This document shows positions 1 through 64,000 of a stretch of 64,000 nt of DNA, one piece after another (the stretch's first letter is position 1; every line of letters starts with the position of its first letter). This DNA is from Phycisphaerae bacterium. GTDB taxonomy: Bacteria > Planctomycetota > Phycisphaerae > UBA1845. The stretch is taken from NCBI GenBank assembly GCA_963666835.2, contig CAXXGO010000001.1, forward strand, positions 352,001 through 416,000, read 5' to 3'. A program made the position numbers and the translations under genes. The notes below the pieces were generated by a model. That model worked only from the letters and a program-made list of their open reading frames with translations, did no database searches and was not told the origin of the DNA.

Positions 1-111
1 ACGGATCCGCTGCTCATATTGTATTGTGCAATAGAGAGACGCACCTGCAATGCACATGAACAAAACCGCCAAGCCACCTGCGAAACACCGAGCAAAGCTG
101 TGCATCACCAT
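1..111 (-). CDS. Possible 5' end of a membrane or secreted protein gene running off the left edge
   Basis: Open minus frame MVMHSFARCFAGGLAVLFMCIAGASLYCTIQYEQRIR reaches position 1; hydrophobic N-terminal stretch; GAAGG just upstream. Confidence 0.35.
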   Translation of the reverse strand, partial: MVMHSFARCFAGGLAVLFMCIAGASLYCTIQYEQRIR

Positions 112-448
112 GCCTTCGTGTACATGCGTACGCTGACATCAATCGCATTCCACCAGGGTACTCTAACAGAACTCCACGCGCGCTGCCACCGGAGGAGCAG
201 ACGACGGACGACCAAAAACGCCAGCGGAGAATTGTGACGCCTCCAGTCTCGCGGCCAATTGATGCGGACCCGCCACGGTATAATCGGCCGTAATCGCGTG
301 ATTCCCATGCCAGGCATAGCCACTCAGGCGCGGGACCGCTCAATCTCAGAGACCAAATGGCGGGGCCAGCCCCCGCGGGGCTAACCCCGGTGACTTTGCT
401 TGAAGGCATAGGTTTTGCGTCATTCTGTTCGTTACGCGGCATACTGCA

Positions 449-890
449 GGCAGGATGCCTGCGCTACGCGAAGGACGCCGGCGCGGGTCGATGCGTGGCC
501 CGAAGAGGCTTAACAACATAGCCCAGGGTCGGTCCCGGCTTGCCGGGACGCCACCCTGCGTATCGGAACGTCAAATCCGATCGAGCCCTGCAAGGGTTCC
601 ACAAACCGAAGGCCATTGTTCAACCCGCTTCGGGGTCGGTGTTTAAAGGGACTTTGTGCCCCAGGGTCGCACTTCGCGGCTGCGCCGCTTCGTTTACCCT
701 CGGCTTTGCTGTTAAACTCCTTCGGCGTAAGTCCGGAAGGTGCACGTCGCGCGGAAACCACGGCCGGCGCATGACTCGGGGTCAGGATGGGACGCTAACC
801 CTTTCCTGTACGGCTCCTTCATCCGCTACTCCATGCCGGTTTATCCCGGCGCTTTCCAGGTCTCGTGCCTCGACCGTGCCCTACGGGACT
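449..890. repeat. Cluster of REP/REPIN-like palindromic repeats
   Basis: GCCCAGGGT...ACCCT hairpins; CGCGGCTGCGCCGCTTCGTTTACCCT also at ~33503; inverted GTAG-REP copy at 857-884; GCAGGATGCCTGCG also at ~3682. Confidence 0.7.
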
Positions 891-1194
891 GCGGCAACAT
901 CACGCGGAAGGTGACGCAGCTTGCGGATTCCGAGCCAGAAGAGCCGCGCATCCGTTCAAGCTGCCGGTCTTCCTCCAACGGTCGCGCGGCCTTGCGGTTC
1001 TTAGGATCGCAGCCGGCGTGACTTCGGATAACCACAAGGCAGTGGAGAGTGTCCCCCAATCGGTCGCCTCCAGGAATCTGCCGCTTAGGCCTTTCCATGC
1101 TCTCTGCCACTTGATATAGTGGACCGCTCAATCCCCGGCACAGGGTGAGTGTGCGCTTACAAATCCGGAATCCCAATCAGAGGAAGGAGCAATC

Positions 1195-3216
1195 ATGGCG
1201 GGAAGTCTGCGACTACGGTGCGGTTTGATTGGTGTGGTTCTAACGACGGCGGCCACATTGGGAGCGGAACTCTCCGTCCCCGACGATCCGCTCTTAGCAG
1301 AGCAGTGGGGGCTACACAACGTCGGGCAGGAGGTGGCCGGGATAGCCGGGACGCCCGGAGCTGACGTCGCAGCCCTCAAGGCCTGGGCCGATTACTACCC
1401 GACTCGCCCGGTGACTGTGGCGATTGTCGGCACGGGGGTCGACCCGCATCCGGAGTTCGCCGATCGGCTCCTCGAGGGCTACGCGATCGTCGGCGATCCC
1501 TACAACAGTCTGGACATCGGCGTGTCCGATCCGCTCGGGACATACGTGGCCGGGGTGGTGGCGGCCTCGCGGGGTAATGCGGTGGGAATCGCCGGGGTGG
1601 ATGACACGGTCCGACTGCTGCCGGTCCGGGTGTTCGCGGAGGGCACCGGCAGTGAGATTGCGGTGGCCGCGGGCATTGTCTGGGCGGTTGATAACGACGC
1701 CGATGTGGTCCTGGTTCCTCTGCAATACTATGGTGGCTCGCAGGCTCTTCAGGATGCCGTCGCATACGCGTATGCCCAAGGAGTGCTGGTCATTGCTCCG
1801 ACCGGCAAACAGGGGTATTCGTCGCTGGCCTACCCGGCGGCGTTCGACGGGTGTCTGGCGATAGCGGCCACGACTAACCGCGACGAGCGGGCGGACTTCT
1901 CGAACTACGGCGTCGGGGTGGACTTAGCCGCACCGGGTTGGAATGTTCTTTCCACCTGGCGGCCAGATACTTATGCAAGTCTGGAGGTGGCGTGGAACTC
2001 GGCCGCTGCCATGGTGGCCGGGGCTGCGGCGATGGTCCTGTCGCACTCGCCGGGGTTAAGCCCGATCGAGGCCGGGCAGGTCTTGTTGGACTCGGCGGAC
2101 GACCTCGGAGACCCAAGCTTCTTCGGGCATGGGCGTTTGAATATCGCCGCGGCTTTGACGCTGGCCCCGGCACCGGCCGTGCGGTTTGAGCATGTGGGCG
2201 CGGTTCCGAGCACTATTGAGGCCGATACGCCGGCGATCTTCTTCGTGCGTGTTTCAGATGGGTCGCAGGCAGTGGTGCTCGGCTCGGTGCGTTTATGGTA
2301 TCGCACACCGGGCGGGGCGTTTCGTGCCCGGGTCCCGGCGGCGGCCGGCGGAATGTATACCGTGGAGTTGCCGCCGGTGTTGTGCGATGAAGTTGTCGAG
2401 TTCTACCTCGCGGCCGCCGGCGACGGCGGCACGACGGTTTTCGATCCGCCGGGCGGGTCTGCGGAGCCGTATACCGCCCACGCGGCCGAGCGCGTATTGC
2501 TGTTCGCCGACGACTTCGAAACGGCGCAGCCGGGGTGGACCGCCGTTGCGGAAGGGGTGAACCCGACGGGTTTGTGGGAGCGCGCCGTTCCGGTGGGTAC
2601 GACGGCCCAGCCCGGCTTCGACCGCACTCCGAATGCCGGAACGTCTTGCTATATCACCGGTCAACACCACGGCGGGCATGACGGAACGAACGATGTCGAC
2701 GGCGGTCCGGTTCGGCTACTCAGCCCGCCGGTGGCGATTGCCGGGGAGTATGACATCGAGGTGCGTTATGCGCAGTGGTTCCATTCATCCGGTGACGATG
2801 TGGACGAGATGGTCGTGGAGTTCTCCTGTGACAACGGCGTGTCATGGCAGGTTGCGGACGTGGTCGAACCGACCGCCGGCTGGGAGTTTCACAGCTTTCG
2901 TCTCGGTGATCTTCCCGGGGTGACCAGTGACGAGCTACGGGTCCGATGGTCCGTGGCCGACGCTGGGGATCCATCACTGACCGAAGCGGCGATTGACGAG
3001 TTTGCGGTATGGGCGATACGCTGCGGATCGTTGAAAGGCGACTTCGACGGTGACGGCGACGTGGATCTTGACGACTGTGCGGCGTTTCCCGAATGCCTGG
3101 TCGGCCCGCTGGAGACTCCGGGCAACCAGGCCTGCGCCGCGTTCGACTATGATAACGACGGCGACGTCGACCTGCCGGATACGGCGAAGCTGCAACGGTC
3201 GTTTGACGTGCCATAG
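1195..3216 (+). CDS. Secreted S8 subtilase-fold protein, probably catalytically inactive, with beta-sandwich modules and C-terminal dockerin-like Ca-binding repeats
   Basis: Signal peptide; PDDP..QWGLHN, YPAA, FSNYG, DLAAPG, FFGHGRLN subtilase motifs; triad motifs degenerate; GDFDGDGDVDLDD and FDYDNDGDVDLPD tail; AAGGAG RBS. Confidence 0.85.
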   Translation: MAGSLRLRCGLIGVVLTTAATLGAELSVPDDPLLAEQWGLHNVGQEVAGIAGTPGADVAALKAWADYYPTRPVTVAIVGTGVDPHPEFADRLLEGYAIVGDPYNSLDIGVSDPLGTYVAGVVAASRGNAVGIAGVDDTVRLLPVRVFAEGTGSEIAVAAGIVWAVDNDADVVLVPLQYYGGSQALQDAVAYAYAQGVLVIAPTGKQGYSSLAYPAAFDGCLAIAATTNRDERADFSNYGVGVDLAAPGWNVLSTWRPDTYASLEVAWNSAAAMVAGAAAMVLSHSPGLSPIEAGQVLLDSADDLGDPSFFGHGRLNIAAALTLAPAPAVRFEHVGAVPSTIEADTPAIFFVRVSDGSQAVVLGSVRLWYRTPGGAFRARVPAAAGGMYTVELPPVLCDEVVEFYLAAAGDGGTTVFDPPGGSAEPYTAHAAERVLLFADDFETAQPGWTAVAEGVNPTGLWERAVPVGTTAQPGFDRTPNAGTSCYITGQHHGGHDGTNDVDGGPVRLLSPPVAIAGEYDIEVRYAQWFHSSGDDVDEMVVEFSCDNGVSWQVADVVEPTAGWEFHSFRLGDLPGVTSDELRVRWSVADAGDPSLTEAAIDEFAVWAIRCGSLKGDFDGDGDVDLDDCAAFPECLVGPLETPGNQACAAFDYDNDGDVDLPDTAKLQRSFDVP

Positions 3217-3309
3217 AAGGAGCACGGCGACGACCGCCTATCATCCTGCGGCGCCGGCATTGAGACGGGCGTCTTCTATGACGGTATGGTGTCACTATGA
3301 GTCTGGTAG

Positions 3310-3723
3310 CATGGGTCAACTTGTTGACCCGTGTTACGCAAGCGGCGCCATTTGTAGGGCATGGTCGAGGTACGAGACCTGCCGCGGCCCTTGTATGACA
3401 GACAGTATCGCAACAGGTGGCCCGCCTCTTCAGAGGTGGGGGACTCGAAATGTGTCTAGCTTTGTAGGGCAGGTCGAGGCACGAGACCTGCCGCAACGGC
3501 GTGCATTGTCCAAAGCCATGGACGGGTGGCCCACCTCGTTAGAGGTGGTGGACTCGGAATGTGTTTAGCTTTGTAGGGCACGGTACGAGACCTGCCGCAA
3601 GAACGGTAGAGTCCGCTGTGCGGACCGTTTGGTTCCGGGTTCTGCCGCGCGTTGTTTTGTGCGTTGTGCGACGTGCTGCAGGCAGGATGCCTGCGTTACG
3701 TGATGGCGTCCCCCACCGCTAAA
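3310..3723. repeat. REP cluster (GTAGGGCA..GAGACCTGCC x3, CCCACC..GGTGGG hairpins, GGGTCAACTTGTTGACCC)
   Basis: Copies at 3354-3383, 3464-3492 and 3573-3596 alternate with hairpins at ~3416-3447 and ~3523-3556; the same motifs recur at 23.8-24.1 kb, 32.5-34.1 kb and 50.9-51.1 kb. Confidence 0.8.
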
Positions 3724-5570
3724 GGGCCTGTCGGTTTAGTCGCAGCAGACGGAGTATGGGTGAGCGATCTCCGTGCGGCTCGCGCTGTTGCACGGCTACG
3801 TTCTCCTCATCCAATCCGTGTCATCGTGGGCGTCCCTGGCAGATCAGACTCCCTATCTTCCCTAATAGAACGGTTTTTCCTGCGCGCAAGCCTTTTTAGG
3901 CCTCTTACATGGCTTTGACCCGACCGTCGGCGCGCAGAGCTCCCACTATCGCTATCAGTTTCTTTATGTTGAAGGCTGTGCATGCCCATAACCACTCGGT
4001 TCGGACCTTGTCCAATCCACGTAGCAGAAACTGCCGAAGCCCCATTGCATGCTTGATGACTGCGTTGGGAGTCTCCGCCAGATGCGCCCGCCGTGCGTAG
4101 TCCTTCTTACCGGATGCCGTCTTCAGCCGCGCCGCAACCTTCTGGCGAAGCGGTTCATGTTGATCATGTGAAACCGTTCGCCGCTTGCACTTGCCGGATA
4201 GACAATCTTCCGCCAGCCTGCAACCCTCACATGACAAACACCGATAGACCCGGTATTCCGAATCGGCGCCGTTCTCACGACCCTTCGTCTTGACTTGATC
4301 AAACGTCAGCCGGCGACCCTGTGGGCAGTAATAGCAGTCTTCTTCCCGCTGATAAACGAAGGCGGCGCGGTCCAGCTTTCCCGTCTGACGACGACGAGGA
4401 AGCTTAGCCCAGTCCGCCTCCGGCACCGGGGTACTCGGGTCCGAACGTTCCGCCGGATTGTCATCCGGCAACCGCGAAGTCCCCGTAGGCATCAAAGGTT
4501 CATTCCCCGATCCACCAACGCCGAGAGGTTGCCACCCGTGCCAAACGTTGAATCTGCCACCAACTGCCCGGGTTTCTGACCAAAAGCGGATTCAATACGC
4601 TCGGCCGTGGGGATTACGGCCTCCGCTTCGTTAATCTCGTTGAGCACGTCCCCATCCACGATCATCCCGCACTCATCATCCGCAGCGGCCACTGGATTGT
4701 AATTCGGACCACAGCCGCCCTCTTTGTTGGGCATGATCGTCGAATCCGGGTCAGCCACCGGAACTTTGGCCTTACGTCTCGAAGTGCTTTGGGGCTTGCT
4801 ATGCTTGGCGTCGATCTTCTTCGCAGCCTCCAAAGCCTTATGAAGTTGTTTCTGACGCTTCTTCAGGTCGCCCAATTCAGACGGCAGGGTGTTGACCGAA
4901 ACGCTATCGCCGAACAGATCCCTCTCGCTACGATCTACCTGATCCGCCTCGACCAACACTCTCTCGATCTGCTCGTCCCAAACACGTAATCGTTCTTCAA
5001 GCGTCTTGACAGTGGCCGTCGCATGTGGACTGCTATTCGCTTTGACGCGAGTCCCGTCCAACGCCACCTGATTCAGGCGTATCAATCCCATTTGCATAGC
5101 CACGCGGCCGATCTGTCGGAACAGATCCTTCAGTTCTCATTTGAACCTCGTGCGGAAATCACAGAACGTGGAATGGTCAATGCTCCGTCCTTCCGTCAGC
5201 CACCTGAAGTCGACAGCGTGACCGCACGCCCACTCCAGACGCCGACTCGATCGGATCCCGTTGGTCAGACCGTACAGAATCGCCCCGGCCATGATCTTAG
5301 GATGAATCGGCGGCTGCCCCGCCACCAGAACATAATGTTGCTCCCAGCTTGCCCAATCCAGTCCATCGAGGATTTCCATCAAGAGCCGCACCGAGTGATT
5401 CTCGGGGATGCGGTCTCCCAACGTCTCGGGAATCAGGAGTATTTGGTCTCTGGGCAGCGGGGCTCGGTTCCATCTGCTCATGCTCGTTGCCTCCCTGCGA
5501 CGCCTCTCTTCCTGACGCTCGGCCACGAACACCTGCCATCAAGAACCATGCCAATTAAATCGACAGGCCC
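3724..5570 (-). mobile_element. IS1182-family insertion sequence (1847 bp)
   Basis: Inverted repeats GGGCCTGTCGGTTTA (3724-3738) and TAAATCGACAGGCCC (5556-5570), 14/15 match; TAAA direct repeats at 3720-3723 and 5571-5574. Confidence 0.88.
3905..5481 (-). pseudogene. IS1182-family DDE transposase, disrupted
   Basis: N-terminal GQPPIHPKIM..SSRRLE..DHSTFCDFR, then VALDGTRVKAN, ADSTFG, YYCPQG, YARRAHLAETPN, LRQFLLRGLDKV; in-frame TGA at 5137-5139 and a frameshift near 4495-4503 split it into three ORFs; ATG 5481 with GGAGG RBS. Confidence 0.88.
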
Positions 5571-5705
5571 TAAAGAGGTGGGCCACCCTTCGTTGCCGGG
5601 TCCAGGGATCGCGTAAACAACCAGCCGGCGGGCGGATCGCGGGATCAGCCCGAAGGGCTGAAAGACAGTAGCCGTGGGCATCGCCCACGGACAGCCCCGC
5701 AGACG

Positions 5706-7058
5706 TCAGGCATTTTCGAGAATCTCGTTCAGCTTATCGACGGTGATACCGAGTTCGACGGCGGCTTTGGCTTTGTTGCCGCCCATGAAGCGGACGGTGT
5801 CATCGACGTGGTCCCGCATCACGTCCTTCAGGCTCCGCGGACGAAAGCTGATCAGACTCCGGCGGCCGGAGGTTAAAATGTCGCGCATGTAATGGGCCAG
5901 CGAGTCTATCCCGACCAGTTTGCTCTCGGTGTTGATGACGCTGGTGGCCACGACGTCGCTTAGCTCCTGAACATTGCCGGGGAAGTCGTAGCTCAGCAGC
6001 AGGTCCATCAGTTCGTCGGTGAAGCCGTCCACCTTGCGGTTTACTCTCTTGGCCTCCCTTTGCAGGATGTCGTTGGCCAGAATGGGAATGTCCTTCCTGC
6101 GCTCCCGCAACGGCGGCAAGCGCAGCGAGTTAACCATCAGGTGATAGAGCAGGTCCCGTGAGAAGGTATCTTGGTACTTCTCCACAGTTAAGTCGTGGAG
6201 CGAAGCGACAATAATCCGCACGTCAATCCGGTTGATGCGCGGTGAAGACTCCCGGTAGAACTCCTTTTGTTGAATGACCCGGTTTAGTCTCAACTGGACG
6301 GGGATCGGAAGAAGCTCGATGTTGTTGATGAACAGCGTCCCGCCGTCGGCCTCTTCAAGAAAGCCCGGACGGTTTGGTTTCTCCTGATCTTCTGGGTTGG
6401 CGCCGAAGAACTCCCGGGGGAATTCGTCCATGTTGTGGGCGGCGGCGTCGACGGCGACGAAGGGCCCGTCGCGGCGCGGGCTTGCTCCGTGGATGGCCTT
6501 GGCCAGGGACATCTTCCCCGTTCCTCGTTCGCCGAAGATGAAAACGCACAGATCGCCCGAGGCCATCTTCTCCGCTTGGTGGAAGAGCCGGATCATCAGC
6601 GGAGACTGTGACCGCAGGTGGTCGAAGGCCTCCCGATAGTCCAGATCTTCCCGCTTGAGCTGCGTCGGCAGGTCCTTGATATGGTCCTTCGTAGCGCCGT
6701 GTGTTATAGCCTTGCCGAGCACCTCGATAAGCAGCTCGTCATCGACGGGTTTGGTCAGGTAGTCGAAGGCGCCTCTCTTGAGCGACTTGACCGCCAACTC
6801 CGCGTCGTTCACGCCGCTGAGCACCACCACCGGGAGGCTGATACCTTTTTCGTTGATGTGCTTGATGATGTCCATCCCGCTGAGGTGGGGCATGTCCATA
6901 TCCAGGAGCATCGCGTCGAACTCGTCCTTGGCCAGCAGGTCGGGGACGCCGCGCGGGTCGTTCAGAATCGTCGGCTCGAATTCCCCGGTCTGCATGAGGA
7001 AGACCATCAGGTGGTTCGTCACGGCTACGTCATCGTCAACCAGAAGGAGTTTTTTCAT
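5706..7058 (-). CDS. NtrC-family response regulator (REC-AAA-HTH) with degenerate sigma54-activation motifs
   Basis: LLLVDDD and LLDMDMP receiver; GERGTGK Walker A; ADGGTLF; LPPLRERRKDIP; FPGNVQEL; C-terminal Fis-type HTH GNKAKAAVELGI. Confidence 0.9.
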   Translation of the reverse strand: MKKLLLVDDDVAVTNHLMVFLMQTGEFEPTILNDPRGVPDLLAKDEFDAMLLDMDMPHLSGMDIIKHINEKGISLPVVVLSGVNDAELAVKSLKRGAFDYLTKPVDDELLIEVLGKAITHGATKDHIKDLPTQLKREDLDYREAFDHLRSQSPLMIRLFHQAEKMASGDLCVFIFGERGTGKMSLAKAIHGASPRRDGPFVAVDAAAHNMDEFPREFFGANPEDQEKPNRPGFLEEADGGTLFINNIELLPIPVQLRLNRVIQQKEFYRESSPRINRIDVRIIVASLHDLTVEKYQDTFSRDLLYHLMVNSLRLPPLRERRKDIPILANDILQREAKRVNRKVDGFTDELMDLLLSYDFPGNVQELSDVVATSVINTESKLVGIDSLAHYMRDILTSGRRSLISFRPRSLKDVMRDHVDDTVRFMGGNKAKAAVELGITVDKLNEILENA

Positions 7059-9019
7059 CGTTGTTCTCCGTTGGCGACCCCGGACAGCGCCGGGCTGACG
7101 TTCCCCTCTGCCTTCTTACAGGGGAATTTGATGGTGAAAGTCGTCCCTTCTCCGATTTTGCTCGAGACCGAAATGCTCCCGCCGTGTTCTTCAACGATCC
7201 GATATACGATTGCCAACCCCAACCCCGTTCCGCCGCGGGCTCGCTTGGTGGTGAAGAAGGGGTCGAAGACCTGCTTGATCGTCCGCTCGCTCATCCCGGA
7301 TCCGTTGTCGCGGACTCGCACGACTACCCCGGCATCATCGCGACTGGTGATCACCTCGATCAAGCCCCGGCGATCCTCGGGGATAGCCTGTCCCGCGTTG
7401 ATTATCAGGTTGATCAGGATCTGCTCGATCTTCTGCACGTTCCCCTGGAACTCCGGCAAATCCTCCGCCAGCTCCACCTCGACGTCCGCGGTTTTGTGGA
7501 TCTGGTTATGAGCCAGGCGAACGCTCTCTCTGATTACCGCGTTAAGATCGACTCTGTCGATCAGCAGCCCTTCGTCCCGGCGGGCAAAACGTTTCAACCC
7601 TTCGACAATACCCTTGATGCGTTCGGAACCATTGGCCATGTCATCGATGAGGGTGGTGATGTGCTGGCGGAAGAAGCTGTAATCGAGCCGGGCGATCTTC
7701 AGGTCGGGATGGTCTTCGTAATAGGCGTCGATCAGGGGCAGAATGTCGTCCATCGCCTGCCTGATTATCTTGACGTTGCCGCGGATGAACTGGTTGGGGT
7801 TGTTGATCTCGTGGCCGATTCCGCTGACAAGTTGCCCAAGTGACGCCAGCTTGTCAGCCTGCTGGAGCTGTTGCTCGTAGTTCTTCTGATCGGAGATGTC
7901 CCGATAGAATTCGATGATCCCGTCGACCTCGTGGTTCTTGCTGAAAATGGGCAGAGCGTGGACCTCGAAGAAACGATCGTCGTGCCTGATCTCCAGGCTG
8001 ATCGGCGTCTTTTGTTTCAGGATTCTCGCCAACCGGCAGTCGAGGCAAGGACGGTCGCCGTCGAAGAAGGTCTTATAGCACTTGTCCCCGGCGACGTACT
8101 TGTCGGTGTTGGTCATCAACACTTTGCGATCGCGGTCGATGATCGCCACCGTATCCGGGATGGCCTGGAAAATCGTCTCGAGCCGGGTCTTCGATTCCTG
8201 GAACCCCCGATTGATTCGGTCCATATACGAGTTGACCCGCTCGAGTTCCTCGCGTTCCTTTTTCAGTTCGTCTTGGCGCCTATCGATGTCCTCCCGCAGA
8301 TCCTTCCTCTCCAGAGCCCCGACCAGCATCCGGGCAATCTCGTCCATCATTCGTTGTTCTTCAGGCAGGAACTCTACGTCATTCGAATCATACGCCAACC
8401 AAATGCTGCCGCGGACCTGTCCTCCAACTACAAGATCAGTCGTGATGTACTCGACCGCATCGGGCTTTACGCCGTACTCGCGACCCTCGTAGACGCTGTA
8501 AACGAGCACATGCTCCGGGTAGTGCATGCCGTCACGCAAGTATCGGGGCAGGTGGGTCAGAAATTCGTCGATGGATTTCGACACCTCGACCCATTCCGCA
8601 ACGGCGTAGATGCACGCCAGTTCCTTCGCCCGCTCCAGCCTCTTCCAGTCATCTTTGTACGTCAGATTCTCCAGAGTTGTGAACCGGCTTCCCCACAGCA
8701 AAAAGAGCCGGCCGTTCTCCGTGTCTTCCATGACGGCCCTCAGCGGGATGGAAGGCCGGCCGGGACGCGTCTTCCAGATGATCAACTCCGGCCCGTCATT
8801 ATCCGCAAGTCTCTCTTTCGTGGTGCGGATGACATCAAGAGCGGCTTTTTCGAAGACCTCCTCGGCACGCCGCCCGGACCAATCCGGCTTTCCATCGCCG
8901 ACGGTCTCCTCCGCTAACGCCTCGCTCATGTGGGCGACTTCCCCGGCTTCGGTCAGGATCAAGAGGTAGTCGAAGCTCCTCTGAAACAGGCGGCAGGTGT
9001 CCGCGAAGGTAATGTTCAT
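7055..9019 (-). CDS. Cytoplasmic PAS/GAF sensor histidine kinase
   Basis: HEINNP H-box, NLIINAGQA, DNGSGM, FDPFFTTK, GTGLGL; start placed at ATG 9019 (GGAG upstream); 4-bp overlap with the regulator. Confidence 0.9.
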   Translation of the reverse strand: MNITFADTCRLFQRSFDYLLILTEAGEVAHMSEALAEETVGDGKPDWSGRRAEEVFEKAALDVIRTTKERLADNDGPELIIWKTRPGRPSIPLRAVMEDTENGRLFLLWGSRFTTLENLTYKDDWKRLERAKELACIYAVAEWVEVSKSIDEFLTHLPRYLRDGMHYPEHVLVYSVYEGREYGVKPDAVEYITTDLVVGGQVRGSIWLAYDSNDVEFLPEEQRMMDEIARMLVGALERKDLREDIDRRQDELKKEREELERVNSYMDRINRGFQESKTRLETIFQAIPDTVAIIDRDRKVLMTNTDKYVAGDKCYKTFFDGDRPCLDCRLARILKQKTPISLEIRHDDRFFEVHALPIFSKNHEVDGIIEFYRDISDQKNYEQQLQQADKLASLGQLVSGIGHEINNPNQFIRGNVKIIRQAMDDILPLIDAYYEDHPDLKIARLDYSFFRQHITTLIDDMANGSERIKGIVEGLKRFARRDEGLLIDRVDLNAVIRESVRLAHNQIHKTADVEVELAEDLPEFQGNVQKIEQILINLIINAGQAIPEDRRGLIEVITSRDDAGVVVRVRDNGSGMSERTIKQVFDPFFTTKRARGGTGLGLAIVYRIVEEHGGSISVSSKIGEGTTFTIKFPCKKAEGNVSPALSGVANGEQR

Positions 9020-10078
9020 CTCGGAGTCTCCACAACCCGCCCGCAAGTCGAACGGTGGCGGATTGGCTCTGGGGTGACTGCGGGGCCTCGAAGGAGCGGC
9101 AGAAGCGAATGCCTTGCCCCGGTTGGGCGAGAGAAAACGACTCCATGGGCCGATGCTCGGCGCGGACGACGTCGGTCGCGCGAGCTCATGATGGATACCC
9201 GGACTCGCCCAAGTGCGCCTTGGTCGTACAGTTGTCCGAAATCGCTCAACCGAAACCTCCTCCGCAGAAACTTTCAGAACCATCATACGGGAAAAGCCCG
9301 CCCGTTTCACGGTTCTTCGGACCGAAGACGAATTGCCTCAGCTAAAGTGTCTCTGCAGGCGAAAATGCGCAGTACCCGTTAGCCCGGAACGCCGATCACC
9401 CGCCCTGGGTTTCGTGAGCGATGTCGAATGCGATTCTCGGTTCGCGGGCTAGTCAGAGAAACGGCGCTGATGTTCTCCGAGCATCATCGAGCCACTTTCC
9501 GGCTCCATCATCTGTGCTGGGTTGATACATGTTTGCGCAATGGATGCGACGTTCTCTGACGAGTTGGTCAGCGAAGGCGGGCTGTCATCGTTCGCGCGGC
9601 AGACCGCTGAGTTGATCAGGCAACGGTCGACTCGGTGTGCGGTTGAAGGACGAATGCCTAAATGCTCAGGCGTGCGCGGTATGGCTGCCGACCTTTGGGG
9701 ATTGCACAACTGTCATATCTGAGGTTTCCTAATAACTTCTAGCGAGCGCACTCGTTCGGCATGCCATCCCAAAGGGATTATCTGTAGACTCATCAGCCTA
9801 CAAGGCGCGCGGTTTTGAAAGCCGCAAGCGCCCGTTGATCACCAAGATGCCCCTCTAATGCCACATATCCGACACTTCGGTTATATTCATCGTAGTTTTC
9901 TCTTGACGTGCGGATTATGATGGTGGTATAAGCGGGTATCCGTTTGAGGACCGCGCACGTGGGCCCAGGGGTATGTCCAATCTTGAGCGCGCCAACCTCG
10001 CCGGACAAACCACGATACGGGTGGCATTCATGCCGGCACATGAAGTTCATTTCAGGATCTGCATAAAAGGAGAGAGTA

Positions 10079-13000
10079 ATGGGCGGGATTATTATGGCGA
10101 GAATGGGTGGGCGGTGTCCGTGGTATGGGGTTCCACACCGGAGAGTGGAAGTCTTGTTGCGAGGGATGGCGTTTCTTGTTGTGGTGGCGCTTATTGCATC
10201 ACCGGCGGCGGCCGACGAACAACGTGCTCCGCAGCCCTGCACGGAAGACGATGTGTCGATTGTCTGCGCGGTCGAGCCGCCACCGCCGGATGCGGAGATG
10301 TGTCTGCGAAGCGCGCTGCCGTTCTACCTTATGGACCTCGAACCGCAGCTGGCGGATCTTCAGTTGCCGCTAGACCCGGAGGATCCGGATCCTGCGACTC
10401 TGAGGTGGTACGATATCGCTACGCAGGAAGAGGGTGACATCCCGCCGGAGGTGGACGAGATCGATGAGACGTTCTTCGATGACGACATGGACGAAGCGGG
10501 GTGTCTGCCGGATGCCTGCGGGGAGCCGTCACGAATGGTATTCGGTCGCGACGACCGCGTGCGCGTTTGGAACACCCTGGCTTACCCCTGGCGGACAATA
10601 GGACGAATGGTAATGACGTTTCCCGGGGGTAGCACTGCTAGCTGCACCGGGGCGCTCGTTGGTCCCCGCCATGTGCTGACGGCCGGGCACTGCGTTCACA
10701 CTGGGGGAAAGGGAGGTTCGTGGGCGACATCGGTGAGTTTCTCGCCGGGGCAAAACGGCGCGGCCATGCCCTTCGGGACACACTTCGCATCGCTTCTGGT
10801 CACATTTCGGGGGTGGACGGATCGGCGATCCCGCAACCACGACATGGCGATATTGGTGTTCCCGGCATGGGACCGTCCCGGCGCCGCGGTTGGCTGGTTT
10901 GGCTACAGCACCGGCGGGGCGAGCGATGTGGGGCGGATCCGCAACATCTCCGGATATCCGGGCGATAAGCCTTGGGGAACACAATGGTGGCACGCCGGGA
11001 AGATCCACCATCGGACAACATACCTGTTGCGTTACCGAATCGACACGGCCGGCGGGCAGAGCGGCTCACCCGTCTGGCGATACACGGGGACCACCCTGGG
11101 GCGTTACATCCGGGCAGTTCACCGCGGCTGGGCCACGATCTGGCGATGGTTCAGATGGCGGAAATACAACGAAGGAGTGCGGATCACGCGCGGGAAGTTC
11201 AATGTCATCAGAAACCTGAAGACCGCTCATCCGTTCGCCGCGGATTCGCCCGGCTATCTGCCCGAGCCTTGCGATATGTGCGGACCGGACTGCAATCAGA
11301 ACGGTGTTCCGGACGAGTGCGATATCGACTGCGCTGGGTTGGGAGGGCTATGCGCAGACGCCCCGACCTGCGGAGGCAGCGCTGATGCAGACACGGATGG
11401 CGTTCCGGATGAATGCGCCAGTGCTTGCTGCCATGCGGATGGGAGCTGTACCATCGAACCCTCGGGGTGGCATTGCCTGGAAGCGGGCGGGGCATACGGC
11501 GGACTTGATTCCACGTGTGCGATATGCGTCGATGCCCCGGCGCCGGGGGCGTGCTGCGATCCGGATACGGGGGATTGCGCAGACGTATTCTCGTGGAATT
11601 GCGCAGGCGTGTTCCATTCTGGTGTCGATTGCAGCGCCGGGGTCTGCGACGTCGGGGCGTGCTGTTTTGGGGACGGCTCCTGCTCGCCTATGGACCCCGG
11701 AAGCTGCATGGACGAGTTTCTGGGCTTCGGTACAACCTGTGACCCGAACTGCTGTCTGCAGTCCAGCACGGGAGCGGATGACTGCGGAGGCGCGGTGGTT
11801 CACGCGATAGCGGTTCCGCCGCTGGGTGATCCTCCGATGAGCGTTACTGTGTCTGGTGACACCACGAATGCGGGATTGGCTCCCGAGACTTGTCCTGCCC
11901 TCGGCGAGGTGTGGTGGGAGGCGTTCTCTGTGGACGCAAATGCGGAGGTCACCGTCGACTTCTGCTGCAGTGATCCGCCGGCCAATGATGTGTCAATCTA
12001 CTTGGCCGAGGGCTGCCCCTGCGCGAATCTGATTGAGGCGGATGAGGCGCCGGACTTGGTCGGCTGTGGCGACGGCAACGGGTCTGTGAAGTTCACCGTG
12101 CCGGCCGGGACATACTACGTTCCGGTGCTGGTGGACCGGGACGAGAATGATGAGATCTTCGGGCATCCGTATCAAATGCATATCTTGGTAGCACATCCGT
12201 TTTACGCGGCGTGTTGTGAGATCGGGAGCGACACGTGCACGGTTACAGACCGAGCAACGTGTGAGGAGTACGGGTATTGGCTTGGCGGCGGTGACGTGCC
12301 CGTTGTGACATGTGCCGCCGACCCGTGTGTCATCGGCGCCTGTTGCATTGGTGACACCTGCGACGATGGACCGGCGTGCGACACGTTAGCGGAGTGCGAG
12401 ACGGTCTGTGGTGGGGTGTTTGTCGGGTATGGCACGTGCGCCGATGATGTATGCACTACCACAGCGAGCTGCGATTATTGTGATGGAAACCTCCGAACCG
12501 GCCCGCTGGTTTCGCCCAGTGACCGAAGTGTCAACCTGCGGGCGGCCGATGATCTCCAGCCGGCGGGTTCCACGATCAGTGCACTATGTTGGGTGGGCCG
12601 CTACGAAGACCTCGATGGCGTTCACGACTGCGGGGAAGACGCGGTGGATGACTTCGTCATACGATTCTATGACGACGCCGGCGGTATGCCGGGAGCGGAG
12701 ATCGGCCCTCCCGGCGGCCAGGCGGTTACCGTTGCCAAAAAGGCGGCGGTGCCGAGTCTGATGGGCGACTGGTTGTACAACGCATCACTCGATGTTCCGC
12801 TTAGTGTGGATCCGGGGAACTGTTATTGGATGGAGATCACGAATGATCTGCAGGTCGGTACGGAGTGTGTCTGGGTGTGGGCAAGTTCCGCCTCGGCCGC
12901 CAACAAATTCAGCCTTCGTGACGCCGACGGTTCCTGGGAAGCCGAGGACGCGGTCGCGCACGACTTGGCCTTCTGTATCGACTGCGGGCTGGACAGTCTG

Positions 13001-14221
13001 GGCTGCGGTGACTTTCTCGGCCATTGTTGTACTTGTTCGGCCTGTCAGGAGAACACGACTCTGATTGAATGCACGTTGACTTACGGCGGGCAGTGGGATC
13101 CGGCGAACGACTGTGGCGGGGCGAGCTGTCCGACCGCGGCGGCCAACGATGACTGCCTCGACGCGATTGACGTTGTGGGAGATCTGGAATCCGGAGTCAG
13201 TATCGCCTTCGACAACCGGTGCGCAACTCGCGACGGGGCGGAAGGAAGTTGCCCGGAGTCGGGCGTCAACTTCACCGGCGATGTCTGGTTCAATTGTTAC
13301 GTCCCGGACAGTGGATTACTCACGGTGTCACAGTGCGACGCCGATTACGACGGCATGCTGGCCGTGTATGGCCCGTTCGGGGACTGCGATGACGCGTGCC
13401 TTACTGTGGAACCCGGATGCCCGCTCGTTGATGATGACATTATCCTCGGATGCGATGACGACGGGTGTTGCAGCGGTTCCGCGATGTGCGGTGGTACGCT
13501 GGCGGACATTCCCGTCGAGGCCGGGGGCTGCTACAAGATCCGGGTGGGCGGTCGAAGCGACCGCGGACGCCCAGGGGGACACGGTACGGTTAGTGTGTCT
13601 CTTGCGCCCGGTCCCCCCCTTCTGGCGCCGGTTCAGGCGCCCCCGCCGGAGGACTGCGTGAAGAACCGGTATATCTCGATTATGTCAGGCAATCCTGGAG
13701 TCGCAGTGGGATTGGAGGTCATGGTCGCTTCCAGTTTGTATTTCCCGGGTTCGGTGGGCGAGACCAAATACGTCGGCGCCATTAACGCTGCCGGCTACTA
13801 TCCGTTGGTTGCTACGCCGAACGTGCAGGTCTGGCCCAACAGCCCGCTGCACGTTTTCGACTGTATGATCCATCCGGCGGCGACTTTCGACGTGCGGGCG
13901 ACCGACGGGATGGGCGTCTTCTCGCCGCCTCTCGTGATCGCCACGATACCAAAGCCGGGCGCGAAGTTCTTCGGAGATTGCGTCGGTCCTTTCATCGGGA
14001 CCTGGTCGTGCCCGGACGGAGTCACGAGCGTCTCCGATATCATGGCCGCTCTGCAGCTGTTTGCGACTGCACCGACCGCTCCGCCGGTTCACTGGGCAGA
14101 CATTCACGATGCGGGGCCGAACAACATCGTTACTATGTCGGACGTCCTGTTGCTGGTGAATGCGTTCAAGGGCGACCCCTACCCGTACAATCCGGGTACT
14201 CCAGCTATTCCGTGTCTGTAG
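10079..14221 (+). CDS. Large secreted trypsin-like (glutamyl-endopeptidase-type) serine protease with Cys-rich repeats and a dockerin-like tail
   Basis: LTAGHC, HDMA, DTAGGQSGSP triad motifs; acidic propeptide before VFGRDDR; multiple GACC repeats; DCNQNGVPDECD; AAGGAG RBS (alternative start 10166). Confidence 0.88.
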   Translation: MGGIIMARMGGRCPWYGVPHRRVEVLLRGMAFLVVVALIASPAAADEQRAPQPCTEDDVSIVCAVEPPPPDAEMCLRSALPFYLMDLEPQLADLQLPLDPEDPDPATLRWYDIATQEEGDIPPEVDEIDETFFDDDMDEAGCLPDACGEPSRMVFGRDDRVRVWNTLAYPWRTIGRMVMTFPGGSTASCTGALVGPRHVLTAGHCVHTGGKGGSWATSVSFSPGQNGAAMPFGTHFASLLVTFRGWTDRRSRNHDMAILVFPAWDRPGAAVGWFGYSTGGASDVGRIRNISGYPGDKPWGTQWWHAGKIHHRTTYLLRYRIDTAGGQSGSPVWRYTGTTLGRYIRAVHRGWATIWRWFRWRKYNEGVRITRGKFNVIRNLKTAHPFAADSPGYLPEPCDMCGPDCNQNGVPDECDIDCAGLGGLCADAPTCGGSADADTDGVPDECASACCHADGSCTIEPSGWHCLEAGGAYGGLDSTCAICVDAPAPGACCDPDTGDCADVFSWNCAGVFHSGVDCSAGVCDVGACCFGDGSCSPMDPGSCMDEFLGFGTTCDPNCCLQSSTGADDCGGAVVHAIAVPPLGDPPMSVTVSGDTTNAGLAPETCPALGEVWWEAFSVDANAEVTVDFCCSDPPANDVSIYLAEGCPCANLIEADEAPDLVGCGDGNGSVKFTVPAGTYYVPVLVDRDENDEIFGHPYQMHILVAHPFYAACCEIGSDTCTVTDRATCEEYGYWLGGGDVPVVTCAADPCVIGACCIGDTCDDGPACDTLAECETVCGGVFVGYGTCADDVCTTTASCDYCDGNLRTGPLVSPSDRSVNLRAADDLQPAGSTISALCWVGRYEDLDGVHDCGEDAVDDFVIRFYDDAGGMPGAEIGPPGGQAVTVAKKAAVPSLMGDWLYNASLDVPLSVDPGNCYWMEITNDLQVGTECVWVWASSASAANKFSLRDADGSWEAEDAVAHDLAFCIDCGLDSLGCGDFLGHCCTCSACQENTTLIECTLTYGGQWDPANDCGGASCPTAAANDDCLDAIDVVGDLESGVSIAFDNRCATRDGAEGSCPESGVNFTGDVWFNCYVPDSGLLTVSQCDADYDGMLAVYGPFGDCDDACLTVEPGCPLVDDDIILGCDDDGCCSGSAMCGGTLADIPVEAGGCYKIRVGGRSDRGRPGGHGTVSVSLAPGPPLLAPVQAPPPEDCVKNRYISIMSGNPGVAVGLEVMVASSLYFPGSVGETKYVGAINAAGYYPLVATPNVQVWPNSPLHVFDCMIHPAATFDVRATDGMGVFSPPLVIATIPKPGAKFFGDCVGPFIGTWSCPDGVTSVSDIMAALQLFATAPTAPPVHWADIHDAGPNNIVTMSDVLLLVNAFKGDPYPYNPGTPAIPCL

Positions 14222-14243
14222 AGAAGCCGGTCCTTGACCACTG

Positions 14244-14283
14244 GGGCACTCGGCGGTCGGACCGCGGCCTCCGGGTGCCCTTC
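14244..14283 (+). terminator. Possible hairpin terminator
   Basis: GGGCACTCGG...CCGGGTGCCC stem after the protease stop; weak U tract. Confidence 0.35.
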
Positions 14284-14441
14284 GTGGTGTTCCTAAGAGG
14301 GGCGGTGGGCGGTGTCGTCTGCCCGAATCTCGTCGTTTCGGAGTATCTGGTCGTTAGTCATGTTTGGTTCTGCTGTCCTGTTTTTGTCGCGGCAACTGCT
14401 CGAGGTTGTTTTGCGGATGTCGGAATGAAAGGAGCCGCATT

Positions 14442-14630
14442 ATGTTAGGTAAGTCAGTTGTAGCGTCTATCGTCTGCCTGTCTGTCGCGGTTAACGTAGA
14501 CGCAGACCAGTTTCCGAATGGTCCAGGTGATCCCAGTTGTCCGGACGACTTAAGGCAAAATCGCAAAATAGGCAAAATCGGGACTAAAATCGTGGACAGC
14601 CACCTATTTATCAAAATCTATAAAATCTAA
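14442..14630 (+). pseudogene. Truncated secreted-protein gene (signal-peptide remnant) running into a stutter array
   Basis: AAGGAG RBS + MLGKSVVASIVCLSVAVNVDA-DQFPNGPGDPSCPDDL, then AAAATC low-complexity repeats. Confidence 0.5.
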
Positions 14631-14666
14631 AATCGACTAAAATCGGGGACAGCCACCTATTAAAAT
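14556..14666 (+). repeat. Stuttered AAAATC(GGGGACAGCCACCTATT) array, continuing at 16211-16231 and 17711-17754
   Basis: Full and partial copies of TAAAATCGGGGACAGCCACCTATT, split by two IS insertions. Confidence 0.85.
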
Positions 14667-16210
14667 GGTTCTTCCGCCGAATCTGTGGAAGGATTTCATA
14701 GGTTGAGGTAATCCTCGGCCTCCGGCTCGGGAGCTGTCCGGGGCGGCCCCTTCCGCACCGTCCCCCTCGGCGTCGGCCCTAGTCGGGTGAGACCGACGCC
14801 GAGGGTGACGGAGCTACAGGGGCCTGGAGGCAGCGTTTGGTTTACGTGATGGAACGGGCAGAGGCCGGCTTGTGTCCGGGACAAAAGAAGTGCATCGTTC
14901 GAGAATCCGGTAAATTGGTGTTTGCGAAGACATCAACCCGGAGAAAACGAACGATGCAAGTGAAGACCATCCTCAATCGCGTCCACAAAGTCAAGGGCTT
15001 CGTCTACGGAGACGTTCGATTCCGTGATTCGGATCCCATGACGCTGGAAGTCGAAATCCGGCCGCGACGCGGCAGCCGTCCGTTCTGCTCGGGTTGCGGC
15101 CGCCGAGGCAAGGCCTACGACCGAATGCCGAGACGATCGTTCTCGTTCATTCCGCTGTGGGCCTTGCCGGTTGTGATGCTCTACGCACCCCGCCGCGTCA
15201 AGTGCGAGGATTGCGGCGTGAAGGTCGAACTGTTGCCTTGGGCGGACGGTAAGAAGCGAATCACCAACGCTCACGCGCTGTTCCTCGCTCGGTGGGCGCG
15301 CCGCCTGAGTTGGAAAGAGGTGGCCACGGTGTTCAAGACCAGCTGGGACACGGTCTACCGCTCGGTTGCCTGGGTCGTCGAATACGGCCTGAAACACCGG
15401 GATTTGGACAACGTCGCCGCCATCGGCGTCGATGAGATTCAGTTCCAAAAAGGACATCGGTATCTGACGTTGGTCTACCAGGTTGAGAACTCGTGCCGGC
15501 GTCTGCTGTGGATCGGGCAGGATCGCACCGCCAAGAGCTTCCTGCGTTTCTTTCGCATGATGGGCAAGCCGCGATCAGCCGGAATCCGTTACGTCTGCAG
15601 CGATATGTGGCAGCCCTACCTGCGCGTGATCCGGAAGAAGATCCCCGACGCGATTCACATTCTGGATCGGTTCCACATCGTGGCCAGGCTGAACAAGGCG
15701 GTTGACGAGGTCCGGGCGGCCGAGGCGAAGGAACTGGCACGCGAAGGTTTCGACCCGGTGCTGAAGCACAGCCGGTGGTGCCTGCTGAAGCGTCCCGCGA
15801 ACCTGACGAACAAACAGGGAGCCAAGCTCAGCGAACTGATGCGATACAACCTCAAGAGCATCCGGGCCTACCTGCTCAAGGACAGCTTCCAGGCGCTCTG
15901 GGATTACGAGTCATACCACTGGGCAGGACGATTTCTGAAGGGGTGGATTCAACGGGCCATGCGCAGCCGGCTTGAACCGATTAAGAAAGTCGCGCGCAGT
16001 CTGCGTGCTCATGAGAACCTGATCTTGAATTGGTTTGCGGCGAGAAAGCAGTATTCGTCCGGGATCGTGGAGGGACTCAACAACAAGGTCAAACTGACCA
16101 TCAGAAGAGCCTACGGCTTTCGAGAGCTAAAGGCCGCGGAAGTCGCCCTATATCACGCACTTGGCAAACTACCCGAACCGAAAATCCACCACAAATTCTG
16201 CTGAGGAGGC
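14667..16210 (+). mobile_element. ISL3-family insertion sequence (1544 bp)
   Basis: Imperfect inverted ends GGTTCTTCCGCCGAATCTGTGG / CCACAAATTCTGCTGAGGAGGC; 8-bp direct repeat ATTAAAAT at 14659-14666 and 16211-16218. Confidence 0.92.
14954..16204 (+). CDS. ISL3-family transposase
   Basis: Zn ribbon CSGC..CEDC; IGVDE; CSDMWQPY; LDRFHI; SSGIVEGLNNKVK..RRAYGFR. Confidence 0.93.
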   Translation: MQVKTILNRVHKVKGFVYGDVRFRDSDPMTLEVEIRPRRGSRPFCSGCGRRGKAYDRMPRRSFSFIPLWALPVVMLYAPRRVKCEDCGVKVELLPWADGKKRITNAHALFLARWARRLSWKEVATVFKTSWDTVYRSVAWVVEYGLKHRDLDNVAAIGVDEIQFQKGHRYLTLVYQVENSCRRLLWIGQDRTAKSFLRFFRMMGKPRSAGIRYVCSDMWQPYLRVIRKKIPDAIHILDRFHIVARLNKAVDEVRAAEAKELAREGFDPVLKHSRWCLLKRPANLTNKQGAKLSELMRYNLKSIRAYLLKDSFQALWDYESYHWAGRFLKGWIQRAMRSRLEPIKKVARSLRAHENLILNWFAARKQYSSGIVEGLNNKVKLTIRRAYGFRELKAAEVALYHALGKLPEPKIHHKFC

Positions 16211-16231
16211 ATTAAAATCGGGGACAGCCAC

Positions 16232-17710
16232 CAATAGTGTTCGGCACTCAGATTGCGTTTGATTGACGATACCGTCAAGCCCCGCTTCGGCACGACAAAT
16301 TCGCGCCAGGCTTTGCTTGCGCTCGCGCCGCCGGTCGCGCATAATCGGGTCCATGGCGGGAAGGCGCAAGAAGAAGATCGAGGAGCCTGACTTGAGGGGC
16401 TTCAAGCACTTCAAGTTCCTCAACAGGATTCTGGAGCGGCTGCACGATACGGCGTGTGAACGGGATCGGGCCGGCAACCGCGATTTGCACTACGACCAGT
16501 ACGCCGCACTCATCCTGCTGTATTTCTTCAACCCGATCGTGACGAGCCTGCGCGGGATCCAGCAGACCAGCGAACTCAAGAAAGTTCAAAAGAATCTCGG
16601 GTGCTCGAGAGCCTCACTCGGTTCACTCTCCGAAGCGGCTCGCGTGTTTGACGCCGACCTGCTTCGCGGCATCATCCAAGAGGTGGTCGACGAACTGCCG
16701 GCCCTTGCGGGTAACCGGGAATTCAAGGACATCCGTGGCATTATCACGCTGATCGACGGAACTGTGTTATCCGCCCTTCCCAAGCTCGTGCAAGCGATGT
16801 GGAGCGATGTGAAGGGTGCGCATGGCCTCAAACTGCACACGCACTTCGAGTTGCTCAAGGGGGTGCCAACCCGCATGGACCTCACGGACGGCGATGGCAA
16901 CGAACGGGCTGCGCTCCAAAGAAGCCTACTGCCCGATCGGGTGTACGTGATGGATCGAGGGTACGCCAAGTTCGAGCTGTTCGCCGACATTCTTAAGGTG
17001 AAGTCCTCTTTCGTGTGCCGCGTCCGTGACAACAGCGTGTACGAGGTTCTTGAGGACAGGACCCCGTCCTCAGCGGACCACGTGGCCAAGGCCGGCGAAG
17101 TTCAAAGCGATCTAACTGTTCGATTCACTGGCGGCCAGGCCGCCAGAGCTGGGCTGAATCAGCCCCTGCGTCTGGTCAAGATCGTGTGCAACCCCCACCG
17201 GCACACCCACAAGAACGGGCGAGGCGGCCCCGAACAGGGCGAAGTGCTTCTGGTGGCTACCGACATCATGGACGTCGAGCCGGAAGTCATCGCTCTGATC
17301 TACAAGAACCGCTGGGCAGTCGAGACGTTTTTTCGTTTTTTCAAGCACATACTGGGCTGTCGACATCTGTTGAGCCACTGCGAGAATGGAATCGAGATAC
17401 AGACTTATGTCGCGATCATCGCATGCTTGTTGATCGCGCTATGGACGGGGCGAAAGCCGACTCTTCGCACGTACGAAATGCTCTGCTTCCACATGAGCGG
17501 CCTGGCGGACGATGAGGAGTTGCTCGCCCACATCGAAAAACTGAAACCACAAGCATAGCCGCGTCGTGGCGCCCGCACGGAACCGGCCGCTGCGCATGCG
17601 CGGATTTCTCTCGGTACGCTCCTCCAAAAGACGCCCACTACCGAAACAAGGCCGCGCCCCTCCTCTGCGACATCCATCGCCATACGCAATCTGAGTGCCG
17701 AACACTATTG
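16232..17710 (+). mobile_element. IS4-family insertion sequence (1479 bp)
   Basis: 27-bp perfect inverted repeat CAATAGTGTTCGGCACTCAGATTGCGT; 10-bp direct repeat GGACAGCCAC at 16222-16231 and 17711-17720. Confidence 0.93.
16353..17558 (+). CDS. IS4-family DDE transposase
   Basis: LIDGT, VMDRGY, YKNRWAVETFFRFFKH (YREK-type motif); start at ATG 16353. Confidence 0.92.
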   Translation: MAGRRKKKIEEPDLRGFKHFKFLNRILERLHDTACERDRAGNRDLHYDQYAALILLYFFNPIVTSLRGIQQTSELKKVQKNLGCSRASLGSLSEAARVFDADLLRGIIQEVVDELPALAGNREFKDIRGIITLIDGTVLSALPKLVQAMWSDVKGAHGLKLHTHFELLKGVPTRMDLTDGDGNERAALQRSLLPDRVYVMDRGYAKFELFADILKVKSSFVCRVRDNSVYEVLEDRTPSSADHVAKAGEVQSDLTVRFTGGQAARAGLNQPLRLVKIVCNPHRHTHKNGRGGPEQGEVLLVATDIMDVEPEVIALIYKNRWAVETFFRFFKHILGCRHLLSHCENGIEIQTYVAIIACLLIALWTGRKPTLRTYEMLCFHMSGLADDEELLAHIEKLKPQA

Positions 17711-17771
17711 GGACAGCCACCTATTAAAATCGGGGACAGCCACCTATTTATTGACACCGCTTATGGGCCAA

Positions 17772-18094
17772 GTGGGTCGGGTTCTGCCCAATGGTACTAA
17801 CCTCGTCAGGTTGCCATGCGGGCAACCGTCCCGAAGGGACGGAGGCGTGTAGCCACGGGTGGAGCGAAGCGGAACCCGTGGGTGAGATCGCTCCCCACGT
17901 GGTCCCGCCCCGAAGGGCCGGCGGACGGTTTCAGGGATCGCCCGAATAGCCACAGACCGCGGACGGCAATCGGCTTCGGAGGGTTCGCTCCGCGGACCGG
18001 TTTGCGGCCGGGTACTGAAGCAAACGGTCCGCACAGCGGACCCTCTCTCGTTTCGTCTGCCAAGGTTAGTACCATTGGGCTGAGCCCGACCTAC
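17772..18094. repeat. Nested REPIN/MITE-like element bounded by 32-bp inverted repeats
   Basis: GTGGGTCGGGTTCTGCCCAATGGTACTAACCT (17772-17803) against AGGTTAGTACCATTGGGCTGAGCCCGACCTAC (18063-18094), 3 mismatches; internal hairpins CGTCCCGAAGGGACG, CCACGGGT..ACCCGTGG, GGTCCGCACAGCGGACC. Confidence 0.75.
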
Positions 18095-18165
18095 TCAGAA
18101 TGGTGCCCGAACAGGGCGTTCGGCGGTCTGACCGCAACGTCCCCGGAGCCCCCTCGTGACGTTCG

Positions 18166-18492
18166 TCAGGACAGGTGTTGGATGGCCTCTTCCAGCGTGG
18201 GGCAGATGGTCACCCAAGCGTCGAGCCGGGTCACGTTGAGGACCCCCGCCACGAACGAAGTCGGGGCGACCAGGACGACGTCCCCTTCGCGCAGGCGGGC
18301 ACTGTTGACCAGCCCGACCAGGGACGAAAGGCCTTGAGAGTCGATGGTCGCCATGGCCGAAAGGTCGATGGCCAGCTTCGGCGCCTCCTGCGAAACCAGG
18401 TCGTGCAGAGCGTCCATGAACTGCTCGGCGTCCAGTTCGCCCGATACCTGCACTACGGATACCGGCCCGCCCTCGTCGATCTTAAGTTCCAT
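18166..18492 (-). CDS. STAS-domain anti-sigma factor antagonist
   Basis: VSGELD; IDLSAMATIDSQGLSSL (phospho-Ser motif); LNVTRLD..PTLEEA. Confidence 0.88.
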   Translation of the reverse strand: MELKIDEGGPVSVVQVSGELDAEQFMDALHDLVSQEAPKLAIDLSAMATIDSQGLSSLVGLVNSARLREGDVVLVAPTSFVAGVLNVTRLDAWVTICPTLEEAIQHLS

Positions 18493-18559
18493 GTTCGTCA
18501 TCCAAACCGCGGATCCGCCTGCTCGGGGCTCGCTCCCCTCGGCGACGGCCACCGCGTAG

Positions 18560-19555
18560 CTACTTCGTTAAATTGCCCGAATCGACCCGTCGGCGAGCGG
18601 CCCGGGTCAGCAGGTAATTCTCCCCCCGGAAGACCGTTACCTCTCCGGAGACCACGAACACCAGTCCGGCCGTGCCTCGCACGGAAGTCTGTACCATTAG
18701 CTCGACGTTCTTGTTAGGAAGAAGCTTGATAGGTGGCTCCGGGTAGTCCGGGTGGTCAGATTCGAACACCAAGGTCCACCAATCGCCATCCCTAATCAAC
18801 CGCCCCGGCCTCTCCACTAGGGGAGACCCGTCCGGCCTGAGGGATCGGCCCGCGGCCGGTGAGCGAGTGGTAAGCGGAGTTGCCGGACCGCCCTGTATCG
18901 GGATGACCTCTTGCGTCGGTCGTTGTTGATCGAGCTGGTCGATCACGGCGGTCGTCGGGGCGTCCGCCGCCAGGGCTTCGGTTTCGGCCGAAGAGCCCGC
19001 TGCGGCCGGGCCGGGTTGCTCGGGCTCGACAGGTGGACCCGAATCGCCGGGACCGCCCATTGATCGGGTCGCGAACCGCGGCAGGAGGTAATTCAATCCC
19101 TCGAAGACCGTTAACTCTCCGGACACGACGAAGGGGTATTGCACCGGGGCGCCGACGGTCGAGCGGACCATTCCGTCCAACGTGCTGTTGGGGAGCAAAC
19201 GCAACGGCGGGGTGCCGTCATCGTCCTGGGGCGAGAACACCCACCAGCCTCCGGCCTCGGTCAGGCGACCGAGGCGGCTTACCATTGAGGCTCCCTCCGG
19301 CCACAGCGGGACGACAGGTCCCCTGGCACTTTCCGCGGACCCGGCCGGTTTGATTACCTCGTTGAACGGCCGCAGCCTTTGCAGAGCCCGCAGCACATCC
19401 TCGGCGGTAGCGTCGGCGGGATCACCCTCGACCACGGGATCGGTTTGCGGGGTTTCCAAGCCGGGTCCGCCTTCGTTGGGCGAGTCGGCCCAGGCGTTGA
19501 GCGCCACGACCAGTCCCACAGCGAAGGCATGCCAGGTTATTGAGTTCAGGTTCAC
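18560..19555 (-). CDS. Secreted hypothetical protein with two homologous domains
   Basis: Signal peptide; repeated GRL..WW..PP(L/I)(R/K)LLPN..FVVSGE(L/V)TVF.G.NYLL. Confidence 0.8.
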   Translation of the reverse strand: MNLNSITWHAFAVGLVVALNAWADSPNEGGPGLETPQTDPVVEGDPADATAEDVLRALQRLRPFNEVIKPAGSAESARGPVVPLWPEGASMVSRLGRLTEAGGWWVFSPQDDDGTPPLRLLPNSTLDGMVRSTVGAPVQYPFVVSGELTVFEGLNYLLPRFATRSMGGPGDSGPPVEPEQPGPAAAGSSAETEALAADAPTTAVIDQLDQQRPTQEVIPIQGGPATPLTTRSPAAGRSLRPDGSPLVERPGRLIRDGDWWTLVFESDHPDYPEPPIKLLPNKNVELMVQTSVRGTAGLVFVVSGEVTVFRGENYLLTRAARRRVDSGNLTK

Positions 19556-19705
19556 GCTGCGATCTCCGCACCTGCCGGATTACCGCCCCGTCGGCCTCTG
19601 CGCGGCGATCACCCTTCCTCCAGTATCGGTCCCAGCAGCCGTTTCGTCCAGCCTCGCGATGCCCGGGGTTGTCCACATCGTTCGCATGAACGCGCGTAAC
19701 TTACG

Positions 19706-19779
19706 GTAGCGCCATCCCTTGTGGATGGCGTCATGGTGACCCAGCGCGCTTCCACGCCAGGGACAAGCCCTGGCGCTAC
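19706..19779. repeat. GTAG-type REP doublet
   Basis: GTAGCGCCATCCCTTGTGGATGGCG ... CGCCAGGGACAAGCCCTGGCGCTAC; related copy CGTCACCCACAAGGGGTGACGCTAC at ~24715-24739. Confidence 0.7.
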
Positions 19780-19880
19780 ATTGATTCGCGGCCTGTACTT
19801 CGCTCGAGTGAATAATCCGAGATAGGCGAGTGTCGGGACGGCAACCCGTTGTCCATCGGCCCGGCGCGGGGAATGCGACG

Positions 19881-21191
19881 CTACTCGCCGACGAGCAGGA
19901 TACGGTTCTTTCCGTTGCGTTTGGCGGTCAGGAGCGCTTGGTCGGCCTGGGTCACCAGGTCGGCGCCGGTCGATGCGTTCCACGGGTATGTGGCCAGACC
20001 ACCACTGATGGTCAACAGCCCGACTCCGGACGGACCCAGCTTGGGGAAACGGTGGGATTGCAGGGCGCTTTTGAACCGGTCCAACACGGCCAGGACACCG
20101 GCAGGGTGCTTTGAACCTACTGAGCGCGGGCCTTGCGGATCCCAGAAGACTACCGCGAACTCGTCCCCGCCGTATCGGGTAACGATGTCCTGCTCCCGGC
20201 AGTGCTCGCGGAACAGCTTGCCGGTTTCACGGAGAACCTCGTCACCGGCATCGTGTCCGTACTCGTCGTTGTATTGCTTGAAGTCGTCAACGTCGAAAAG
20301 CAGGATGGTCACCTGGAACCGCTCCTGGGCGGCGCGGGCCAGGATCCGGTCGAGTTCGCGCTGGAGATACCGGCGATTGGGCAAACCCGTACACTCATCC
20401 GTCAACGCCAGCCGGCGCCATTCGCGCTGCCCGACCGCGGCTTGCAGCAGGTGCCCCGCCAACGTGGCGTAATGCTCGAGCTTCTCGGTGTCGCCGGGGG
20501 TGAAAGGGCCATCAATTCGCTCGGTCAACGTAAGCTGACCAATAATTCCGTCGGTACCTTCGATCGGGGCGCTGAGGACCGGTTTGGTCACAACGTCTCC
20601 CGAGGTAGCCACCGCTCCCTCGACGATCACAGTCGCCCCGCGCGTGCCCATGGCCAGGTGGATTAACTTGGCCAACTCCTCGACCAGAGCCATCGGCCTG
20701 GCATCAAGCTGGGCGAGCGTCGCCGCGAGCTGAGTCAGTTCCGCCGTAGAGACAGCCGGGGCGGGAGCAAAGGTCTGCTCAGTCAGAGCCGCCGGGCGAA
20801 CATACCCCACGGCCGCGTCCATTTCGTCCCCATCCAACGGTAAGAGCAAGTAATCATCCGCCCCTCCGGTCAGCGCCCGGCGTGTGACCGATTCCGACTC
20901 CGGAGTGCAGCAGAGAATGAGCTTGGCCTCCTCCCCGGCAGCCGAACGAAGTCCGGCGACGGCTTGCTCGGGGCGACCGATCGCCGGGTCCGCACACGCC
21001 AGAACCGCCCGAACCGGACGGCGGGCCACATCGGCGATAGCTGACAGATATGTGTCAGCGGTTGAAAAGGACCAATCCGGGTAGAACTCGCGTAATCTGT
21101 TGACCAGCGCCCCTTGTTGCGCCGGCGGGGCGATTACGACCATGCGGTCACGGCTCAGCGTATCCTCGCTCTTGCTCGTGCGATTGATCAC
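19881..21191 (-). CDS. Diguanylate cyclase (degenerate REC-like + GAF-like + GGDEF)
   Basis: DECTGLPNRR, DVDDFKQYNDEYGHDAGD, REQD I-site, RYGGDEF, ADQALLTAKRNGKNR. Confidence 0.93.
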   Translation of the reverse strand: MINRTSKSEDTLSRDRMVVIAPPAQQGALVNRLREFYPDWSFSTADTYLSAIADVARRPVRAVLACADPAIGRPEQAVAGLRSAAGEEAKLILCCTPESESVTRRALTGGADDYLLLPLDGDEMDAAVGYVRPAALTEQTFAPAPAVSTAELTQLAATLAQLDARPMALVEELAKLIHLAMGTRGATVIVEGAVATSGDVVTKPVLSAPIEGTDGIIGQLTLTERIDGPFTPGDTEKLEHYATLAGHLLQAAVGQREWRRLALTDECTGLPNRRYLQRELDRILARAAQERFQVTILLFDVDDFKQYNDEYGHDAGDEVLRETGKLFREHCREQDIVTRYGGDEFAVVFWDPQGPRSVGSKHPAGVLAVLDRFKSALQSHRFPKLGPSGVGLLTISGGLATYPWNASTGADLVTQADQALLTAKRNGKNRILLVGE

Positions 21192-22075
21192 GCTGAATCC
21201 TCCTCATCAGCGTCGTCTTCGTTTCCGGGCCTTGTGGCACGCTCCGGAGCAATTGCCGCGACGTCGTCGCCGATCAGAGCTTGCAGCTCCGCCTCACTGA
21301 GCAGCGGCTGATGCCCGTCAGAGTCGGAGTCGGAGTCAGGACGCACCCTATCCGCCGGTTTGTTCGATGGCCCCGGAGCACTGCGCTTCGGGCCGGTTCG
21401 CACCGGACGGTCTGCATAACGCAGCCAGGGGACCCGCGCCGGACCAGATGCAACCTCGGGCGACTCCGGAGGGAGCCCGGCGGCGTCTGCCTCAGTCGCT
21501 TCGTCGGCATCCGACTCATCTGTTATGTTCAATCCGAATGCGTCGGTGGAGTCGCCCTCGGTTTCGGGAAGGACGTCCTCCTCCTCCGGTGTTACCGTCG
21601 CAGGCGTGATCGCAGGGTCCTCCGCGACCGGTTCGACGGCAGGTCGTTCGAAGGCGATCGGCACCGATGGGATCGGATCGGCAAGGGCCTCCGCCGGCGT
21701 TTCGGTCGTCAAAGACCCCGGCTGCAGGATGTCCGGACTCACCCGGCCTGTAGCTCCGGATTCGATTGCCCGAACAACCCGCGGTTCATTCTGCGGGGCG
21801 CCGTAGACGTAAACGGGAGCTTCCGGCTCCAGGCGGGCCGCGATGGCGAAGAACTCCAGCTCGGCGGTTCCGAGATCGTCGACGCAAACCACCACCAGGC
21901 GAGGAGCGGGCCTCGTCCTGCAAAGCTCGGCCAACCCCGCGTAAACGTCGCCGCACACCTTCACCTTCAAAGTAGTCGTGGTGAGCAGAGAATCGACCCC
22001 CGCCGCCGATTCGGCTGCGGATTCGCCGCGAATGTGGAGAACTTCAAACGATGAACCGACCACTGTTCTGGACAC
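21188..22075 (-). CDS. Hypothetical protein: degenerate REC-like domain plus acidic/Pro-rich tail
   Basis: Alpha/beta N-terminus (..VVRAIESGA), disordered acidic C-terminus ending LLSEAELQALI; stop overlaps the cyclase start; GTG 22075 start uncertain. Confidence 0.7.
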   Translation of the reverse strand: MSRTVVGSSFEVLHIRGESAAESAAGVDSLLTTTTLKVKVCGDVYAGLAELCRTRPAPRLVVVCVDDLGTAELEFFAIAARLEPEAPVYVYGAPQNEPRVVRAIESGATGRVSPDILQPGSLTTETPAEALADPIPSVPIAFERPAVEPVAEDPAITPATVTPEEEDVLPETEGDSTDAFGLNITDESDADEATEADAAGLPPESPEVASGPARVPWLRYADRPVRTGPKRSAPGPSNKPADRVRPDSDSDSDGHQPLLSEAELQALIGDDVAAIAPERATRPGNEDDADEEDSA

Positions 22076-22227
22076 GATACGCCTCACGCCCAATAACCCC
22101 CGAGATGCACGCGCACCTTTCCCTTTTCTGCCAAGTTTAGGGGGAAAGGGCAGTACAGTCAATTCCGGAGAAAGCGGCGTTTGATACAATAGAGGCCTGT
22201 AGAGTGATAAGGACCTGGAGGCGGATC

Positions 22228-23409
22228 ATGTCCCGGCGATGTGTGGCGGTAGCGGCTTGGTTGATGCTGGCGGTCTCGACCGTCCAGGCGGACGATGTTC
22301 TCCACCGTTACGAAGGCGACGTGCTGCCTTACGACGAGTCCGCCGGGTGGATCGTCCCGAACGCCTGTGAGGGGGCCTGCACCGACGCCCTCGAGGACGG
22401 ACGCTACGTCGCGCGGTGGTTCGATATGGCCACCGGCGATAACTTCTACTACCACCACTGGATTGCGCGAGCGCCCGAGGCCCCCCCCCCCACGCTGTGG
22501 GTCGAGTGGCAGTTCCGATCCAATCATCCGTTCGGGTGGGGGTTCTGTGACGGGAGTTTCACGGTCGATTACGCTGACATCCACGACATGCTTTTCTTGT
22601 ACGGCGATGGAGTTATTTCGCACAGCGGGGACCACTACGTAACCGGGCTCGCCTTGGACGAGTTCCACACGTATCGCTTCGAAAGCCTGGACGGCACCAA
22701 CTACCGCTTTTCCGTCGACGGATTCGTGATCAAGGAGTGGGCCGAGGATCAGGGAAACGATGTTGACTTCGTTCAGTTCGGCGGAACCGGCGGGTGTCTC
22801 GGGTGTCCGGTTACCAGCATAGCCAACGAATGGGATTTCATTCGCTACGGCAGCCTGGCCTCGGGCGAGGAGATCGGCGCGTCCGATCCGCCTTGCGGCG
22901 AGCTGGATCGCTACCTGCACGCGGACCTGGATCGGTTCACCGTCACCTTTGTTGATGCCCACGGGGAGCCGATCGCCAATTATGTGTACGTGGACGATAT
23001 CACCGTGGAGGTGAGCGTGGGCGACGCCCCGGTAGTCGTGCAGACCCGTCGCCTCGACGGCGGGGCCCCGGAAACGGTTGAGATTGTGCTCGACCGGCCG
23101 TTGGCGGTGGACGCCGTAACGACGTTCACTTTTGACGACGGTGCGAATGTCAACGTTGTGGAGTACAGCTACGCTGCGCCGGGTTTCTGCGGGGACGACA
23201 TCGTGAACCGACCTGACGAGGAGTGTGACGGCACCGATGACGCCGCCTGCCCCGGTTGGTGCCACGATGACTGTACGTGTCCTATTCCGGAAATCCCGGA
23301 AATCCCAACGCTGTCGACCTGGAGTCTGGTTGTTCTGGCCCTCGTACTGCTCACCGTCGCCAAGCTCACCGCCCGCCGTCGTCGGGCCGCTTCCCTTGGG
23401 AAGCCGTAA
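22228..23409 (+). CDS. Secreted/surface protein with Cys-rich repeat and IPTL-CTERM sorting signal
   Basis: GGAGG RBS; signal peptide; CGDDIVNRPDEECDG; C-terminal IPTLSTWSLVVLALVLLTVAKLTARRRR. Confidence 0.85.
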   Translation: MSRRCVAVAAWLMLAVSTVQADDVLHRYEGDVLPYDESAGWIVPNACEGACTDALEDGRYVARWFDMATGDNFYYHHWIARAPEAPPPTLWVEWQFRSNHPFGWGFCDGSFTVDYADIHDMLFLYGDGVISHSGDHYVTGLALDEFHTYRFESLDGTNYRFSVDGFVIKEWAEDQGNDVDFVQFGGTGGCLGCPVTSIANEWDFIRYGSLASGEEIGASDPPCGELDRYLHADLDRFTVTFVDAHGEPIANYVYVDDITVEVSVGDAPVVVQTRRLDGGAPETVEIVLDRPLAVDAVTTFTFDDGANVNVVEYSYAAPGFCGDDIVNRPDEECDGTDDAACPGWCHDDCTCPIPEIPEIPTLSTWSLVVLALVLLTVAKLTARRRRAASLGKP

Positions 23410-23454
23410 CCGCCAAGGTCAGAAAGGTGTTGTTCCCTCGGCTCGCCCCTTTCT

Positions 23455-23650
23455 GGGGAAAACCCGGGGGGAAAACCCAGCGACGGGAAAACCCGGGGAA
23501 AACCCGGGACAGTCACCTATTTATGGGGGAAAACCCGGGACTAAAACCCGGGACAGTCACAATAGTGTTCGGCACTCAGATTGCGTATGGCGATGGATGC
23601 CGCAGGGGAAAACCCGGGGGGAAAACCCGGGACAGTCACCTATTTATTGA
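23455..23650 (+). repeat. Stuttered AAAACCCGGG(ACAGTCACCTATT) array
   Basis: About seven AAAACCC units; three GGACAGTCAC copies; ends in CACCTATTTATTGA like the 17.74 kb array. Confidence 0.85.
23560..23605 (-). mobile_element. Orphan 46-bp IS4 right end
   Basis: CAATAGTGTTCGGCACTCAGATTGCGTATGGCGATGGATGCCGCAG is the reverse complement of 17665-17710 with one mismatch. Confidence 0.88.
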
Positions 23651-23717
23651 GGGCAACCACCGGAACTTCTTGGAGCATCGAAGTGTCGCTCCTGGCGGGG
23701 CTCGGGTTGACTTACGA

Positions 23718-24745
23718 CGCGATCCCGCGGCTGACGCCGCGGGCTAGGCAGAGCTGCCGTCCTGACGGGCTGGCCCCGCGAGCCACGCGGGTGGCACATC
23801 TTCGCGCAACTCAAGCCACTGCAGCCCTAATGGCAGGTCTCGTACCTCGACCGTGCCCTACACCCGCCGACGACGCCCTACGTCGGGTGCCACCAAGGTG
23901 TCATACGACGAGCTGTTGACCCGTGGAGCGCGCCGCGCCGCGGGCTTCCACGCAACCGAGCCGTAGTCGCCCCCCATCGTTCATGGCCACGCAAGCGTGG
24001 GCCATGGCACCCGGCAACCGAAAGGGCGGATCTGGAAACCCTCCACCTAAAAGCGCGCGCGCCCGAGTTCTATCCCGACCCCGGCAGGTCTCGTACCTCG
24101 ACCGTGCCCTACACCCGCCAACTGTAGCCGGCTGTCGATCTCGATTCTCCAGCCCGAAGGGCTCAGATGAAGTAGCCGGGGGCAAGTCCGCCATTGGCGG
24201 ACGCCGCCCCCGGACCCGATCCCCGCAACCAGCGTCACCCCGGTAGGGGTCAAATGCCTTGGGCGAATGCGTTTCGCGAGTCCGCCATGTCTGTCGACGC
24301 ATTCTCAACAAGGCCGGATAGCGGAAACAGACGCGCGGTTCATCGACGCCGTCTCTTTCACCCTTCAGGGTGATTGGGGGTGTTGGGCTCGCACCCGGGG
24401 GCGGCGGCCGCTGCGCGGCCTTGCCCCCGGCTACTATCTTATAGGCTTTCAGCCTGAACACCGAGCGGGTCTGCAGCTTGTTACGCTGGGCCTTGCCCCC
24501 GGCTACTATCTTGCAGGCTTTCAGCCTGAACACGTAGCCGGCTTGACGCCTTTCACTGAGAAAGAAGCCGCGGCCTTTAGCTTGCCACGCTGGGGAATGG
24601 GGCGCCGGCGAGTCGGACGGATACGCTCGGCTTGCCCGGCAAAGATGTGTAGAACAAGGAGGAGCTTGTCCCTGGCGTAAAGGCGCTGTGTCTCTATCAC
24701 GTCACCCACAAGGGCGTCACCCACAAGGGGTGACGCTACAGTAAG
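23718..24745. repeat. Large mixed REP/REPIN cluster
   Basis: GTAG-REP copies at 23832-23861 and 24083-24112; 23718-23861 similar to 33636-33780; 45-bp direct repeat GGCCTTGCCCCCGGCTACTATCTT..GGCTTTCAGCCTGAACAC at 24417 and 24489. Confidence 0.8.
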
Positions 24746-24813
24746 TCACGCCCGTTTATGCGAACGTCATGAGTAATCCGGGTTAGTCCGGTTGGCCGGT
24801 TCGTCCGTTGCCG

Positions 24814-26496
24814 TCAGTCGACCACTTGCCCGTTGCGGTATGATCGAATCACCTCGACGAATCGGCCGCCGTCGGTGAATATCGGGGCGGGTGCAGAAGG
24901 CGCTGGGTCGCGATCCGCCAGCCGGCTTATGTCGCCCGATAGCGGCGTTCGACAGATAACGGCTTGGCAGGGCAGCCGGCAGCGCACCGCATCGCGCAGG
25001 CAGATGGTGTCTGCTGTGAAGGTGATCTCGCGGCGATACCAATCGTGAGTCAGCCGGAGGTAGTCCGCCGGTTGCCAGCGTTTCTCCCACGTGGGGTATT
25101 CACCGCGGATTTCGCGAGATGCGCTGTCGTGTTGCCGCAGGAAGCTCCGTAACGGAGCCCATCGCTTCCGCGGCTCACGGAGCGGACGTCTCAGTATTCC
25201 GTGCGCGGTGACAGAGTCGCCGCCGACCCGGACGTCGACCCGCCGATCCCAGCGATTGGCCGTGCGCACCGCAAAAGGAAACACCACCTTGACCCCCGGT
25301 TCCTCCAGCGCGCTTTTGCCATTACGCCAGGTGGCGTGCAACGCCCCTCCGCTTTTCAATCCGACCACCGCGTGATAGTCGCGCGTCGTTCGGATTACCA
25401 GTCCGGCGTTTGGGAAGAAGACCTGCCCGTCCTTCTCGAAAGGGAGCACATCCTGCGCGGGGAGACTTTGGGGAGCAGCGAGTGCGGCGAGGATCAGACG
25501 CGGAGCCATCAGTGACAGCAGGTCGTCATGCCACGGGGGTAAATGGCCGGCGCCGTATCGCGCATATCGTTGTCTGGTAAGCGCGGCCAGAGACGCCGCC
25601 TCGCGCAACGTGGTCGCCATCAGCTCCGGGCCGTATGGACTTATAAACGCGGTGCCTTCGGAGCCGTAACACCCGCCGAAGCTGCCGTCGGGGTGGGCGA
25701 AGTGAGTCATGAAGGCCATAGCTTGTTTAATTGCCGGCAGCAACTCTTCCCAGCCGGTTCGGCGAAAGAGGCGGGCGAGGGCGTCCACCGCCAGCGACAA
25801 ACGCCCGAGGTCCGCTCCACCGTGTTCGGGGAACCAACCTTCTTCATCCTGGCGAGCCAGCAGTCTGCCGAGCCGATCTCGCGCCGTCTTTAGTACGGTT
25901 GTGTCCCGGATGACTACCGCACCATCAACCAAGGCGCCGACCGTCGTGGCTTCAAGCCAGGGGGTCTGCTGGGGCTGACGAGCCAGCCACCGCGTGTGTC
26001 CGATCAGATCCCGCAACAGCAGTTCCGTCTGGAATTCGGAGGAGTCGGCCAACAGGTGGATTACATGAGCCGAGCCGGCCGGATACAGCGGGGCTCGCCG
26101 CGCTGCTCGACGCCGTGGTCGACCGTCGCGCGTCAACGACATCTGCCAGCGAACCAGCGAAGCGCGCACGCACTCCCGCAGATAGGCGTTGTCAGCCAGT
26201 TCGGGATCATTGTCGACAAGCATCCCAATTGCTTGGGTCGCCGCCGGCCGACGACACCATAACTCACTGTCGTTGCGCAAGCCCGCCCGCCGGTAAGACT
26301 CATCATCCAGCCACGGTGCCGAACCGAGGATATGGCAGAGCCGGGGCAGACAAGATCGGGCGACCGTTCCATACACTGCGGCCGGCATCGCGCTGAGAGG
26401 CGACGGTACCTCGCTACGCCGATCCGGTGCAGAAGAAGGTGGCAAAGCTTCCGCTGCGTTTTCGATATTGACAGGACTGCCGGCCATCACACCCAT
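24814..26496 (-). CDS. Hypothetical protein, probable alpha/alpha-toroid plus beta domain (heparinase/prenyltransferase-like)
   Basis: QDEEGWFPEHGGAD, FAHPDGSFGGCYGS, FPNAGL motifs; start uncertain (26496 or 26388). Confidence 0.65.
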   Translation of the reverse strand: MGVMAGSPVNIENAAEALPPSSAPDRRSEVPSPLSAMPAAVYGTVARSCLPRLCHILGSAPWLDDESYRRAGLRNDSELWCRRPAATQAIGMLVDNDPELADNAYLRECVRASLVRWQMSLTRDGRPRRRAARRAPLYPAGSAHVIHLLADSSEFQTELLLRDLIGHTRWLARQPQQTPWLEATTVGALVDGAVVIRDTTVLKTARDRLGRLLARQDEEGWFPEHGGADLGRLSLAVDALARLFRRTGWEELLPAIKQAMAFMTHFAHPDGSFGGCYGSEGTAFISPYGPELMATTLREAASLAALTRQRYARYGAGHLPPWHDDLLSLMAPRLILAALAAPQSLPAQDVLPFEKDGQVFFPNAGLVIRTTRDYHAVVGLKSGGALHATWRNGKSALEEPGVKVVFPFAVRTANRWDRRVDVRVGGDSVTAHGILRRPLREPRKRWAPLRSFLRQHDSASREIRGEYPTWEKRWQPADYLRLTHDWYRREITFTADTICLRDAVRCRLPCQAVICRTPLSGDISRLADRDPAPSAPAPIFTDGGRFVEVIRSYRNGQVVD

Positions 26497-26608
26497 TGCA
26501 TCGCCGAATATGTCCGTGGATTCCCCGCCGGTGGGGACGAACCCGGCCGGCCTGGTGCGTCGGCGCACCTCGTTGGTGTTATCGAACCTTCCACCGGTTG
26601 GTCTGAGG

Positions 26609-26920
26609 TTATTCCGGTTTGGGGCGGTCCTTTGCCTTCTGCGGGGCGGGAACCGGGTCGATCCCGCCGCGGCCGAAGGGATGGCAGCGGACAACGCGGC
26701 GCAGGGTCAGCCCCAGACCTCGCCAGAGCCCATGGGTCTGCAGGGCCTCGATTCCGTATTCGCTGCAGCTTGGGCAGAACTTACAGCTTCCCAGCAGGAA
26801 CGGCCGAACCATGGCCTGATAGCATCGGATGGTAAGGACCACCGCGAATACCAGCCAAGCCTCAGCGGCGCGCCGGATCCGTTTGGGGAGAGACTCTACG
26901 ACTGGCACGGGACCACGCAT
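26609..26920 (-). CDS. yidD: Membrane protein insertion efficiency factor YidD
   Basis: YQ..CKFCPSCSEY..HG..G..RRVVRCHPFGRGGIDPVP. Confidence 0.92.
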   Translation of the reverse strand: MRGPVPVVESLPKRIRRAAEAWLVFAVVLTIRCYQAMVRPFLLGSCKFCPSCSEYGIEALQTHGLWRGLGLTLRRVVRCHPFGRGGIDPVPAPQKAKDRPKPE

Positions 26921-26932
26921 GAGCGTGGCACT

Positions 26933-27856
26933 CTAGAACAGAGAGACCACAAACACAATCAAGGACGTGCCGACCGTGGCGATAGCCACCCAGCCCAGAA
27001 GCTGGCGAGGACCCGGGCCCAGCGGTCGCGTGGGTTTGTCCATCACCTCGAGCGCCGTCGCGACGCCTTCACATACCTTCAACGCCAGCGGGGAAACACG
27101 GGTCGTGACCCGGCGCAGAGACTCTCGAACCCGTGCCGAAGATGACGGAGAAGCAGTCGCGGCCGGGCTTTCCGCTACGGCGACGTTCTCAGCGGCGACG
27201 GCCGGTTCGGGGGCGGTTGGCGCTGCTTTCTTCACGGCCGCTTTCTTAGGAGCGGGCGGCTCCGGTTCCGCGCCCGGTTCGCTCAGATCGGGTATCGAGC
27301 TGTCGTTCTCCCATTCAGCGGGTGCGACCAATTCGCCGTCCGGCTGAGTGAATTCGGCCATGAAGTCCGGAACGTCCGAGCCGGAACTCGGATGCGGGTG
27401 GGGAGTTTCAGCGGCAGGCTCACCGTCCGGTTGGGTGAATTCGGCCATGAAGTCGGGGATGTCCTGACTTACACTCGGAGGCGGCTCCGCGGCTGCCCCG
27501 GCGGGCTCAACTGCCCCAGCGGGTTCCTCGACTTCCGCAGCTCCTTGAATGGGCTCCTCAGGAAATGCCCCAAGGTCCGAGCCGGCTTGGTTGAGTAGTT
27601 CGTCAATCGTAGCCAGCTCGGCATCCAACTGAGCGCTCACGTTGTCCGCCCGCGCGGGGGCGGTTGCGGCCTCAGCAATGGCGGTTTGGCTCTCTTCCTC
27701 CGTATCCTCCTCCATCGCGCCGATTTCGGTGGAGACCTCCTTGGCGAGCGCAGCCGCTTCTGAGAGCAGCGCATCGAGGTCGTCTTCCGAAACGCCCAGG
27801 CCGTCAACGCCCTCCGGTGGAAAAGAAGATGGATCTTGCGTGGGGTCGTCAGTCAT
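26933..27856 (-). CDS. Acidic low-complexity protein with C-terminal membrane anchor
   Basis: SEDDLDALL N-terminus; duplicated D(I/V)PDFMAEFTQPDGE; C-terminal TM LLGWVAIATVGTSLIVFVVSLF. Confidence 0.8.
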   Translation of the reverse strand: MTDDPTQDPSSFPPEGVDGLGVSEDDLDALLSEAAALAKEVSTEIGAMEEDTEEESQTAIAEAATAPARADNVSAQLDAELATIDELLNQAGSDLGAFPEEPIQGAAEVEEPAGAVEPAGAAAEPPPSVSQDIPDFMAEFTQPDGEPAAETPHPHPSSGSDVPDFMAEFTQPDGELVAPAEWENDSSIPDLSEPGAEPEPPAPKKAAVKKAAPTAPEPAVAAENVAVAESPAATASPSSSARVRESLRRVTTRVSPLALKVCEGVATALEVMDKPTRPLGPGPRQLLGWVAIATVGTSLIVFVVSLF

Positions 27857-28003
27857 GTTCAGTAGAATCCTCAGGGACGCTCACACGCCGTGGCGACGGT
27901 AGGCGTAGACCCACCGCAGCCGGTTCTTACATTCGTTTTATCGGTCCATCGACCCGGAGGCGTGAGGTTGCCGAGCCCCGAAGAGCGCTGATAATCGACC
28001 CGC

Positions 28004-28747
28004 ATGCCTATCCCGCGCTTATTCTGCCCGGAACTGGCGGCCGGGACGATCCGGTTGTCCAGGGAGGAGACCCAACACGCCGCGGCCGCTCTGCGCCTCC
28101 GGCGAGGGGCAGAGGTTGTCCTCTTCGACGGTCGGGGCAACGAAGGCGCCGCCCGTATTACGGACTTCGAGCAGCGACAACTCACCGTTGACGTGTCTGA
28201 GATAACACGGCACCCCTTCGAGCTACCTTGCCGGCTTACCCTGGCCGTAGCCATGCCCAAAACTCCGCGGCAGGGTTACTTGATCGAGAAATGCACGGAG
28301 CTGGGGGTCGCCGCGATCTGGCCGATTATCGCGGAACATAGCGTGACTAAGCCCGCCAAGGCAGCCGTCGAGAAGTGGCGGAGGCGCGCGGTCGAGGCGG
28401 CTAAGCAGTCGCGCCGCTGCTGGATCCCGGAAATCTCGCCGCCGCGGTCGTTTGCGGAATCGTTGGCGGATTCGAAGGAGGTGGAACGGAGCTTCCTGGC
28501 ACACCGTTCGGACTCGGCGGTTCCCCTTTGCCGGATCTTGGCTTCGCACGTGTTGCCGGCTTCGATCCTGGCTTGGATCGGTCCGGAGGGAGGTTGGTCC
28601 GAACCGGAGCGGGAGCAGGCAATCGAAGCCGGCGCGACGGTGGTTTTGCTTGCGCCGACGATCCTGCGAACGGAGACCGCCGCGGTTACAGTATGTGCGG
28701 CCGTGGCTCTGGCAGGCGGGCCAGACGCCGCGCCACCCGAGGTTTGA
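28004..28747 (+). CDS. rsmE: 16S rRNA m3U1498 methyltransferase RsmE
   Basis: H..ALRL, EKCTELGV, EAAKQSRR, IGPEGGWS, ILRTETA. Confidence 0.95.
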   Translation: MPIPRLFCPELAAGTIRLSREETQHAAAALRLRRGAEVVLFDGRGNEGAARITDFEQRQLTVDVSEITRHPFELPCRLTLAVAMPKTPRQGYLIEKCTELGVAAIWPIIAEHSVTKPAKAAVEKWRRRAVEAAKQSRRCWIPEISPPRSFAESLADSKEVERSFLAHRSDSAVPLCRILASHVLPASILAWIGPEGGWSEPEREQAIEAGATVVLLAPTILRTETAAVTVCAAVALAGGPDAAPPEV

Positions 28748-28757
28748 GGAGTTTCCG

Positions 28758-29945
28758 ATGCCGGTCTACCCGGTCCGTGAGCTAGCGAGTGATGAGAGCA
28801 GGACGGCGGACGCGGTCACTTTCGCGGATCAGGTCGACATCAGGTCCTTCCCAAGGCGGAGTCTTGGTGTTGCTCTGGTCGTGACGGTCTTCGCGGCATC
28901 AGGTCTACGCGCGGCGGAGCCGGATCCCGCCGAAGAGCGTTTCGCATCCGTTACGAAGTACCTGGCGGCCGAGCAAGCCCGCCAGGGTATTCCGGGCATG
29001 TCCGTTGCGATTGTGGAGGACAACAAGCTCGTCTGGTCCAGAGGTTTCGGTCTCGCGGACGTCGAGAACGACGTTCCGGCCACGCCCCAAACCGTCTATC
29101 GCATCGGATCGGTGTCCAAGATGATCACGGCGACGGCGGTCATGCAGCTCGTGCAATCCGGGCGAATCTCCTTGCGTGCTTCCGTCCGTGATTACGTCCC
29201 CGAGCTGCCGGACAAGGGGGAGACCATCACCGTCCGACACGTTCTGGCGCACCTATCGGGAATCAGGCACTTTCGCACTGCAGGCGAGTTTCTGAATCGA
29301 GAGCCCTACGCTCGCCTCGTCGATACGCTGGCGGTTTTCAAAGACGATCCGCTGGTCGCCCGTCCCGGGGAGCGCTATGTGTACAGCACGTGGGCCTATA
29401 ACTTGCTCGGGTTGGTTGTCGAGCGCGTCAGCGGTGAGCCTTACGGTGATTACCTTGCCAAGCAGGTGTTCGAGCCGGTCGGGATGACCGCTACGGGTCT
29501 GGACGACGTCCGGGCGGTGATCCCGCATCGAGCCCGCGGGTACGCGCGTACTCCGGAGGAAGTGCTGCTCAATTCCCCTTACATTGATCTCAGCGTGCGC
29601 TACCCGGGCGACGGGATCGTCTCTACGGCTGAAGACCTTGCCCGCTTCGCCGCGGCGTTCAACGCGGGCAAGATCCTCGAACAGTCGGTCAGGCAGGTAA
29701 TGACCACCGAGCACCGAAACGCGGCCGGTGAGCCCGTCGGGGGTGGGTTGGGGTGTTTCGTGCGAGACCTGGACGGGCGCAAGATCATCGGCCACGCCGG
29801 AACTACCGCTCAGGCCTCGGCTTTCCTGCTGATCGTACCGGGCGACGATGTGGCCGTGGCGGTGCTGACGAATCTGGAACGCGCCGACGTGAAGACCATC
29901 GGCCTGACGGTGGCACGAGAGCTCCTGGGCCAGGGCGGCGAATAA
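28758..29945 (+). CDS. Serine hydrolase, beta-lactamase class C / peptidase S12 family
   Basis: IGSVSK (SxxK), VLAHLSGI, PGERYVYST, STAEDLARF, GHAG; GAGGAG RBS before ATG 28758. Confidence 0.9.
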   Translation: MPVYPVRELASDESRTADAVTFADQVDIRSFPRRSLGVALVVTVFAASGLRAAEPDPAEERFASVTKYLAAEQARQGIPGMSVAIVEDNKLVWSRGFGLADVENDVPATPQTVYRIGSVSKMITATAVMQLVQSGRISLRASVRDYVPELPDKGETITVRHVLAHLSGIRHFRTAGEFLNREPYARLVDTLAVFKDDPLVARPGERYVYSTWAYNLLGLVVERVSGEPYGDYLAKQVFEPVGMTATGLDDVRAVIPHRARGYARTPEEVLLNSPYIDLSVRYPGDGIVSTAEDLARFAAAFNAGKILEQSVRQVMTTEHRNAAGEPVGGGLGCFVRDLDGRKIIGHAGTTAQASAFLLIVPGDDVAVAVLTNLERADVKTIGLTVARELLGQGGE

Positions 29946-29971
29946 CCGCTCGCAAGGGTTCTCAGGGGGGG

Positions 29972-29999
29972 TTGACGGGCAGACGGTTTTCGCTACATT
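29972..29999 (+). promoter_or_regulatory. Putative sigma70 promoter of rplM-rpsI
   Basis: TTGACG-16 nt-TACATT. Confidence 0.6.
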
Positions 30000-30046
30000 G
30001 AGCGGCTCGACTTTGTTGAAATGCAGCAGCTAGGTGCGGTAACGTT

Positions 30047-30490
30047 ATGTCTCAGTGTAAGATACGAAGTTTTGTGGCCAAGACCGGCGAAGTGGATCAG
30101 AAGTGGTATCACCTTGACGCCACGGATCGAGTGCTAGGGCGCGTGGCCACGAAACTCGCCACGGTTCTGATGGGTAAGCATAAGGCGATTTACACGCCGC
30201 ATGTGGACACGGGTGATTACGTTGTGGTCACCAACGCCCACAAGATCCGCGTCAGCGGCAACAAAGCCAATACGATGATCTACCCGCGGTATTCGTACTA
30301 TCCCGGCGGATACAAGGAGGTCTCGTTCAGACAGGTGCTCGAACGGCATCCGGAGCGAATCCTGCGCGAGTCGGTCCGACGCATGCTCCCCAAGAACGCC
30401 TTGGGACGGCACATGCTGGATAAATTGAAGATTTACACCACTGACACCCATCCGCACGGCGCCCAGAATCCGGCACCGTGGGAGTTTTAA
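30047..30490 (+). CDS. rplM: 50S ribosomal protein L13
   Basis: W..LDA..VLGRVA, GKHKAIYTPHVDTGDYVVVTNA, RRMLPKNALGR. Confidence 0.98.
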   Translation: MSQCKIRSFVAKTGEVDQKWYHLDATDRVLGRVATKLATVLMGKHKAIYTPHVDTGDYVVVTNAHKIRVSGNKANTMIYPRYSYYPGGYKEVSFRQVLERHPERILRESVRRMLPKNALGRHMLDKLKIYTTDTHPHGAQNPAPWEF

Positions 30491-30520
30491 GAACAGACTT
30501 GCAGGCGGAGGCCTTAAGAC

Positions 30521-31021
30521 GTGACGGACGAGCCAACACCGATTCCCGAGAGTGAACCGCAGATTCCTGCTCCCGAGCCTCCGGCCGCGCCAGGGCCGGC
30601 CCCGGAGCCGGTCAAGACGCCGCCGATAGCCGGTAAGCAGTACATCTGGGGAACCGGGCGGCGCAAGACGGCCGTAGCTCGCGTGCGAGTGCGGCGGGGC
30701 GAGGGCAAGTTCATCGTCAACAACAAGGATGTGGATACCTTCTTCTGCATCGATCGGGACCGCGCCATGGTCCGCAAGCCGTTGGAGGTTACGGACACGG
30801 GCAAGATCTATGACGTGTTCGTTAACGTTAAAGGCGGCGGCATCACGGGTCAGACCGGTGCCGTTGTGTTGGGCCTGGCGAGGGCTTTGCGGAACGCCAG
30901 CGCGGACTACGAGCCGAAGCTGCGAGAGTACAACCTGCTTTCGCGTGACCCGCGTAAGGTCGAGCGGAAGAAGTATGGGCAGCGGGGTGCTCGTCGTCGG
31001 TTCCAGTTCTCGAAACGTTAG
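30521..31021 (+). CDS. rpsI: 30S ribosomal protein S9 with Pro-rich N-terminal extension
   Basis: GTGRRKTAVARV, GGGITGQ, RDPRKVERKKYGQRGARRRFQFSKR. Confidence 0.98.
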   Translation: MTDEPTPIPESEPQIPAPEPPAAPGPAPEPVKTPPIAGKQYIWGTGRRKTAVARVRVRRGEGKFIVNNKDVDTFFCIDRDRAMVRKPLEVTDTGKIYDVFVNVKGGGITGQTGAVVLGLARALRNASADYEPKLREYNLLSRDPRKVERKKYGQRGARRRFQFSKR

Positions 31022-31055
31022 AACGTCGATTTGCTGAGACCCACAGCGACTATTC

Positions 31056-31093
31056 AAGGGCTCCCCGGTCTGGTACCGAGGAGCCCTTTTTTT
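31056..31093 (+). terminator. Rho-independent terminator
   Basis: AAGGGCTCCCCGGT-CTGGT-ACCGAGGAGCCCTTTTTTT. Confidence 0.9.
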
Positions 31094-31142
31094 AGGCCAG
31101 GACTTCGCGGCGGCTTCGTCGTCCCGTCGTGATTGGCTTGGG

Positions 31143-31238
31143 AGGCCGTTGAAAAAGGGGACTGGCTACGAGCAGATTACAGCTTACGGTGCCAAGAGAC
31201 GCCATCGGCGAGGTGCCTGCACCATCTTTCACCGGCCT
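31143..31238. repeat. ~96-bp palindromic element (intergenic copy)
   Basis: AGGCCGTTGAAA...TTTCACCGGCCT ends; reverse complement aligns with 31974-32062. Confidence 0.8.
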
Positions 31239-31250
31239 GTTAGGGAGTCC

Positions 31251-32498
31251 ATGACTCGGACCCTTCAGAATGCACTGGCACCCTACGCGGTTCCTGCGGA
31301 TGCGGCCGCGGAGCGAGCTCATCAAGAGCCGGAGCTGGGCTCGGCGGAGCCGCGCGAGCCGTTTGAGCTGGACCGGCATCGGATCATCGGTAGCACCGCC
31401 TTCCGCAGGCTGGAGGGCAAGACCCAGGTCTTTGCCCCATCGCACCACGATCACTTCCGCACGCGGCTGACCCACACTTTGGAGGTCGCCCAGATTGCCC
31501 GGTGCCTCGCCCGGCGGCTTCGTGCGAATGAGTCGCTCGCCGAGGCGATTACGCTTGCTCACGATTTGGGGCATCCGCCGTTCGGACATGCGGGCGAGGC
31601 CGCTCTGGACGAGGCCATGGCAGGCAGCGGCGGCTTCAACCACAACGCGCACTCGCTACGGGTGGTGGAGTATCTGGAGCACCCGTTCCCGCCGTTTCGC
31701 GGGCTGAACCTGACGGCGGAGACGCGGCTCGGGCTCGCGGCGCACGAGACGCAGTACGATTGCCCGAGTTCCGCTGGGTCGATGTCGGATGATGGTGCCA
31801 CGGTTATGGCCTCCGGTCCGTCGGTCGAAGCGCAGATCGCCTCGATTGCCGACCGGATCGCGTATGACTGCCATGACCTCGAAGACGGAATCGGGGCCGG
31901 GTTGGTAACGCTGGACGAACTGGCCGGGATTGATCTGTGGGACATCTCCTTTAACGCGGCTACCGGAAGCAATCCGTTAAAACAGGGTACAGGAACCTCG
32001 CCAAGAGCATCTCTGGGTACCGTGAGCGGGAAACGGCTCGGAGCCGGTCCCGTGCTGCAACGTACGGGTAGAGGCGAATCCGAGAGCATCTTTGCCGTTC
32101 GGCGCCCGGTACTCGACGCGATCTTGAACGGGCTTCTGAATGATGTGATCGTGACTTCGGGGGCGCTGTTGGCGCCGATTCAATCACCGGATCAGGCCCG
32201 CTCGGCCGGTCATTCGCTCGTGACCCTGTCCGCCCAAAGCGATCGGCTATTGACCGAGCTGGAGCGATTCCTGGCCACGCGGCTCTACCGGTGCGAAGAG
32301 ATAGCCGCTGCCGACGATCGCGGCCGGCGCATGGTCACAGACGTTGTGGAGGCCTATCGCCGAACCCCCGCCAATCTCCCGCCGCGGTTCTACAGACGTC
32401 TGGATGAACAGGGCATCGACCGCGTGGTTTGCGATTATGTGGCCGGCATGACCGACCGCTTCTGCCGCACGGAGCATGAGCGGTTGATGTCGCCGTGA
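31251..32498 (+). CDS. dgt: dGTP triphosphohydrolase (HD domain) with a ~30-aa repeat-derived insertion
   Basis: FRRLEGKTQV, RTRLTHTLEV, HDLGHPPFGHAGE, ADRIAYDCHDLEDG, DYVAGMTD. Confidence 0.93.
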   Translation: MTRTLQNALAPYAVPADAAAERAHQEPELGSAEPREPFELDRHRIIGSTAFRRLEGKTQVFAPSHHDHFRTRLTHTLEVAQIARCLARRLRANESLAEAITLAHDLGHPPFGHAGEAALDEAMAGSGGFNHNAHSLRVVEYLEHPFPPFRGLNLTAETRLGLAAHETQYDCPSSAGSMSDDGATVMASGPSVEAQIASIADRIAYDCHDLEDGIGAGLVTLDELAGIDLWDISFNAATGSNPLKQGTGTSPRASLGTVSGKRLGAGPVLQRTGRGESESIFAVRRPVLDAILNGLLNDVIVTSGALLAPIQSPDQARSAGHSLVTLSAQSDRLLTELERFLATRLYRCEEIAAADDRGRRMVTDVVEAYRRTPANLPPRFYRRLDEQGIDRVVCDYVAGMTDRFCRTEHERLMSP

Positions 32499-33352
32499 TC
32501 CTCCGGACCGGGCAGCGGGTTTGTAGGGCAGGTCGAGGCCCGAGACCTGCCGCCGAGCTCGCGCGATGATCGCCATCTGGGCTTTGTTGCGCAACGCCTC
32601 GGCGTAGGTTCAAAAGGACGCACATCGCGCGAAGACCGCGGCAGTGTGTAGGGCACGGTCGAGGTACGAGACCTGCCGCCGAGCTCGCGCGATGTGCACC
32701 ATCGCGGCAGGTCTCGTACCTCGACCTGCCCTACGAGCTGAACCGGCTTCTGAACGACGCGATCGAGATTTCGGGGGCGCTGTTGGCGCCGATTCAATCA
32801 CCGGATCAGGCCCGCTCGGCCGGTCATTCGCTCGTGACCCTGTCCGCCCGAATCGATGGGCTCCTGGCCGAGCTGGAGCGGTTCCTGGCCACGCGGCTCT
32901 ACCGGTGCGAAGAGATAGCCGCCGCAGACGCACGCGGCCGGCGCATGGTCACAGACGTTGTGGAGGCCTATCGCCGAACCCCCGCCAATCTCCCGCCGCG
33001 GTTCTACAGACGTCTGGATGAACAGGGCATCGACCGCGTGGTTTGCGATTATGTGGCCGGCATGACCGACCGCTTCTGCCGCACGGAGCATGAGCGGTTG
33101 ATGTCGCCGTGATCCTCCGGACCGGGCAGCGGATTAGTAGGGCAGGTCGAGGCCCGAGACCTGCCGCCGAGCTCGCGCGATGATCGCCATCTGGGCTTTG
33201 TTGCGCAACGCCTCGGCGTAGGTTCAAAAGGACGCACATCGCGCGAAGACCGCGGCAGTGTGTAGGGCACGGTCGAGGTACGAGACCTGCCGCCGAGCTC
33301 GCGCGATGTGCACCATCGCGGCAGGTCTCGTACCTCGACCTGCCCTACGAGC
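32125..33352 (+). repeat. 614-bp tandem duplication (dgt 3' end plus REP triplet)
   Basis: 32125-32738 aligns with 32739-33352. Confidence 0.93.
32739..33112 (+). pseudogene. Duplicated C-terminal fragment of the dGTPase
   Basis: Encodes ..APIQSPDQARSAGH..DYVAGMTDRFCRTEHERLMSP without the HD domain. Confidence 0.88.
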
Positions 33353-33750
33353 GGGGGTGCCACACGGGTGTCATGGGTCGACCTGTTGACCCGTGGGGCA
33401 AATGCGGTCTGCCAAGCGGACTCTACCCGCCCTGCGGAGCGAACCCTACCGGCTCACGAATACGCGAAAGGCGTAGCGTCCTATAGCCCAGGGTGGCACG
33501 AACGCGGCTGCGCCGCTTCGTTTACCCTGGGCTCTGCTGTTCAACGCCTTCGGCGTATGTTGAGAAGAGGTACGCCGTTCCGTTAGCGCGTAGGGCATGG
33601 TCGAGGTACGAGACCTGCCGTTGGTCTTCGTGCGCCGCGACCCCCGCGGCTTACGTTGCGGGCTGGGCGGAGCTGTCGCCCTGACGGGTTGGTCCCGCGA
33701 GACACACGGGTGGCACATATTCGTGCGACTCGAACCATCGCGGCCCTAAT

Positions 33751-34012
33751 GGCAGGTCTCGTTCCTCGACCATGCCCCACAAGGTCTTCGCGCGACGCGC
33801 GCTGTTGTGGCAGGTCTCGTTCCTCGACCATGCCCTACAAGGTCTTCGCGCGACGCGCGCCGTTGTGGCAGGTCTCGTTCCTCGACCGTGCCCTACAAGG
33901 TCTTCGCGCGACGCGCGCTGTTGTGGCAGGTCTCGTTCCTCGACCGTGCCCTACAAGGTCTTCGCGCGACGCGCGCTGTTGTGGCAGGTCTCGTACCTCG
34001 ACGCTGCCCTAC
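33751..34012. repeat. 58-bp tandem repeat, ~4.5 copies, built on the GTAG-REP
   Basis: Unit GGCAGGTCTCGTTCCTCGACC(A/G)TGCCCTACAAGGTCTTCGCGCGACGCGCGCTGTTGT starting at 33751, 33809, 33867, 33925, 33983. Confidence 0.92.
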
Positions 34013-34192
34013 GACCGCTGCCACGTGGGTGGCATGGGTCAACTTGTTGACCCGTGGCTTTTAGCGCGGGCATCCACGGGCAAGCGGCAAGCGTCCATAC
34101 CTCCATTGCGTAATCTCTTGCCGTGCGGCGGAGTACTCTACGCGCGAGCTACGCTGGCCCATGCCACCCGACCGTAAACGGCTGGTTGCGTT

Positions 34193-35770
34193 CTATTCCA
34201 GCGGGCCGAGTTCGTTTTCTACGTCCTTGAGGACCTGTTGAGAGCGCAGCAGATCGAGGGACGCGTTGATGTCATTACCGAAGAGGCGATCTTCCTCCGC
34301 GTGGGGGATCTTGCGGCGGACCGCGGCTTGGGCGAGGCGTGGGCCGATACCGGCGCGGAGTGGGGCACGGTAGTCCATCGCCTGGGCGGCGCACATCTGT
34401 TCGATGGCCAGGACCGTTTCGGCGTTCTCCAGAACCTGCAGGCACTTGACGGCCGCCCGGGCGCCCATACTCACGTGGTCTTCCTGACCCAGCGAAGTGG
34501 GGATCGAATCGACCACGGCCGGGGTGCACAGTCCCTTGTTCTCGCTGACCAGCGCCGCGGCCGTGTATTGCGGAAGCATGAACCCGCTGTTGAGGCCGGT
34601 GTCCTTCATCAGCAGTTTCGGCAGGTCGTCCACCCCGCTGAGCAGCAGGTAGATCCGTCGTTCGCTGATCGACGCCAGTTCGGCGAGCGCCATGGCCAGG
34701 TAATCGAGGGTCAGCGCCAGGGGTTGTCCATGGAACAGCCCGCCGCTGATCACGTCTCCATCGTCGAAGATCAACGGGTTGTCGGTAACGGAGTTGACTT
34801 CGGTTTCGATTGTGCGGGCGACGTGGTCGATGGCGTCACGGGATGCGCCGTGGACCTGGGGTACGCAGCGCAGGGAATACGGATCCTGCACGCGCGGGCA
34901 TTCGATGTGGGATTCGAGAATTTCGCTGTCCGCCATCATTCGCAGGATGTTTCCGGCTACCCGGATGGCGCCGTGGTGCGGACGGAGCCGATGCAGCCGC
35001 GGATCACAGGGTTTGACACTGCCCCGCGCGGCTTCCAGCGACATGGCGGCGATGATGTCGGCGTGCTTCGCCAGGCGTAGTGCCCTTATTACGGCATTTG
35101 CCCCATAGGCTGCCATCAACTGCGTGCCGTTGATCAGAGCGAGACCTTCCTTCGGACCGAGCGTAGCCGGTTCGATGCCGTGCTCGGCCAGAGCTTCCGC
35201 GGCCGGTTGAGTTCGGCCGTTTCGGGAAACGGTCCCCCGCCCGATCATGGGCAAGACCATGTGAGCCAGAGGGGCCAGATCTCCGCTGGCTCCGAGTGAA
35301 CCCTGGGTCGGGATGGTGGGGAGCAAGTCGGCGGCCAGCATCCGTCGCAGGCAATCGACGGTCGGGCGTGACGCTCCGCTGACTCCGTGGGTCAGCGCAT
35401 GGATCTTGAAGAGCATGATCCAGCGGACGATCTGCGGCGGCACCGGAGTGCCCACGCCCACGGCGTGCGACATGATCAAGTTGGTTTGCAGGGCGCGGAC
35501 CTGGTCGGGCGGAATTCTCTTTTCGCACAGATGTCCGAAGCCGGTGTTGATCCCGTAGGCGGCCGCCCTTCCGTTAGCGATGCGGGCTACCGCCGCGCAG
35601 CAGGTCTCGATGCGCTGCCAGATCGGCTCGGCGATCTCGACGCGGATCGGACAACCCAGGGCGGTGTCCAGCCCTGCCAAGCTTAGCGGGCGACCGTCCA
35701 GGGTCAGGTGGGCGCATCCTGCGCCATCGATTCGCACCGGCACGGCGGTCGTTTCGTCTGAGTTGCTCAT
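34193..35770 (-). CDS. hutH: Histidine ammonia-lyase
   Basis: YGINTGFG, NLIMSHAVGVG (HAL-type SH), GSLGASGDLAPLAH (MIO), QDPYSLRCVPQVHGA, QEDHVSMG. Confidence 0.95.
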   Translation of the reverse strand: MSNSDETTAVPVRIDGAGCAHLTLDGRPLSLAGLDTALGCPIRVEIAEPIWQRIETCCAAVARIANGRAAAYGINTGFGHLCEKRIPPDQVRALQTNLIMSHAVGVGTPVPPQIVRWIMLFKIHALTHGVSGASRPTVDCLRRMLAADLLPTIPTQGSLGASGDLAPLAHMVLPMIGRGTVSRNGRTQPAAEALAEHGIEPATLGPKEGLALINGTQLMAAYGANAVIRALRLAKHADIIAAMSLEAARGSVKPCDPRLHRLRPHHGAIRVAGNILRMMADSEILESHIECPRVQDPYSLRCVPQVHGASRDAIDHVARTIETEVNSVTDNPLIFDDGDVISGGLFHGQPLALTLDYLAMALAELASISERRIYLLLSGVDDLPKLLMKDTGLNSGFMLPQYTAAALVSENKGLCTPAVVDSIPTSLGQEDHVSMGARAAVKCLQVLENAETVLAIEQMCAAQAMDYRAPLRAGIGPRLAQAAVRRKIPHAEEDRLFGNDINASLDLLRSQQVLKDVENELGPLE

Positions 35771-35902
35771 GAAGCGGATTATAGGCTTGCTTGCCGGAAA
35801 CGTAAGCGGGTCCGGCCCGGCGTTGCGACCTCTGCAGGTGCCGGCAGAGGCTGCGCCGCCGGACCGGACCCGTGTGTCCGATCCGATCGCTCCGGGCGGT
35901 GA

Positions 35903-36841
35903 TCAGTTGCGGGTGACCTTAACCGCCACGGCGATAGCTTCGCCGTCGGCCGTCGAAGCGGGGGCGGCGGCCAAGACGACATAACTACCGATCTTGGCCA
36001 CAAGGGTCGTATCGATTGCGAAGTTGGTTTCCCCGAGATGGTCCTCCTCCGTGCGGAACTCACCGGTTACCTCCGTCCTCAACTTCAGTTGAACGAGATC
36101 CTCGTCGGAATCGAGCCGAGCTGTGCCTGCGACCGAGATCTTCAGGCTGTCGCCGTATCCGACCGGGTCCCGGCTCGACAGGGCCGACTCTTGAGAGAAA
36201 CTCTGCCCTTCGTCGGCCGTTAACATGACGGGTGCCAGAAGGTCCAAGTCTCCGAAACCGTTTTCGGTAAGCGTGTGGGCTACGGATTTGAGTCCGGCGG
36301 GCAGCGAAGCCTCCTTCCCATTGTGGTTTCCGACCGAGGCGCGAATGACGAAGAGGTGGATATTGAAGGACTGAGACGGTCGGTCGACTTCCTTGAGAAG
36401 CTGCCGGACTGCCTCGGTCTCCGCTTCGCCGGCGCGGATCACCAGTAACCGGTTGGCGTCATCGATTGCGATGCGGGTTTTGGGTCCACTCACGGCCGCG
36501 CGGATGAGTTCCATCAACATGCGGGATGGTTGATGGGTCAACCGGATGATCGAGACGTCTTCCGAATCTTCGGCTACTTCGGCGACATCCCAGGCGGGGA
36601 TGAGCTGGTCGCAGATCAATTTCACCTGATCGCTTGGCCCCTGCACGATTATGCTCGACGGTCCCACGCAGGCGGTCATTACCGGATAGCCCAAGTTGTT
36701 CAACGAGGAGGCGAGCGTCTCGCATTCTACGTGAGCGAGCTTCGTGATAACGGTTTCCTGGGGCGGAGTCTGGGCTACGCAAAGCGGCACGCCCACGGTT
36801 ACGAACACGGCCAGAGCTATAGTACATTTCCATGCGTTCAT
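35903..36841 (-). CDS. Secreted protein with two secretin-N (NolW-like) domains and no obvious secretin barrel
   Basis: Signal peptide; IIRL..IAIDDANRLLVIRA..AVRQLLKEVDRP pattern; third gene of the ECF operon. Confidence 0.7.
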   Translation of the reverse strand: MNAWKCTIALAVFVTVGVPLCVAQTPPQETVITKLAHVECETLASSLNNLGYPVMTACVGPSSIIVQGPSDQVKLICDQLIPAWDVAEVAEDSEDVSIIRLTHQPSRMLMELIRAAVSGPKTRIAIDDANRLLVIRAGEAETEAVRQLLKEVDRPSQSFNIHLFVIRASVGNHNGKEASLPAGLKSVAHTLTENGFGDLDLLAPVMLTADEGQSFSQESALSSRDPVGYGDSLKISVAGTARLDSDEDLVQLKLRTEVTGEFRTEEDHLGETNFAIDTTLVAKIGSYVVLAAAPASTADGEAIAVAVKVTRN

Positions 36842-36924
36842 TGTGATCACTCCTTATTGAGATTGCTTGTTTCATTTCCTGTCAAGTGGGTGACGCTAAC
36901 GTCTCCCGGCTGTTTCCGTTTGGA

Positions 36925-37437
36925 TCACTCGTCCGCCGCCGCGGTCGGCGTCGAGTAGAGCCAATACAACTGAACGTCGGGCTCAGACGAATGGCGGGCG
37001 ACGGCCATGAACTTCTCGGCCGCCCCTCCACGAAGCGTGATCCCGACACGTGGGTTCGTTTGGGGCATTCCGATTACTGCGGAAGACCCCCCGTTGTTTT
37101 GTTGTGTATGGTTCGAACGCTGCACGTTCTGATAGAGGATTCCTCCTCCGATCAGCACGACGACGGCAGCGGCTACTCTTACCAGGCGATGGACCCGCCG
37201 AGGTGTGATTCTCAGCCACGACTGAGTCTGTTCTCGCAGAGCCGGCCCGGATGTTTGCGAGGTGATAGCCTCGGTCTCCAAGCGGAGTTTATCCAAACCG
37301 TCGGCGATCAGAGCCATCTGCGCGGCGTACTCTCGGCAGGAGACGCATCCGCGAAGGTGTTCCTCGAGTTCGGCATCGGGGCGTCCGGCGTCGAGTTGTT
37401 CGTGCCATCGGTTTTGGGCTTCTTCGCAGTTCATCAC
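36925..37437 (-). CDS. Zinc-finger (ZAS) transmembrane anti-sigma factor
   Basis: MNCEE..EEHLRGCVSC (HxxxCxxC); TM VAAAVVVLIGGGILY; overlaps the sigma gene stop. Confidence 0.88.
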   Translation of the reverse strand: MMNCEEAQNRWHEQLDAGRPDAELEEHLRGCVSCREYAAQMALIADGLDKLRLETEAITSQTSGPALREQTQSWLRITPRRVHRLVRVAAAVVVLIGGGILYQNVQRSNHTQQNNGGSSAVIGMPQTNPRVGITLRGGAAEKFMAVARHSSEPDVQLYWLYSTPTAAADE

Positions 37438-38048
37438 AGCTCTCCACCTGGTCTTCCGGTTCGGTCGAACCAGTCCGGGTCTCTTTTCAGGATCAAGCTT
37501 CGCAGGGTCTCCCGTCCGGCCCGAGCATGTACGCGGGCCGTGGCCGGGGCGATGTCGAGCACTCTGGCGATTTCCTCAAACGGCATACCTTGAAGATGCC
37601 TCAGGACCATCACCTCGTGTTGCCTTTGCGGTAGCTCCATCAGCAGGCTCCGTAAGGACTCGCCTCGGTCGGACGGTATCGCCGGAGGGTTCTCGGGTTC
37701 TCTACGCGACGATTCCATTGCGTAGGGTTCGATGTGGCGCCGGCCAAGTTGGGTCCGCCGCCCGAGCAGCCGACATCGTTGAACGACAATCCGGGAAACC
37801 CAGGACCACCACTTGTCGGCCTCTCGCAAACTGCCGGCTTTCTCGTGGGCTGCGACCAGAGCATCCTGAACCGCATCTTCTGCGTCCTCTTGGTTCCAAA
37901 CGAACCGGTAAGCGAGGCGAACCAGCCGATCTCGAACGGCTCCCATTCCTGCGGGAGGCGTCGAGGTGTCGGCTGCCGGTGCATTTCGGCGTGATTGGCG
38001 TTGTATGTCTGCAGTCTTGTCTGCCATGCCCGTCTTCGCCGGAAACAC
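37434..38048 (-). CDS. ECF RNA polymerase sigma factor
   Basis: DAEDAVQDAL; W..RIVV; LPQRQHEVMVLRHLQGMPFEEIARVL; start uncertain. Confidence 0.9.
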   Translation of the reverse strand: MFPAKTGMADKTADIQRQSRRNAPAADTSTPPAGMGAVRDRLVRLAYRFVWNQEDAEDAVQDALVAAHEKAGSLREADKWWSWVSRIVVQRCRLLGRRTQLGRRHIEPYAMESSRREPENPPAIPSDRGESLRSLLMELPQRQHEVMVLRHLQGMPFEEIARVLDIAPATARVHARAGRETLRSLILKRDPDWFDRTGRPGGEL

Positions 38049-38269
38049 CGTCTCGATTCCGTCATCCGCCCTTACAGATGCGCGGCGCGGTCGAGGCGTT
38101 TAGTGCCCCGGGTGGTCCCGTTCTCGCCGTGCGGTCGAGGGGATTATGGGGCTGCCCACCTCGTCCTCTTCGCCCTTGTACGGCCCGTTGGCGATTGAGA
38201 CGCAACGGTTGAAAGCTCTGGAATAATGCCATTCTCAGAGCTGGGCGAATAGCGCCCGAAGACGCGCGC

Positions 38270-38764
38270 TTACCCGGACAGACCGACCATGGTTGGGCTA
38301 AGATAGATGAGCAAGTGCAGCAGGCCGCAGGTGTACAGTCCGGCCGCGATGTCATCACCCACCACGCCCCACCCTCCGGGCCAGTGGTCTTCGATCTGCC
38401 GGGCGGGGGGGATCTTGGCGACGTCGATTGCCCGCTCAACGAAGAAGGCGACGGCGGTCAGTTGCCAGGTAAAGGGAACGAACGCGACCGCGAACATGAA
38501 CCCGACCAGTTCGTCCCAGACCAGGCGGCGGCTGTCCTTTTCGCCCAGGATGCGGTCTCCGGCCTGGTGTACGGCTACGGATGCGAGCGAGAACAGCACC
38601 GTTACCGTGACGTAAGTGATTGGCGACAAGTCATGCATCACCCAATACAGCGGGACGCCGATGACGGCTACGGTGACGGTTCCCGAGGCGGGAGCGTAGC
38701 CGAGCGGACCGATAGAGCCTGCCAACAGAATGGTCCACTCTCCGGGGGTGCGTTCAGTCGACAT
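38270..38764 (-). CDS. pgpA: Phosphatidylglycerophosphatase A
   Basis: GYAPASGT, D...LVWDELVG, ERAIDVAKIPP, GGWGVVGDDIAAG. Confidence 0.88.
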   Translation of the reverse strand: MSTERTPGEWTILLAGSIGPLGYAPASGTVTVAVIGVPLYWVMHDLSPITYVTVTVLFSLASVAVHQAGDRILGEKDSRRLVWDELVGFMFAVAFVPFTWQLTAVAFFVERAIDVAKIPPARQIEDHWPGGWGVVGDDIAAGLYTCGLLHLLIYLSPTMVGLSG

Positions 38765-39087
38765 GGTCTCAATTCTGGCAGAGTCGAGCCGTTGCTGCAA
38801 ACTCAGCGGTTCAAGAGTGGTCCGGGCTTGCCGGGTGGTGACGCTAATACTGTTAGCTGAGCCGGTTTGGAACGCGTAACGCTCCAGTAACATGGCGGTC
38901 AGCAAGTTGATGTCAGCCGACGATATGCAGTATAACCGTCGACCCAACTATAAGGGGGCCGGCTCGGATGATGTGGCCAAGATTGGCTGCTACGAGCCTT
39001 CCGACCCGGGTCCATAGTGGGCGAAGCCGGGTGATCCGTTGAGTGATTGCCGTAATCTGTGAATAAGAGGTAGAGGGAATCTGACTG

Positions 39088-42000
39088 ATGAAAACGAAAT
39101 CCTTTGTCGCCGCGGCGCGGGTACGATGGTCGAGAGAATCCAGGGCGTTTTGTGCCTTGCCGATTGTGCTTGCCGTGGTCGGGATCGTTGCGGCTTCGGT
39201 AGTTGCGGCTCCGAGCCAGACTGAGAAGAAGGCTCCGGATGCGGTGCCGGTTATCAAGATCGACAACCCGATCCACGACTTCGGGACTAAGTGGATCGGT
39301 CCGATGCTGGACCATACCTACACGATCAAGAATGAGGGCACCGAGGCTCTCGAGATCATCAAGGTGCGGCCGGCCTGCGGCTGCACGGTGGCCGGGGAGT
39401 ACCCCAAGAGCATCGCCCCGGGCGAGTCCGGCAAGTTCCCGTTCACGCTCAACAGCAAGAAGCTCCGCGGGAAGTACGAGAAGTCGATTACGGTCACTAC
39501 GAACGACCCGGTGACTCCGGAATTGAAGCTCAAGCTTCGTGGGGAATGCAAGCGTTACATTGACGTGCTGCCGACCGCCGCCAATTTCGGGAAGGTCGTG
39601 GACAACGAGCCTAAACGTAAGGACATCGGGATTAAGAACAACACCGATGATCCGCTGAAGCTGACGTTGACCAAGACGGAAGACGGGCCGTTTGCGTTTG
39701 AACTCGTCGAGAAGACGGCGGGTAAGGACTTTGACGTGCATGTGTCCATGAAGCCTCCGTACACCCCGGGGACTTTCCGCGGCACCACGACCGTATTGAG
39801 CAACATTGAATCCCAGAAGGAGATTACGGTTCGGGCGACGGCGCGGGTGCCCGAACGGCTCGAACTGCAGCCTTCTCAGATTACCTATGACCCGAACAAG
39901 TTCAAGGATAGGGGCTTCTCACGCTCGGTTCGGTTTGTCAACTACGGAAACGAGCCCGTCCAGGTGGTCGACGTAACCACGGACGACCCGGACCACATCA
40001 ACTTGGCGTTCAAAGAGCGTACGCCCGGCAAGGCGTACACGATCCAGGTTGATATCCCGGCCGGTTACTCGCCTCCCGAAGGCGGGCGGGAAATCGTGAT
40101 CAAGACCGACGATACCAAGCAGCCTGCCATCGTTCTTCCGGTGACGCAGGTGGCGGCCCGTGCGGCAGAGAGCCTCCAGGCTAAGGCCGCCGAGAAGGCC
40201 AAGGCCGCCGAGAAGGGCAATGACGCCGAGAAACCCAAGGCCACGGTGGCCAATAAGGACAAGGCCAAGCCGTCCGAGAAGAAACGCACGGAACCAAAGA
40301 GGGCCCGGAGGGGGCGCCCGGCCGAGGAGATGGTTGGCCAGCAGGTTCCGTCGTTCGAAGCCACCACGGTTGTCGGGGAGAAGTTGAACGCCGAGTCCTT
40401 TATCGGCAAGGTGACGGTTCTGGATTTCTTCTCCAAGCGTTGCGGTCACTGCATGAAGCAGATCCCGCGGCTTGAGACGGTGCGGCAGAAGTACGCGGCC
40501 AAGGGAGTTCGGTTCGTGGCGATCGGCGCCGGCGGAACCGACGAGGAATTGAAGGCCAAGACCGCTTCGCTCGGTTTCAAGGGCGAGTTGGTCATCGATT
40601 CCGCCAAGAAGATCAGCCCGCTGTTCAAGGTGAGCGGGGTGCCTTCCATGGCGATCGTGGGCAAGGCCGGCATAGTTGAGGCCGTCAACGTCGGAAACGT
40701 TGGTGATCTCGAGGAGCGTATGGCCAAGCAGCTCGATGCGATGCTGGCGGGCAAGCCGGTTCCGGAGATCGATCGCGCACCATCGAAGGCTCAGGAGAAG
40801 GGTAAGAACCAGCCGCGTCCGGCCGAGGAGATGGTCGGGAAGGTCGTACCGGACTTTGATGCCACGACAGTGACAGGAGAGAAGATCTCTTCCAAGTCGT
40901 TTACGGGCCAGGTCACGGTGCTCGACTTCTTCTCGAAGCGTTGCGGGCACTGCATGAAGCAGATCCCCCGGGTCGAGGCGATGCGACAGAAGTACGCCGA
41001 CAAGGCGGTCCGCTTTGTGGCGATTGGCGGCGGCGGTACGGAAGACGAACTGAAGGCTAAGGTCGCCGAGCTTGGCTTCAAGGGCGATTTGATTGCGGAT
41101 ATCTCTCAGAAGATCAGCCCACTCTTCGGCGTTCGCGGAGTTCCTTCAATGGCTATCGTCGGCAAGACCGGCAAGGTCGAAGCCGTCAACGTCGGGAACC
41201 TCCGGGATCTCGAAGATCGGATGACCTCGCAGATCGACGCGATGTTGGCCGGCAAGCCGGTTCCGCAGATTGCCGAGACGCCGCCGAAAGCTCCTGATCG
41301 GGGCGCGAACAAGCCGCGTCCAGCCGAGGAGATGGTTGGAAAGGTCGTGCCGGATTTCGATGCCACGACAGTGACAGGAGAGAAGATTTCGTCCAAGTCA
41401 TTCGTGGGCAAGGTCACGGTGCTCGACTTCTTCTCGAAGCGCTGCGGGCACTGCATGAAGCAGATCCCCCGGGTCGAGGCGATGCGGAAGAAGTACGCGG
41501 CTAAGGGCGTCCGGTTTGTGGCGGTCGGTGCGGGTGGTACCGAAGACGAAATCAAAGCTAAAATTGCGGAGCTGGGCTTCGAGGGCGACCTGGTGGCGGA
41601 TGTTTCCCGGAAGATCAGTCCGCTCTTTGGGGTTCGCGGTGTTCCCTCCATGGCGATCGTCGGCAAGAGCGGCAAGGTCGAAGCCGTCAACGTCGGGAAC
41701 CTCCGGGATCTGGAAGACCGCATGACGAAGCAGTTGGATGCCATGCTGGCCGGCAAGCCCGTCCCCCAGGTGGCGGAGAATACCCCGCCCCCGTCCCCGC
41801 CCACCAAGGAACCGACCAAGGCTCCCACAACGGAGTTGGTCGGAAACCCGGCGCCCAAGTTCGACCTGACCACTCTCGAGGGCGAGAAGCTCAACAACGA
41901 GACGGTGGCTGGGACGGTCGTCGTGCTGGATTTCTTCGCTACCAACTGCGGCTACTGCAAGAAGCAGATTCCGCGGGTCGAGGCAATACGGCAGAAGTAT

Positions 42001-42783
42001 GCGGACAAGGGCGTGCGGTTTGTGGCGGTCAGCCAGAAGATGCGCACGGAGTCCACCGTTGACGAAGTCAAGGCCAAGCTCGACGAGTTCGGTTTCAAGG
42101 GCGAGGCTGCAATCAATCATACCAACTCGGTCGGTCGGGCATTCGGCGCCACCGGGTTCCCGACTATGGCCGTGATCGGCAAGGACGGGAAGCTTGGTTC
42201 GGTGAACGTCGGTAATATCGCGGATCTCGAAACCAAACTGGAGGCTCAGCTTGATGCCTTGATCGCCGGCCAGCCGATTCCGGAGAAGTTCGTCGGAAAA
42301 CCGCGAACAAGGGGCAGCAGGCAGCGCCCGGCTATGGAGTTAATAGGTAAGACGGCGCCGGCTTTCTCGGCCACGACTATGGACGGAAAGGCCGTGGGTG
42401 ATGCGGACTTCGCGAACCACCCGGCGACCGTGTTGAACTTCGTTGCTCCGAATTGTGGCTACTGCAAGAAAGCGCTTCCCAATGTTGAGAAGGTGCGGGC
42501 ATCGTACGAGCAGAAGGGCGTGCGTTTCGTCAACATGGCCCAGTCCATGCGTAAGGAGTATCCGGCAGACGAAGTGGTCAAGATCTTCACGGAAGCCGGC
42601 TCGAACCTGGAGCTGTCTTACGACCCCAAGAACGAAGTAGGCAAGAAGTTCAAAGCCACTAGTTTCCCCACGATGGTCGTTGTGGGCAAAGACGGGAAGG
42701 TCGCGGCCGTGAACATCGGAGCCAAGCCCGATCTGGAGACCCTGTTGAAGGGGCAGCTCGACAAGCTCATTGCGAACCAGTAG
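39088..42783 (+). CDS. Exported DUF1573/Ig-like protein with five tandem TlpA/redoxin-type thioredoxin domains
   Basis: Signal/TM; HDFG..ACGCT..IAPGESG (DUF1573-like); CGHC at 40441, 40942, 41443; CGYC at 41947, 42454; GVPS/GFPT/SFPT cis-Pro loops. Confidence 0.92.
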   Translation: MKTKSFVAAARVRWSRESRAFCALPIVLAVVGIVAASVVAAPSQTEKKAPDAVPVIKIDNPIHDFGTKWIGPMLDHTYTIKNEGTEALEIIKVRPACGCTVAGEYPKSIAPGESGKFPFTLNSKKLRGKYEKSITVTTNDPVTPELKLKLRGECKRYIDVLPTAANFGKVVDNEPKRKDIGIKNNTDDPLKLTLTKTEDGPFAFELVEKTAGKDFDVHVSMKPPYTPGTFRGTTTVLSNIESQKEITVRATARVPERLELQPSQITYDPNKFKDRGFSRSVRFVNYGNEPVQVVDVTTDDPDHINLAFKERTPGKAYTIQVDIPAGYSPPEGGREIVIKTDDTKQPAIVLPVTQVAARAAESLQAKAAEKAKAAEKGNDAEKPKATVANKDKAKPSEKKRTEPKRARRGRPAEEMVGQQVPSFEATTVVGEKLNAESFIGKVTVLDFFSKRCGHCMKQIPRLETVRQKYAAKGVRFVAIGAGGTDEELKAKTASLGFKGELVIDSAKKISPLFKVSGVPSMAIVGKAGIVEAVNVGNVGDLEERMAKQLDAMLAGKPVPEIDRAPSKAQEKGKNQPRPAEEMVGKVVPDFDATTVTGEKISSKSFTGQVTVLDFFSKRCGHCMKQIPRVEAMRQKYADKAVRFVAIGGGGTEDELKAKVAELGFKGDLIADISQKISPLFGVRGVPSMAIVGKTGKVEAVNVGNLRDLEDRMTSQIDAMLAGKPVPQIAETPPKAPDRGANKPRPAEEMVGKVVPDFDATTVTGEKISSKSFVGKVTVLDFFSKRCGHCMKQIPRVEAMRKKYAAKGVRFVAVGAGGTEDEIKAKIAELGFEGDLVADVSRKISPLFGVRGVPSMAIVGKSGKVEAVNVGNLRDLEDRMTKQLDAMLAGKPVPQVAENTPPPSPPTKEPTKAPTTELVGNPAPKFDLTTLEGEKLNNETVAGTVVVLDFFATNCGYCKKQIPRVEAIRQKYADKGVRFVAVSQKMRTESTVDEVKAKLDEFGFKGEAAINHTNSVGRAFGATGFPTMAVIGKDGKLGSVNVGNIADLETKLEAQLDALIAGQPIPEKFVGKPRTRGSRQRPAMELIGKTAPAFSATTMDGKAVGDADFANHPATVLNFVAPNCGYCKKALPNVEKVRASYEQKGVRFVNMAQSMRKEYPADEVVKIFTEAGSNLELSYDPKNEVGKKFKATSFPTMVVVGKDGKVAAVNIGAKPDLETLLKGQLDKLIANQ

Positions 42784-42833
42784 TCGTTCGGTAGTGCTCG
42801 CGGGCTTGATACCCGCATGATTGACAGTCTCCC

Positions 42834-42880
42834 CGGCAGCCCTTCCGTCTCTCTGCGGAGACGGGAGGGCTGTCCTTTTG
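42834..42880 (+). terminator. Rho-independent terminator
   Basis: GGCAGCCCTTCCGTCTC-TCTGCG-GAGACGGGAGGGCTGTCC-TTTT. Confidence 0.8.
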
Positions 42881-43030
42881 CGCCCGCTCTTCGGCGCGGC
42901 TCACCGCACCCCAACATGTCGATGGCGGATGGGGCCGACCCACTATCTGTGTCGGCCGGGTCCGAGCCGTTTCCGGCGGTAGCATCATTCCGCAGGCCTT
43001 GTGGAAAGTTGTCGGAGCTGGAGAAAAGCG

Positions 43031-43079
43031 TTGACGATCTCCGACAGATGTAGTAGGTTGCCTACGACTGATGTAGTAG
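43031..43079 (+). promoter_or_regulatory. Promoter overlapped by tandem BlaI-type operator palindromes
   Basis: TTGACG-17 nt-TAGGTT; CTCCGACAGATGTAGTAG (43039-43056) and CTACGACTGATGTAGTAG (43062-43079). Confidence 0.8.
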
Positions 43080-43102
43080 GTTTGCGAGTTGGTGAATATT
43101 CG

Positions 43103-43489
43103 ATGGCGAAACGTCAATACGATCTTGGAGACGCGGAGCTCGGGGTTCTCCGAGCGTTGTGGGATGTGGGGCCGGCCACGGTGCGCGACGTACTTGAACA
43201 CCTGCACGAACGTGGGCGGCGGGTGGCGTACACTACGGTGCAGACTTTGCTGACGCGGCTGGAACAGAAGCGTTACGTCGCGAGCGACAAGTCCGGTCTG
43301 GCGTTCGTCTATCGTTCGAAGGTCTCACGCGAACGCATCAGCCGGTCGCGGCTGAGTTCGCTGCTGACTCAGTTGTACGACGGCGCTGCGGGCCCGTTGG
43401 TGCTGCAACTTATTCGTACCGAACGACTAAAACCGGATGAGATCGAAGAACTGCAGAAACTGATCGAAGAACTCGATACTCGATCGTAA
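43103..43489 (+). CDS. BlaI/MecI/CopY-family repressor
   Basis: LGDAELGVLRALW..ATVRDV..AYTTVQTLLTRLEQK..Y; precedes the M56 gene. Confidence 0.93.
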   Translation: MAKRQYDLGDAELGVLRALWDVGPATVRDVLEHLHERGRRVAYTTVQTLLTRLEQKRYVASDKSGLAFVYRSKVSRERISRSRLSSLLTQLYDGAAGPLVLQLIRTERLKPDEIEELQKLIEELDTRS

Positions 43490-43522
43490 CACGTAGCAGG
43501 CTAAGGCGGGGATCAACAGGTC

Positions 43523-46500
43523 ATGTGGGAAGTATTTCCAACAGACGTATTGTGGCGAAGCGCGTTGGCGGTGATACCGCTGGCCGTGATTGTCGCCCTT
43601 GTCTGCCGTCGCCTGCCGGGCCGGCCGGCGTTGCGTCATAGCCTCTGGTTCATGGTGTTGCTCTGGCCGCTGATGGCCCCTGTTTTGCCAAGTCTGGACG
43701 TTCCCGGCGAGTTAGCCGCGCAGGTATTGCCGGATCCGGGGGGAACCGAGCGGGTTGCCGCGGTGACGCCTCTTGAAGAGCCAAGACCGGTCCCGCCGGC
43801 AGCGTTCGGGGGTTCGGGATCCGCGGCGAACGTAACTGGTGTTAAGTTGAGGACCGTCGAACCGGCGAGGACCGGGCCACATCGCACTTTGGTGCCTCGA
43901 AACGGGTTGACGACGGAATCGCATAGCGCAGCCTCCCGCCCAGAGCCGTGCTCGCCCTTTGAGCTCGCCCGGGCGACCGGCTTTGGCGGGGGGCTTCTTG
44001 AACAAGTTCAGCTTGCGGAACGCCGTCGCGGCATCAGGTCGCAGCACGATCGGGTCGACGAACGGTCGAGCGTCGGTTTGTTCGACAATCCAGCGGCGGC
44101 TTCTTTGGAGGTGCCGGCAGCGGCCGCCACGGCGCGGGACGGGACCGAGTTCGGCGAACCCGAAGGAGTCTGCCCATTCGAGGTGGGCCCCGAAGTTGAG
44201 CCCGAGCAGGCCTTCTGTTTGTTGATGATGCCGGATGGTGCGTTCCTGGAAAGCGAATCAGCCCAGAGCGCGGGGGCGCCGCCGAAGGTTGCGTTGAGTT
44301 TGCCGGCAGTGTCGGAGAACGCTGCGGAGGCTGAACCCGGCGGCGCGTGTCTTGAATGGGCGACGTGGCTCGCGGGCTTGGCGGCGATTCGTGACAGTGT
44401 CGGTAATCTGCCACCGATACCGGTGAAGATATGGTTGGCGGGGATCGTGCTCTTCGGGTTGGCGAAGGTTGCCGGCGTCATTCGGGCGCGCCGTCTGTTT
44501 GGTCGGGCGACCGTCGCTCCGGCGTCAGTGCGAATGACCGTATCTGCGGCGGCGGACAAGCTGGGTCTGCAGTCCGCTCCGGATACGTTCATGACTGACG
44601 AGCAGATCTCCCCGATGGTGTGGTGCGGGCGCCGGCGGCGTTTGCTGCTACCGCGGGCGTTGTGGGCGCAGTTCGACGATGCGGGCCGCGCGGCGATCGT
44701 GTGCCACGAGCTGGCTCATCTGCGCCGCCGGGACCATTTGGTTTGCTGGATAGAAACTCTGGTCGGCGGATTGTACTGGTGGCATCCCCTGGTGTGGTGG
44801 GTGCGCCGTCATCTACGGGCAGAGGCCGAGCTGGCGTGCGATGCCTGGGTCATCTGGTCCTTGCCGAACGGGCGACGGGCCTATGCCGAGGCGTTGCTGG
44901 CCACGAAGCAGTTTGTGGGAACGAATAGAAGTCCCCTGCCCGTTGGGGGTATTGGGGTGACGACCGGGCGAGCGGAGCGTTTTGGTAGGAGACTTACGAT
45001 GGTGATGACTCAGACGACAAGGCCGGGGCTCTCGTTCTCGGGTGTCGCGATTGTGGCAGCATTGGCGATGGTCGGTTGGATTGCCGTGCCGGCGCGATCC
45101 GGCCCGCCGACCGAGGAGCCGTCGGCGACCGCGGTGGCTTTGGAGACTCTGGCGATCGAACTGGCGGACAAAGGCGAGGACGTGCCTGCACTGCAAACCG
45201 TTCTTGTCGGGGATTCCGACCAGAAGAAGCTCAACAGGCGGATGAACGCCCTGGAAGCGAAACTGGATCGGTTGGCGAATCAGCTCGATCGCCTGGTGGG
45301 TGATCTTCCGGAAATCCCGCGAGTGCCGGTCGTTCCGGCCGTTCCCGCGGTTCCGGCCGTTCCCGCGGTTCCGCCTACCGCTTTGGGGACCGCCTTCCTT
45401 GGAGGCGAGACAATTGTCCAAGCCTACTCTCTTCCGGGCGAGAAACTCGAGAAACTGACGGCGCTTATGGTGCGCCCGGATGTGCCGATCCTCGTCAACC
45501 CGACCGAGGACGGCCTGGAAGTCCATGCGACCGCGGAGCAACATGCGATCTTCAAGCGGTTTGTGGAGATGATCCACCCGGAGAAGGAGAAGCGGAATGT
45601 CAAGGTGGCGCCGGGCAAGCTGGAGGCCTTGGCCGAGTTGATGATCCTCGATGACGTTCCGGTTCCGGTTCGGGCCGGCGAAGACCATATCATGGTTCAC
45701 ACCGATAGTCTGAACCAGTTAATCTTCCAGGACTTCGTAGACTTGATCGAGGAGCCGGGGAGTATCTCGGTTGCGTCGACGGTTCCGATCCAGTTGGGCG
45801 AGTTCTTCGTACACGGTGAGTCGTCGACCGGAGAGTACCAGGCAAAGAGCGACTGCAGTGGCAAGAAGAAAGCCAAAGCGGCCAAGAAAGCCAAGAAGGC
45901 TAAGAAAGCTAAGAAAGCTGAGAAGGCCAAGGGAACTAAGAAAGCCCGAAGATCCGAGCGTGTGGTTGTCGACCATGCCGGATGCGACGGTTGCGATCAC
46001 AAGAAGCACGGCGCTTGTAGCTCCTCGCACGCTGTTGCCCTCGAGCATTATGAGGCCGGAAAGCAGAGCCTTGCGGATCTGGCGAGCAGCGCGAATCTCG
46101 ACGAGCTGCTTAAGGTCACTTCCAAGTTAAGTGACGGAGCGTTCCACGGGGAGCTCAAAGTTCAGAGGAAAGCCCTCGAGACCCAGGCGCAGATGCTGGA
46201 AGCCCAGGCAATGGCGTTTATGGCCAAGGCTCGCAAACTCGTGCAGAAGGCCGAGACGGTGGAAGCCCGGGCCGACCAGCTCGAAGACCGGGCCGACCGC
46301 ATCGAAGACAAGGCCGACGATCTGAGGGGCAAGGCCGACGACGTGGCGGCATCAGAGCGCATTGCTCTTGTCACCGAGGCCGAAGCCCTGATGGCCCAGG
46401 CGAAGGAGATGGAACGGAAGGCCGGCGAACTCGAGACGAAAGCCGAGGAGATCGAGGATCTTGCCGACAGTCTGGAAGCCCAGGCCGAGGCGTTTGAGGA

Positions 46501-46576
46501 TGCCGCAGATACGATCCGCGATGCGGTGCGCCAGTTGGCCGAGGATGCCGCGCGGGTCTCGCTCGAGAGTCTGTAG
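43523..46576 (+). CDS. BlaR1-type M56 metallopeptidase signal transducer with large non-PBP extensions
   Basis: RHSLW; SPMVW; HELAHLRRRD; WWHPLVWW; ELACD; YAEAL; C-terminal coiled coil. Confidence 0.92.
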   Translation: MWEVFPTDVLWRSALAVIPLAVIVALVCRRLPGRPALRHSLWFMVLLWPLMAPVLPSLDVPGELAAQVLPDPGGTERVAAVTPLEEPRPVPPAAFGGSGSAANVTGVKLRTVEPARTGPHRTLVPRNGLTTESHSAASRPEPCSPFELARATGFGGGLLEQVQLAERRRGIRSQHDRVDERSSVGLFDNPAAASLEVPAAAATARDGTEFGEPEGVCPFEVGPEVEPEQAFCLLMMPDGAFLESESAQSAGAPPKVALSLPAVSENAAEAEPGGACLEWATWLAGLAAIRDSVGNLPPIPVKIWLAGIVLFGLAKVAGVIRARRLFGRATVAPASVRMTVSAAADKLGLQSAPDTFMTDEQISPMVWCGRRRRLLLPRALWAQFDDAGRAAIVCHELAHLRRRDHLVCWIETLVGGLYWWHPLVWWVRRHLRAEAELACDAWVIWSLPNGRRAYAEALLATKQFVGTNRSPLPVGGIGVTTGRAERFGRRLTMVMTQTTRPGLSFSGVAIVAALAMVGWIAVPARSGPPTEEPSATAVALETLAIELADKGEDVPALQTVLVGDSDQKKLNRRMNALEAKLDRLANQLDRLVGDLPEIPRVPVVPAVPAVPAVPAVPPTALGTAFLGGETIVQAYSLPGEKLEKLTALMVRPDVPILVNPTEDGLEVHATAEQHAIFKRFVEMIHPEKEKRNVKVAPGKLEALAELMILDDVPVPVRAGEDHIMVHTDSLNQLIFQDFVDLIEEPGSISVASTVPIQLGEFFVHGESSTGEYQAKSDCSGKKKAKAAKKAKKAKKAKKAEKAKGTKKARRSERVVVDHAGCDGCDHKKHGACSSSHAVALEHYEAGKQSLADLASSANLDELLKVTSKLSDGAFHGELKVQRKALETQAQMLEAQAMAFMAKARKLVQKAETVEARADQLEDRADRIEDKADDLRGKADDVAASERIALVTEAEALMAQAKEMERKAGELETKAEEIEDLADSLEAQAEAFEDAADTIRDAVRQLAEDAARVSLESL

Positions 46577-46816
46577 CACAATCGGGAGTTTCAGCGAGGG
46601 AGCTTGGCGGCGGGCGGCGGTAACGGCCGTGCCGTCGCCGGGCTTCCCCGAACGAATTCCCGCGCTTTGCCTGCACTGACCGGCGGGCCGATTTCATAAC
46701 GGCTCGTAAGGGCCTTTTCTGCCACCGGAATCTGCGAGGTCGGCAGGGGGGCAGGCACGGTCACCTTCGTGGAAAGGCCGTAGTGCCATTCCACAGTCAC
46801 GTTCCATCAGGAGGGA

Positions 46817-49800
46817 GTGTTCAACGTGTTACGCACCGGGCCTTGGTTATTAGGATTGGCAGTCGCGGTGGGGGTCGGATCGACGGTAGCCGCGTCGGGT
46901 CCGGATCAGGACCGCGCGGCGGTTCCGCGGGACTACTACAGTGCTAACGGGCTGCTGAATCGCGGGCTCTATGACCTGGCCGAGACGGAGTATCGGCGGT
47001 TTCTCAGCGAGCATGAAGACCACGACAAGGCCGCCACGGCGCGGTACGGCCTATCGGTGTGTCTCTATCGGCTTGGCCGGCATGAAGATGCCACGGTCGA
47101 GCTGGAGCGTCTGATCGCGCTGCCGGAGCCGCCGTTTGCCGCGGAAGTGCTGACCATGTTGGGGCAGTGCCGACTCGCCACAGGGCGGCATGCGGCTGCG
47201 GTGGAGGCGTTCGAGCAAGTCATCCGCGACCATCTTAAGCACGATCTGGTGGATGATGCGGTGGCCGGCGCGGCCGAAGCACTCTACCTGAGCGGCCGCT
47301 TTGATGAGGCAATCTCCAAATGCCGACTGCTGACTTCGCGCTGGCCTGACAGCCCCTTGCGGGAGCGGACGGAGTTTTTCCGAGGTCTGGCCGCGATGGG
47401 CAACGGGGACTTCGCCGCGGGGGCCGAGTGTTTCGAGGGCCTGATCTCGGAATTCCCCGACGGTCCCTTTATGGATCAGGCTTCACTTCTGTTGGCGCAG
47501 TGCCATCATCACAACAACGCAGTCGAAAACGCCTTGCGCCAGTACCGACAAGTGCTGTCTCGCTCCGGTACTCGGTTTTTTGCGGAGGCCTTGTACGGGC
47601 TTGGGGTCCTGGCGTTGCAGCAGGACCGGGCGAAGGAGGCCGGGGTTCTGTTCGACGAGTTGCTTAATCGGCACGCGGACAGCGTTCACGCCTCGTCGGC
47701 GCGGTTCTATCGCGGGCGGGCGTGGTATGAACAGGGCGAATTCGATAAAGCACTCAGCTCGTTGGAGAAGTGCGCCGAGGGTGTCAAAGACGCGACTCTG
47801 GCGGACGATGTGGCGTATTGGATGGCGAAGTGTCGGCTTAGGCAAGGGGCGTTTCCCGATGCCGCCGAGCGATTGACTGCCGCGATTGCCGCTCATCCCC
47901 AGAGCGATCTACTCCCTGAGATGTATTACGATCGAGCGATCGCACTGGTCCAAGCCGGTGAGCCCGAAGCCGGGGTGGAGGCCTTGGAGGAGTACCGAAG
48001 ACGCTATGCCGACCATTCCATGGACCCGGATGCTCTGCACCTTTTGGGCGCGACTCGGCATGAGCAGGGGCGATATGACGACAGTGCGGCATACTGTCGC
48101 GCGTTCATCGAGCAATACCCGAAGCACGAACTGGTTGCGGAGGTCGTTTTCCTCGCCGCGGAGAACGACATGCTCGCCGGCCGTTTCACGGAAGCCGCGC
48201 GAGGCTTCGATGAGTTCTTGAAGCGTTATCCCGGGGATGCCCAGGTCGTCAAGGCGGAATACCGGCTCGGTATGGCCTTGTATAACCTGCAACGCTTTGA
48301 CGAGGCCGAGGCCCGGCTTAGAAAGGTCGTTCAAAACACGGGGGCCGATGAGGCGTTTCGTCCCGGCCTGTTGGCATTGGGGGATATTCATTTTCAGCGC
48401 AGCGAGTGGGAGCAAGCTGAGCGACTTCTGAGCGATTATCTCTCTGGTGAGACGGTGGGCGGTTCCGCAGATGACGCATTACTGAAGCTGGGTTTAGCCC
48501 TGCAGAGGCAGGAAAAGCACTCCGAGGCGATCGCGGTCTTCAGCCGCCTGATCGACGGCAGTCCGGACGGGCCGCACCGCCTGCAAGCGGTGTTCGAGCG
48601 TGGGCAGGCGTTGGCTGCTCTGAAGCGCTTTGATGAGGCCCGCAAAGCGTTCGAACAGGTACTGGCCGAGGGCGGCGAGTCGCGGTTCAAGCCGTATGCT
48701 CTGAACCACTTGGGTTCGGTGGCGATGCGGGACGGCGATTTCACGGCCGCGGCGGGGTTCTTCGAGAAGGTGAACGAATCGGCGGGAACACCCGTGGACG
48801 AGGGTGAGTCTCTGTTTAATCGTGGGCAGGCGTTGTTGGCCGGCGGGAGCTTCAAGGAGGCGGAGAGCGTTTTCGGGGAATTGCTCGAACGGTTTCCCAA
48901 GCACGCCCGAGCGGGGTCCGCGACCGCTCAACTGGCGATAGCGCGTTCCCGGCAAGACCGCTGCCCCGCCGCCCTGGAGAGTATCGCCCGTATCGAGGGT
49001 GAGTCCGGAGCTAAGCTCAGCAATACCCTGCGCAGAGCGGTTCAATACGAAAAGGCCTGGTGCCTCCGTAAGGTCGGTCGCTCGGATGAGGCGGCGGATA
49101 CGTACCGAGCGCTGCTGGAGGGCAAAGGCAGCGACGACGAGCGCCGTCACGCGCTGCTCGATTTGGCCGGTATTGAGTTCGAGGCGGTGCGGTACGAGGT
49201 GGCGGCCGGCCTCCTTCGGCAGCTTGATGAGGCGATCACCGGGGCTTCGTTTACCGAGCCGGCGGACATGCGGGAACAGCGCACGTACCAGTTGGCGGTA
49301 TGCGAGTTCGAACTCAAGCGATATTCAGAGGCGGCCAAGCTGTTCGAGGAGTTCGTCGGGCTCTTTCCCGCGAGTCGTTTGCTGGCTTCGGCGAGCTTCT
49401 TCTGCGGTGAGGCCTACAGTGCCCTCGGCGACTTCAACGCGGCCGTTCCGCACTTGAGCAGAGTAGTGGAGGGCTTTCCGTCGGATCCGGTATATCCGGC
49501 GAGTATTTTGCGTCTCGGCGAGGGATTGGCGGCCTTGCAGCGCTGGCCCCGCTGTGAGCAGGTCTTCAGCGAGTATCTCAGCCGTTTCGGTGACGCCGAG
49601 CGCTGGTTCCAGGCTCAGTTCGGCGTGGGCTGGGCTCGGGAGAACCAGGGCCGGTACGATGAAGCGATCCAGGCCTATGAAGCGGTGGTGGCCCGCCATC
49701 AGGGCCCGACGGCCGCGCGCGCCCAATTCCAGATCGGTGAGTGCCTCTTCGCCAAGAAGCAGTACGACGAGGCGGTGCGTGCTCTTTTGAAGGTGGACAT

Positions 49801-49993
49801 TCTCTATGCCTATCCGGAGTGGAGCGCGGCGGCTCTGTACGAAGCGGGCCGGTGTTTCGAACAGCTTTCCAAGCCGGCCGAGGCGCGAGTGCAGTTCAAG
49901 ACCGTGGCGGAGAAACACTCGGAAACGCGCTGGGCGGCAATGGCGGTCAGCAAGCTGAAGGAAGTGCCGCCGGTGTCACTGCCGGGGCATTAG
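46817..49993 (+). CDS. Giant periplasmic TPR protein (CpoB/BamD-like repeats)
   Basis: Signal peptide, then many TPR-like helical repeats ending (Y/F/H)P.S; VDILYAYPEWSAAALYEAG. Confidence 0.9.
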   Translation: MFNVLRTGPWLLGLAVAVGVGSTVAASGPDQDRAAVPRDYYSANGLLNRGLYDLAETEYRRFLSEHEDHDKAATARYGLSVCLYRLGRHEDATVELERLIALPEPPFAAEVLTMLGQCRLATGRHAAAVEAFEQVIRDHLKHDLVDDAVAGAAEALYLSGRFDEAISKCRLLTSRWPDSPLRERTEFFRGLAAMGNGDFAAGAECFEGLISEFPDGPFMDQASLLLAQCHHHNNAVENALRQYRQVLSRSGTRFFAEALYGLGVLALQQDRAKEAGVLFDELLNRHADSVHASSARFYRGRAWYEQGEFDKALSSLEKCAEGVKDATLADDVAYWMAKCRLRQGAFPDAAERLTAAIAAHPQSDLLPEMYYDRAIALVQAGEPEAGVEALEEYRRRYADHSMDPDALHLLGATRHEQGRYDDSAAYCRAFIEQYPKHELVAEVVFLAAENDMLAGRFTEAARGFDEFLKRYPGDAQVVKAEYRLGMALYNLQRFDEAEARLRKVVQNTGADEAFRPGLLALGDIHFQRSEWEQAERLLSDYLSGETVGGSADDALLKLGLALQRQEKHSEAIAVFSRLIDGSPDGPHRLQAVFERGQALAALKRFDEARKAFEQVLAEGGESRFKPYALNHLGSVAMRDGDFTAAAGFFEKVNESAGTPVDEGESLFNRGQALLAGGSFKEAESVFGELLERFPKHARAGSATAQLAIARSRQDRCPAALESIARIEGESGAKLSNTLRRAVQYEKAWCLRKVGRSDEAADTYRALLEGKGSDDERRHALLDLAGIEFEAVRYEVAAGLLRQLDEAITGASFTEPADMREQRTYQLAVCEFELKRYSEAAKLFEEFVGLFPASRLLASASFFCGEAYSALGDFNAAVPHLSRVVEGFPSDPVYPASILRLGEGLAALQRWPRCEQVFSEYLSRFGDAERWFQAQFGVGWARENQGRYDEAIQAYEAVVARHQGPTAARAQFQIGECLFAKKQYDEAVRALLKVDILYAYPEWSAAALYEAGRCFEQLSKPAEARVQFKTVAEKHSETRWAAMAVSKLKEVPPVSLPGH

Positions 49994-50042
49994 ACGAATT
50001 GCGGGCGGGCAACCGATCCGAATACGACAGGAGCTTGGATAC

Positions 50043-50864
50043 GTGAGTGTGTTGATGGCAGTGTCGGGGGTAGTGGTCTTGGGGCAGGTTACTGGGGGAC
50101 CGGTCGAGGGCGCGGGGGCGTCCGTGACCGGGCAGATTCAATCGGTCTGGGATTTCGTCGTCAAGGGCGGGCCGATGATGATCCCGATTGGGATCCTGTC
50201 GCTCGTGGCGCTGACCGTGATCATTGAGCGGATGGTGAGCCTGCGCCGCCGCCAGGTGGTACCCGACGGCTTCTTGCCCGGCCTGCAGGCGGTGCTGGAA
50301 GATGGTCTGGACGACCGCACCGCCGCCCTTGAGTATTGTCAGAACGATGGCAGTCCGGTTGCGAGTATCTTCGCCGTGGGGATCAAGAGACTCGGCGAGC
50401 CGGTGGAGCTGCTCGAGAAGCACGTTCAGGAAGCCGGAGAGCGCGAGGTTCGCAAACTCCGTAAGTTTCTGCGCTCGCTGGCCGTGGTGGCGTCCATCGC
50501 CCCGTTGATGGGGCTATTGGGTACGATCTTCGGGATGATCAAAGCGTTTCAGACCGTGGCAACTTCGGGCGAAGCGCTGGGCAAAGCGGAACTGCTCGCC
50601 AAAGGGATCTACGAAGCGATGATCACGACGGCCGCGGGGCTGTTGGTGGCCATCCCGACTCTGATTGCCTATCACTGGATTTCCGCCAAGATCGAACGGC
50701 TTGTGACGGAGATGGACCAGATGACGTGCGAGTTCATCGAGGAGTATGCGGGAACCGAACCTGCTTCGCAGTCGCGAGCGTCACGTTTGCGCCCGGTCAG
50801 CGAGTCGGTCGGCACCGCTGAGGCAGTGGCGGATGACGCCAGGGCCAACGCGGCTTCGGCTTGA
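50043..50864 (+). CDS. exbB: MotA/TolQ/ExbB proton channel protein
   Basis: GGPMMIPI; APLMGLLGTIFGMIKAF; GIYEAMITTAAGLLVAIP. Confidence 0.93.
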   Translation: MSVLMAVSGVVVLGQVTGGPVEGAGASVTGQIQSVWDFVVKGGPMMIPIGILSLVALTVIIERMVSLRRRQVVPDGFLPGLQAVLEDGLDDRTAALEYCQNDGSPVASIFAVGIKRLGEPVELLEKHVQEAGEREVRKLRKFLRSLAVVASIAPLMGLLGTIFGMIKAFQTVATSGEALGKAELLAKGIYEAMITTAAGLLVAIPTLIAYHWISAKIERLVTEMDQMTCEFIEEYAGTEPASQSRASRLRPVSESVGTAEAVADDARANAASA

Positions 50865-50931
50865 GGGGATAATGTGTGTCGCGATACGTCTTGCAGGATG
50901 AACCACGGGGGTGCGGCTTTGGTTATGAGAG

Positions 50932-51165
50932 TTCGAGTCCCCCAACGCTAAAGCGATGGGCCACCCGTTTGAACGATAAACCGGAGGGGGCCGGTCTTGG
51001 ACGTGGGTGGGCTGAATCCGCCGGTGGTTCGAGTCCCCCACCTCTAAAGAGGTGGGCCACCCATTTGACGAGGCGGGCCACCCATTTGACGAGGCGGGCC
51101 ACTCATCTGGGGCGGGCCACTCATTTGGAGAGCAGCACGCATCTGAAGAGGGCCGCCCATCTAAT
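50932..51165. repeat. REP hairpins plus ~21-bp stutter repeat between exbB and exbD
   Basis: TTCGAGTCCCCCA..TAAAG..TGGGCCACCC x2, then repeated GGGCCAC(C/T)CAT(T/C)TG units. Confidence 0.8.
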
Positions 51166-51192
51166 GGACTTTTCCGGAAACGGCGCTGAGGC

Positions 51193-51606
51193 ATGTTGAT
51201 ATCTGCAGAAGAACAGAAGCCGACGGTCTCGATCGAGCTGACGCCGATGATCGACATGGTCTTTTTGCTGCTGATCTTCTTCCTGGTGGCCACGACGTTT
51301 CGCCAGGAAGAAAGGGAGATGCAGATCGCTCTGCCCTTTGCCAGTTCGACGGCTCCGATCAGTACGATGCTGCGCGAGCTGATCGTCAACGTTGATGCCG
51401 ACGGGGCGATTATCGTCGGCGGCCGGCGGATCGATGAGGACGCCCTGCAGAAGATCATCACCGATGCCGTAGCCGGTAACCCGGAGCAGAAGGTCACCGT
51501 GCGCGGAGATCGCGGAACGGCTTATGCCAATGTGGTTCGAGTGCTGGATGTCTGCAAGGTCGGTGGTATTCAAGAACCCTACCTCGACACGGTGTTGCCC
51601 GAATGA
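51193..51606 (+). CDS. exbD: ExbD/TolR biopolymer transport protein
   Basis: IELTPMIDMVFLLLIFFLVAT; VTVRGD..Y..VVRVLD. Confidence 0.95.
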   Translation: MLISAEEQKPTVSIELTPMIDMVFLLLIFFLVATTFRQEEREMQIALPFASSTAPISTMLRELIVNVDADGAIIVGGRRIDEDALQKIITDAVAGNPEQKVTVRGDRGTAYANVVRVLDVCKVGGIQEPYLDTVLPE

Positions 51607-54600
51607 GTGGTGCGTCTTCCGCAAGCCCGCCGCCCGGTGAGAAGGCCGCTCCGAAGCGGTCCTGGTGTCGCCGCTTGATGATAGGCGCGGCGATACTCGT
51701 GGGGATCGACGCGGCTACGGTGGCGGCGGTGCTTTGGCCGCGGACCATGGTGTTCTATACGGATGCCGACACGATTCGCGTACCGGCGCAGGTCGCGGCG
51801 CTACGCGAGGTTCTCTGGCAGCCGCCCGTGCAGCTTCCTGATCTGATCAATACCGAATCCGACGATTACGAGCCCCGGCTAAGTGCCGATGGAATGACAC
51901 TATACTTCGTGCGCGGTAAGGCCGGCGATAATGCCGACGTGTACCGTTGCACCCGCACGCCGGACGGTTGGACCGAGCCCGTTCCCGTGGTGGAATTGAA
52001 CACGGAGTATGACGAGCTGGGGGCGGAGCCTTCGGCGGACGGGCGGTCCATTTACTTCTACAGTAATCGCCCCGGGGGGCAAGGCGGCTACGATCTCTGG
52101 GCGATCCATCGCGGGCTCGACGGAGAGTCGGGATTCTCAGCTCCGGTGAACCTGGGGCCGAGAGTCAACTCGGAGTACAACGACTACGGTCCGGCGCTTA
52201 CGGCCGACGGCAAAACACTGTACTTCGCTTCGAACCGACCGCAGCCGCGCGACGCCGACCAGCCCGATCCGGACGCCTGGCCGGGGACAATTCGCGAGGA
52301 CCTGTACCACCGCACCTATGACTTGTTCATGGCACCGCTGACCGAGCAGGGCCCGGGAGACGCGCGACCTTTGGCGGCGTTGAACACGCCGTACAACGAG
52401 GGCGCCCCCGCGGTCAGCCCGGTGGGGGACTTCGTGTACTTTGCCTCCGATCGCCCCGGCGGCGAAGGGGCTTTTGATGTCTATCGATCCCGCCGGCTCC
52501 GCGGCGTCCACCAGCCGGCGGACAACTTGGGCGACGTCGTCAACACGGCGGCCAACGAGCTGGACCCGGGCATGACTCTCGGAGGATTCGCTCTCTATTT
52601 CAGTTCCGACCGGCCGGCGCAGCGCAGCGATCCGGAAAAGCCCAACCCGTATCATGTGTTTCAGACGACCTCCCGCGAGGTCTTCACGGAGACCGAAACC
52701 CGGCAGGTGTCCATCGACTGGGCGGCACTGTGGTCCGAAGTGGGGCCGAACCTGCTGTGGGCGTTGTTGGCGTTGCTGTTGCTTCTGCTCCTGCTAGTGG
52801 TCTTCAGAGACCTTCAGCGTCGCCGGCTCAGCTTGTTGGCCCGGTGTTTGCTCGCCTCCATTGCGGCCCATCTGCTGTTAATGTTGCTGTTCAACGTGTG
52901 GGGCGTGACCGTCTCGCTTGCCCGAGAGTTGAAAGGCCGCGGGCGCATTCAGATTGCGCTCGCTGCCCCGGTGAAAGGCAATGACATTTCCACCCAGATC
53001 CGCGGGGAGTTCACCGAGGTTGACACTCCGCCTCCCGTTCAACTGGAAAGTGAGCGAGCGGCGAGCGAGATTGCTGTAGAACCTGTTGCCGAACCGGCGA
53101 ATCCCGGCTTTGACCATCAACCCGTGCGGTTCGAGCATCGTTTGCTGGTCGACAGGCGAGTTGTAGAGGCTGAACCCGAGTCCCGCCCGGATGTTCCGGA
53201 TTCCACCCCGGATTCGACGCGCACCGAACGCAAAGAGGCTTTGGACTTGGCGGTGCCGTTCGAGGAACGCCGGGTAGATGCGGCGGAGGAAGCTTCTTCG
53301 TTTTCCCCGGATCCCGTTGCCGATTCTGCCGGCGCTCGCATGGCGATCGACCGGGTCGAGCGGGATACGACCGCGGCGGACCAACCGATCGAGCTTCCGC
53401 CGGATCGGCTTTCGGAATACACCCGTTTGCCGCGACGCAGTCTGGCCGAGTTTGCGCCGAATCGACCTCCACGCGTTGACGTTCCCTCGCCGGTTCCTTC
53501 GGTTGGTGGAACGGCGGTTTGTCAGGTTTCGGAAGCTGAGTTTGGATTAGCTTTGCCGAAGGATGACCGCCGGATCAGTGATTCGGAGAACGGTTCGGCA
53601 CCCGCGCCGGCTCCGGTGGCCGAGGTGCTGAGCGAGCGCCTGGCCATCGACCGGATCGAGCGAGTTCCGGCCGTGGCGGACCAACCCATCGAGCTTCCAC
53701 CGGATCGGCTTTCGGAAGATACGCGTTTGCCGCGGCATAGCCTCGCGGAGTTCGCGCCGAATCGTCCTGTTGTGGTCGACGTACCGTCGCCGAATCCGTC
53801 GGTCGACGAGGCGGCGGCTTGGCAAGCCCCGGAAGCGCAGCTTGGATTGGCCCTCCCGCACGACGAGCGCAGGGTTCAGGAGGCGGAAGATGCCTCCATA
53901 ACCCGGCCCGTTCCTGTTGCCGACGCGACGAGCGCGCGCTTGGCGGTGGATTCCGTAGATGGCGTTTCGGAGGTGTCCGATTACCCGGTAGAACTTGTTC
54001 CAGACCGGGTGGTTGACGATCTTCGCATGCCACCGCGTAGCTTGGCTGCGCGTACGCCGAACCGAGCCTCCAACGTCGAGGTTTCTTCTCCGACTCTATT
54101 GGCCGATGCCACAACGGTATCATCACCGCCGACCTTCGAGTTGGATCTGGCGCTGCCGCAGGCTCAGCAACCCGGGGTCGATCAGGAGCACAGCCAACTG
54201 CCCGCGGCCGAGATGCCCGAATCGGTTCGGTCGAAGTTGTCCCCGCGTACGGTGACCAGTCCGGACGTCCCCGTTGTTTCTACTATGAAACCCGCAAGCC
54301 CGGCGACTGCGGGAAACGCGACCAGCCTGGCCGATGCAAGCCGTCCACGGGAGAGCGATTTGCCTGGAGCCGCGAATATGACCGCGCCGATCAGAGCCGA
54401 CGGTCTTGATACCCCCTACGTTCCGAATGCCGATCTGGCTCTGCCGACGGTCGAGGAGATTCCCGCGGATGTGCGGAATGAGCCCGCGGTCCTTCCCCAA
54501 GGGACGGTCGTTGACGGGCTCCGCAAGACGCTGCCGCTGATCATGGATGTTGACACACCCGAGTCACCACGGTTATTCGATCCGATCCCGCACCTGCCGT

Positions 54601-56495
54601 TTTCGGCGCAACTGGCGCAGCACGGACTGCCGCTACGGAAGCCGCGAACGGAAGGGGCGGCGGTGGCCGTGCCGGGTCTTGCTGTTTCAGCTCCCCGCGA
54701 TCACGATTCCCTGACGCCGAGTCAGGCGATTCCGAATCTGCGTCTCCCCGGCGAGGTGGTTCTGCCGGACGATACGTACGCCCAGCGGGCCCGGGCCCAG
54801 CGGTTGGCTGTGGTTAAGGGAATGGGCGGTAGCGAGGCCACCGAAGAGGCGGTGCGTTTGGCTCTGAAGTGGCTGGCGGCACACCAGAGCGATGACGGGC
54901 GGTGGGACGGCCGCGACTTCGACGATAATTGCGGAGAGTGCGGCGGCCAGACGGATATCGAAATCGATACGGCTCTTACCGGACTGGCTCTGCTTTGTTT
55001 CCTGGCGGCGGATCATACGAATGTCAAGGAGGGTCCATACCGCGCGAACGTCGAGCGCGGTTTACAGTGGCTACTCCGGCGACAAGCGCCCAACGGCGAC
55101 TTCCGCGGTGAGGAGACCATGTACAGCCAGGGCATCGCCACGATCGCGCTGGCGGAAGCGTACGGCATGACCCGTGATTCTCGTCTGGCGGAACCGCTCC
55201 GCAAAGCCGTTCGTTTCATCGACCAGGCGCGCGATCCATCCAGCGGTGTGTGGCGCTACGAGCCCGGTCAGCCCGGTGACACCTCCGTGTTGGGATGGCA
55301 GATCATGGCGTTCAAGAGTGCCCGCGAAGCCGGCCTCGAGGTGCCGATGGATCCGTTCGTTGCCGCGCGCGATTGGCTGGATGATGTCAGCCCGTCGTCA
55401 CATCCCGGGCTGTATGCATATCAACCGGGACAGCGCGTCACGGTTACGATGACGGCCGAAGGTTTGTTCATACAACAATTGCTCGGCCGGCGGCGTAGCG
55501 AGCCGCGTATGCAAGAGTCGGTTGCGGTTGTCCTGGATCACCTGCCGGGTTCGGACGACGATTTCAACACGTATTTTTGGTACTACGGTACGTTGGCTCT
55601 GTTTCATCATCAGGGCGAGGCCTGGCGGACCTGGAACGAGGCCCTTACCGAACAGCTTCTCACGCGGCAACGCCGGGACGGTTCGGCGGCGGGAAGCTGG
55701 AATCCGGAGGGCAAGTGGGCCAAGCTCGGTGGGCGCATATACCAGACGACCCTCTGCACGCTGATGTTGGAGGTGTACTATCGCTACTTACCCCTCTTCC
55801 TACAAGAGCGACCGTTAGAGGCGATCGGGACGATAACGGGGCGGGTGACCCACGCCGAGACCGACGCTCCGATTGCCGGCGCGCGGGTCCGACTGGATCT
55901 GCCCGACAGTGCTCCGATCGAGGTCGTAACCGATACGCTCGGGCGGTATTCCCTCTTCCCGCCGGAAGTGCCAACGTTCTTTGCGCTGTCGGCGTCGGCC
56001 GAAGGCTATCTGCCGGATTCGAAAAACGTAGCCACCGCCATGGTGAAAGGTGCCGAGTTGGCTCTTGACTTCTCCTTGGAAGAAGAGACCCAGAGCATCG
56101 TGGCGTTGGAGTCCGAGCCCGAGGTTCATCACCTCGGTGACGACCAGTTTGACGGCCGGATCAACAGCCAGTTCCAACGAAAGGCCGAAGGCTCTCGATA
56201 TACGGGTTCTTTCACGCTCTCGGCCAGGCAGCTTCCGCCGCACTACAACACGGCGGAGATCACCATATTGGTCAAAGGGGTACAGCTTTCGAGTCGGATC
56301 AGGGTTAACGGGCGGACTATCCCGACCCGGCTGGACTGGTCGCCGCGCGATGGCAGCTTCGGTGAGTTCACCGCTTCCCTCAATCCGGACTTACTGCGCG
56401 CGGGTGACAACACCTTCGAGATCCTTTCCAGCTCCACCGGGTCCGATATCGACGACTTCGAGTTCGTCAACATTCAGATCCACCTCTCGCCGTAA
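51603..56495 (+). CDS. Multidomain membrane protein: PD40 (TolB-like) propeller, two TMs including SxxxH, Pro-rich stalk, prenyltransferase-like barrel, beta-sandwich domains
   Basis: Five P.(L)SADG..LYF.S.R-type repeats; LLASIAAHLLL; ~100-aa stalk repeats; ALKWLAAHQSDDGRW, GVWRY, GSW; GTITGRV..PIAGA carboxypeptidase-regulatory-like domain; ATGA overlap with exbD. Confidence 0.88.
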   Translation: MSGASSASPPPGEKAAPKRSWCRRLMIGAAILVGIDAATVAAVLWPRTMVFYTDADTIRVPAQVAALREVLWQPPVQLPDLINTESDDYEPRLSADGMTLYFVRGKAGDNADVYRCTRTPDGWTEPVPVVELNTEYDELGAEPSADGRSIYFYSNRPGGQGGYDLWAIHRGLDGESGFSAPVNLGPRVNSEYNDYGPALTADGKTLYFASNRPQPRDADQPDPDAWPGTIREDLYHRTYDLFMAPLTEQGPGDARPLAALNTPYNEGAPAVSPVGDFVYFASDRPGGEGAFDVYRSRRLRGVHQPADNLGDVVNTAANELDPGMTLGGFALYFSSDRPAQRSDPEKPNPYHVFQTTSREVFTETETRQVSIDWAALWSEVGPNLLWALLALLLLLLLLVVFRDLQRRRLSLLARCLLASIAAHLLLMLLFNVWGVTVSLARELKGRGRIQIALAAPVKGNDISTQIRGEFTEVDTPPPVQLESERAASEIAVEPVAEPANPGFDHQPVRFEHRLLVDRRVVEAEPESRPDVPDSTPDSTRTERKEALDLAVPFEERRVDAAEEASSFSPDPVADSAGARMAIDRVERDTTAADQPIELPPDRLSEYTRLPRRSLAEFAPNRPPRVDVPSPVPSVGGTAVCQVSEAEFGLALPKDDRRISDSENGSAPAPAPVAEVLSERLAIDRIERVPAVADQPIELPPDRLSEDTRLPRHSLAEFAPNRPVVVDVPSPNPSVDEAAAWQAPEAQLGLALPHDERRVQEAEDASITRPVPVADATSARLAVDSVDGVSEVSDYPVELVPDRVVDDLRMPPRSLAARTPNRASNVEVSSPTLLADATTVSSPPTFELDLALPQAQQPGVDQEHSQLPAAEMPESVRSKLSPRTVTSPDVPVVSTMKPASPATAGNATSLADASRPRESDLPGAANMTAPIRADGLDTPYVPNADLALPTVEEIPADVRNEPAVLPQGTVVDGLRKTLPLIMDVDTPESPRLFDPIPHLPFSAQLAQHGLPLRKPRTEGAAVAVPGLAVSAPRDHDSLTPSQAIPNLRLPGEVVLPDDTYAQRARAQRLAVVKGMGGSEATEEAVRLALKWLAAHQSDDGRWDGRDFDDNCGECGGQTDIEIDTALTGLALLCFLAADHTNVKEGPYRANVERGLQWLLRRQAPNGDFRGEETMYSQGIATIALAEAYGMTRDSRLAEPLRKAVRFIDQARDPSSGVWRYEPGQPGDTSVLGWQIMAFKSAREAGLEVPMDPFVAARDWLDDVSPSSHPGLYAYQPGQRVTVTMTAEGLFIQQLLGRRRSEPRMQESVAVVLDHLPGSDDDFNTYFWYYGTLALFHHQGEAWRTWNEALTEQLLTRQRRDGSAAGSWNPEGKWAKLGGRIYQTTLCTLMLEVYYRYLPLFLQERPLEAIGTITGRVTHAETDAPIAGARVRLDLPDSAPIEVVTDTLGRYSLFPPEVPTFFALSASAEGYLPDSKNVATAMVKGAELALDFSLEEETQSIVALESEPEVHHLGDDQFDGRINSQFQRKAEGSRYTGSFTLSARQLPPHYNTAEITILVKGVQLSSRIRVNGRTIPTRLDWSPRDGSFGEFTASLNPDLLRAGDNTFEILSSSTGSDIDDFEFVNIQIHLSP

Positions 56496-56669
56496 CGCCT
56501 CACCCCGTTGGATAATATCGGGCGTTCGTGCGCATCCTCTGCCGGCGTGGGTAAGGCCCAGCCGCCCCTCGAATACGCCGATCATCATGGAAGATACTGC
56601 GCCACCGGCCGAGGGGTCGTATCGGGGAGATTCGCCCGGGGTCTTCACGGGATTCTCCACCTTTCCCGC

Positions 56670-56748
56670 GCGGGTGCTCCATCACTTTAGTGGTGGGGGA
56701 CTCACGTGTTCCCGCGAGGGTGGCCCATTGCTTTGGCGGTGGGGGACG
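56670..56748. repeat. REP hairpin pair (same family as the IS1182 target)
   Basis: GGGTGCTCCATCACTTTAGTGGTGGGGGACTC and GGGTGGCCCATTGCTTTGGCGGTGGGGGACGC. Confidence 0.7.
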
Positions 56749-56947
56749 CACGTGCGTCACTGTGGACAGACGGGGGAAGGGTCTCGTTCGACCCGGTTGG
56801 TTGCGGTGAAACCCCATTTTCGTTACCTGCGGTCGGCGCAGGGCACGGTATTGTTCGTTTGCGGTCCCAAGTCGTGCCACCGCCCCGAACTGCCGGAGGA
56901 ACGGCCGACTGGGATACAGTTCGTAGACGCCGAAGGATGAGCTGCTA

Positions 56948-59900
56948 ATGTCAGAGTCCACCGTCACAATCCTGACCATCGATGACGATACCCACGTCCG
57001 GCACAGCATAGCTGCTTTCCTGGTGGATCACGGATTCCAGGTGCGCGAGGCCGAAGACGGTCGCGAGGGTCTGGAGCTCTTCCATCAGATCCGGCCGGAT
57101 CTGGTGCTGGTGGATCTGAGGATGCCGAAAGTCAGCGGGTTTGAAGTGATCGACACGATTCTGCGAGAGTCGCCGGGCACGCCGATGGTAGTGATATCCG
57201 GGGTGGGGGTCCTCGCTGACGCCGTCGAGGCTCTGCATCGCGGAGCGTGGGACTACGTGCTCAAGCCTATTGAAGATATGGCGGTATTATCGCACGCGGT
57301 GGACAAGGCTCTCGAGCGGGCTCGACTTCTTCGGCAGAATCGGGAATACCAAGGTAATCTGGAGCGGCAGATCAAGGACCGGACGGCCGAGCTGGAAGCT
57401 TCCAACGCGCAGCTTCTTCAGGAAGTAGAGGAACGCCGGCTCTCGCAGGCGGCGCGCGAGCGGACTCTGCAATACCAGGTCCGAGTCAATCAACTCCAGC
57501 AGGCGTTGTTGGGACCGGGTAGTCTTGAATGTAAGTTGAAGATGGTCACTGACGGCGTGGTTGACATCTTCGGCGGTGATTTCTGCCGTATCTGGTTGAC
57601 CGCGCCTGGGGATTTGTGTGATTCCGGGTGTGTGTACGCTTCCGCGGCCGAAGGGTCGCGCGCGTGCAGTGACCGGGAGCGCTGTTTGCACCTGGTTGCC
57701 AGCTCCGGTAGATACACTCACATTGATGGGATAGAGCACCGGCGGGTGCCGCTCGGACGCTGCAAGATCGGTCGGATTGCCACGGGAGAAGAACGCAAGC
57801 TCGTGATCAATGACGTGAGCCAGGGCTCCTGGCTCCTCGATCATGAATGGGCCGAGGATCTGGGACTCGTTTCGTTCGCGGGTTACCGGCTCCGGCCTCC
57901 CGACGAGGGTATTGTCGGAGTGCTGGTGCTGTTCGCCCAACGCCCTTTAGCGGCCGAGGAAGACGCGCTTCTCGACAGCCTCAGCCACACCGCCGCCCAG
58001 GTAGTCTCCAAGTGCCGGGCCGAGGAGGCGCTGCAAAGGGCGAACCTCGTGGTTGAGAACAGTCCGGCCGTACTCTTCCGGTGGAAGGCTGCCCCCGGTT
58101 GGCCGGTCGAGTTCGTCTCGCAGAACGTGGTGCAGTTCGGATACGCTCCCGAGGAGTTTCTCGACTCAGGCCTGCTCTACAGTTCCATCATGCATCCTGA
58201 TGATCTGAAAACGATGGAAGAAGACGTCGCCGCGCTGGTCCGCGACGGCGGTGATCGTTACGAACAAGAATACCGCATCCTCACGAAAGGCGGTGCAATC
58301 CGATGGGTCGATGAGCGAACCGCGTTAGAGCGGGACGCTTCGGGGCAAGTCACTCATTTCCAGGGTGTTGTCGTTGATATAACCGACCGCAAGCGGATGG
58401 AAGAGGCCCTGCGGGACAGCGAGGAGAAGTTCCGCACCATCAGCCAGTGCGCCCTTGACCCGATTGTCATGATGGACTCGCAAGGCCGCATCTCCTACTG
58501 GAATACCGCGGCGGAGGGTCCGTTCGGCTATACCGCGGACGAGGCGGTCGGGCGAAACCTCCACGAGCTACTCGTTCCGAAGCGGTACCTGCCGACCCAC
58601 CTCCGGGCGTTTCCCACCTTTCAGAGAACCGGACAAGGAGCGGCAATCGGCAAGACTCTGGAGCTGACGGCTTTGCGTAGAGATGGCACCGAGTTCCCCG
58701 TGGAACTTTCGGTCGCTCCCGTTCGTCTACGTGATCAATGGCACGCGGTGGGCATCATTCGAGATATCACCGAGCGCAAACGTGCGGAGAACGAGCTGCA
58801 TCGGGCGAAAGATGCGGCCGAGGCGGCCAGCATGGCCAAAAGCGAGTTCCTCGCCAATATGAGCCACGAGATTCGGACTCCGATGACGGCTATTCTCGGG
58901 TTTTCCGACGTTCTGCTCGAAGACGGCCAAGCTCTGGAAGATCAGCACGAGAGAATGGATGCCGTGAAGATGATCAGGCAGAACGGAGAGTACCTGCTGG
59001 GCATCATCAACGATATCCTTGATCTCTCGAAGATCGAGGCAGGGAAAATGGCGGTCGAGAAGATCGCCTGTTCACCATGCCGTCTTCTGGCTGAAGTGGC
59101 GTCGCTCGGACGGGTGCGGGCTGATGCTAAAGACCTGCCGTTCTCCGTCGAGTACCCGTGGCCCGTTCCAGAGACGATTCAGACCGATCCGACCCGTCTT
59201 CGGCAGATTCTCATTAACTTGGTTGGTAATGCGGTCAAGTTCACCGTGTCCGGCCGAGTGCGCCTTCTTGCCGGGCTGGTCGAAAGCGGTGGTGTGCCGA
59301 AGATGCAGTTTGATGTCGTTGATACCGGCGTGGGGATGACCGAAGAACAGGTTGCCCAGCTCTTCCTCCCGTTCACTCAGGCGGACACGTCCACCACCCG
59401 CAAGTTCGGAGGTACGGGACTGGGACTGACGATCAGCAAACGGCTGGCCGGCCTGCTGGACGGCGACGTTACCGTAGTCGAGACCACTCCCGGAGTCGGC
59501 ACGCGTTTTCGAGTTACGGTGGCGACCGGTCCGTTGGACGGCGTTAAGATGGTCGCGGACCCGATCCGCGCCACGGTCGTTGCGCCGGAAACCGAGGATC
59601 GCAAAGCTGCGTTCGGTCGGTGTGACCTCGTCAACTGCCGGGTGCTTGTTGCCGAGGACAACACCACGAACCGCGTTTTGATCTGCGGTTTGCTTCGCAA
59701 GGTCGGGGCGCAGGTCACGGCGGTGGAAAACGGCGCCTTGGCCGTTGATGCCGCCTTGAGGGCTCGCGATGAGGGCAATCCCTTCACCGTTATCATCATG
59801 GATATGCAGATGCCGGTGATGGACGGCTACGCGGCCACGCGCCTGCTTCGCAAACGGGGATACGACCGCCCGATCGTAGCCTTGACGGCTCATGCGATGG

Positions 59901-60025
59901 CGGGCGATTGTGAAGAATGCCTCCTGGCCGGCTGCGACGCCTACGCGACCAAGCCGGTTGACCGGGCGGGTTTGATCGCGACAATTCGGCAACATGCATC
60001 CGAAGATGCCGAGGCCGCCCGCTGA
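56948..60025 (+). CDS. Hybrid histidine kinase (REC-GAF-PAS-PAS-HisKA-HATPase-REC)
   Basis: [55 protein letters not shown]. Confidence 0.95.
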
Positions 60026-60179
60026 GGCGGAGGAGTGATCCCGTCATGATCGTCCTTTCATCACGTTCGTCTCGGCGGCCAATTGATGCTTCACTTATCT
60101 GCCGAGCAGCGAATCGTCCGTTCTGCGATGATTCCAGCTCTCCCCCTTTCACCTCCGAATCTGCCGGGAGAAACCGACG

Positions 60180-61220
60180 ATGGCGCGACTACTGGTACAT
60201 ATTGTCTTGCTCGCAACGATCACGCTTACTCTTACGGGCGAAGCACGTGCCCAGAAACCGCCCGCCTACCGTATCGGAACGGTGCCGTGGGCCGGCTGGT
60301 CACCTCTGCACGTGGCGGAGGCTGAGGGTTTCTGGCGGGACGAAGGGGTTGCCGTAACCGTCGTCAGCTACGATGACCCCGTTATTATTCTCGAGGCAAT
60401 TAAAGCCGAGCGAATCGACTTCGCCATGGACATGGCCGGCTCATTGGTTGGTCTGTATATGGACGGAGTACCGGCCGTCATCCTGGCCGAGACTAACTGG
60501 TCCCACGGCGGCGATAAGATCATAGTCAAGGCCGGTCATGACGTCTCGGAATACCGGGGTGAGCCGATCGGGGTGTTTTTGAAAAAGCCGTCATGTCTCT
60601 ATTTTCTCGATAAATACCTGACGACTGTGGGGCTCCGCGTGGCGGATTTTCGAATAGTGGAGCTCGAGCCGGACGATCTGGCCGCCCAGTTCATCGCCGG
60701 ACGGATCCCGGTAATTCTGGACTACGACCCGCATGCTGTACGAGCGGTGAAGGAGGGGGATGGGCGGGTCCTTGCGAATTCTGCCATGTATGAGGGCTGT
60801 GTTCCCGAGTGCCTGTGGGGGTATCGCGCCCGTGTTCAGCGAGTGCCGGACGAGGATCTAAGGAGAATCCTCCGAGGTTGGATCAGAGCGGTCCGGTGGA
60901 CAAAGGACCCGAAGAACTGGCCAGAATATATGCGTATTCTGAACGACCGCACTTTTGCGAACTTTGGACCCTATACCGAAGTCGAGTTGAGAGAACTGCT
61001 GGGGGCGGTGAAGATCCACTCAGTACCGCAGATGTACGAACGGAATAAGAGCTTCGGCGGGATGAGCGAGTACCTAGTTTCCCTCCGCGCGTTTCTGGAT
61101 CGCAACGATATGCTGAAGAAGGACTATACTGTCGTAGAGCTGCTCGATAATCGTCTCGTCATGGAAGTACTGGAGGCTGAACTTCGCGAGGCACGGGTGA
61201 TCCGGGAGGACTCAGAGTGA
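60180..61220 (+). CDS. ABC-type substrate-binding protein (NMT1/SsuA-like)
   Basis: Signal peptide; IGTVPWAGWSPLHVAEAEGFW; TNWSHGGDKI. Confidence 0.85.
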   Translation: MARLLVHIVLLATITLTLTGEARAQKPPAYRIGTVPWAGWSPLHVAEAEGFWRDEGVAVTVVSYDDPVIILEAIKAERIDFAMDMAGSLVGLYMDGVPAVILAETNWSHGGDKIIVKAGHDVSEYRGEPIGVFLKKPSCLYFLDKYLTTVGLRVADFRIVELEPDDLAAQFIAGRIPVILDYDPHAVRAVKEGDGRVLANSAMYEGCVPECLWGYRARVQRVPDEDLRRILRGWIRAVRWTKDPKNWPEYMRILNDRTFANFGPYTEVELRELLGAVKIHSVPQMYERNKSFGGMSEYLVSLRAFLDRNDMLKKDYTVVELLDNRLVMEVLEAELREARVIREDSE

Positions 61221-61313
61221 TTCGAGATGCGTTACGGTTATGGGTGAACAGCATGTTGACCGGGCACGCCTCCTTGGCGTATTCGGATAAGCGGCGATGG
61301 AGAGGTTGACCGG

Positions 61314-64000
61314 ATGCGTTCGATCAGTACTCGACTGATTCTGGCCTTCGCCAGCGTTGTTGTTTTTCTGATTGCGCAAGGGGTATTCTCGATCCACAAT
61401 ACGCGCACGGTTTCTCAAGTGCAAAGCCAGGCTCTTCACCAGGAGCTGGCCGTAAGTGCGTTGGCCGAGGATATCGACAACGTCCGCCTGGCCGTGTTCA
61501 AGCTGTTGGAGACCATGGCCCCTGCTGAAATGGACGCCTTTCGGGCGGAGTATGAGCGAGGTGTCAGGCAGGTGAATGAGGCAATGTCGGGCTTGGGTAT
61601 GGATTCCGCGCCGTTTCTGCGTTGCCGGGAGACCTACGATACGATCATCGGCTTGCAGTACGATTTCTCGGCTAATACGGCTCGGACTCTGATGAGCGGT
61701 AGATCAAGAGTCGAGCATGACGCCTTGAGGGAAGTCTTGGCCGGCAAGCGCGCGGAACTGGAGGCCGGAACTCGCGCGCGAATGGCCCGGGCAGAAAGGC
61801 ATTCTCTATATGTCGTAGGAGGTTTGTGCGGAGCGGCCTTGCTGGTGGCCATCGGATGGGCGATCGCCTTGAGACGATCCTTGACTGACCGGCGGCGCGC
61901 CGAGCAAGCTCTGCGGAACTCCGAGCAGAACTACCGTGAGATATTCAATTCCTCGAACGATGCCATATTCGTTCACGAGATGGCGACCGGGGAGATCGTC
62001 GACGTCAACCGGACGATGTGCCGGATGTTCGGATACCCACACGAAGAGGCCTTACGTGTGACTATCCAGGATATCAGCCAGGGGGAGCCGCCGTACTCCC
62101 AGGCGGAGGCCGGGCAGTGGATCAAGAAGGCGGTCGAGGAAGGCCCTCAAGCTTTCGAGTGGTGGAGCCGCAGGAAAGGCGGGGAGCTGTTCTGGGTAGA
62201 GGTTCATTTAAGTAGGGTGACCGTTGGAGGCAGGGACCGCGTAATAGCCGTCAGCCGGGACATAACCGAGCGCAAACAGGCGGAAGTGCTGCTCAAGGAG
62301 AGCGAACGCAAGTTCCGGGCGGTGTTCAACAATACTTTCGAGTTCATGGGTGTGCTCACCGTGGACGGCGGCATGGTCGAGGCAAACCAGACTGCACTCG
62401 ACTTCGGCGGTCTGCAGGAATCCGATGTGCGGGGAAAGCCGTTCTGGGAGACCCCGTGGTGGCGGCACTCCCCGGAGATTCAAGATTGGTTGCGCGTTGT
62501 TGTGCGTAAAGCCGCAGCCGGCGAGACGGTTCGCGGTGAGGTCGACAGTCTATCCGTCGATGGTAAGACTCGCTATATCGACTTCTCTATCAGGCCGCTC
62601 AGGGATGAGAACGATGATGTTGCCCTTTTGATCCCCGAAGGGAGAGATGTCACTGAGCGGAAGCAGGCGGAACTGGAATTGCGAGCGAGTGAGGAGCGTT
62701 TCCGCGGGTTTGCCGCAGCTTCGAGTTACGGCCTGGCGATGGGCGAGCTTAACGGGCAACTGGTCTTCGCCAACGCGGCTGCTCTCCGGATTCTTGAAGA
62801 GGAAACTGAGGAGGCCTTTACCAGCCGGACGTTCTATCAGTACTACACACCGGAGGACGCCGAGCATCTTAGGCAGGAGATCTTGCCGACCGTTTTGAAG
62901 GAAGGGCAATGGGTAGGGGAACTTCCGCTCCTGTCTGGAAAGGGCAACCCGGTTACTACCGAACAGAACATTTTTCTGATTCGCGACGAGAATGGGATAC
63001 CTCGGATGATCGGCAACATAATTACTGACATTGCTGATCGCAAGAAGGCCCAGGAAGAACGCCGCGCTCATGTTAAGTTCTTGGAGAGTCTGGCCCAAGT
63101 CGACCGGATCATTCAGCAGACCGATGATGTCGAACAGATGCTCTGGGATGTGCTGAACACGACGTTCCAGGTATTTGAGTGCGACCGAGCCTGGCTGCTG
63201 TACCCCTGCGATCCCGCGTCGCGCACATATCGCATACCAATGGAAGTTGCCGGACCGGGATATCGCGGAGGAGGGGGTGAGGAAGGCGACCTTGCCATGG
63301 ATGACGGTACCGAGGCGATCTGCGCGACGGCACTCGCCGCGCCGGGCCCGGTTACCTTCGGACCCGGTAACGATCACCCCATTAGTGACCATAAGGCGGC
63401 GCAGACTTTTCAGGTTCTAGGCCAGATGGTTATGTCTGTTTCGCCCAGGATCGGCAAGCCGTGGATGTTCGGTATACACCAATGCTCGCATCAGCGGGCC
63501 TGGACGGAGGAAGAGAGGCGCCTGTTCAACGAGATCGGGCGGCGCATCTCCGATGCACTTTCCACCCTTCTCATCCTCCGGGATCTCCGCGAGAGTGAAG
63601 AGCGTTTCTCTCTGGCGATGGAAGCTAACCGGGACGGACTCTGGGATTGGAACGTCAGCACTGACGAGGTCTACTTCAGCCCGGGATATACCGCCATGCT
63701 CGGGTACTCGCCCGGCGAGATCCCCGCGCACGTCGGTTCCTGGAAGGACCTCCTTCACCCCGAAGACAAGGACGCTGCCCTCAACGCGATCATGGACTGC
63801 GTCGATAATCACCGCCAGGATTTTGGCGTGGAGTTCCGAATGCGAGCCAAGAACGGCGAGTGGCGCTGGGTGCTCGGACGGGGAAAGGCCGTCGCGCGGG
63901 ACGATTCCGGTCGGGCGGTGAGAATGATCGGAACCACCACCGACATCACCGAGCGTAAACGAGTGGAGCAAGTGCTTTGGGAGAAGGCCTTCATGATCGA
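61314..64000 (+). CDS. Membrane multi-PAS/GAF sensor protein (probably a histidine kinase), truncated by the window end
   Basis: Absent from the ORF track (no stop in window); MRSISTRLILAFASVVVFLIAQG TM, helical periplasmic region, second TM, then PAS domains ending DITERK/DVTERK and a GAF domain. Confidence 0.88.
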   Translation, partial: MRSISTRLILAFASVVVFLIAQGVFSIHNTRTVSQVQSQALHQELAVSALAEDIDNVRLAVFKLLETMAPAEMDAFRAEYERGVRQVNEAMSGLGMDSAPFLRCRETYDTIIGLQYDFSANTARTLMSGRSRVEHDALREVLAGKRAELEAGTRARMARAERHSLYVVGGLCGAALLVAIGWAIALRRSLTDRRRAEQALRNSEQNYREIFNSSNDAIFVHEMATGEIVDVNRTMCRMFGYPHEEALRVTIQDISQGEPPYSQAEAGQWIKKAVEEGPQAFEWWSRRKGGELFWVEVHLSRVTVGGRDRVIAVSRDITERKQAEVLLKESERKFRAVFNNTFEFMGVLTVDGGMVEANQTALDFGGLQESDVRGKPFWETPWWRHSPEIQDWLRVVVRKAAAGETVRGEVDSLSVDGKTRYIDFSIRPLRDENDDVALLIPEGRDVTERKQAELELRASEERFRGFAAASSYGLAMGELNGQLVFANAAALRILEEETEEAFTSRTFYQYYTPEDAEHLRQEILPTVLKEGQWVGELPLLSGKGNPVTTEQNIFLIRDENGIPRMIGNIITDIADRKKAQEERRAHVKFLESLAQVDRIIQQTDDVEQMLWDVLNTTFQVFECDRAWLLYPCDPASRTYRIPMEVAGPGYRGGGGEEGDLAMDDGTEAICATALAAPGPVTFGPGNDHPISDHKAAQTFQVLGQMVMSVSPRIGKPWMFGIHQCSHQRAWTEEERRLFNEIGRRISDALSTLLILRDLRESEERFSLAMEANRDGLWDWNVSTDEVYFSPGYTAMLGYSPGEIPAHVGSWKDLLHPEDKDAALNAIMDCVDNHRQDFGVEFRMRAKNGEWRWVLGRGKAVARDDSGRAVRMIGTTTDITERKRVEQVLWEKAFMI

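Follow-up and report, generated by a model that had tools for sequence, protein, structure and literature searches.

A locus in the 64,000-nt stretch of Phycisphaerae bacterium DNA analysed here (the window) raises the question of what an ExbB/ExbD-type motor could pull on through an arm that ends in neither a TonB nor a TolA domain. To our knowledge, TonB and TolA are the only proven partners of ExbBD/TolQR-type motors. The locus is a six-gene unit of blaI, a BlaR1-like M56 gene, a TPR gene, exbB, exbD and a fusion gene, all on the + strand, as are all features located below unless stated otherwise. The TPR gene (46817..49993; ORF list), exbB (50043..50864; PF01618, E 4e-31), a single-copy exbD (51193..51606; PF02472, E 4e-28) and the gene for the 1,630-aa transducer fusion (51603..56495; ORF list and homologue search) occupy the ORFs assigned to them in an earlier, sequence-only reading of the window, which did not mention the upstream blaI/blaR-like pair or the 100-aa stalk repeats described below. 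The exbD and fusion genes overlap by 4 nt, and the fusion gene was recovered in overlapping contig pieces of a second study's run, the main pieces differing by substitutions only. Between exbB and exbD lies a non-coding spacer (50865..51192, no strand) with short dispersed repeats, recognized by comparison with relatives and by BLAST, which returned about 100 pieces across the source genome. The gap measures 329 nt here versus 4–97 nt in 11 relatives, and the spacer is an insertion outside the conserved unit.

A gene-neighbourhood survey, put forward by the earlier reading as a check, found the order TPR–exbB–exbD–fusion kept in 19/23, 32/38 and 18/20 loci across three fetched sets, the exceptions being contig ends for the most part. 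One locus, L141, has two tolR-like genes where the others have one. With this query, the cassette was found in 32 of the 151 genomes of the class and 40 of the 401 of the phylum; it is accessory and patchy, and unlikely to be a phylum-wide answer to outer-membrane upkeep. The carrier records encountered are metagenome-assembled genomes. As noted before, neither Pal nor a TonB-dependent receptor was present in the nine window genes scanned. Scanning 99 flanking ORFs (149 selected) revealed no conserved outer-membrane or peptidoglycan-binding partner, no tolB or pal next to motor and transducer, no conserved glycosidase, porin or sugar transporter, and no TonB-dependent receptor gene adjoining any cassette.

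The fusion protein has 189 homologues of 896–2,853 aa at E<=0.001. Its hydrophobic segments (aa 24–46, 378–407 and 408–440) correspond to AlphaFold2 helices at 20–43, 373–404 and 411–444 (mean pLDDT 80.9 for the N-terminal part). The first, TM1 (51672..51740), is the predicted N-in anchor, and a hydrophobic N-terminal segment recurred in 117/120 homologues. TM2, a basic cytoplasmic loop and TM3 (52746..52901; hydrophobicity, alignment and AlphaFold2) follow, TM3 carrying C-x3-S-x3-H (C415, S419, H423; Ser codon at 52857, His codon at 52869). S419 and H423 were invariant in 119/119 aligned close homologues, whereas positions 420–422 vary; Ser-x3-His occurred in 148/149 representatives, and the 52 untruncated operon loci had His in all 52 and Ser in 42, with Ala in 10. 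A genome-wide motif scan gave three matches, among which a polar stalk followed the motif only in the fusion protein and a vWA protein. The TM2–TM3 loop averaged 4.4 Lys/Arg versus 0.7 Asp/Glu across homologues and, by this charge bias and topology rules, propeller, stalk and tips are predicted to be periplasmic. The anchor, five PD40 repeats, TM pair and Ser/His positions of the earlier reading are borne out by ORFs, Pfam, AlphaFold2 and alignment. The full SHLS motif (Leu at +7 and Ser at +11 from His) was not kept, position 430 being Phe in 76/120 and Leu in 31/120 and position 434 E, Q, G or K. A candidate motor box (D-box) strand, RIQIALA (aa 448–454; 52944..52964), was recognized by alignment; its alternating hydrophobic positions are conserved (V/I451 in 119/120) and it is unordered in the model (pLDDT < 50). 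Pfam and NCBIfam gave no match to a TonB_C or TolA C-terminal domain in the fusion protein.

The proton path of the motor appears intact. ExbB S53, T161, T196 and P205 were kept in 52/52 loci and ExbD Asp21 in 53/53 aligned rows, and these are the motor residues named in the available part of PMC12905483. ExbB aligns to TolQ, with which it scored best; the TM1 Trp position, four residues after the Ser, is Leu in 35/52 and Val in 11/52, so that Trp is not kept. Because the His is invariant, the charge bias points to the periplasm and the ExbB/ExbD proton-path residues are retained, the fusion protein is very probably a TonB/TolA-like force transducer. The claim of a proton-motive-force-driven envelope machine held up on the same helix, stalk and motor residues together with the strict gene order.

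The arm emerging from this helix is a Pro/acidic stalk of 586 aa (aa 470–1055; 53010..54767; 14% Pro and 16.6% Asp/Glu by composition), close to the roughly 600 aa first estimated. Autocorrelation at lag 100 stood about 9 SD above background, and three clear 100-aa repeats are present (aa 551–850; 53253..54152), the units being 43–61% identical. Across the family, stalk length ranged from about 300 to 880 aa in steps of ~100 aa. A stalk-repeat profile recognized only 31/267 stalks, so repetition stands out here and in the length statistics but not in most sequences.

At the end of the stalk, an AlphaFold2 model of aa 1056–1630 (pLDDT 91.5) showed a helical toroid and two beta-sandwiches, in agreement with the (alpha/alpha)-barrel and beta-sandwiches read from the sequence. 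The parts are each optional: a squalene-cyclase-like (alpha/alpha)6 toroid (54774..55802; fold match and alignment), a carboxypeptidase-regulatory-like Ig sandwich (aa 1407–1497; 55821..56093; PF13620, E 1.5e-8, with the CarboxypepD_reg match at aa 1410–1492) and a C-terminal beta-sandwich (56097..56492). The last carries invariant HHxG, NxSxFQ-like and DxDDxE motifs and is CBM-like by weak evidence (PF14683 in 4/17 members, best E 0.008); a PDB sequence search with its profile gave no significant match. The Foldseek top match of the tip model was a rhamnogalacturonan lyase (E 1.3e-9, without an aligned range). The Ig sandwich travels with the C-terminal sandwich as a pair, and the modules occur in either order. 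Of the 138 tip-bearing representatives, 67 lacked the toroid, 30 had the toroid only and 41 had both; every complete member seen carried a tip, and the 11 rows without one all stop inside the stalk. Toroid presence changed at least 8 times on a FastTree tree in which 55/128 inner branches were weak; an unrelated row, 11 fragments and 7 toroid-only rows that may be cut had been dropped beforehand. The tip is a freely exchanged module (toroid, Ig plus sandwich, or both). Of the earlier proposal that a barrel, rather than a TonB/TolA C-domain, transmits force, the missing C-domain stands; the barrel as the tip does not, being absent from 67 of the 138 representatives.

The toroid's best fold match was squalene cyclase (2sqc: Z 26.3, rmsd 2.9, 283 aligned), and it matched squalene-hopene cyclases, including monodomain ones, by sequence (E 2e-17) and fold (Z 25–26); the SQHop_cyclase_C Pfam match was weak (E 2e-6), and sugar epimerases and GH76 followed at Z 21–23. 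In a weakly aligned segment, GDTS of its QPGDTS (1223–1228) aligns with DDTA, and the catalytic Asp position is Gly in 118/120. Conservation is also missing from the protein's one DxDD (1105), where two positions have D in 22/120 and 26/120; the invariant acids are E1185 (120/120) and D1226 (118/120). CGECGG is a CxxC motif kept in 114/120 and missing from the majority of distant members; a thioester (CGEQ) reading was rejected, that motif being absent. Both tips are likely to be non-catalytic. The toroid resembles class II terpene cyclases (squalene-hopene cyclases, monodomain 8PAJ/8PAK and MstE; available text of PMC12324236) in its (alpha/alpha)6 architecture and QW-type repeats, and differs in lacking the DxDD/DxD acid at the aligned position and in being stalk-borne, dispensable and predicted periplasmic.

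Between TM1 and TM2 lies a five-bladed PD40-type beta-propeller (aa 53–362; 51759..52688; Pfam PD40 E 1e-28), its five blades seen in the N-terminal AlphaFold2 model. It matched TolB by profile (E 5e-7) and fold (Z 17.7, rmsd 3.4, 213 aligned) and was no nearer to TolB than to glycosidases with five blades (Z reaching 20.5, at 5–16% identity); a PDB search with the single propeller sequence found nothing significant. Another 31 propeller-only matches came from Bacteroidota and kin. TolB is a soluble protein with a six-bladed propeller and an N-terminal alpha/beta domain. The propeller here shares its PD40-type repeats, but has five blades, no room for the alpha/beta domain and an inner-membrane helix at each end, and the suggested fusion of TolB-like and TolA-like parts lacks support in that form. 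CpoB, at about 260 aa, combines a coiled coil with a short TPR. The TPR protein of the cassette, cast earlier as CpoB-like, is four times that length (1,058 aa, all TPR) and falls below the NCBIfam CpoB cut-off (127.5 versus 383 bits), passing the YbgF domain model cut-off only through the sum of 13 repeats. Its signal-peptide-like N-terminus is hydrophobic in 17 aligned orthologues (by inspection), in which the last ~150 aa are the most conserved part; it is likely to be a periplasmic scaffold. The best NCBIfam match of the fusion protein was PorE (E 1e-32, at 113 bits against a 600-bit cut-off), and TPR, PD40 propeller and carboxypeptidase-regulatory domain are all present in the cassette, as in PorE. 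According to the available parts of PMC12204202 and PMC12773672, the type IX secretion component PorE is an outer-membrane lipoprotein with a C-terminal OmpA-like peptidoglycan-binding domain, whereas the fusion protein is anchored in the inner membrane and lacks an OmpA domain.

Upstream of the cassette, blaI encodes a 128-aa BlaI/MecI/CopY-family repressor (43103..43489; PF03965, E 8e-32) and the next gene a 1,017-aa BlaR1-like M56 membrane protease (43523..46576; PF05569, E 2e-29) with four hydrophobic segments, HELAH at 395 (motif in 13/13 orthologues) and a C-terminal part in which a pair of short repeats accompanies a long predicted coiled coil. The protease scored far below the BlaR1 cut-off (66.5 versus 400 bits), and Pfam found no beta-lactam or penicillin-binding sensor domain in it. 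A pattern scan placed a predicted sigma-70 promoter (−35 TTGACG at 43031–43036, 17-nt spacer, −10 TAGGTT at 43054–43059) before blaI, with two BlaI-type operator dyads (43040–43056 and 43063–43079) lying across it, at 43031..43079. A general BlaI/CopY pattern matched 13/13 blaI upstream regions versus 22/2,400 random windows, and its refined form was found again in held-out loci; a generic promoter and terminator scan gave nothing above chance and did not list the blaI promoter. In BlaI–BlaR1 and MecI–MecR1, a repressor and an M56 zinc protease act with tandem dyad operators that overlie a sigma-70 promoter. The present pair likewise combines a repressor, an HExxH M56 protease and a dyad operator over its own promoter, but lacks the sensor domain and a beta-lactamase gene, and its putative regulated genes form an envelope motor operon. 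By analogy, the cassette is likely to be inducible through an envelope-sensing repressor and protease, and repressor control suggests an accessory role. The pair lies upstream of the cassette in most Phycisphaerae-titled loci. Against such control, it was not upstream in 5/19 informative loci and in none of the 38 regions of a second locus set, and a weak terminator-like hairpin (46701–46714) separates blaR from the TPR gene, hairpins overall being at chance level. An operator stood directly before the TPR gene in one genome with a split arrangement (G491); none did in the window or 16 relatives, and among nine own-order loci only L135 had such boxes, the other eight having none.

We propose, as a fairly probable explanation, that the six genes encode an inducible accessory Ton/Tol-type machine in which ExbB/ExbD pulls the arm and the tips grip an envelope glycan or glycoprotein; envelope maintenance as its target we hold about half as firmly as the transducer assignment. 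By analogy with BlaI/BlaR1, the M56 protease would sense an envelope signal, BlaI would be inactivated and the operon derepressed. As in Ton/Tol systems, a 5:2 ExbB/ExbD motor would dock the Ser/His helix on ExbB TM1 (S53), the ExbD dimer would capture the RIQIAL strand, and force would pass onto the periplasmic stalk. The weakest steps are fold-based only: the tip may hold on to peptidoglycan or to a glycan linked to the outer membrane, the propeller, itself bound to the membrane, may be a near docking site, the 1,058-aa TPR solenoid may guide the arm, and the machine may re-tension or repair the envelope. In favour, both the propeller and the Ig domain are similar to modules of PorE, and each of the three folded periplasmic parts has fold neighbours among carbohydrate-active proteins. 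On the other side, the candidate motor-box strand is unordered in the model, the stalk far exceeds TolA/TonB domain II, it is unusual to have three membrane helices, the flanking ORFs scanned include no conserved outer-membrane or peptidoglycan-binding gene, and the fold that the toroid matches best is that of squalene cyclase rather than of a glycan protein, fold likeness in itself showing no function. A bolder version, which we offer tentatively and consider rather doubtful, is a periplasmic winch that is induced by stress and would be new to the Ton/Tol family: the motor would reel in a repeat-built arm whose length is adjusted in 100-residue steps to the wide periplasm of planctomycetes, two unrelated interchangeable glycan-gripping heads would draw the wall or the outer membrane inward, and the membrane-bound propeller would take the load, with neither Pal nor TolB nor a TonB-dependent receptor involved.

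Other readings of the same parts were weighed. The motor might draw tip-held polysaccharide chains into the periplasm for feeding, with propeller or toroid trimming them; the glycosidases heading the propeller's fold neighbours, the rhamnogalacturonan lyase match and the toroid's likeness to epimerases and GH76, with its invariant acids, are compatible with this. It is nevertheless unlikely, given that the flanking ORFs scanned hold no conserved glycosidase, porin or sugar transporter, that the propeller sequence is PD40-type and little like the glycosidases, and that a BlaI/M56 pair, not a sugar regulator, is in control. Catalysis of another kind, by a toroid acting as a terpene cyclase or prenyltransferase tethered on the stalk while the motor genes serve lipid traffic, is highly improbable: despite its best sequence and fold matches, the toroid has Gly at the weakly aligned catalytic position and an unconserved DxDD, is missing from 67/138 members and sits more than 600 residues from the membrane helix.

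Two further readings borrow their function from Tol–Pal and Ton, and we consider both improbable. The sequence-only reading can be extended to a fused Tol–Pal replacement, in which TolB-like propeller, TolA-like arm and CpoB-like TPR protein would stabilize the outer membrane of dividing cells in a phylum that lacks Pal. The PD40 match to TolB, the 13 YbgF repeats and the TolQ-like ExbB fit this proposal, and Planctomycetes are listed as having no pal in the available supplement of PMC12204202; yet the patchiness in the class (32/151) makes it unlikely, five inner-membrane-anchored blades cannot shuttle like soluble TolB, and the TPR protein's length and sub-threshold CpoB score, like the accessory role suggested by repressor control, stand against it. 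Two OmpA-domain genes lie elsewhere in the source genome. Alternatively, the arm could stand in for TonB and energize the three plugged TonB-dependent receptors that the source genome encodes outside the window. TonB_C gave no match in that genome (92% complete; control detected) or in 21 of the 32 cassette genomes in all, and the Ig domain type has been implicated in receptor–TonB contact in Bacteroides (PMC12204202, available part). The other 11 genomes also have TonB_C, however, no receptor gene adjoins any cassette among the flanking ORFs scanned, and two unrelated tip folds would both need to bind a TonB box. The source genome moreover has a second motor, ExbB–ExbD–ExbD, with a vWA-headed arm beside it that is an equal candidate.

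Compared with TonB and TolA, the proposed accessory machine has the Ser-x3-His on an N-in helix, a Pro-rich linker predicted to span the periplasm, a candidate box 15 residues past the helix and the motor Asp/Thr/Thr/Pro/Ser residues (PMC12905483, available part). It differs in lacking a TonB_C or TolA C-domain, the last two SHLS positions and the ExbB TM1 Trp, in having no receptor, tolB or pal gene alongside, in its three membrane helices and in a stalk far longer than domain II of TolA (110–335 aa) or TonB (40–245 aa; PMC12204202, available part). The freely accessible literature searched yielded no description of a propeller–arm–toroid/sandwich architecture, and the text and text supplement of PMC12204202 do not mention squalene, prenyl or toroid. 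Its general design is already published for the vWA-headed motor-driven force transducers of PVC bacteria, proposed in 2025 with function unknown (Williams-Jones et al. 2025, PMC12204202). As described in the available part of that paper, TPR, tolQ-like and tolR-like genes precede the gene for a membrane protein that combines a conserved His helix, a motor box, a Pro-rich linker of about 100 aa and a non-TonB C-terminal domain. The fusion gene here likewise sits downstream of TPR, tolQ-like and tolR-like genes but, set against that account, has a single exbD, three membrane helices, an N-terminal five-bladed propeller, a 300–880-aa stalk in 100-aa steps, BlaI/M56 control and a toroid and/or Ig-plus-sandwich tip, with vWA never found in the sets examined. 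The locus bears on how planctomycetes, reported to lack Pal, manage an outer membrane and an enlarged periplasm. Deleting blaI would be expected to switch the machine on, natural tip variants could be swapped, and natural stalk-length variants offer a test of stalk length against force transfer; an exchangeable working end, a stepped length and a BlaI/M56 switch are handles absent from the vWA family.

The cassette of TPR, exbB, exbD and fusion genes (46817..56495, plus strand) is most likely an inducible accessory machine of the Ton/Tol type. An ORF check bore out the four genes and their coordinates and confirmed the Ser and His codons at 52857 and 52869 in the fusion gene (51603..56495), which encodes a 1,630-aa product with three hydrophobic segments (aa 24–46, 378–407 and 408–440). 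Pfam matched PD40 repeats, a carboxypeptidase-regulatory domain and, weakly, squalene cyclase. An AlphaFold2 model built from a 53-row alignment placed five propeller blades between helix 20–43 and helices 373–404 and 411–444, in agreement with the five PD40-type repeats first read from the sequence; for aa 1056–1630 (mean pLDDT 91.5) AlphaFold2 gave a helical toroid followed by two β-sandwiches. The region is covered by contigs from two studies; substitutions set the second strain apart, among them Asp36Gly midway along TM1 (51708–51710).

A full-length search returned 189 relatives of the fusion protein, and the top 120 went into an alignment. The SxxxH motif, whose loss the sequence-only reading had named as evidence against itself, was kept: L411, C415, S419 and H423 were invariant in 119/119 aligned rows having that segment, and Ser-x3-His was found in 148 of 149 representatives retrieved with the propeller and helices only. 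Of 53 fusion genes adjoining exbD, one breaks off ahead of the helix; in the rest, His was present in 52/52, with Ser (42) or Ala (10) at the Ser position. The N-terminal hydrophobic anchor was found in 117/120 homologues, and the TM2–TM3 loop averages 4.4 Lys/Arg versus 0.7 Asp/Glu. Loops rich in Lys/Arg lie on the cytoplasmic side of membrane proteins (the positive-inside rule); the loop is thus predicted to be cytoplasmic and, therefore, the propeller, stalk and tip to face the periplasm, so that the charge bias points away from a cytoplasmic stalk and barrel. Two features count against a textbook transducer: the last two positions of SHLS, a transducer-helix pattern of TonB/TolA-type proteins in PMC12905483, are not conserved, and AlphaFold2 leaves the candidate motor box disordered.

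In the motor, ExbB S53, T161, T196 and P205 were kept in 52/52 rows, the last three aligning with the pore threonines and TM3 proline of TolQ, and ExbD Asp21 in 53/53; the ExbB TM1 tryptophan position is mostly Leu (35/52). Short dispersed repeats (~100 BLAST pieces genome-wide) are inserted between exbB and exbD at 50865–51192, whereas the gap in relatives is 4–97 nt. The stalk repeats with a period of exactly 100 residues, a signal about 9 s.d. above other lags, and its units at aa 551, 651 and 751 are 43–61% identical. His-to-toroid distances in 117 homologues cluster near 350, 470, 570, 665, 765 and 895 (best period 103); of the 267 stalks searched, a profile of the repeat picked out only 31, and the unit's sequence memory is therefore faint in most. 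By analogy, the motor would, with good probability, dock the His helix and pull the stalk.

The gene-neighbourhood survey across Planctomycetota proposed earlier found the TPR–exbB–exbD–fusion order intact in 19/23 planctomycete-type loci, 32/38 regions of a phylum sample (one duplicating an earlier locus) and 18/20 class loci (two cut; one duplicate). The four exceptions among the 23 were three contig-end cuts and L021 (8315–11725), where TPR is fused in frame to a partial propeller and exbB/exbD are missing, through either deletion or mis-assembly; the other phylum-sample regions comprised two cut, three with unrelated propellers and one without a motor gene in view. With the query used, 32/151 class and 40/401 phylum genomes yielded the fusion, and the closest named records were Phycisphaerae and Planctomycetota assemblies.

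The proposal that the force-transducing tip is a barrel did not hold generally. In the 150 best representatives (propeller-and-helices query), 67 tips were Ig and sandwich only, 38 toroid–Ig–sandwich, 30 toroid only and 3 Ig–sandwich–toroid; 11 were fragments ending inside the stalk and one was unrelated. Distant members beyond the close family have the toroid only. On a FastTree of the propeller–helix region (131 rows, after removal of seven toroid-only rows that may be cut), toroid presence changed 28 times, with at least eight changes forced by well-supported branches, and tip labels clustered more than shuffled labels (28 versus a mean of 44 changes). This tree argues against a single origin of the toroid distribution. 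Six of the distant loci (L103, L107, L111, L124, L147 and L148) have a second toroid inserted between propeller blades, and the tip at L025:9848–13975 is two tandem Ig–sandwich pairs. Either tip type suffices, which suggests that the two hold on to targets of one kind.

Fold comparisons bear on that target. The toroid is closest to squalene–hopene cyclase (Z 26.3, r.m.s.d. 2.9, 283 aligned), as a tethered cyclase would have it; however, the cyclase's DDTA aligns weakly with GDTS, and the catalytic Asp position is Gly in 118/120. Next come sugar epimerases and GH76 (Z 21–24), and in Foldseek the C-terminal model matched rhamnogalacturonan lyase best (E = 1.3 × 10^−9), a match that probably concerns the two β-sandwiches. 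Such neighbours would suit a polysaccharide winch for feeding; CBM-like matches of the C-terminal region were weak. We tentatively favour, at somewhat less than even probability, tips that would grip a glycan or glycoprotein of the envelope so as to tension or repair it. Two stand-alone toroid proteins of the window's own genome (L002:7039–8097 and L003:7463–8530), 27% identical to the tip, are encoded within vWA/BatA/MoxR-type clusters.

Replacement of Tol–Pal is an unlikely alternative. The propeller, PD40-type by sequence and nearest to PorE and TolB, has as fold neighbours five-bladed glycosidases (Z up to 20.5) and TolB (Z 17.7, 213 aligned); with its five blades it is therefore not TolB. 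Of 149 ORFs selected from the cassette's flanks, 99 were scanned, and no outer-membrane or Pal gene recurred among them. The genome has OmpA-domain genes at C6 219269–219586 (L128) and 2352983–2353285 (L127), and another adjoining a motA-like gene. For a TonB stand-in speaks that TonB_C had no match in this genome (92% complete), in a search whose controls were matched, while it has three plugged TonB-dependent receptors; the three lie in tandem at L126:8492–15631 (C6 1108587–1115600) with a periplasmic-binding-like gene. TonB_C occurs in 78/151 class genomes, and 11 of 32 cassette genomes have both; the cassette is thus not simply TonB's replacement.

An accessory, inducible machine is also what the upstream genes suggest. 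blaI (43103–43489) and an M56 protease gene (blaR, 43523–46576), outside the cassette's coordinates, precede it in 14/19 informative loci, and are adjacent in seven of ten loci with the window's order (one duplicate); in L131 the pair is one gene away, in L130 blaR is one large gene away, and in L135 the pair is absent. It was upstream in none of the 38 phylum-sample regions. A BlaI/CopY-type dyad pattern occurred in 13/13 blaI upstream regions versus 22/2,400 random windows, in boxes overlying a predicted promoter (TTGAC-17 nt-TAG); a refined pattern preceded blaI in 6/7 new loci (a variant in L134), against matches in 0/1,140 background windows. In another genome, G491, blaI (72% identical) is on a different contig and has boxes of its own, and the TPR gene is preceded by two more, 160 and 140 nt upstream, so the link survives separation. 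The window has no box ahead of the TPR gene, and control there would therefore be by read-through. A third BlaI-box-like site elsewhere in the window's genome (C1 1354742, minus strand; score 19.9) may mark a further regulon member. The C-terminal part of the protease (45400–46576), possibly a sensor, has two short repeats with the conserved motif GKL-x-AL-x2-LM-x3-DVP, as well as a Lys/Ala tract, a cluster of Cys and His residues and a predicted long coiled coil. A 1,231-aa protein with Ig-like DUF1573 domains and five thioredoxin-like (AhpC/TSA) CxxC domains is encoded at 39088–42783, immediately ahead of the blaI promoter; this protein was not seen in related cassette loci.

No published account of this architecture was found in the literature searched, subscription journals and supplement figures aside. 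The nearest known systems are the vWA-headed transducers of PVC bacteria, encoded downstream of TPR, tolQ-like and tolR-like genes (Williams-Jones et al. 2025, PMC12204202); word searches of the available text and supplement returned no 'toroid', 'prenyl' or 'squalene'. When all ORFs of the genome were scanned for Ser-x3-His within a hydrophobic helix, three matched, two with a polar stretch after the helix: the fusion protein and a 324-aa vWA protein adjoining the other ExbB–ExbD–ExbD cluster. This second motor locus (L001:9604–13602; C1 about 1261600–1265600, minus strand), with the vWA protein, a 398-aa unknown, exbB, two exbD and then TPR genes, is of the vWA-transducer type described there.
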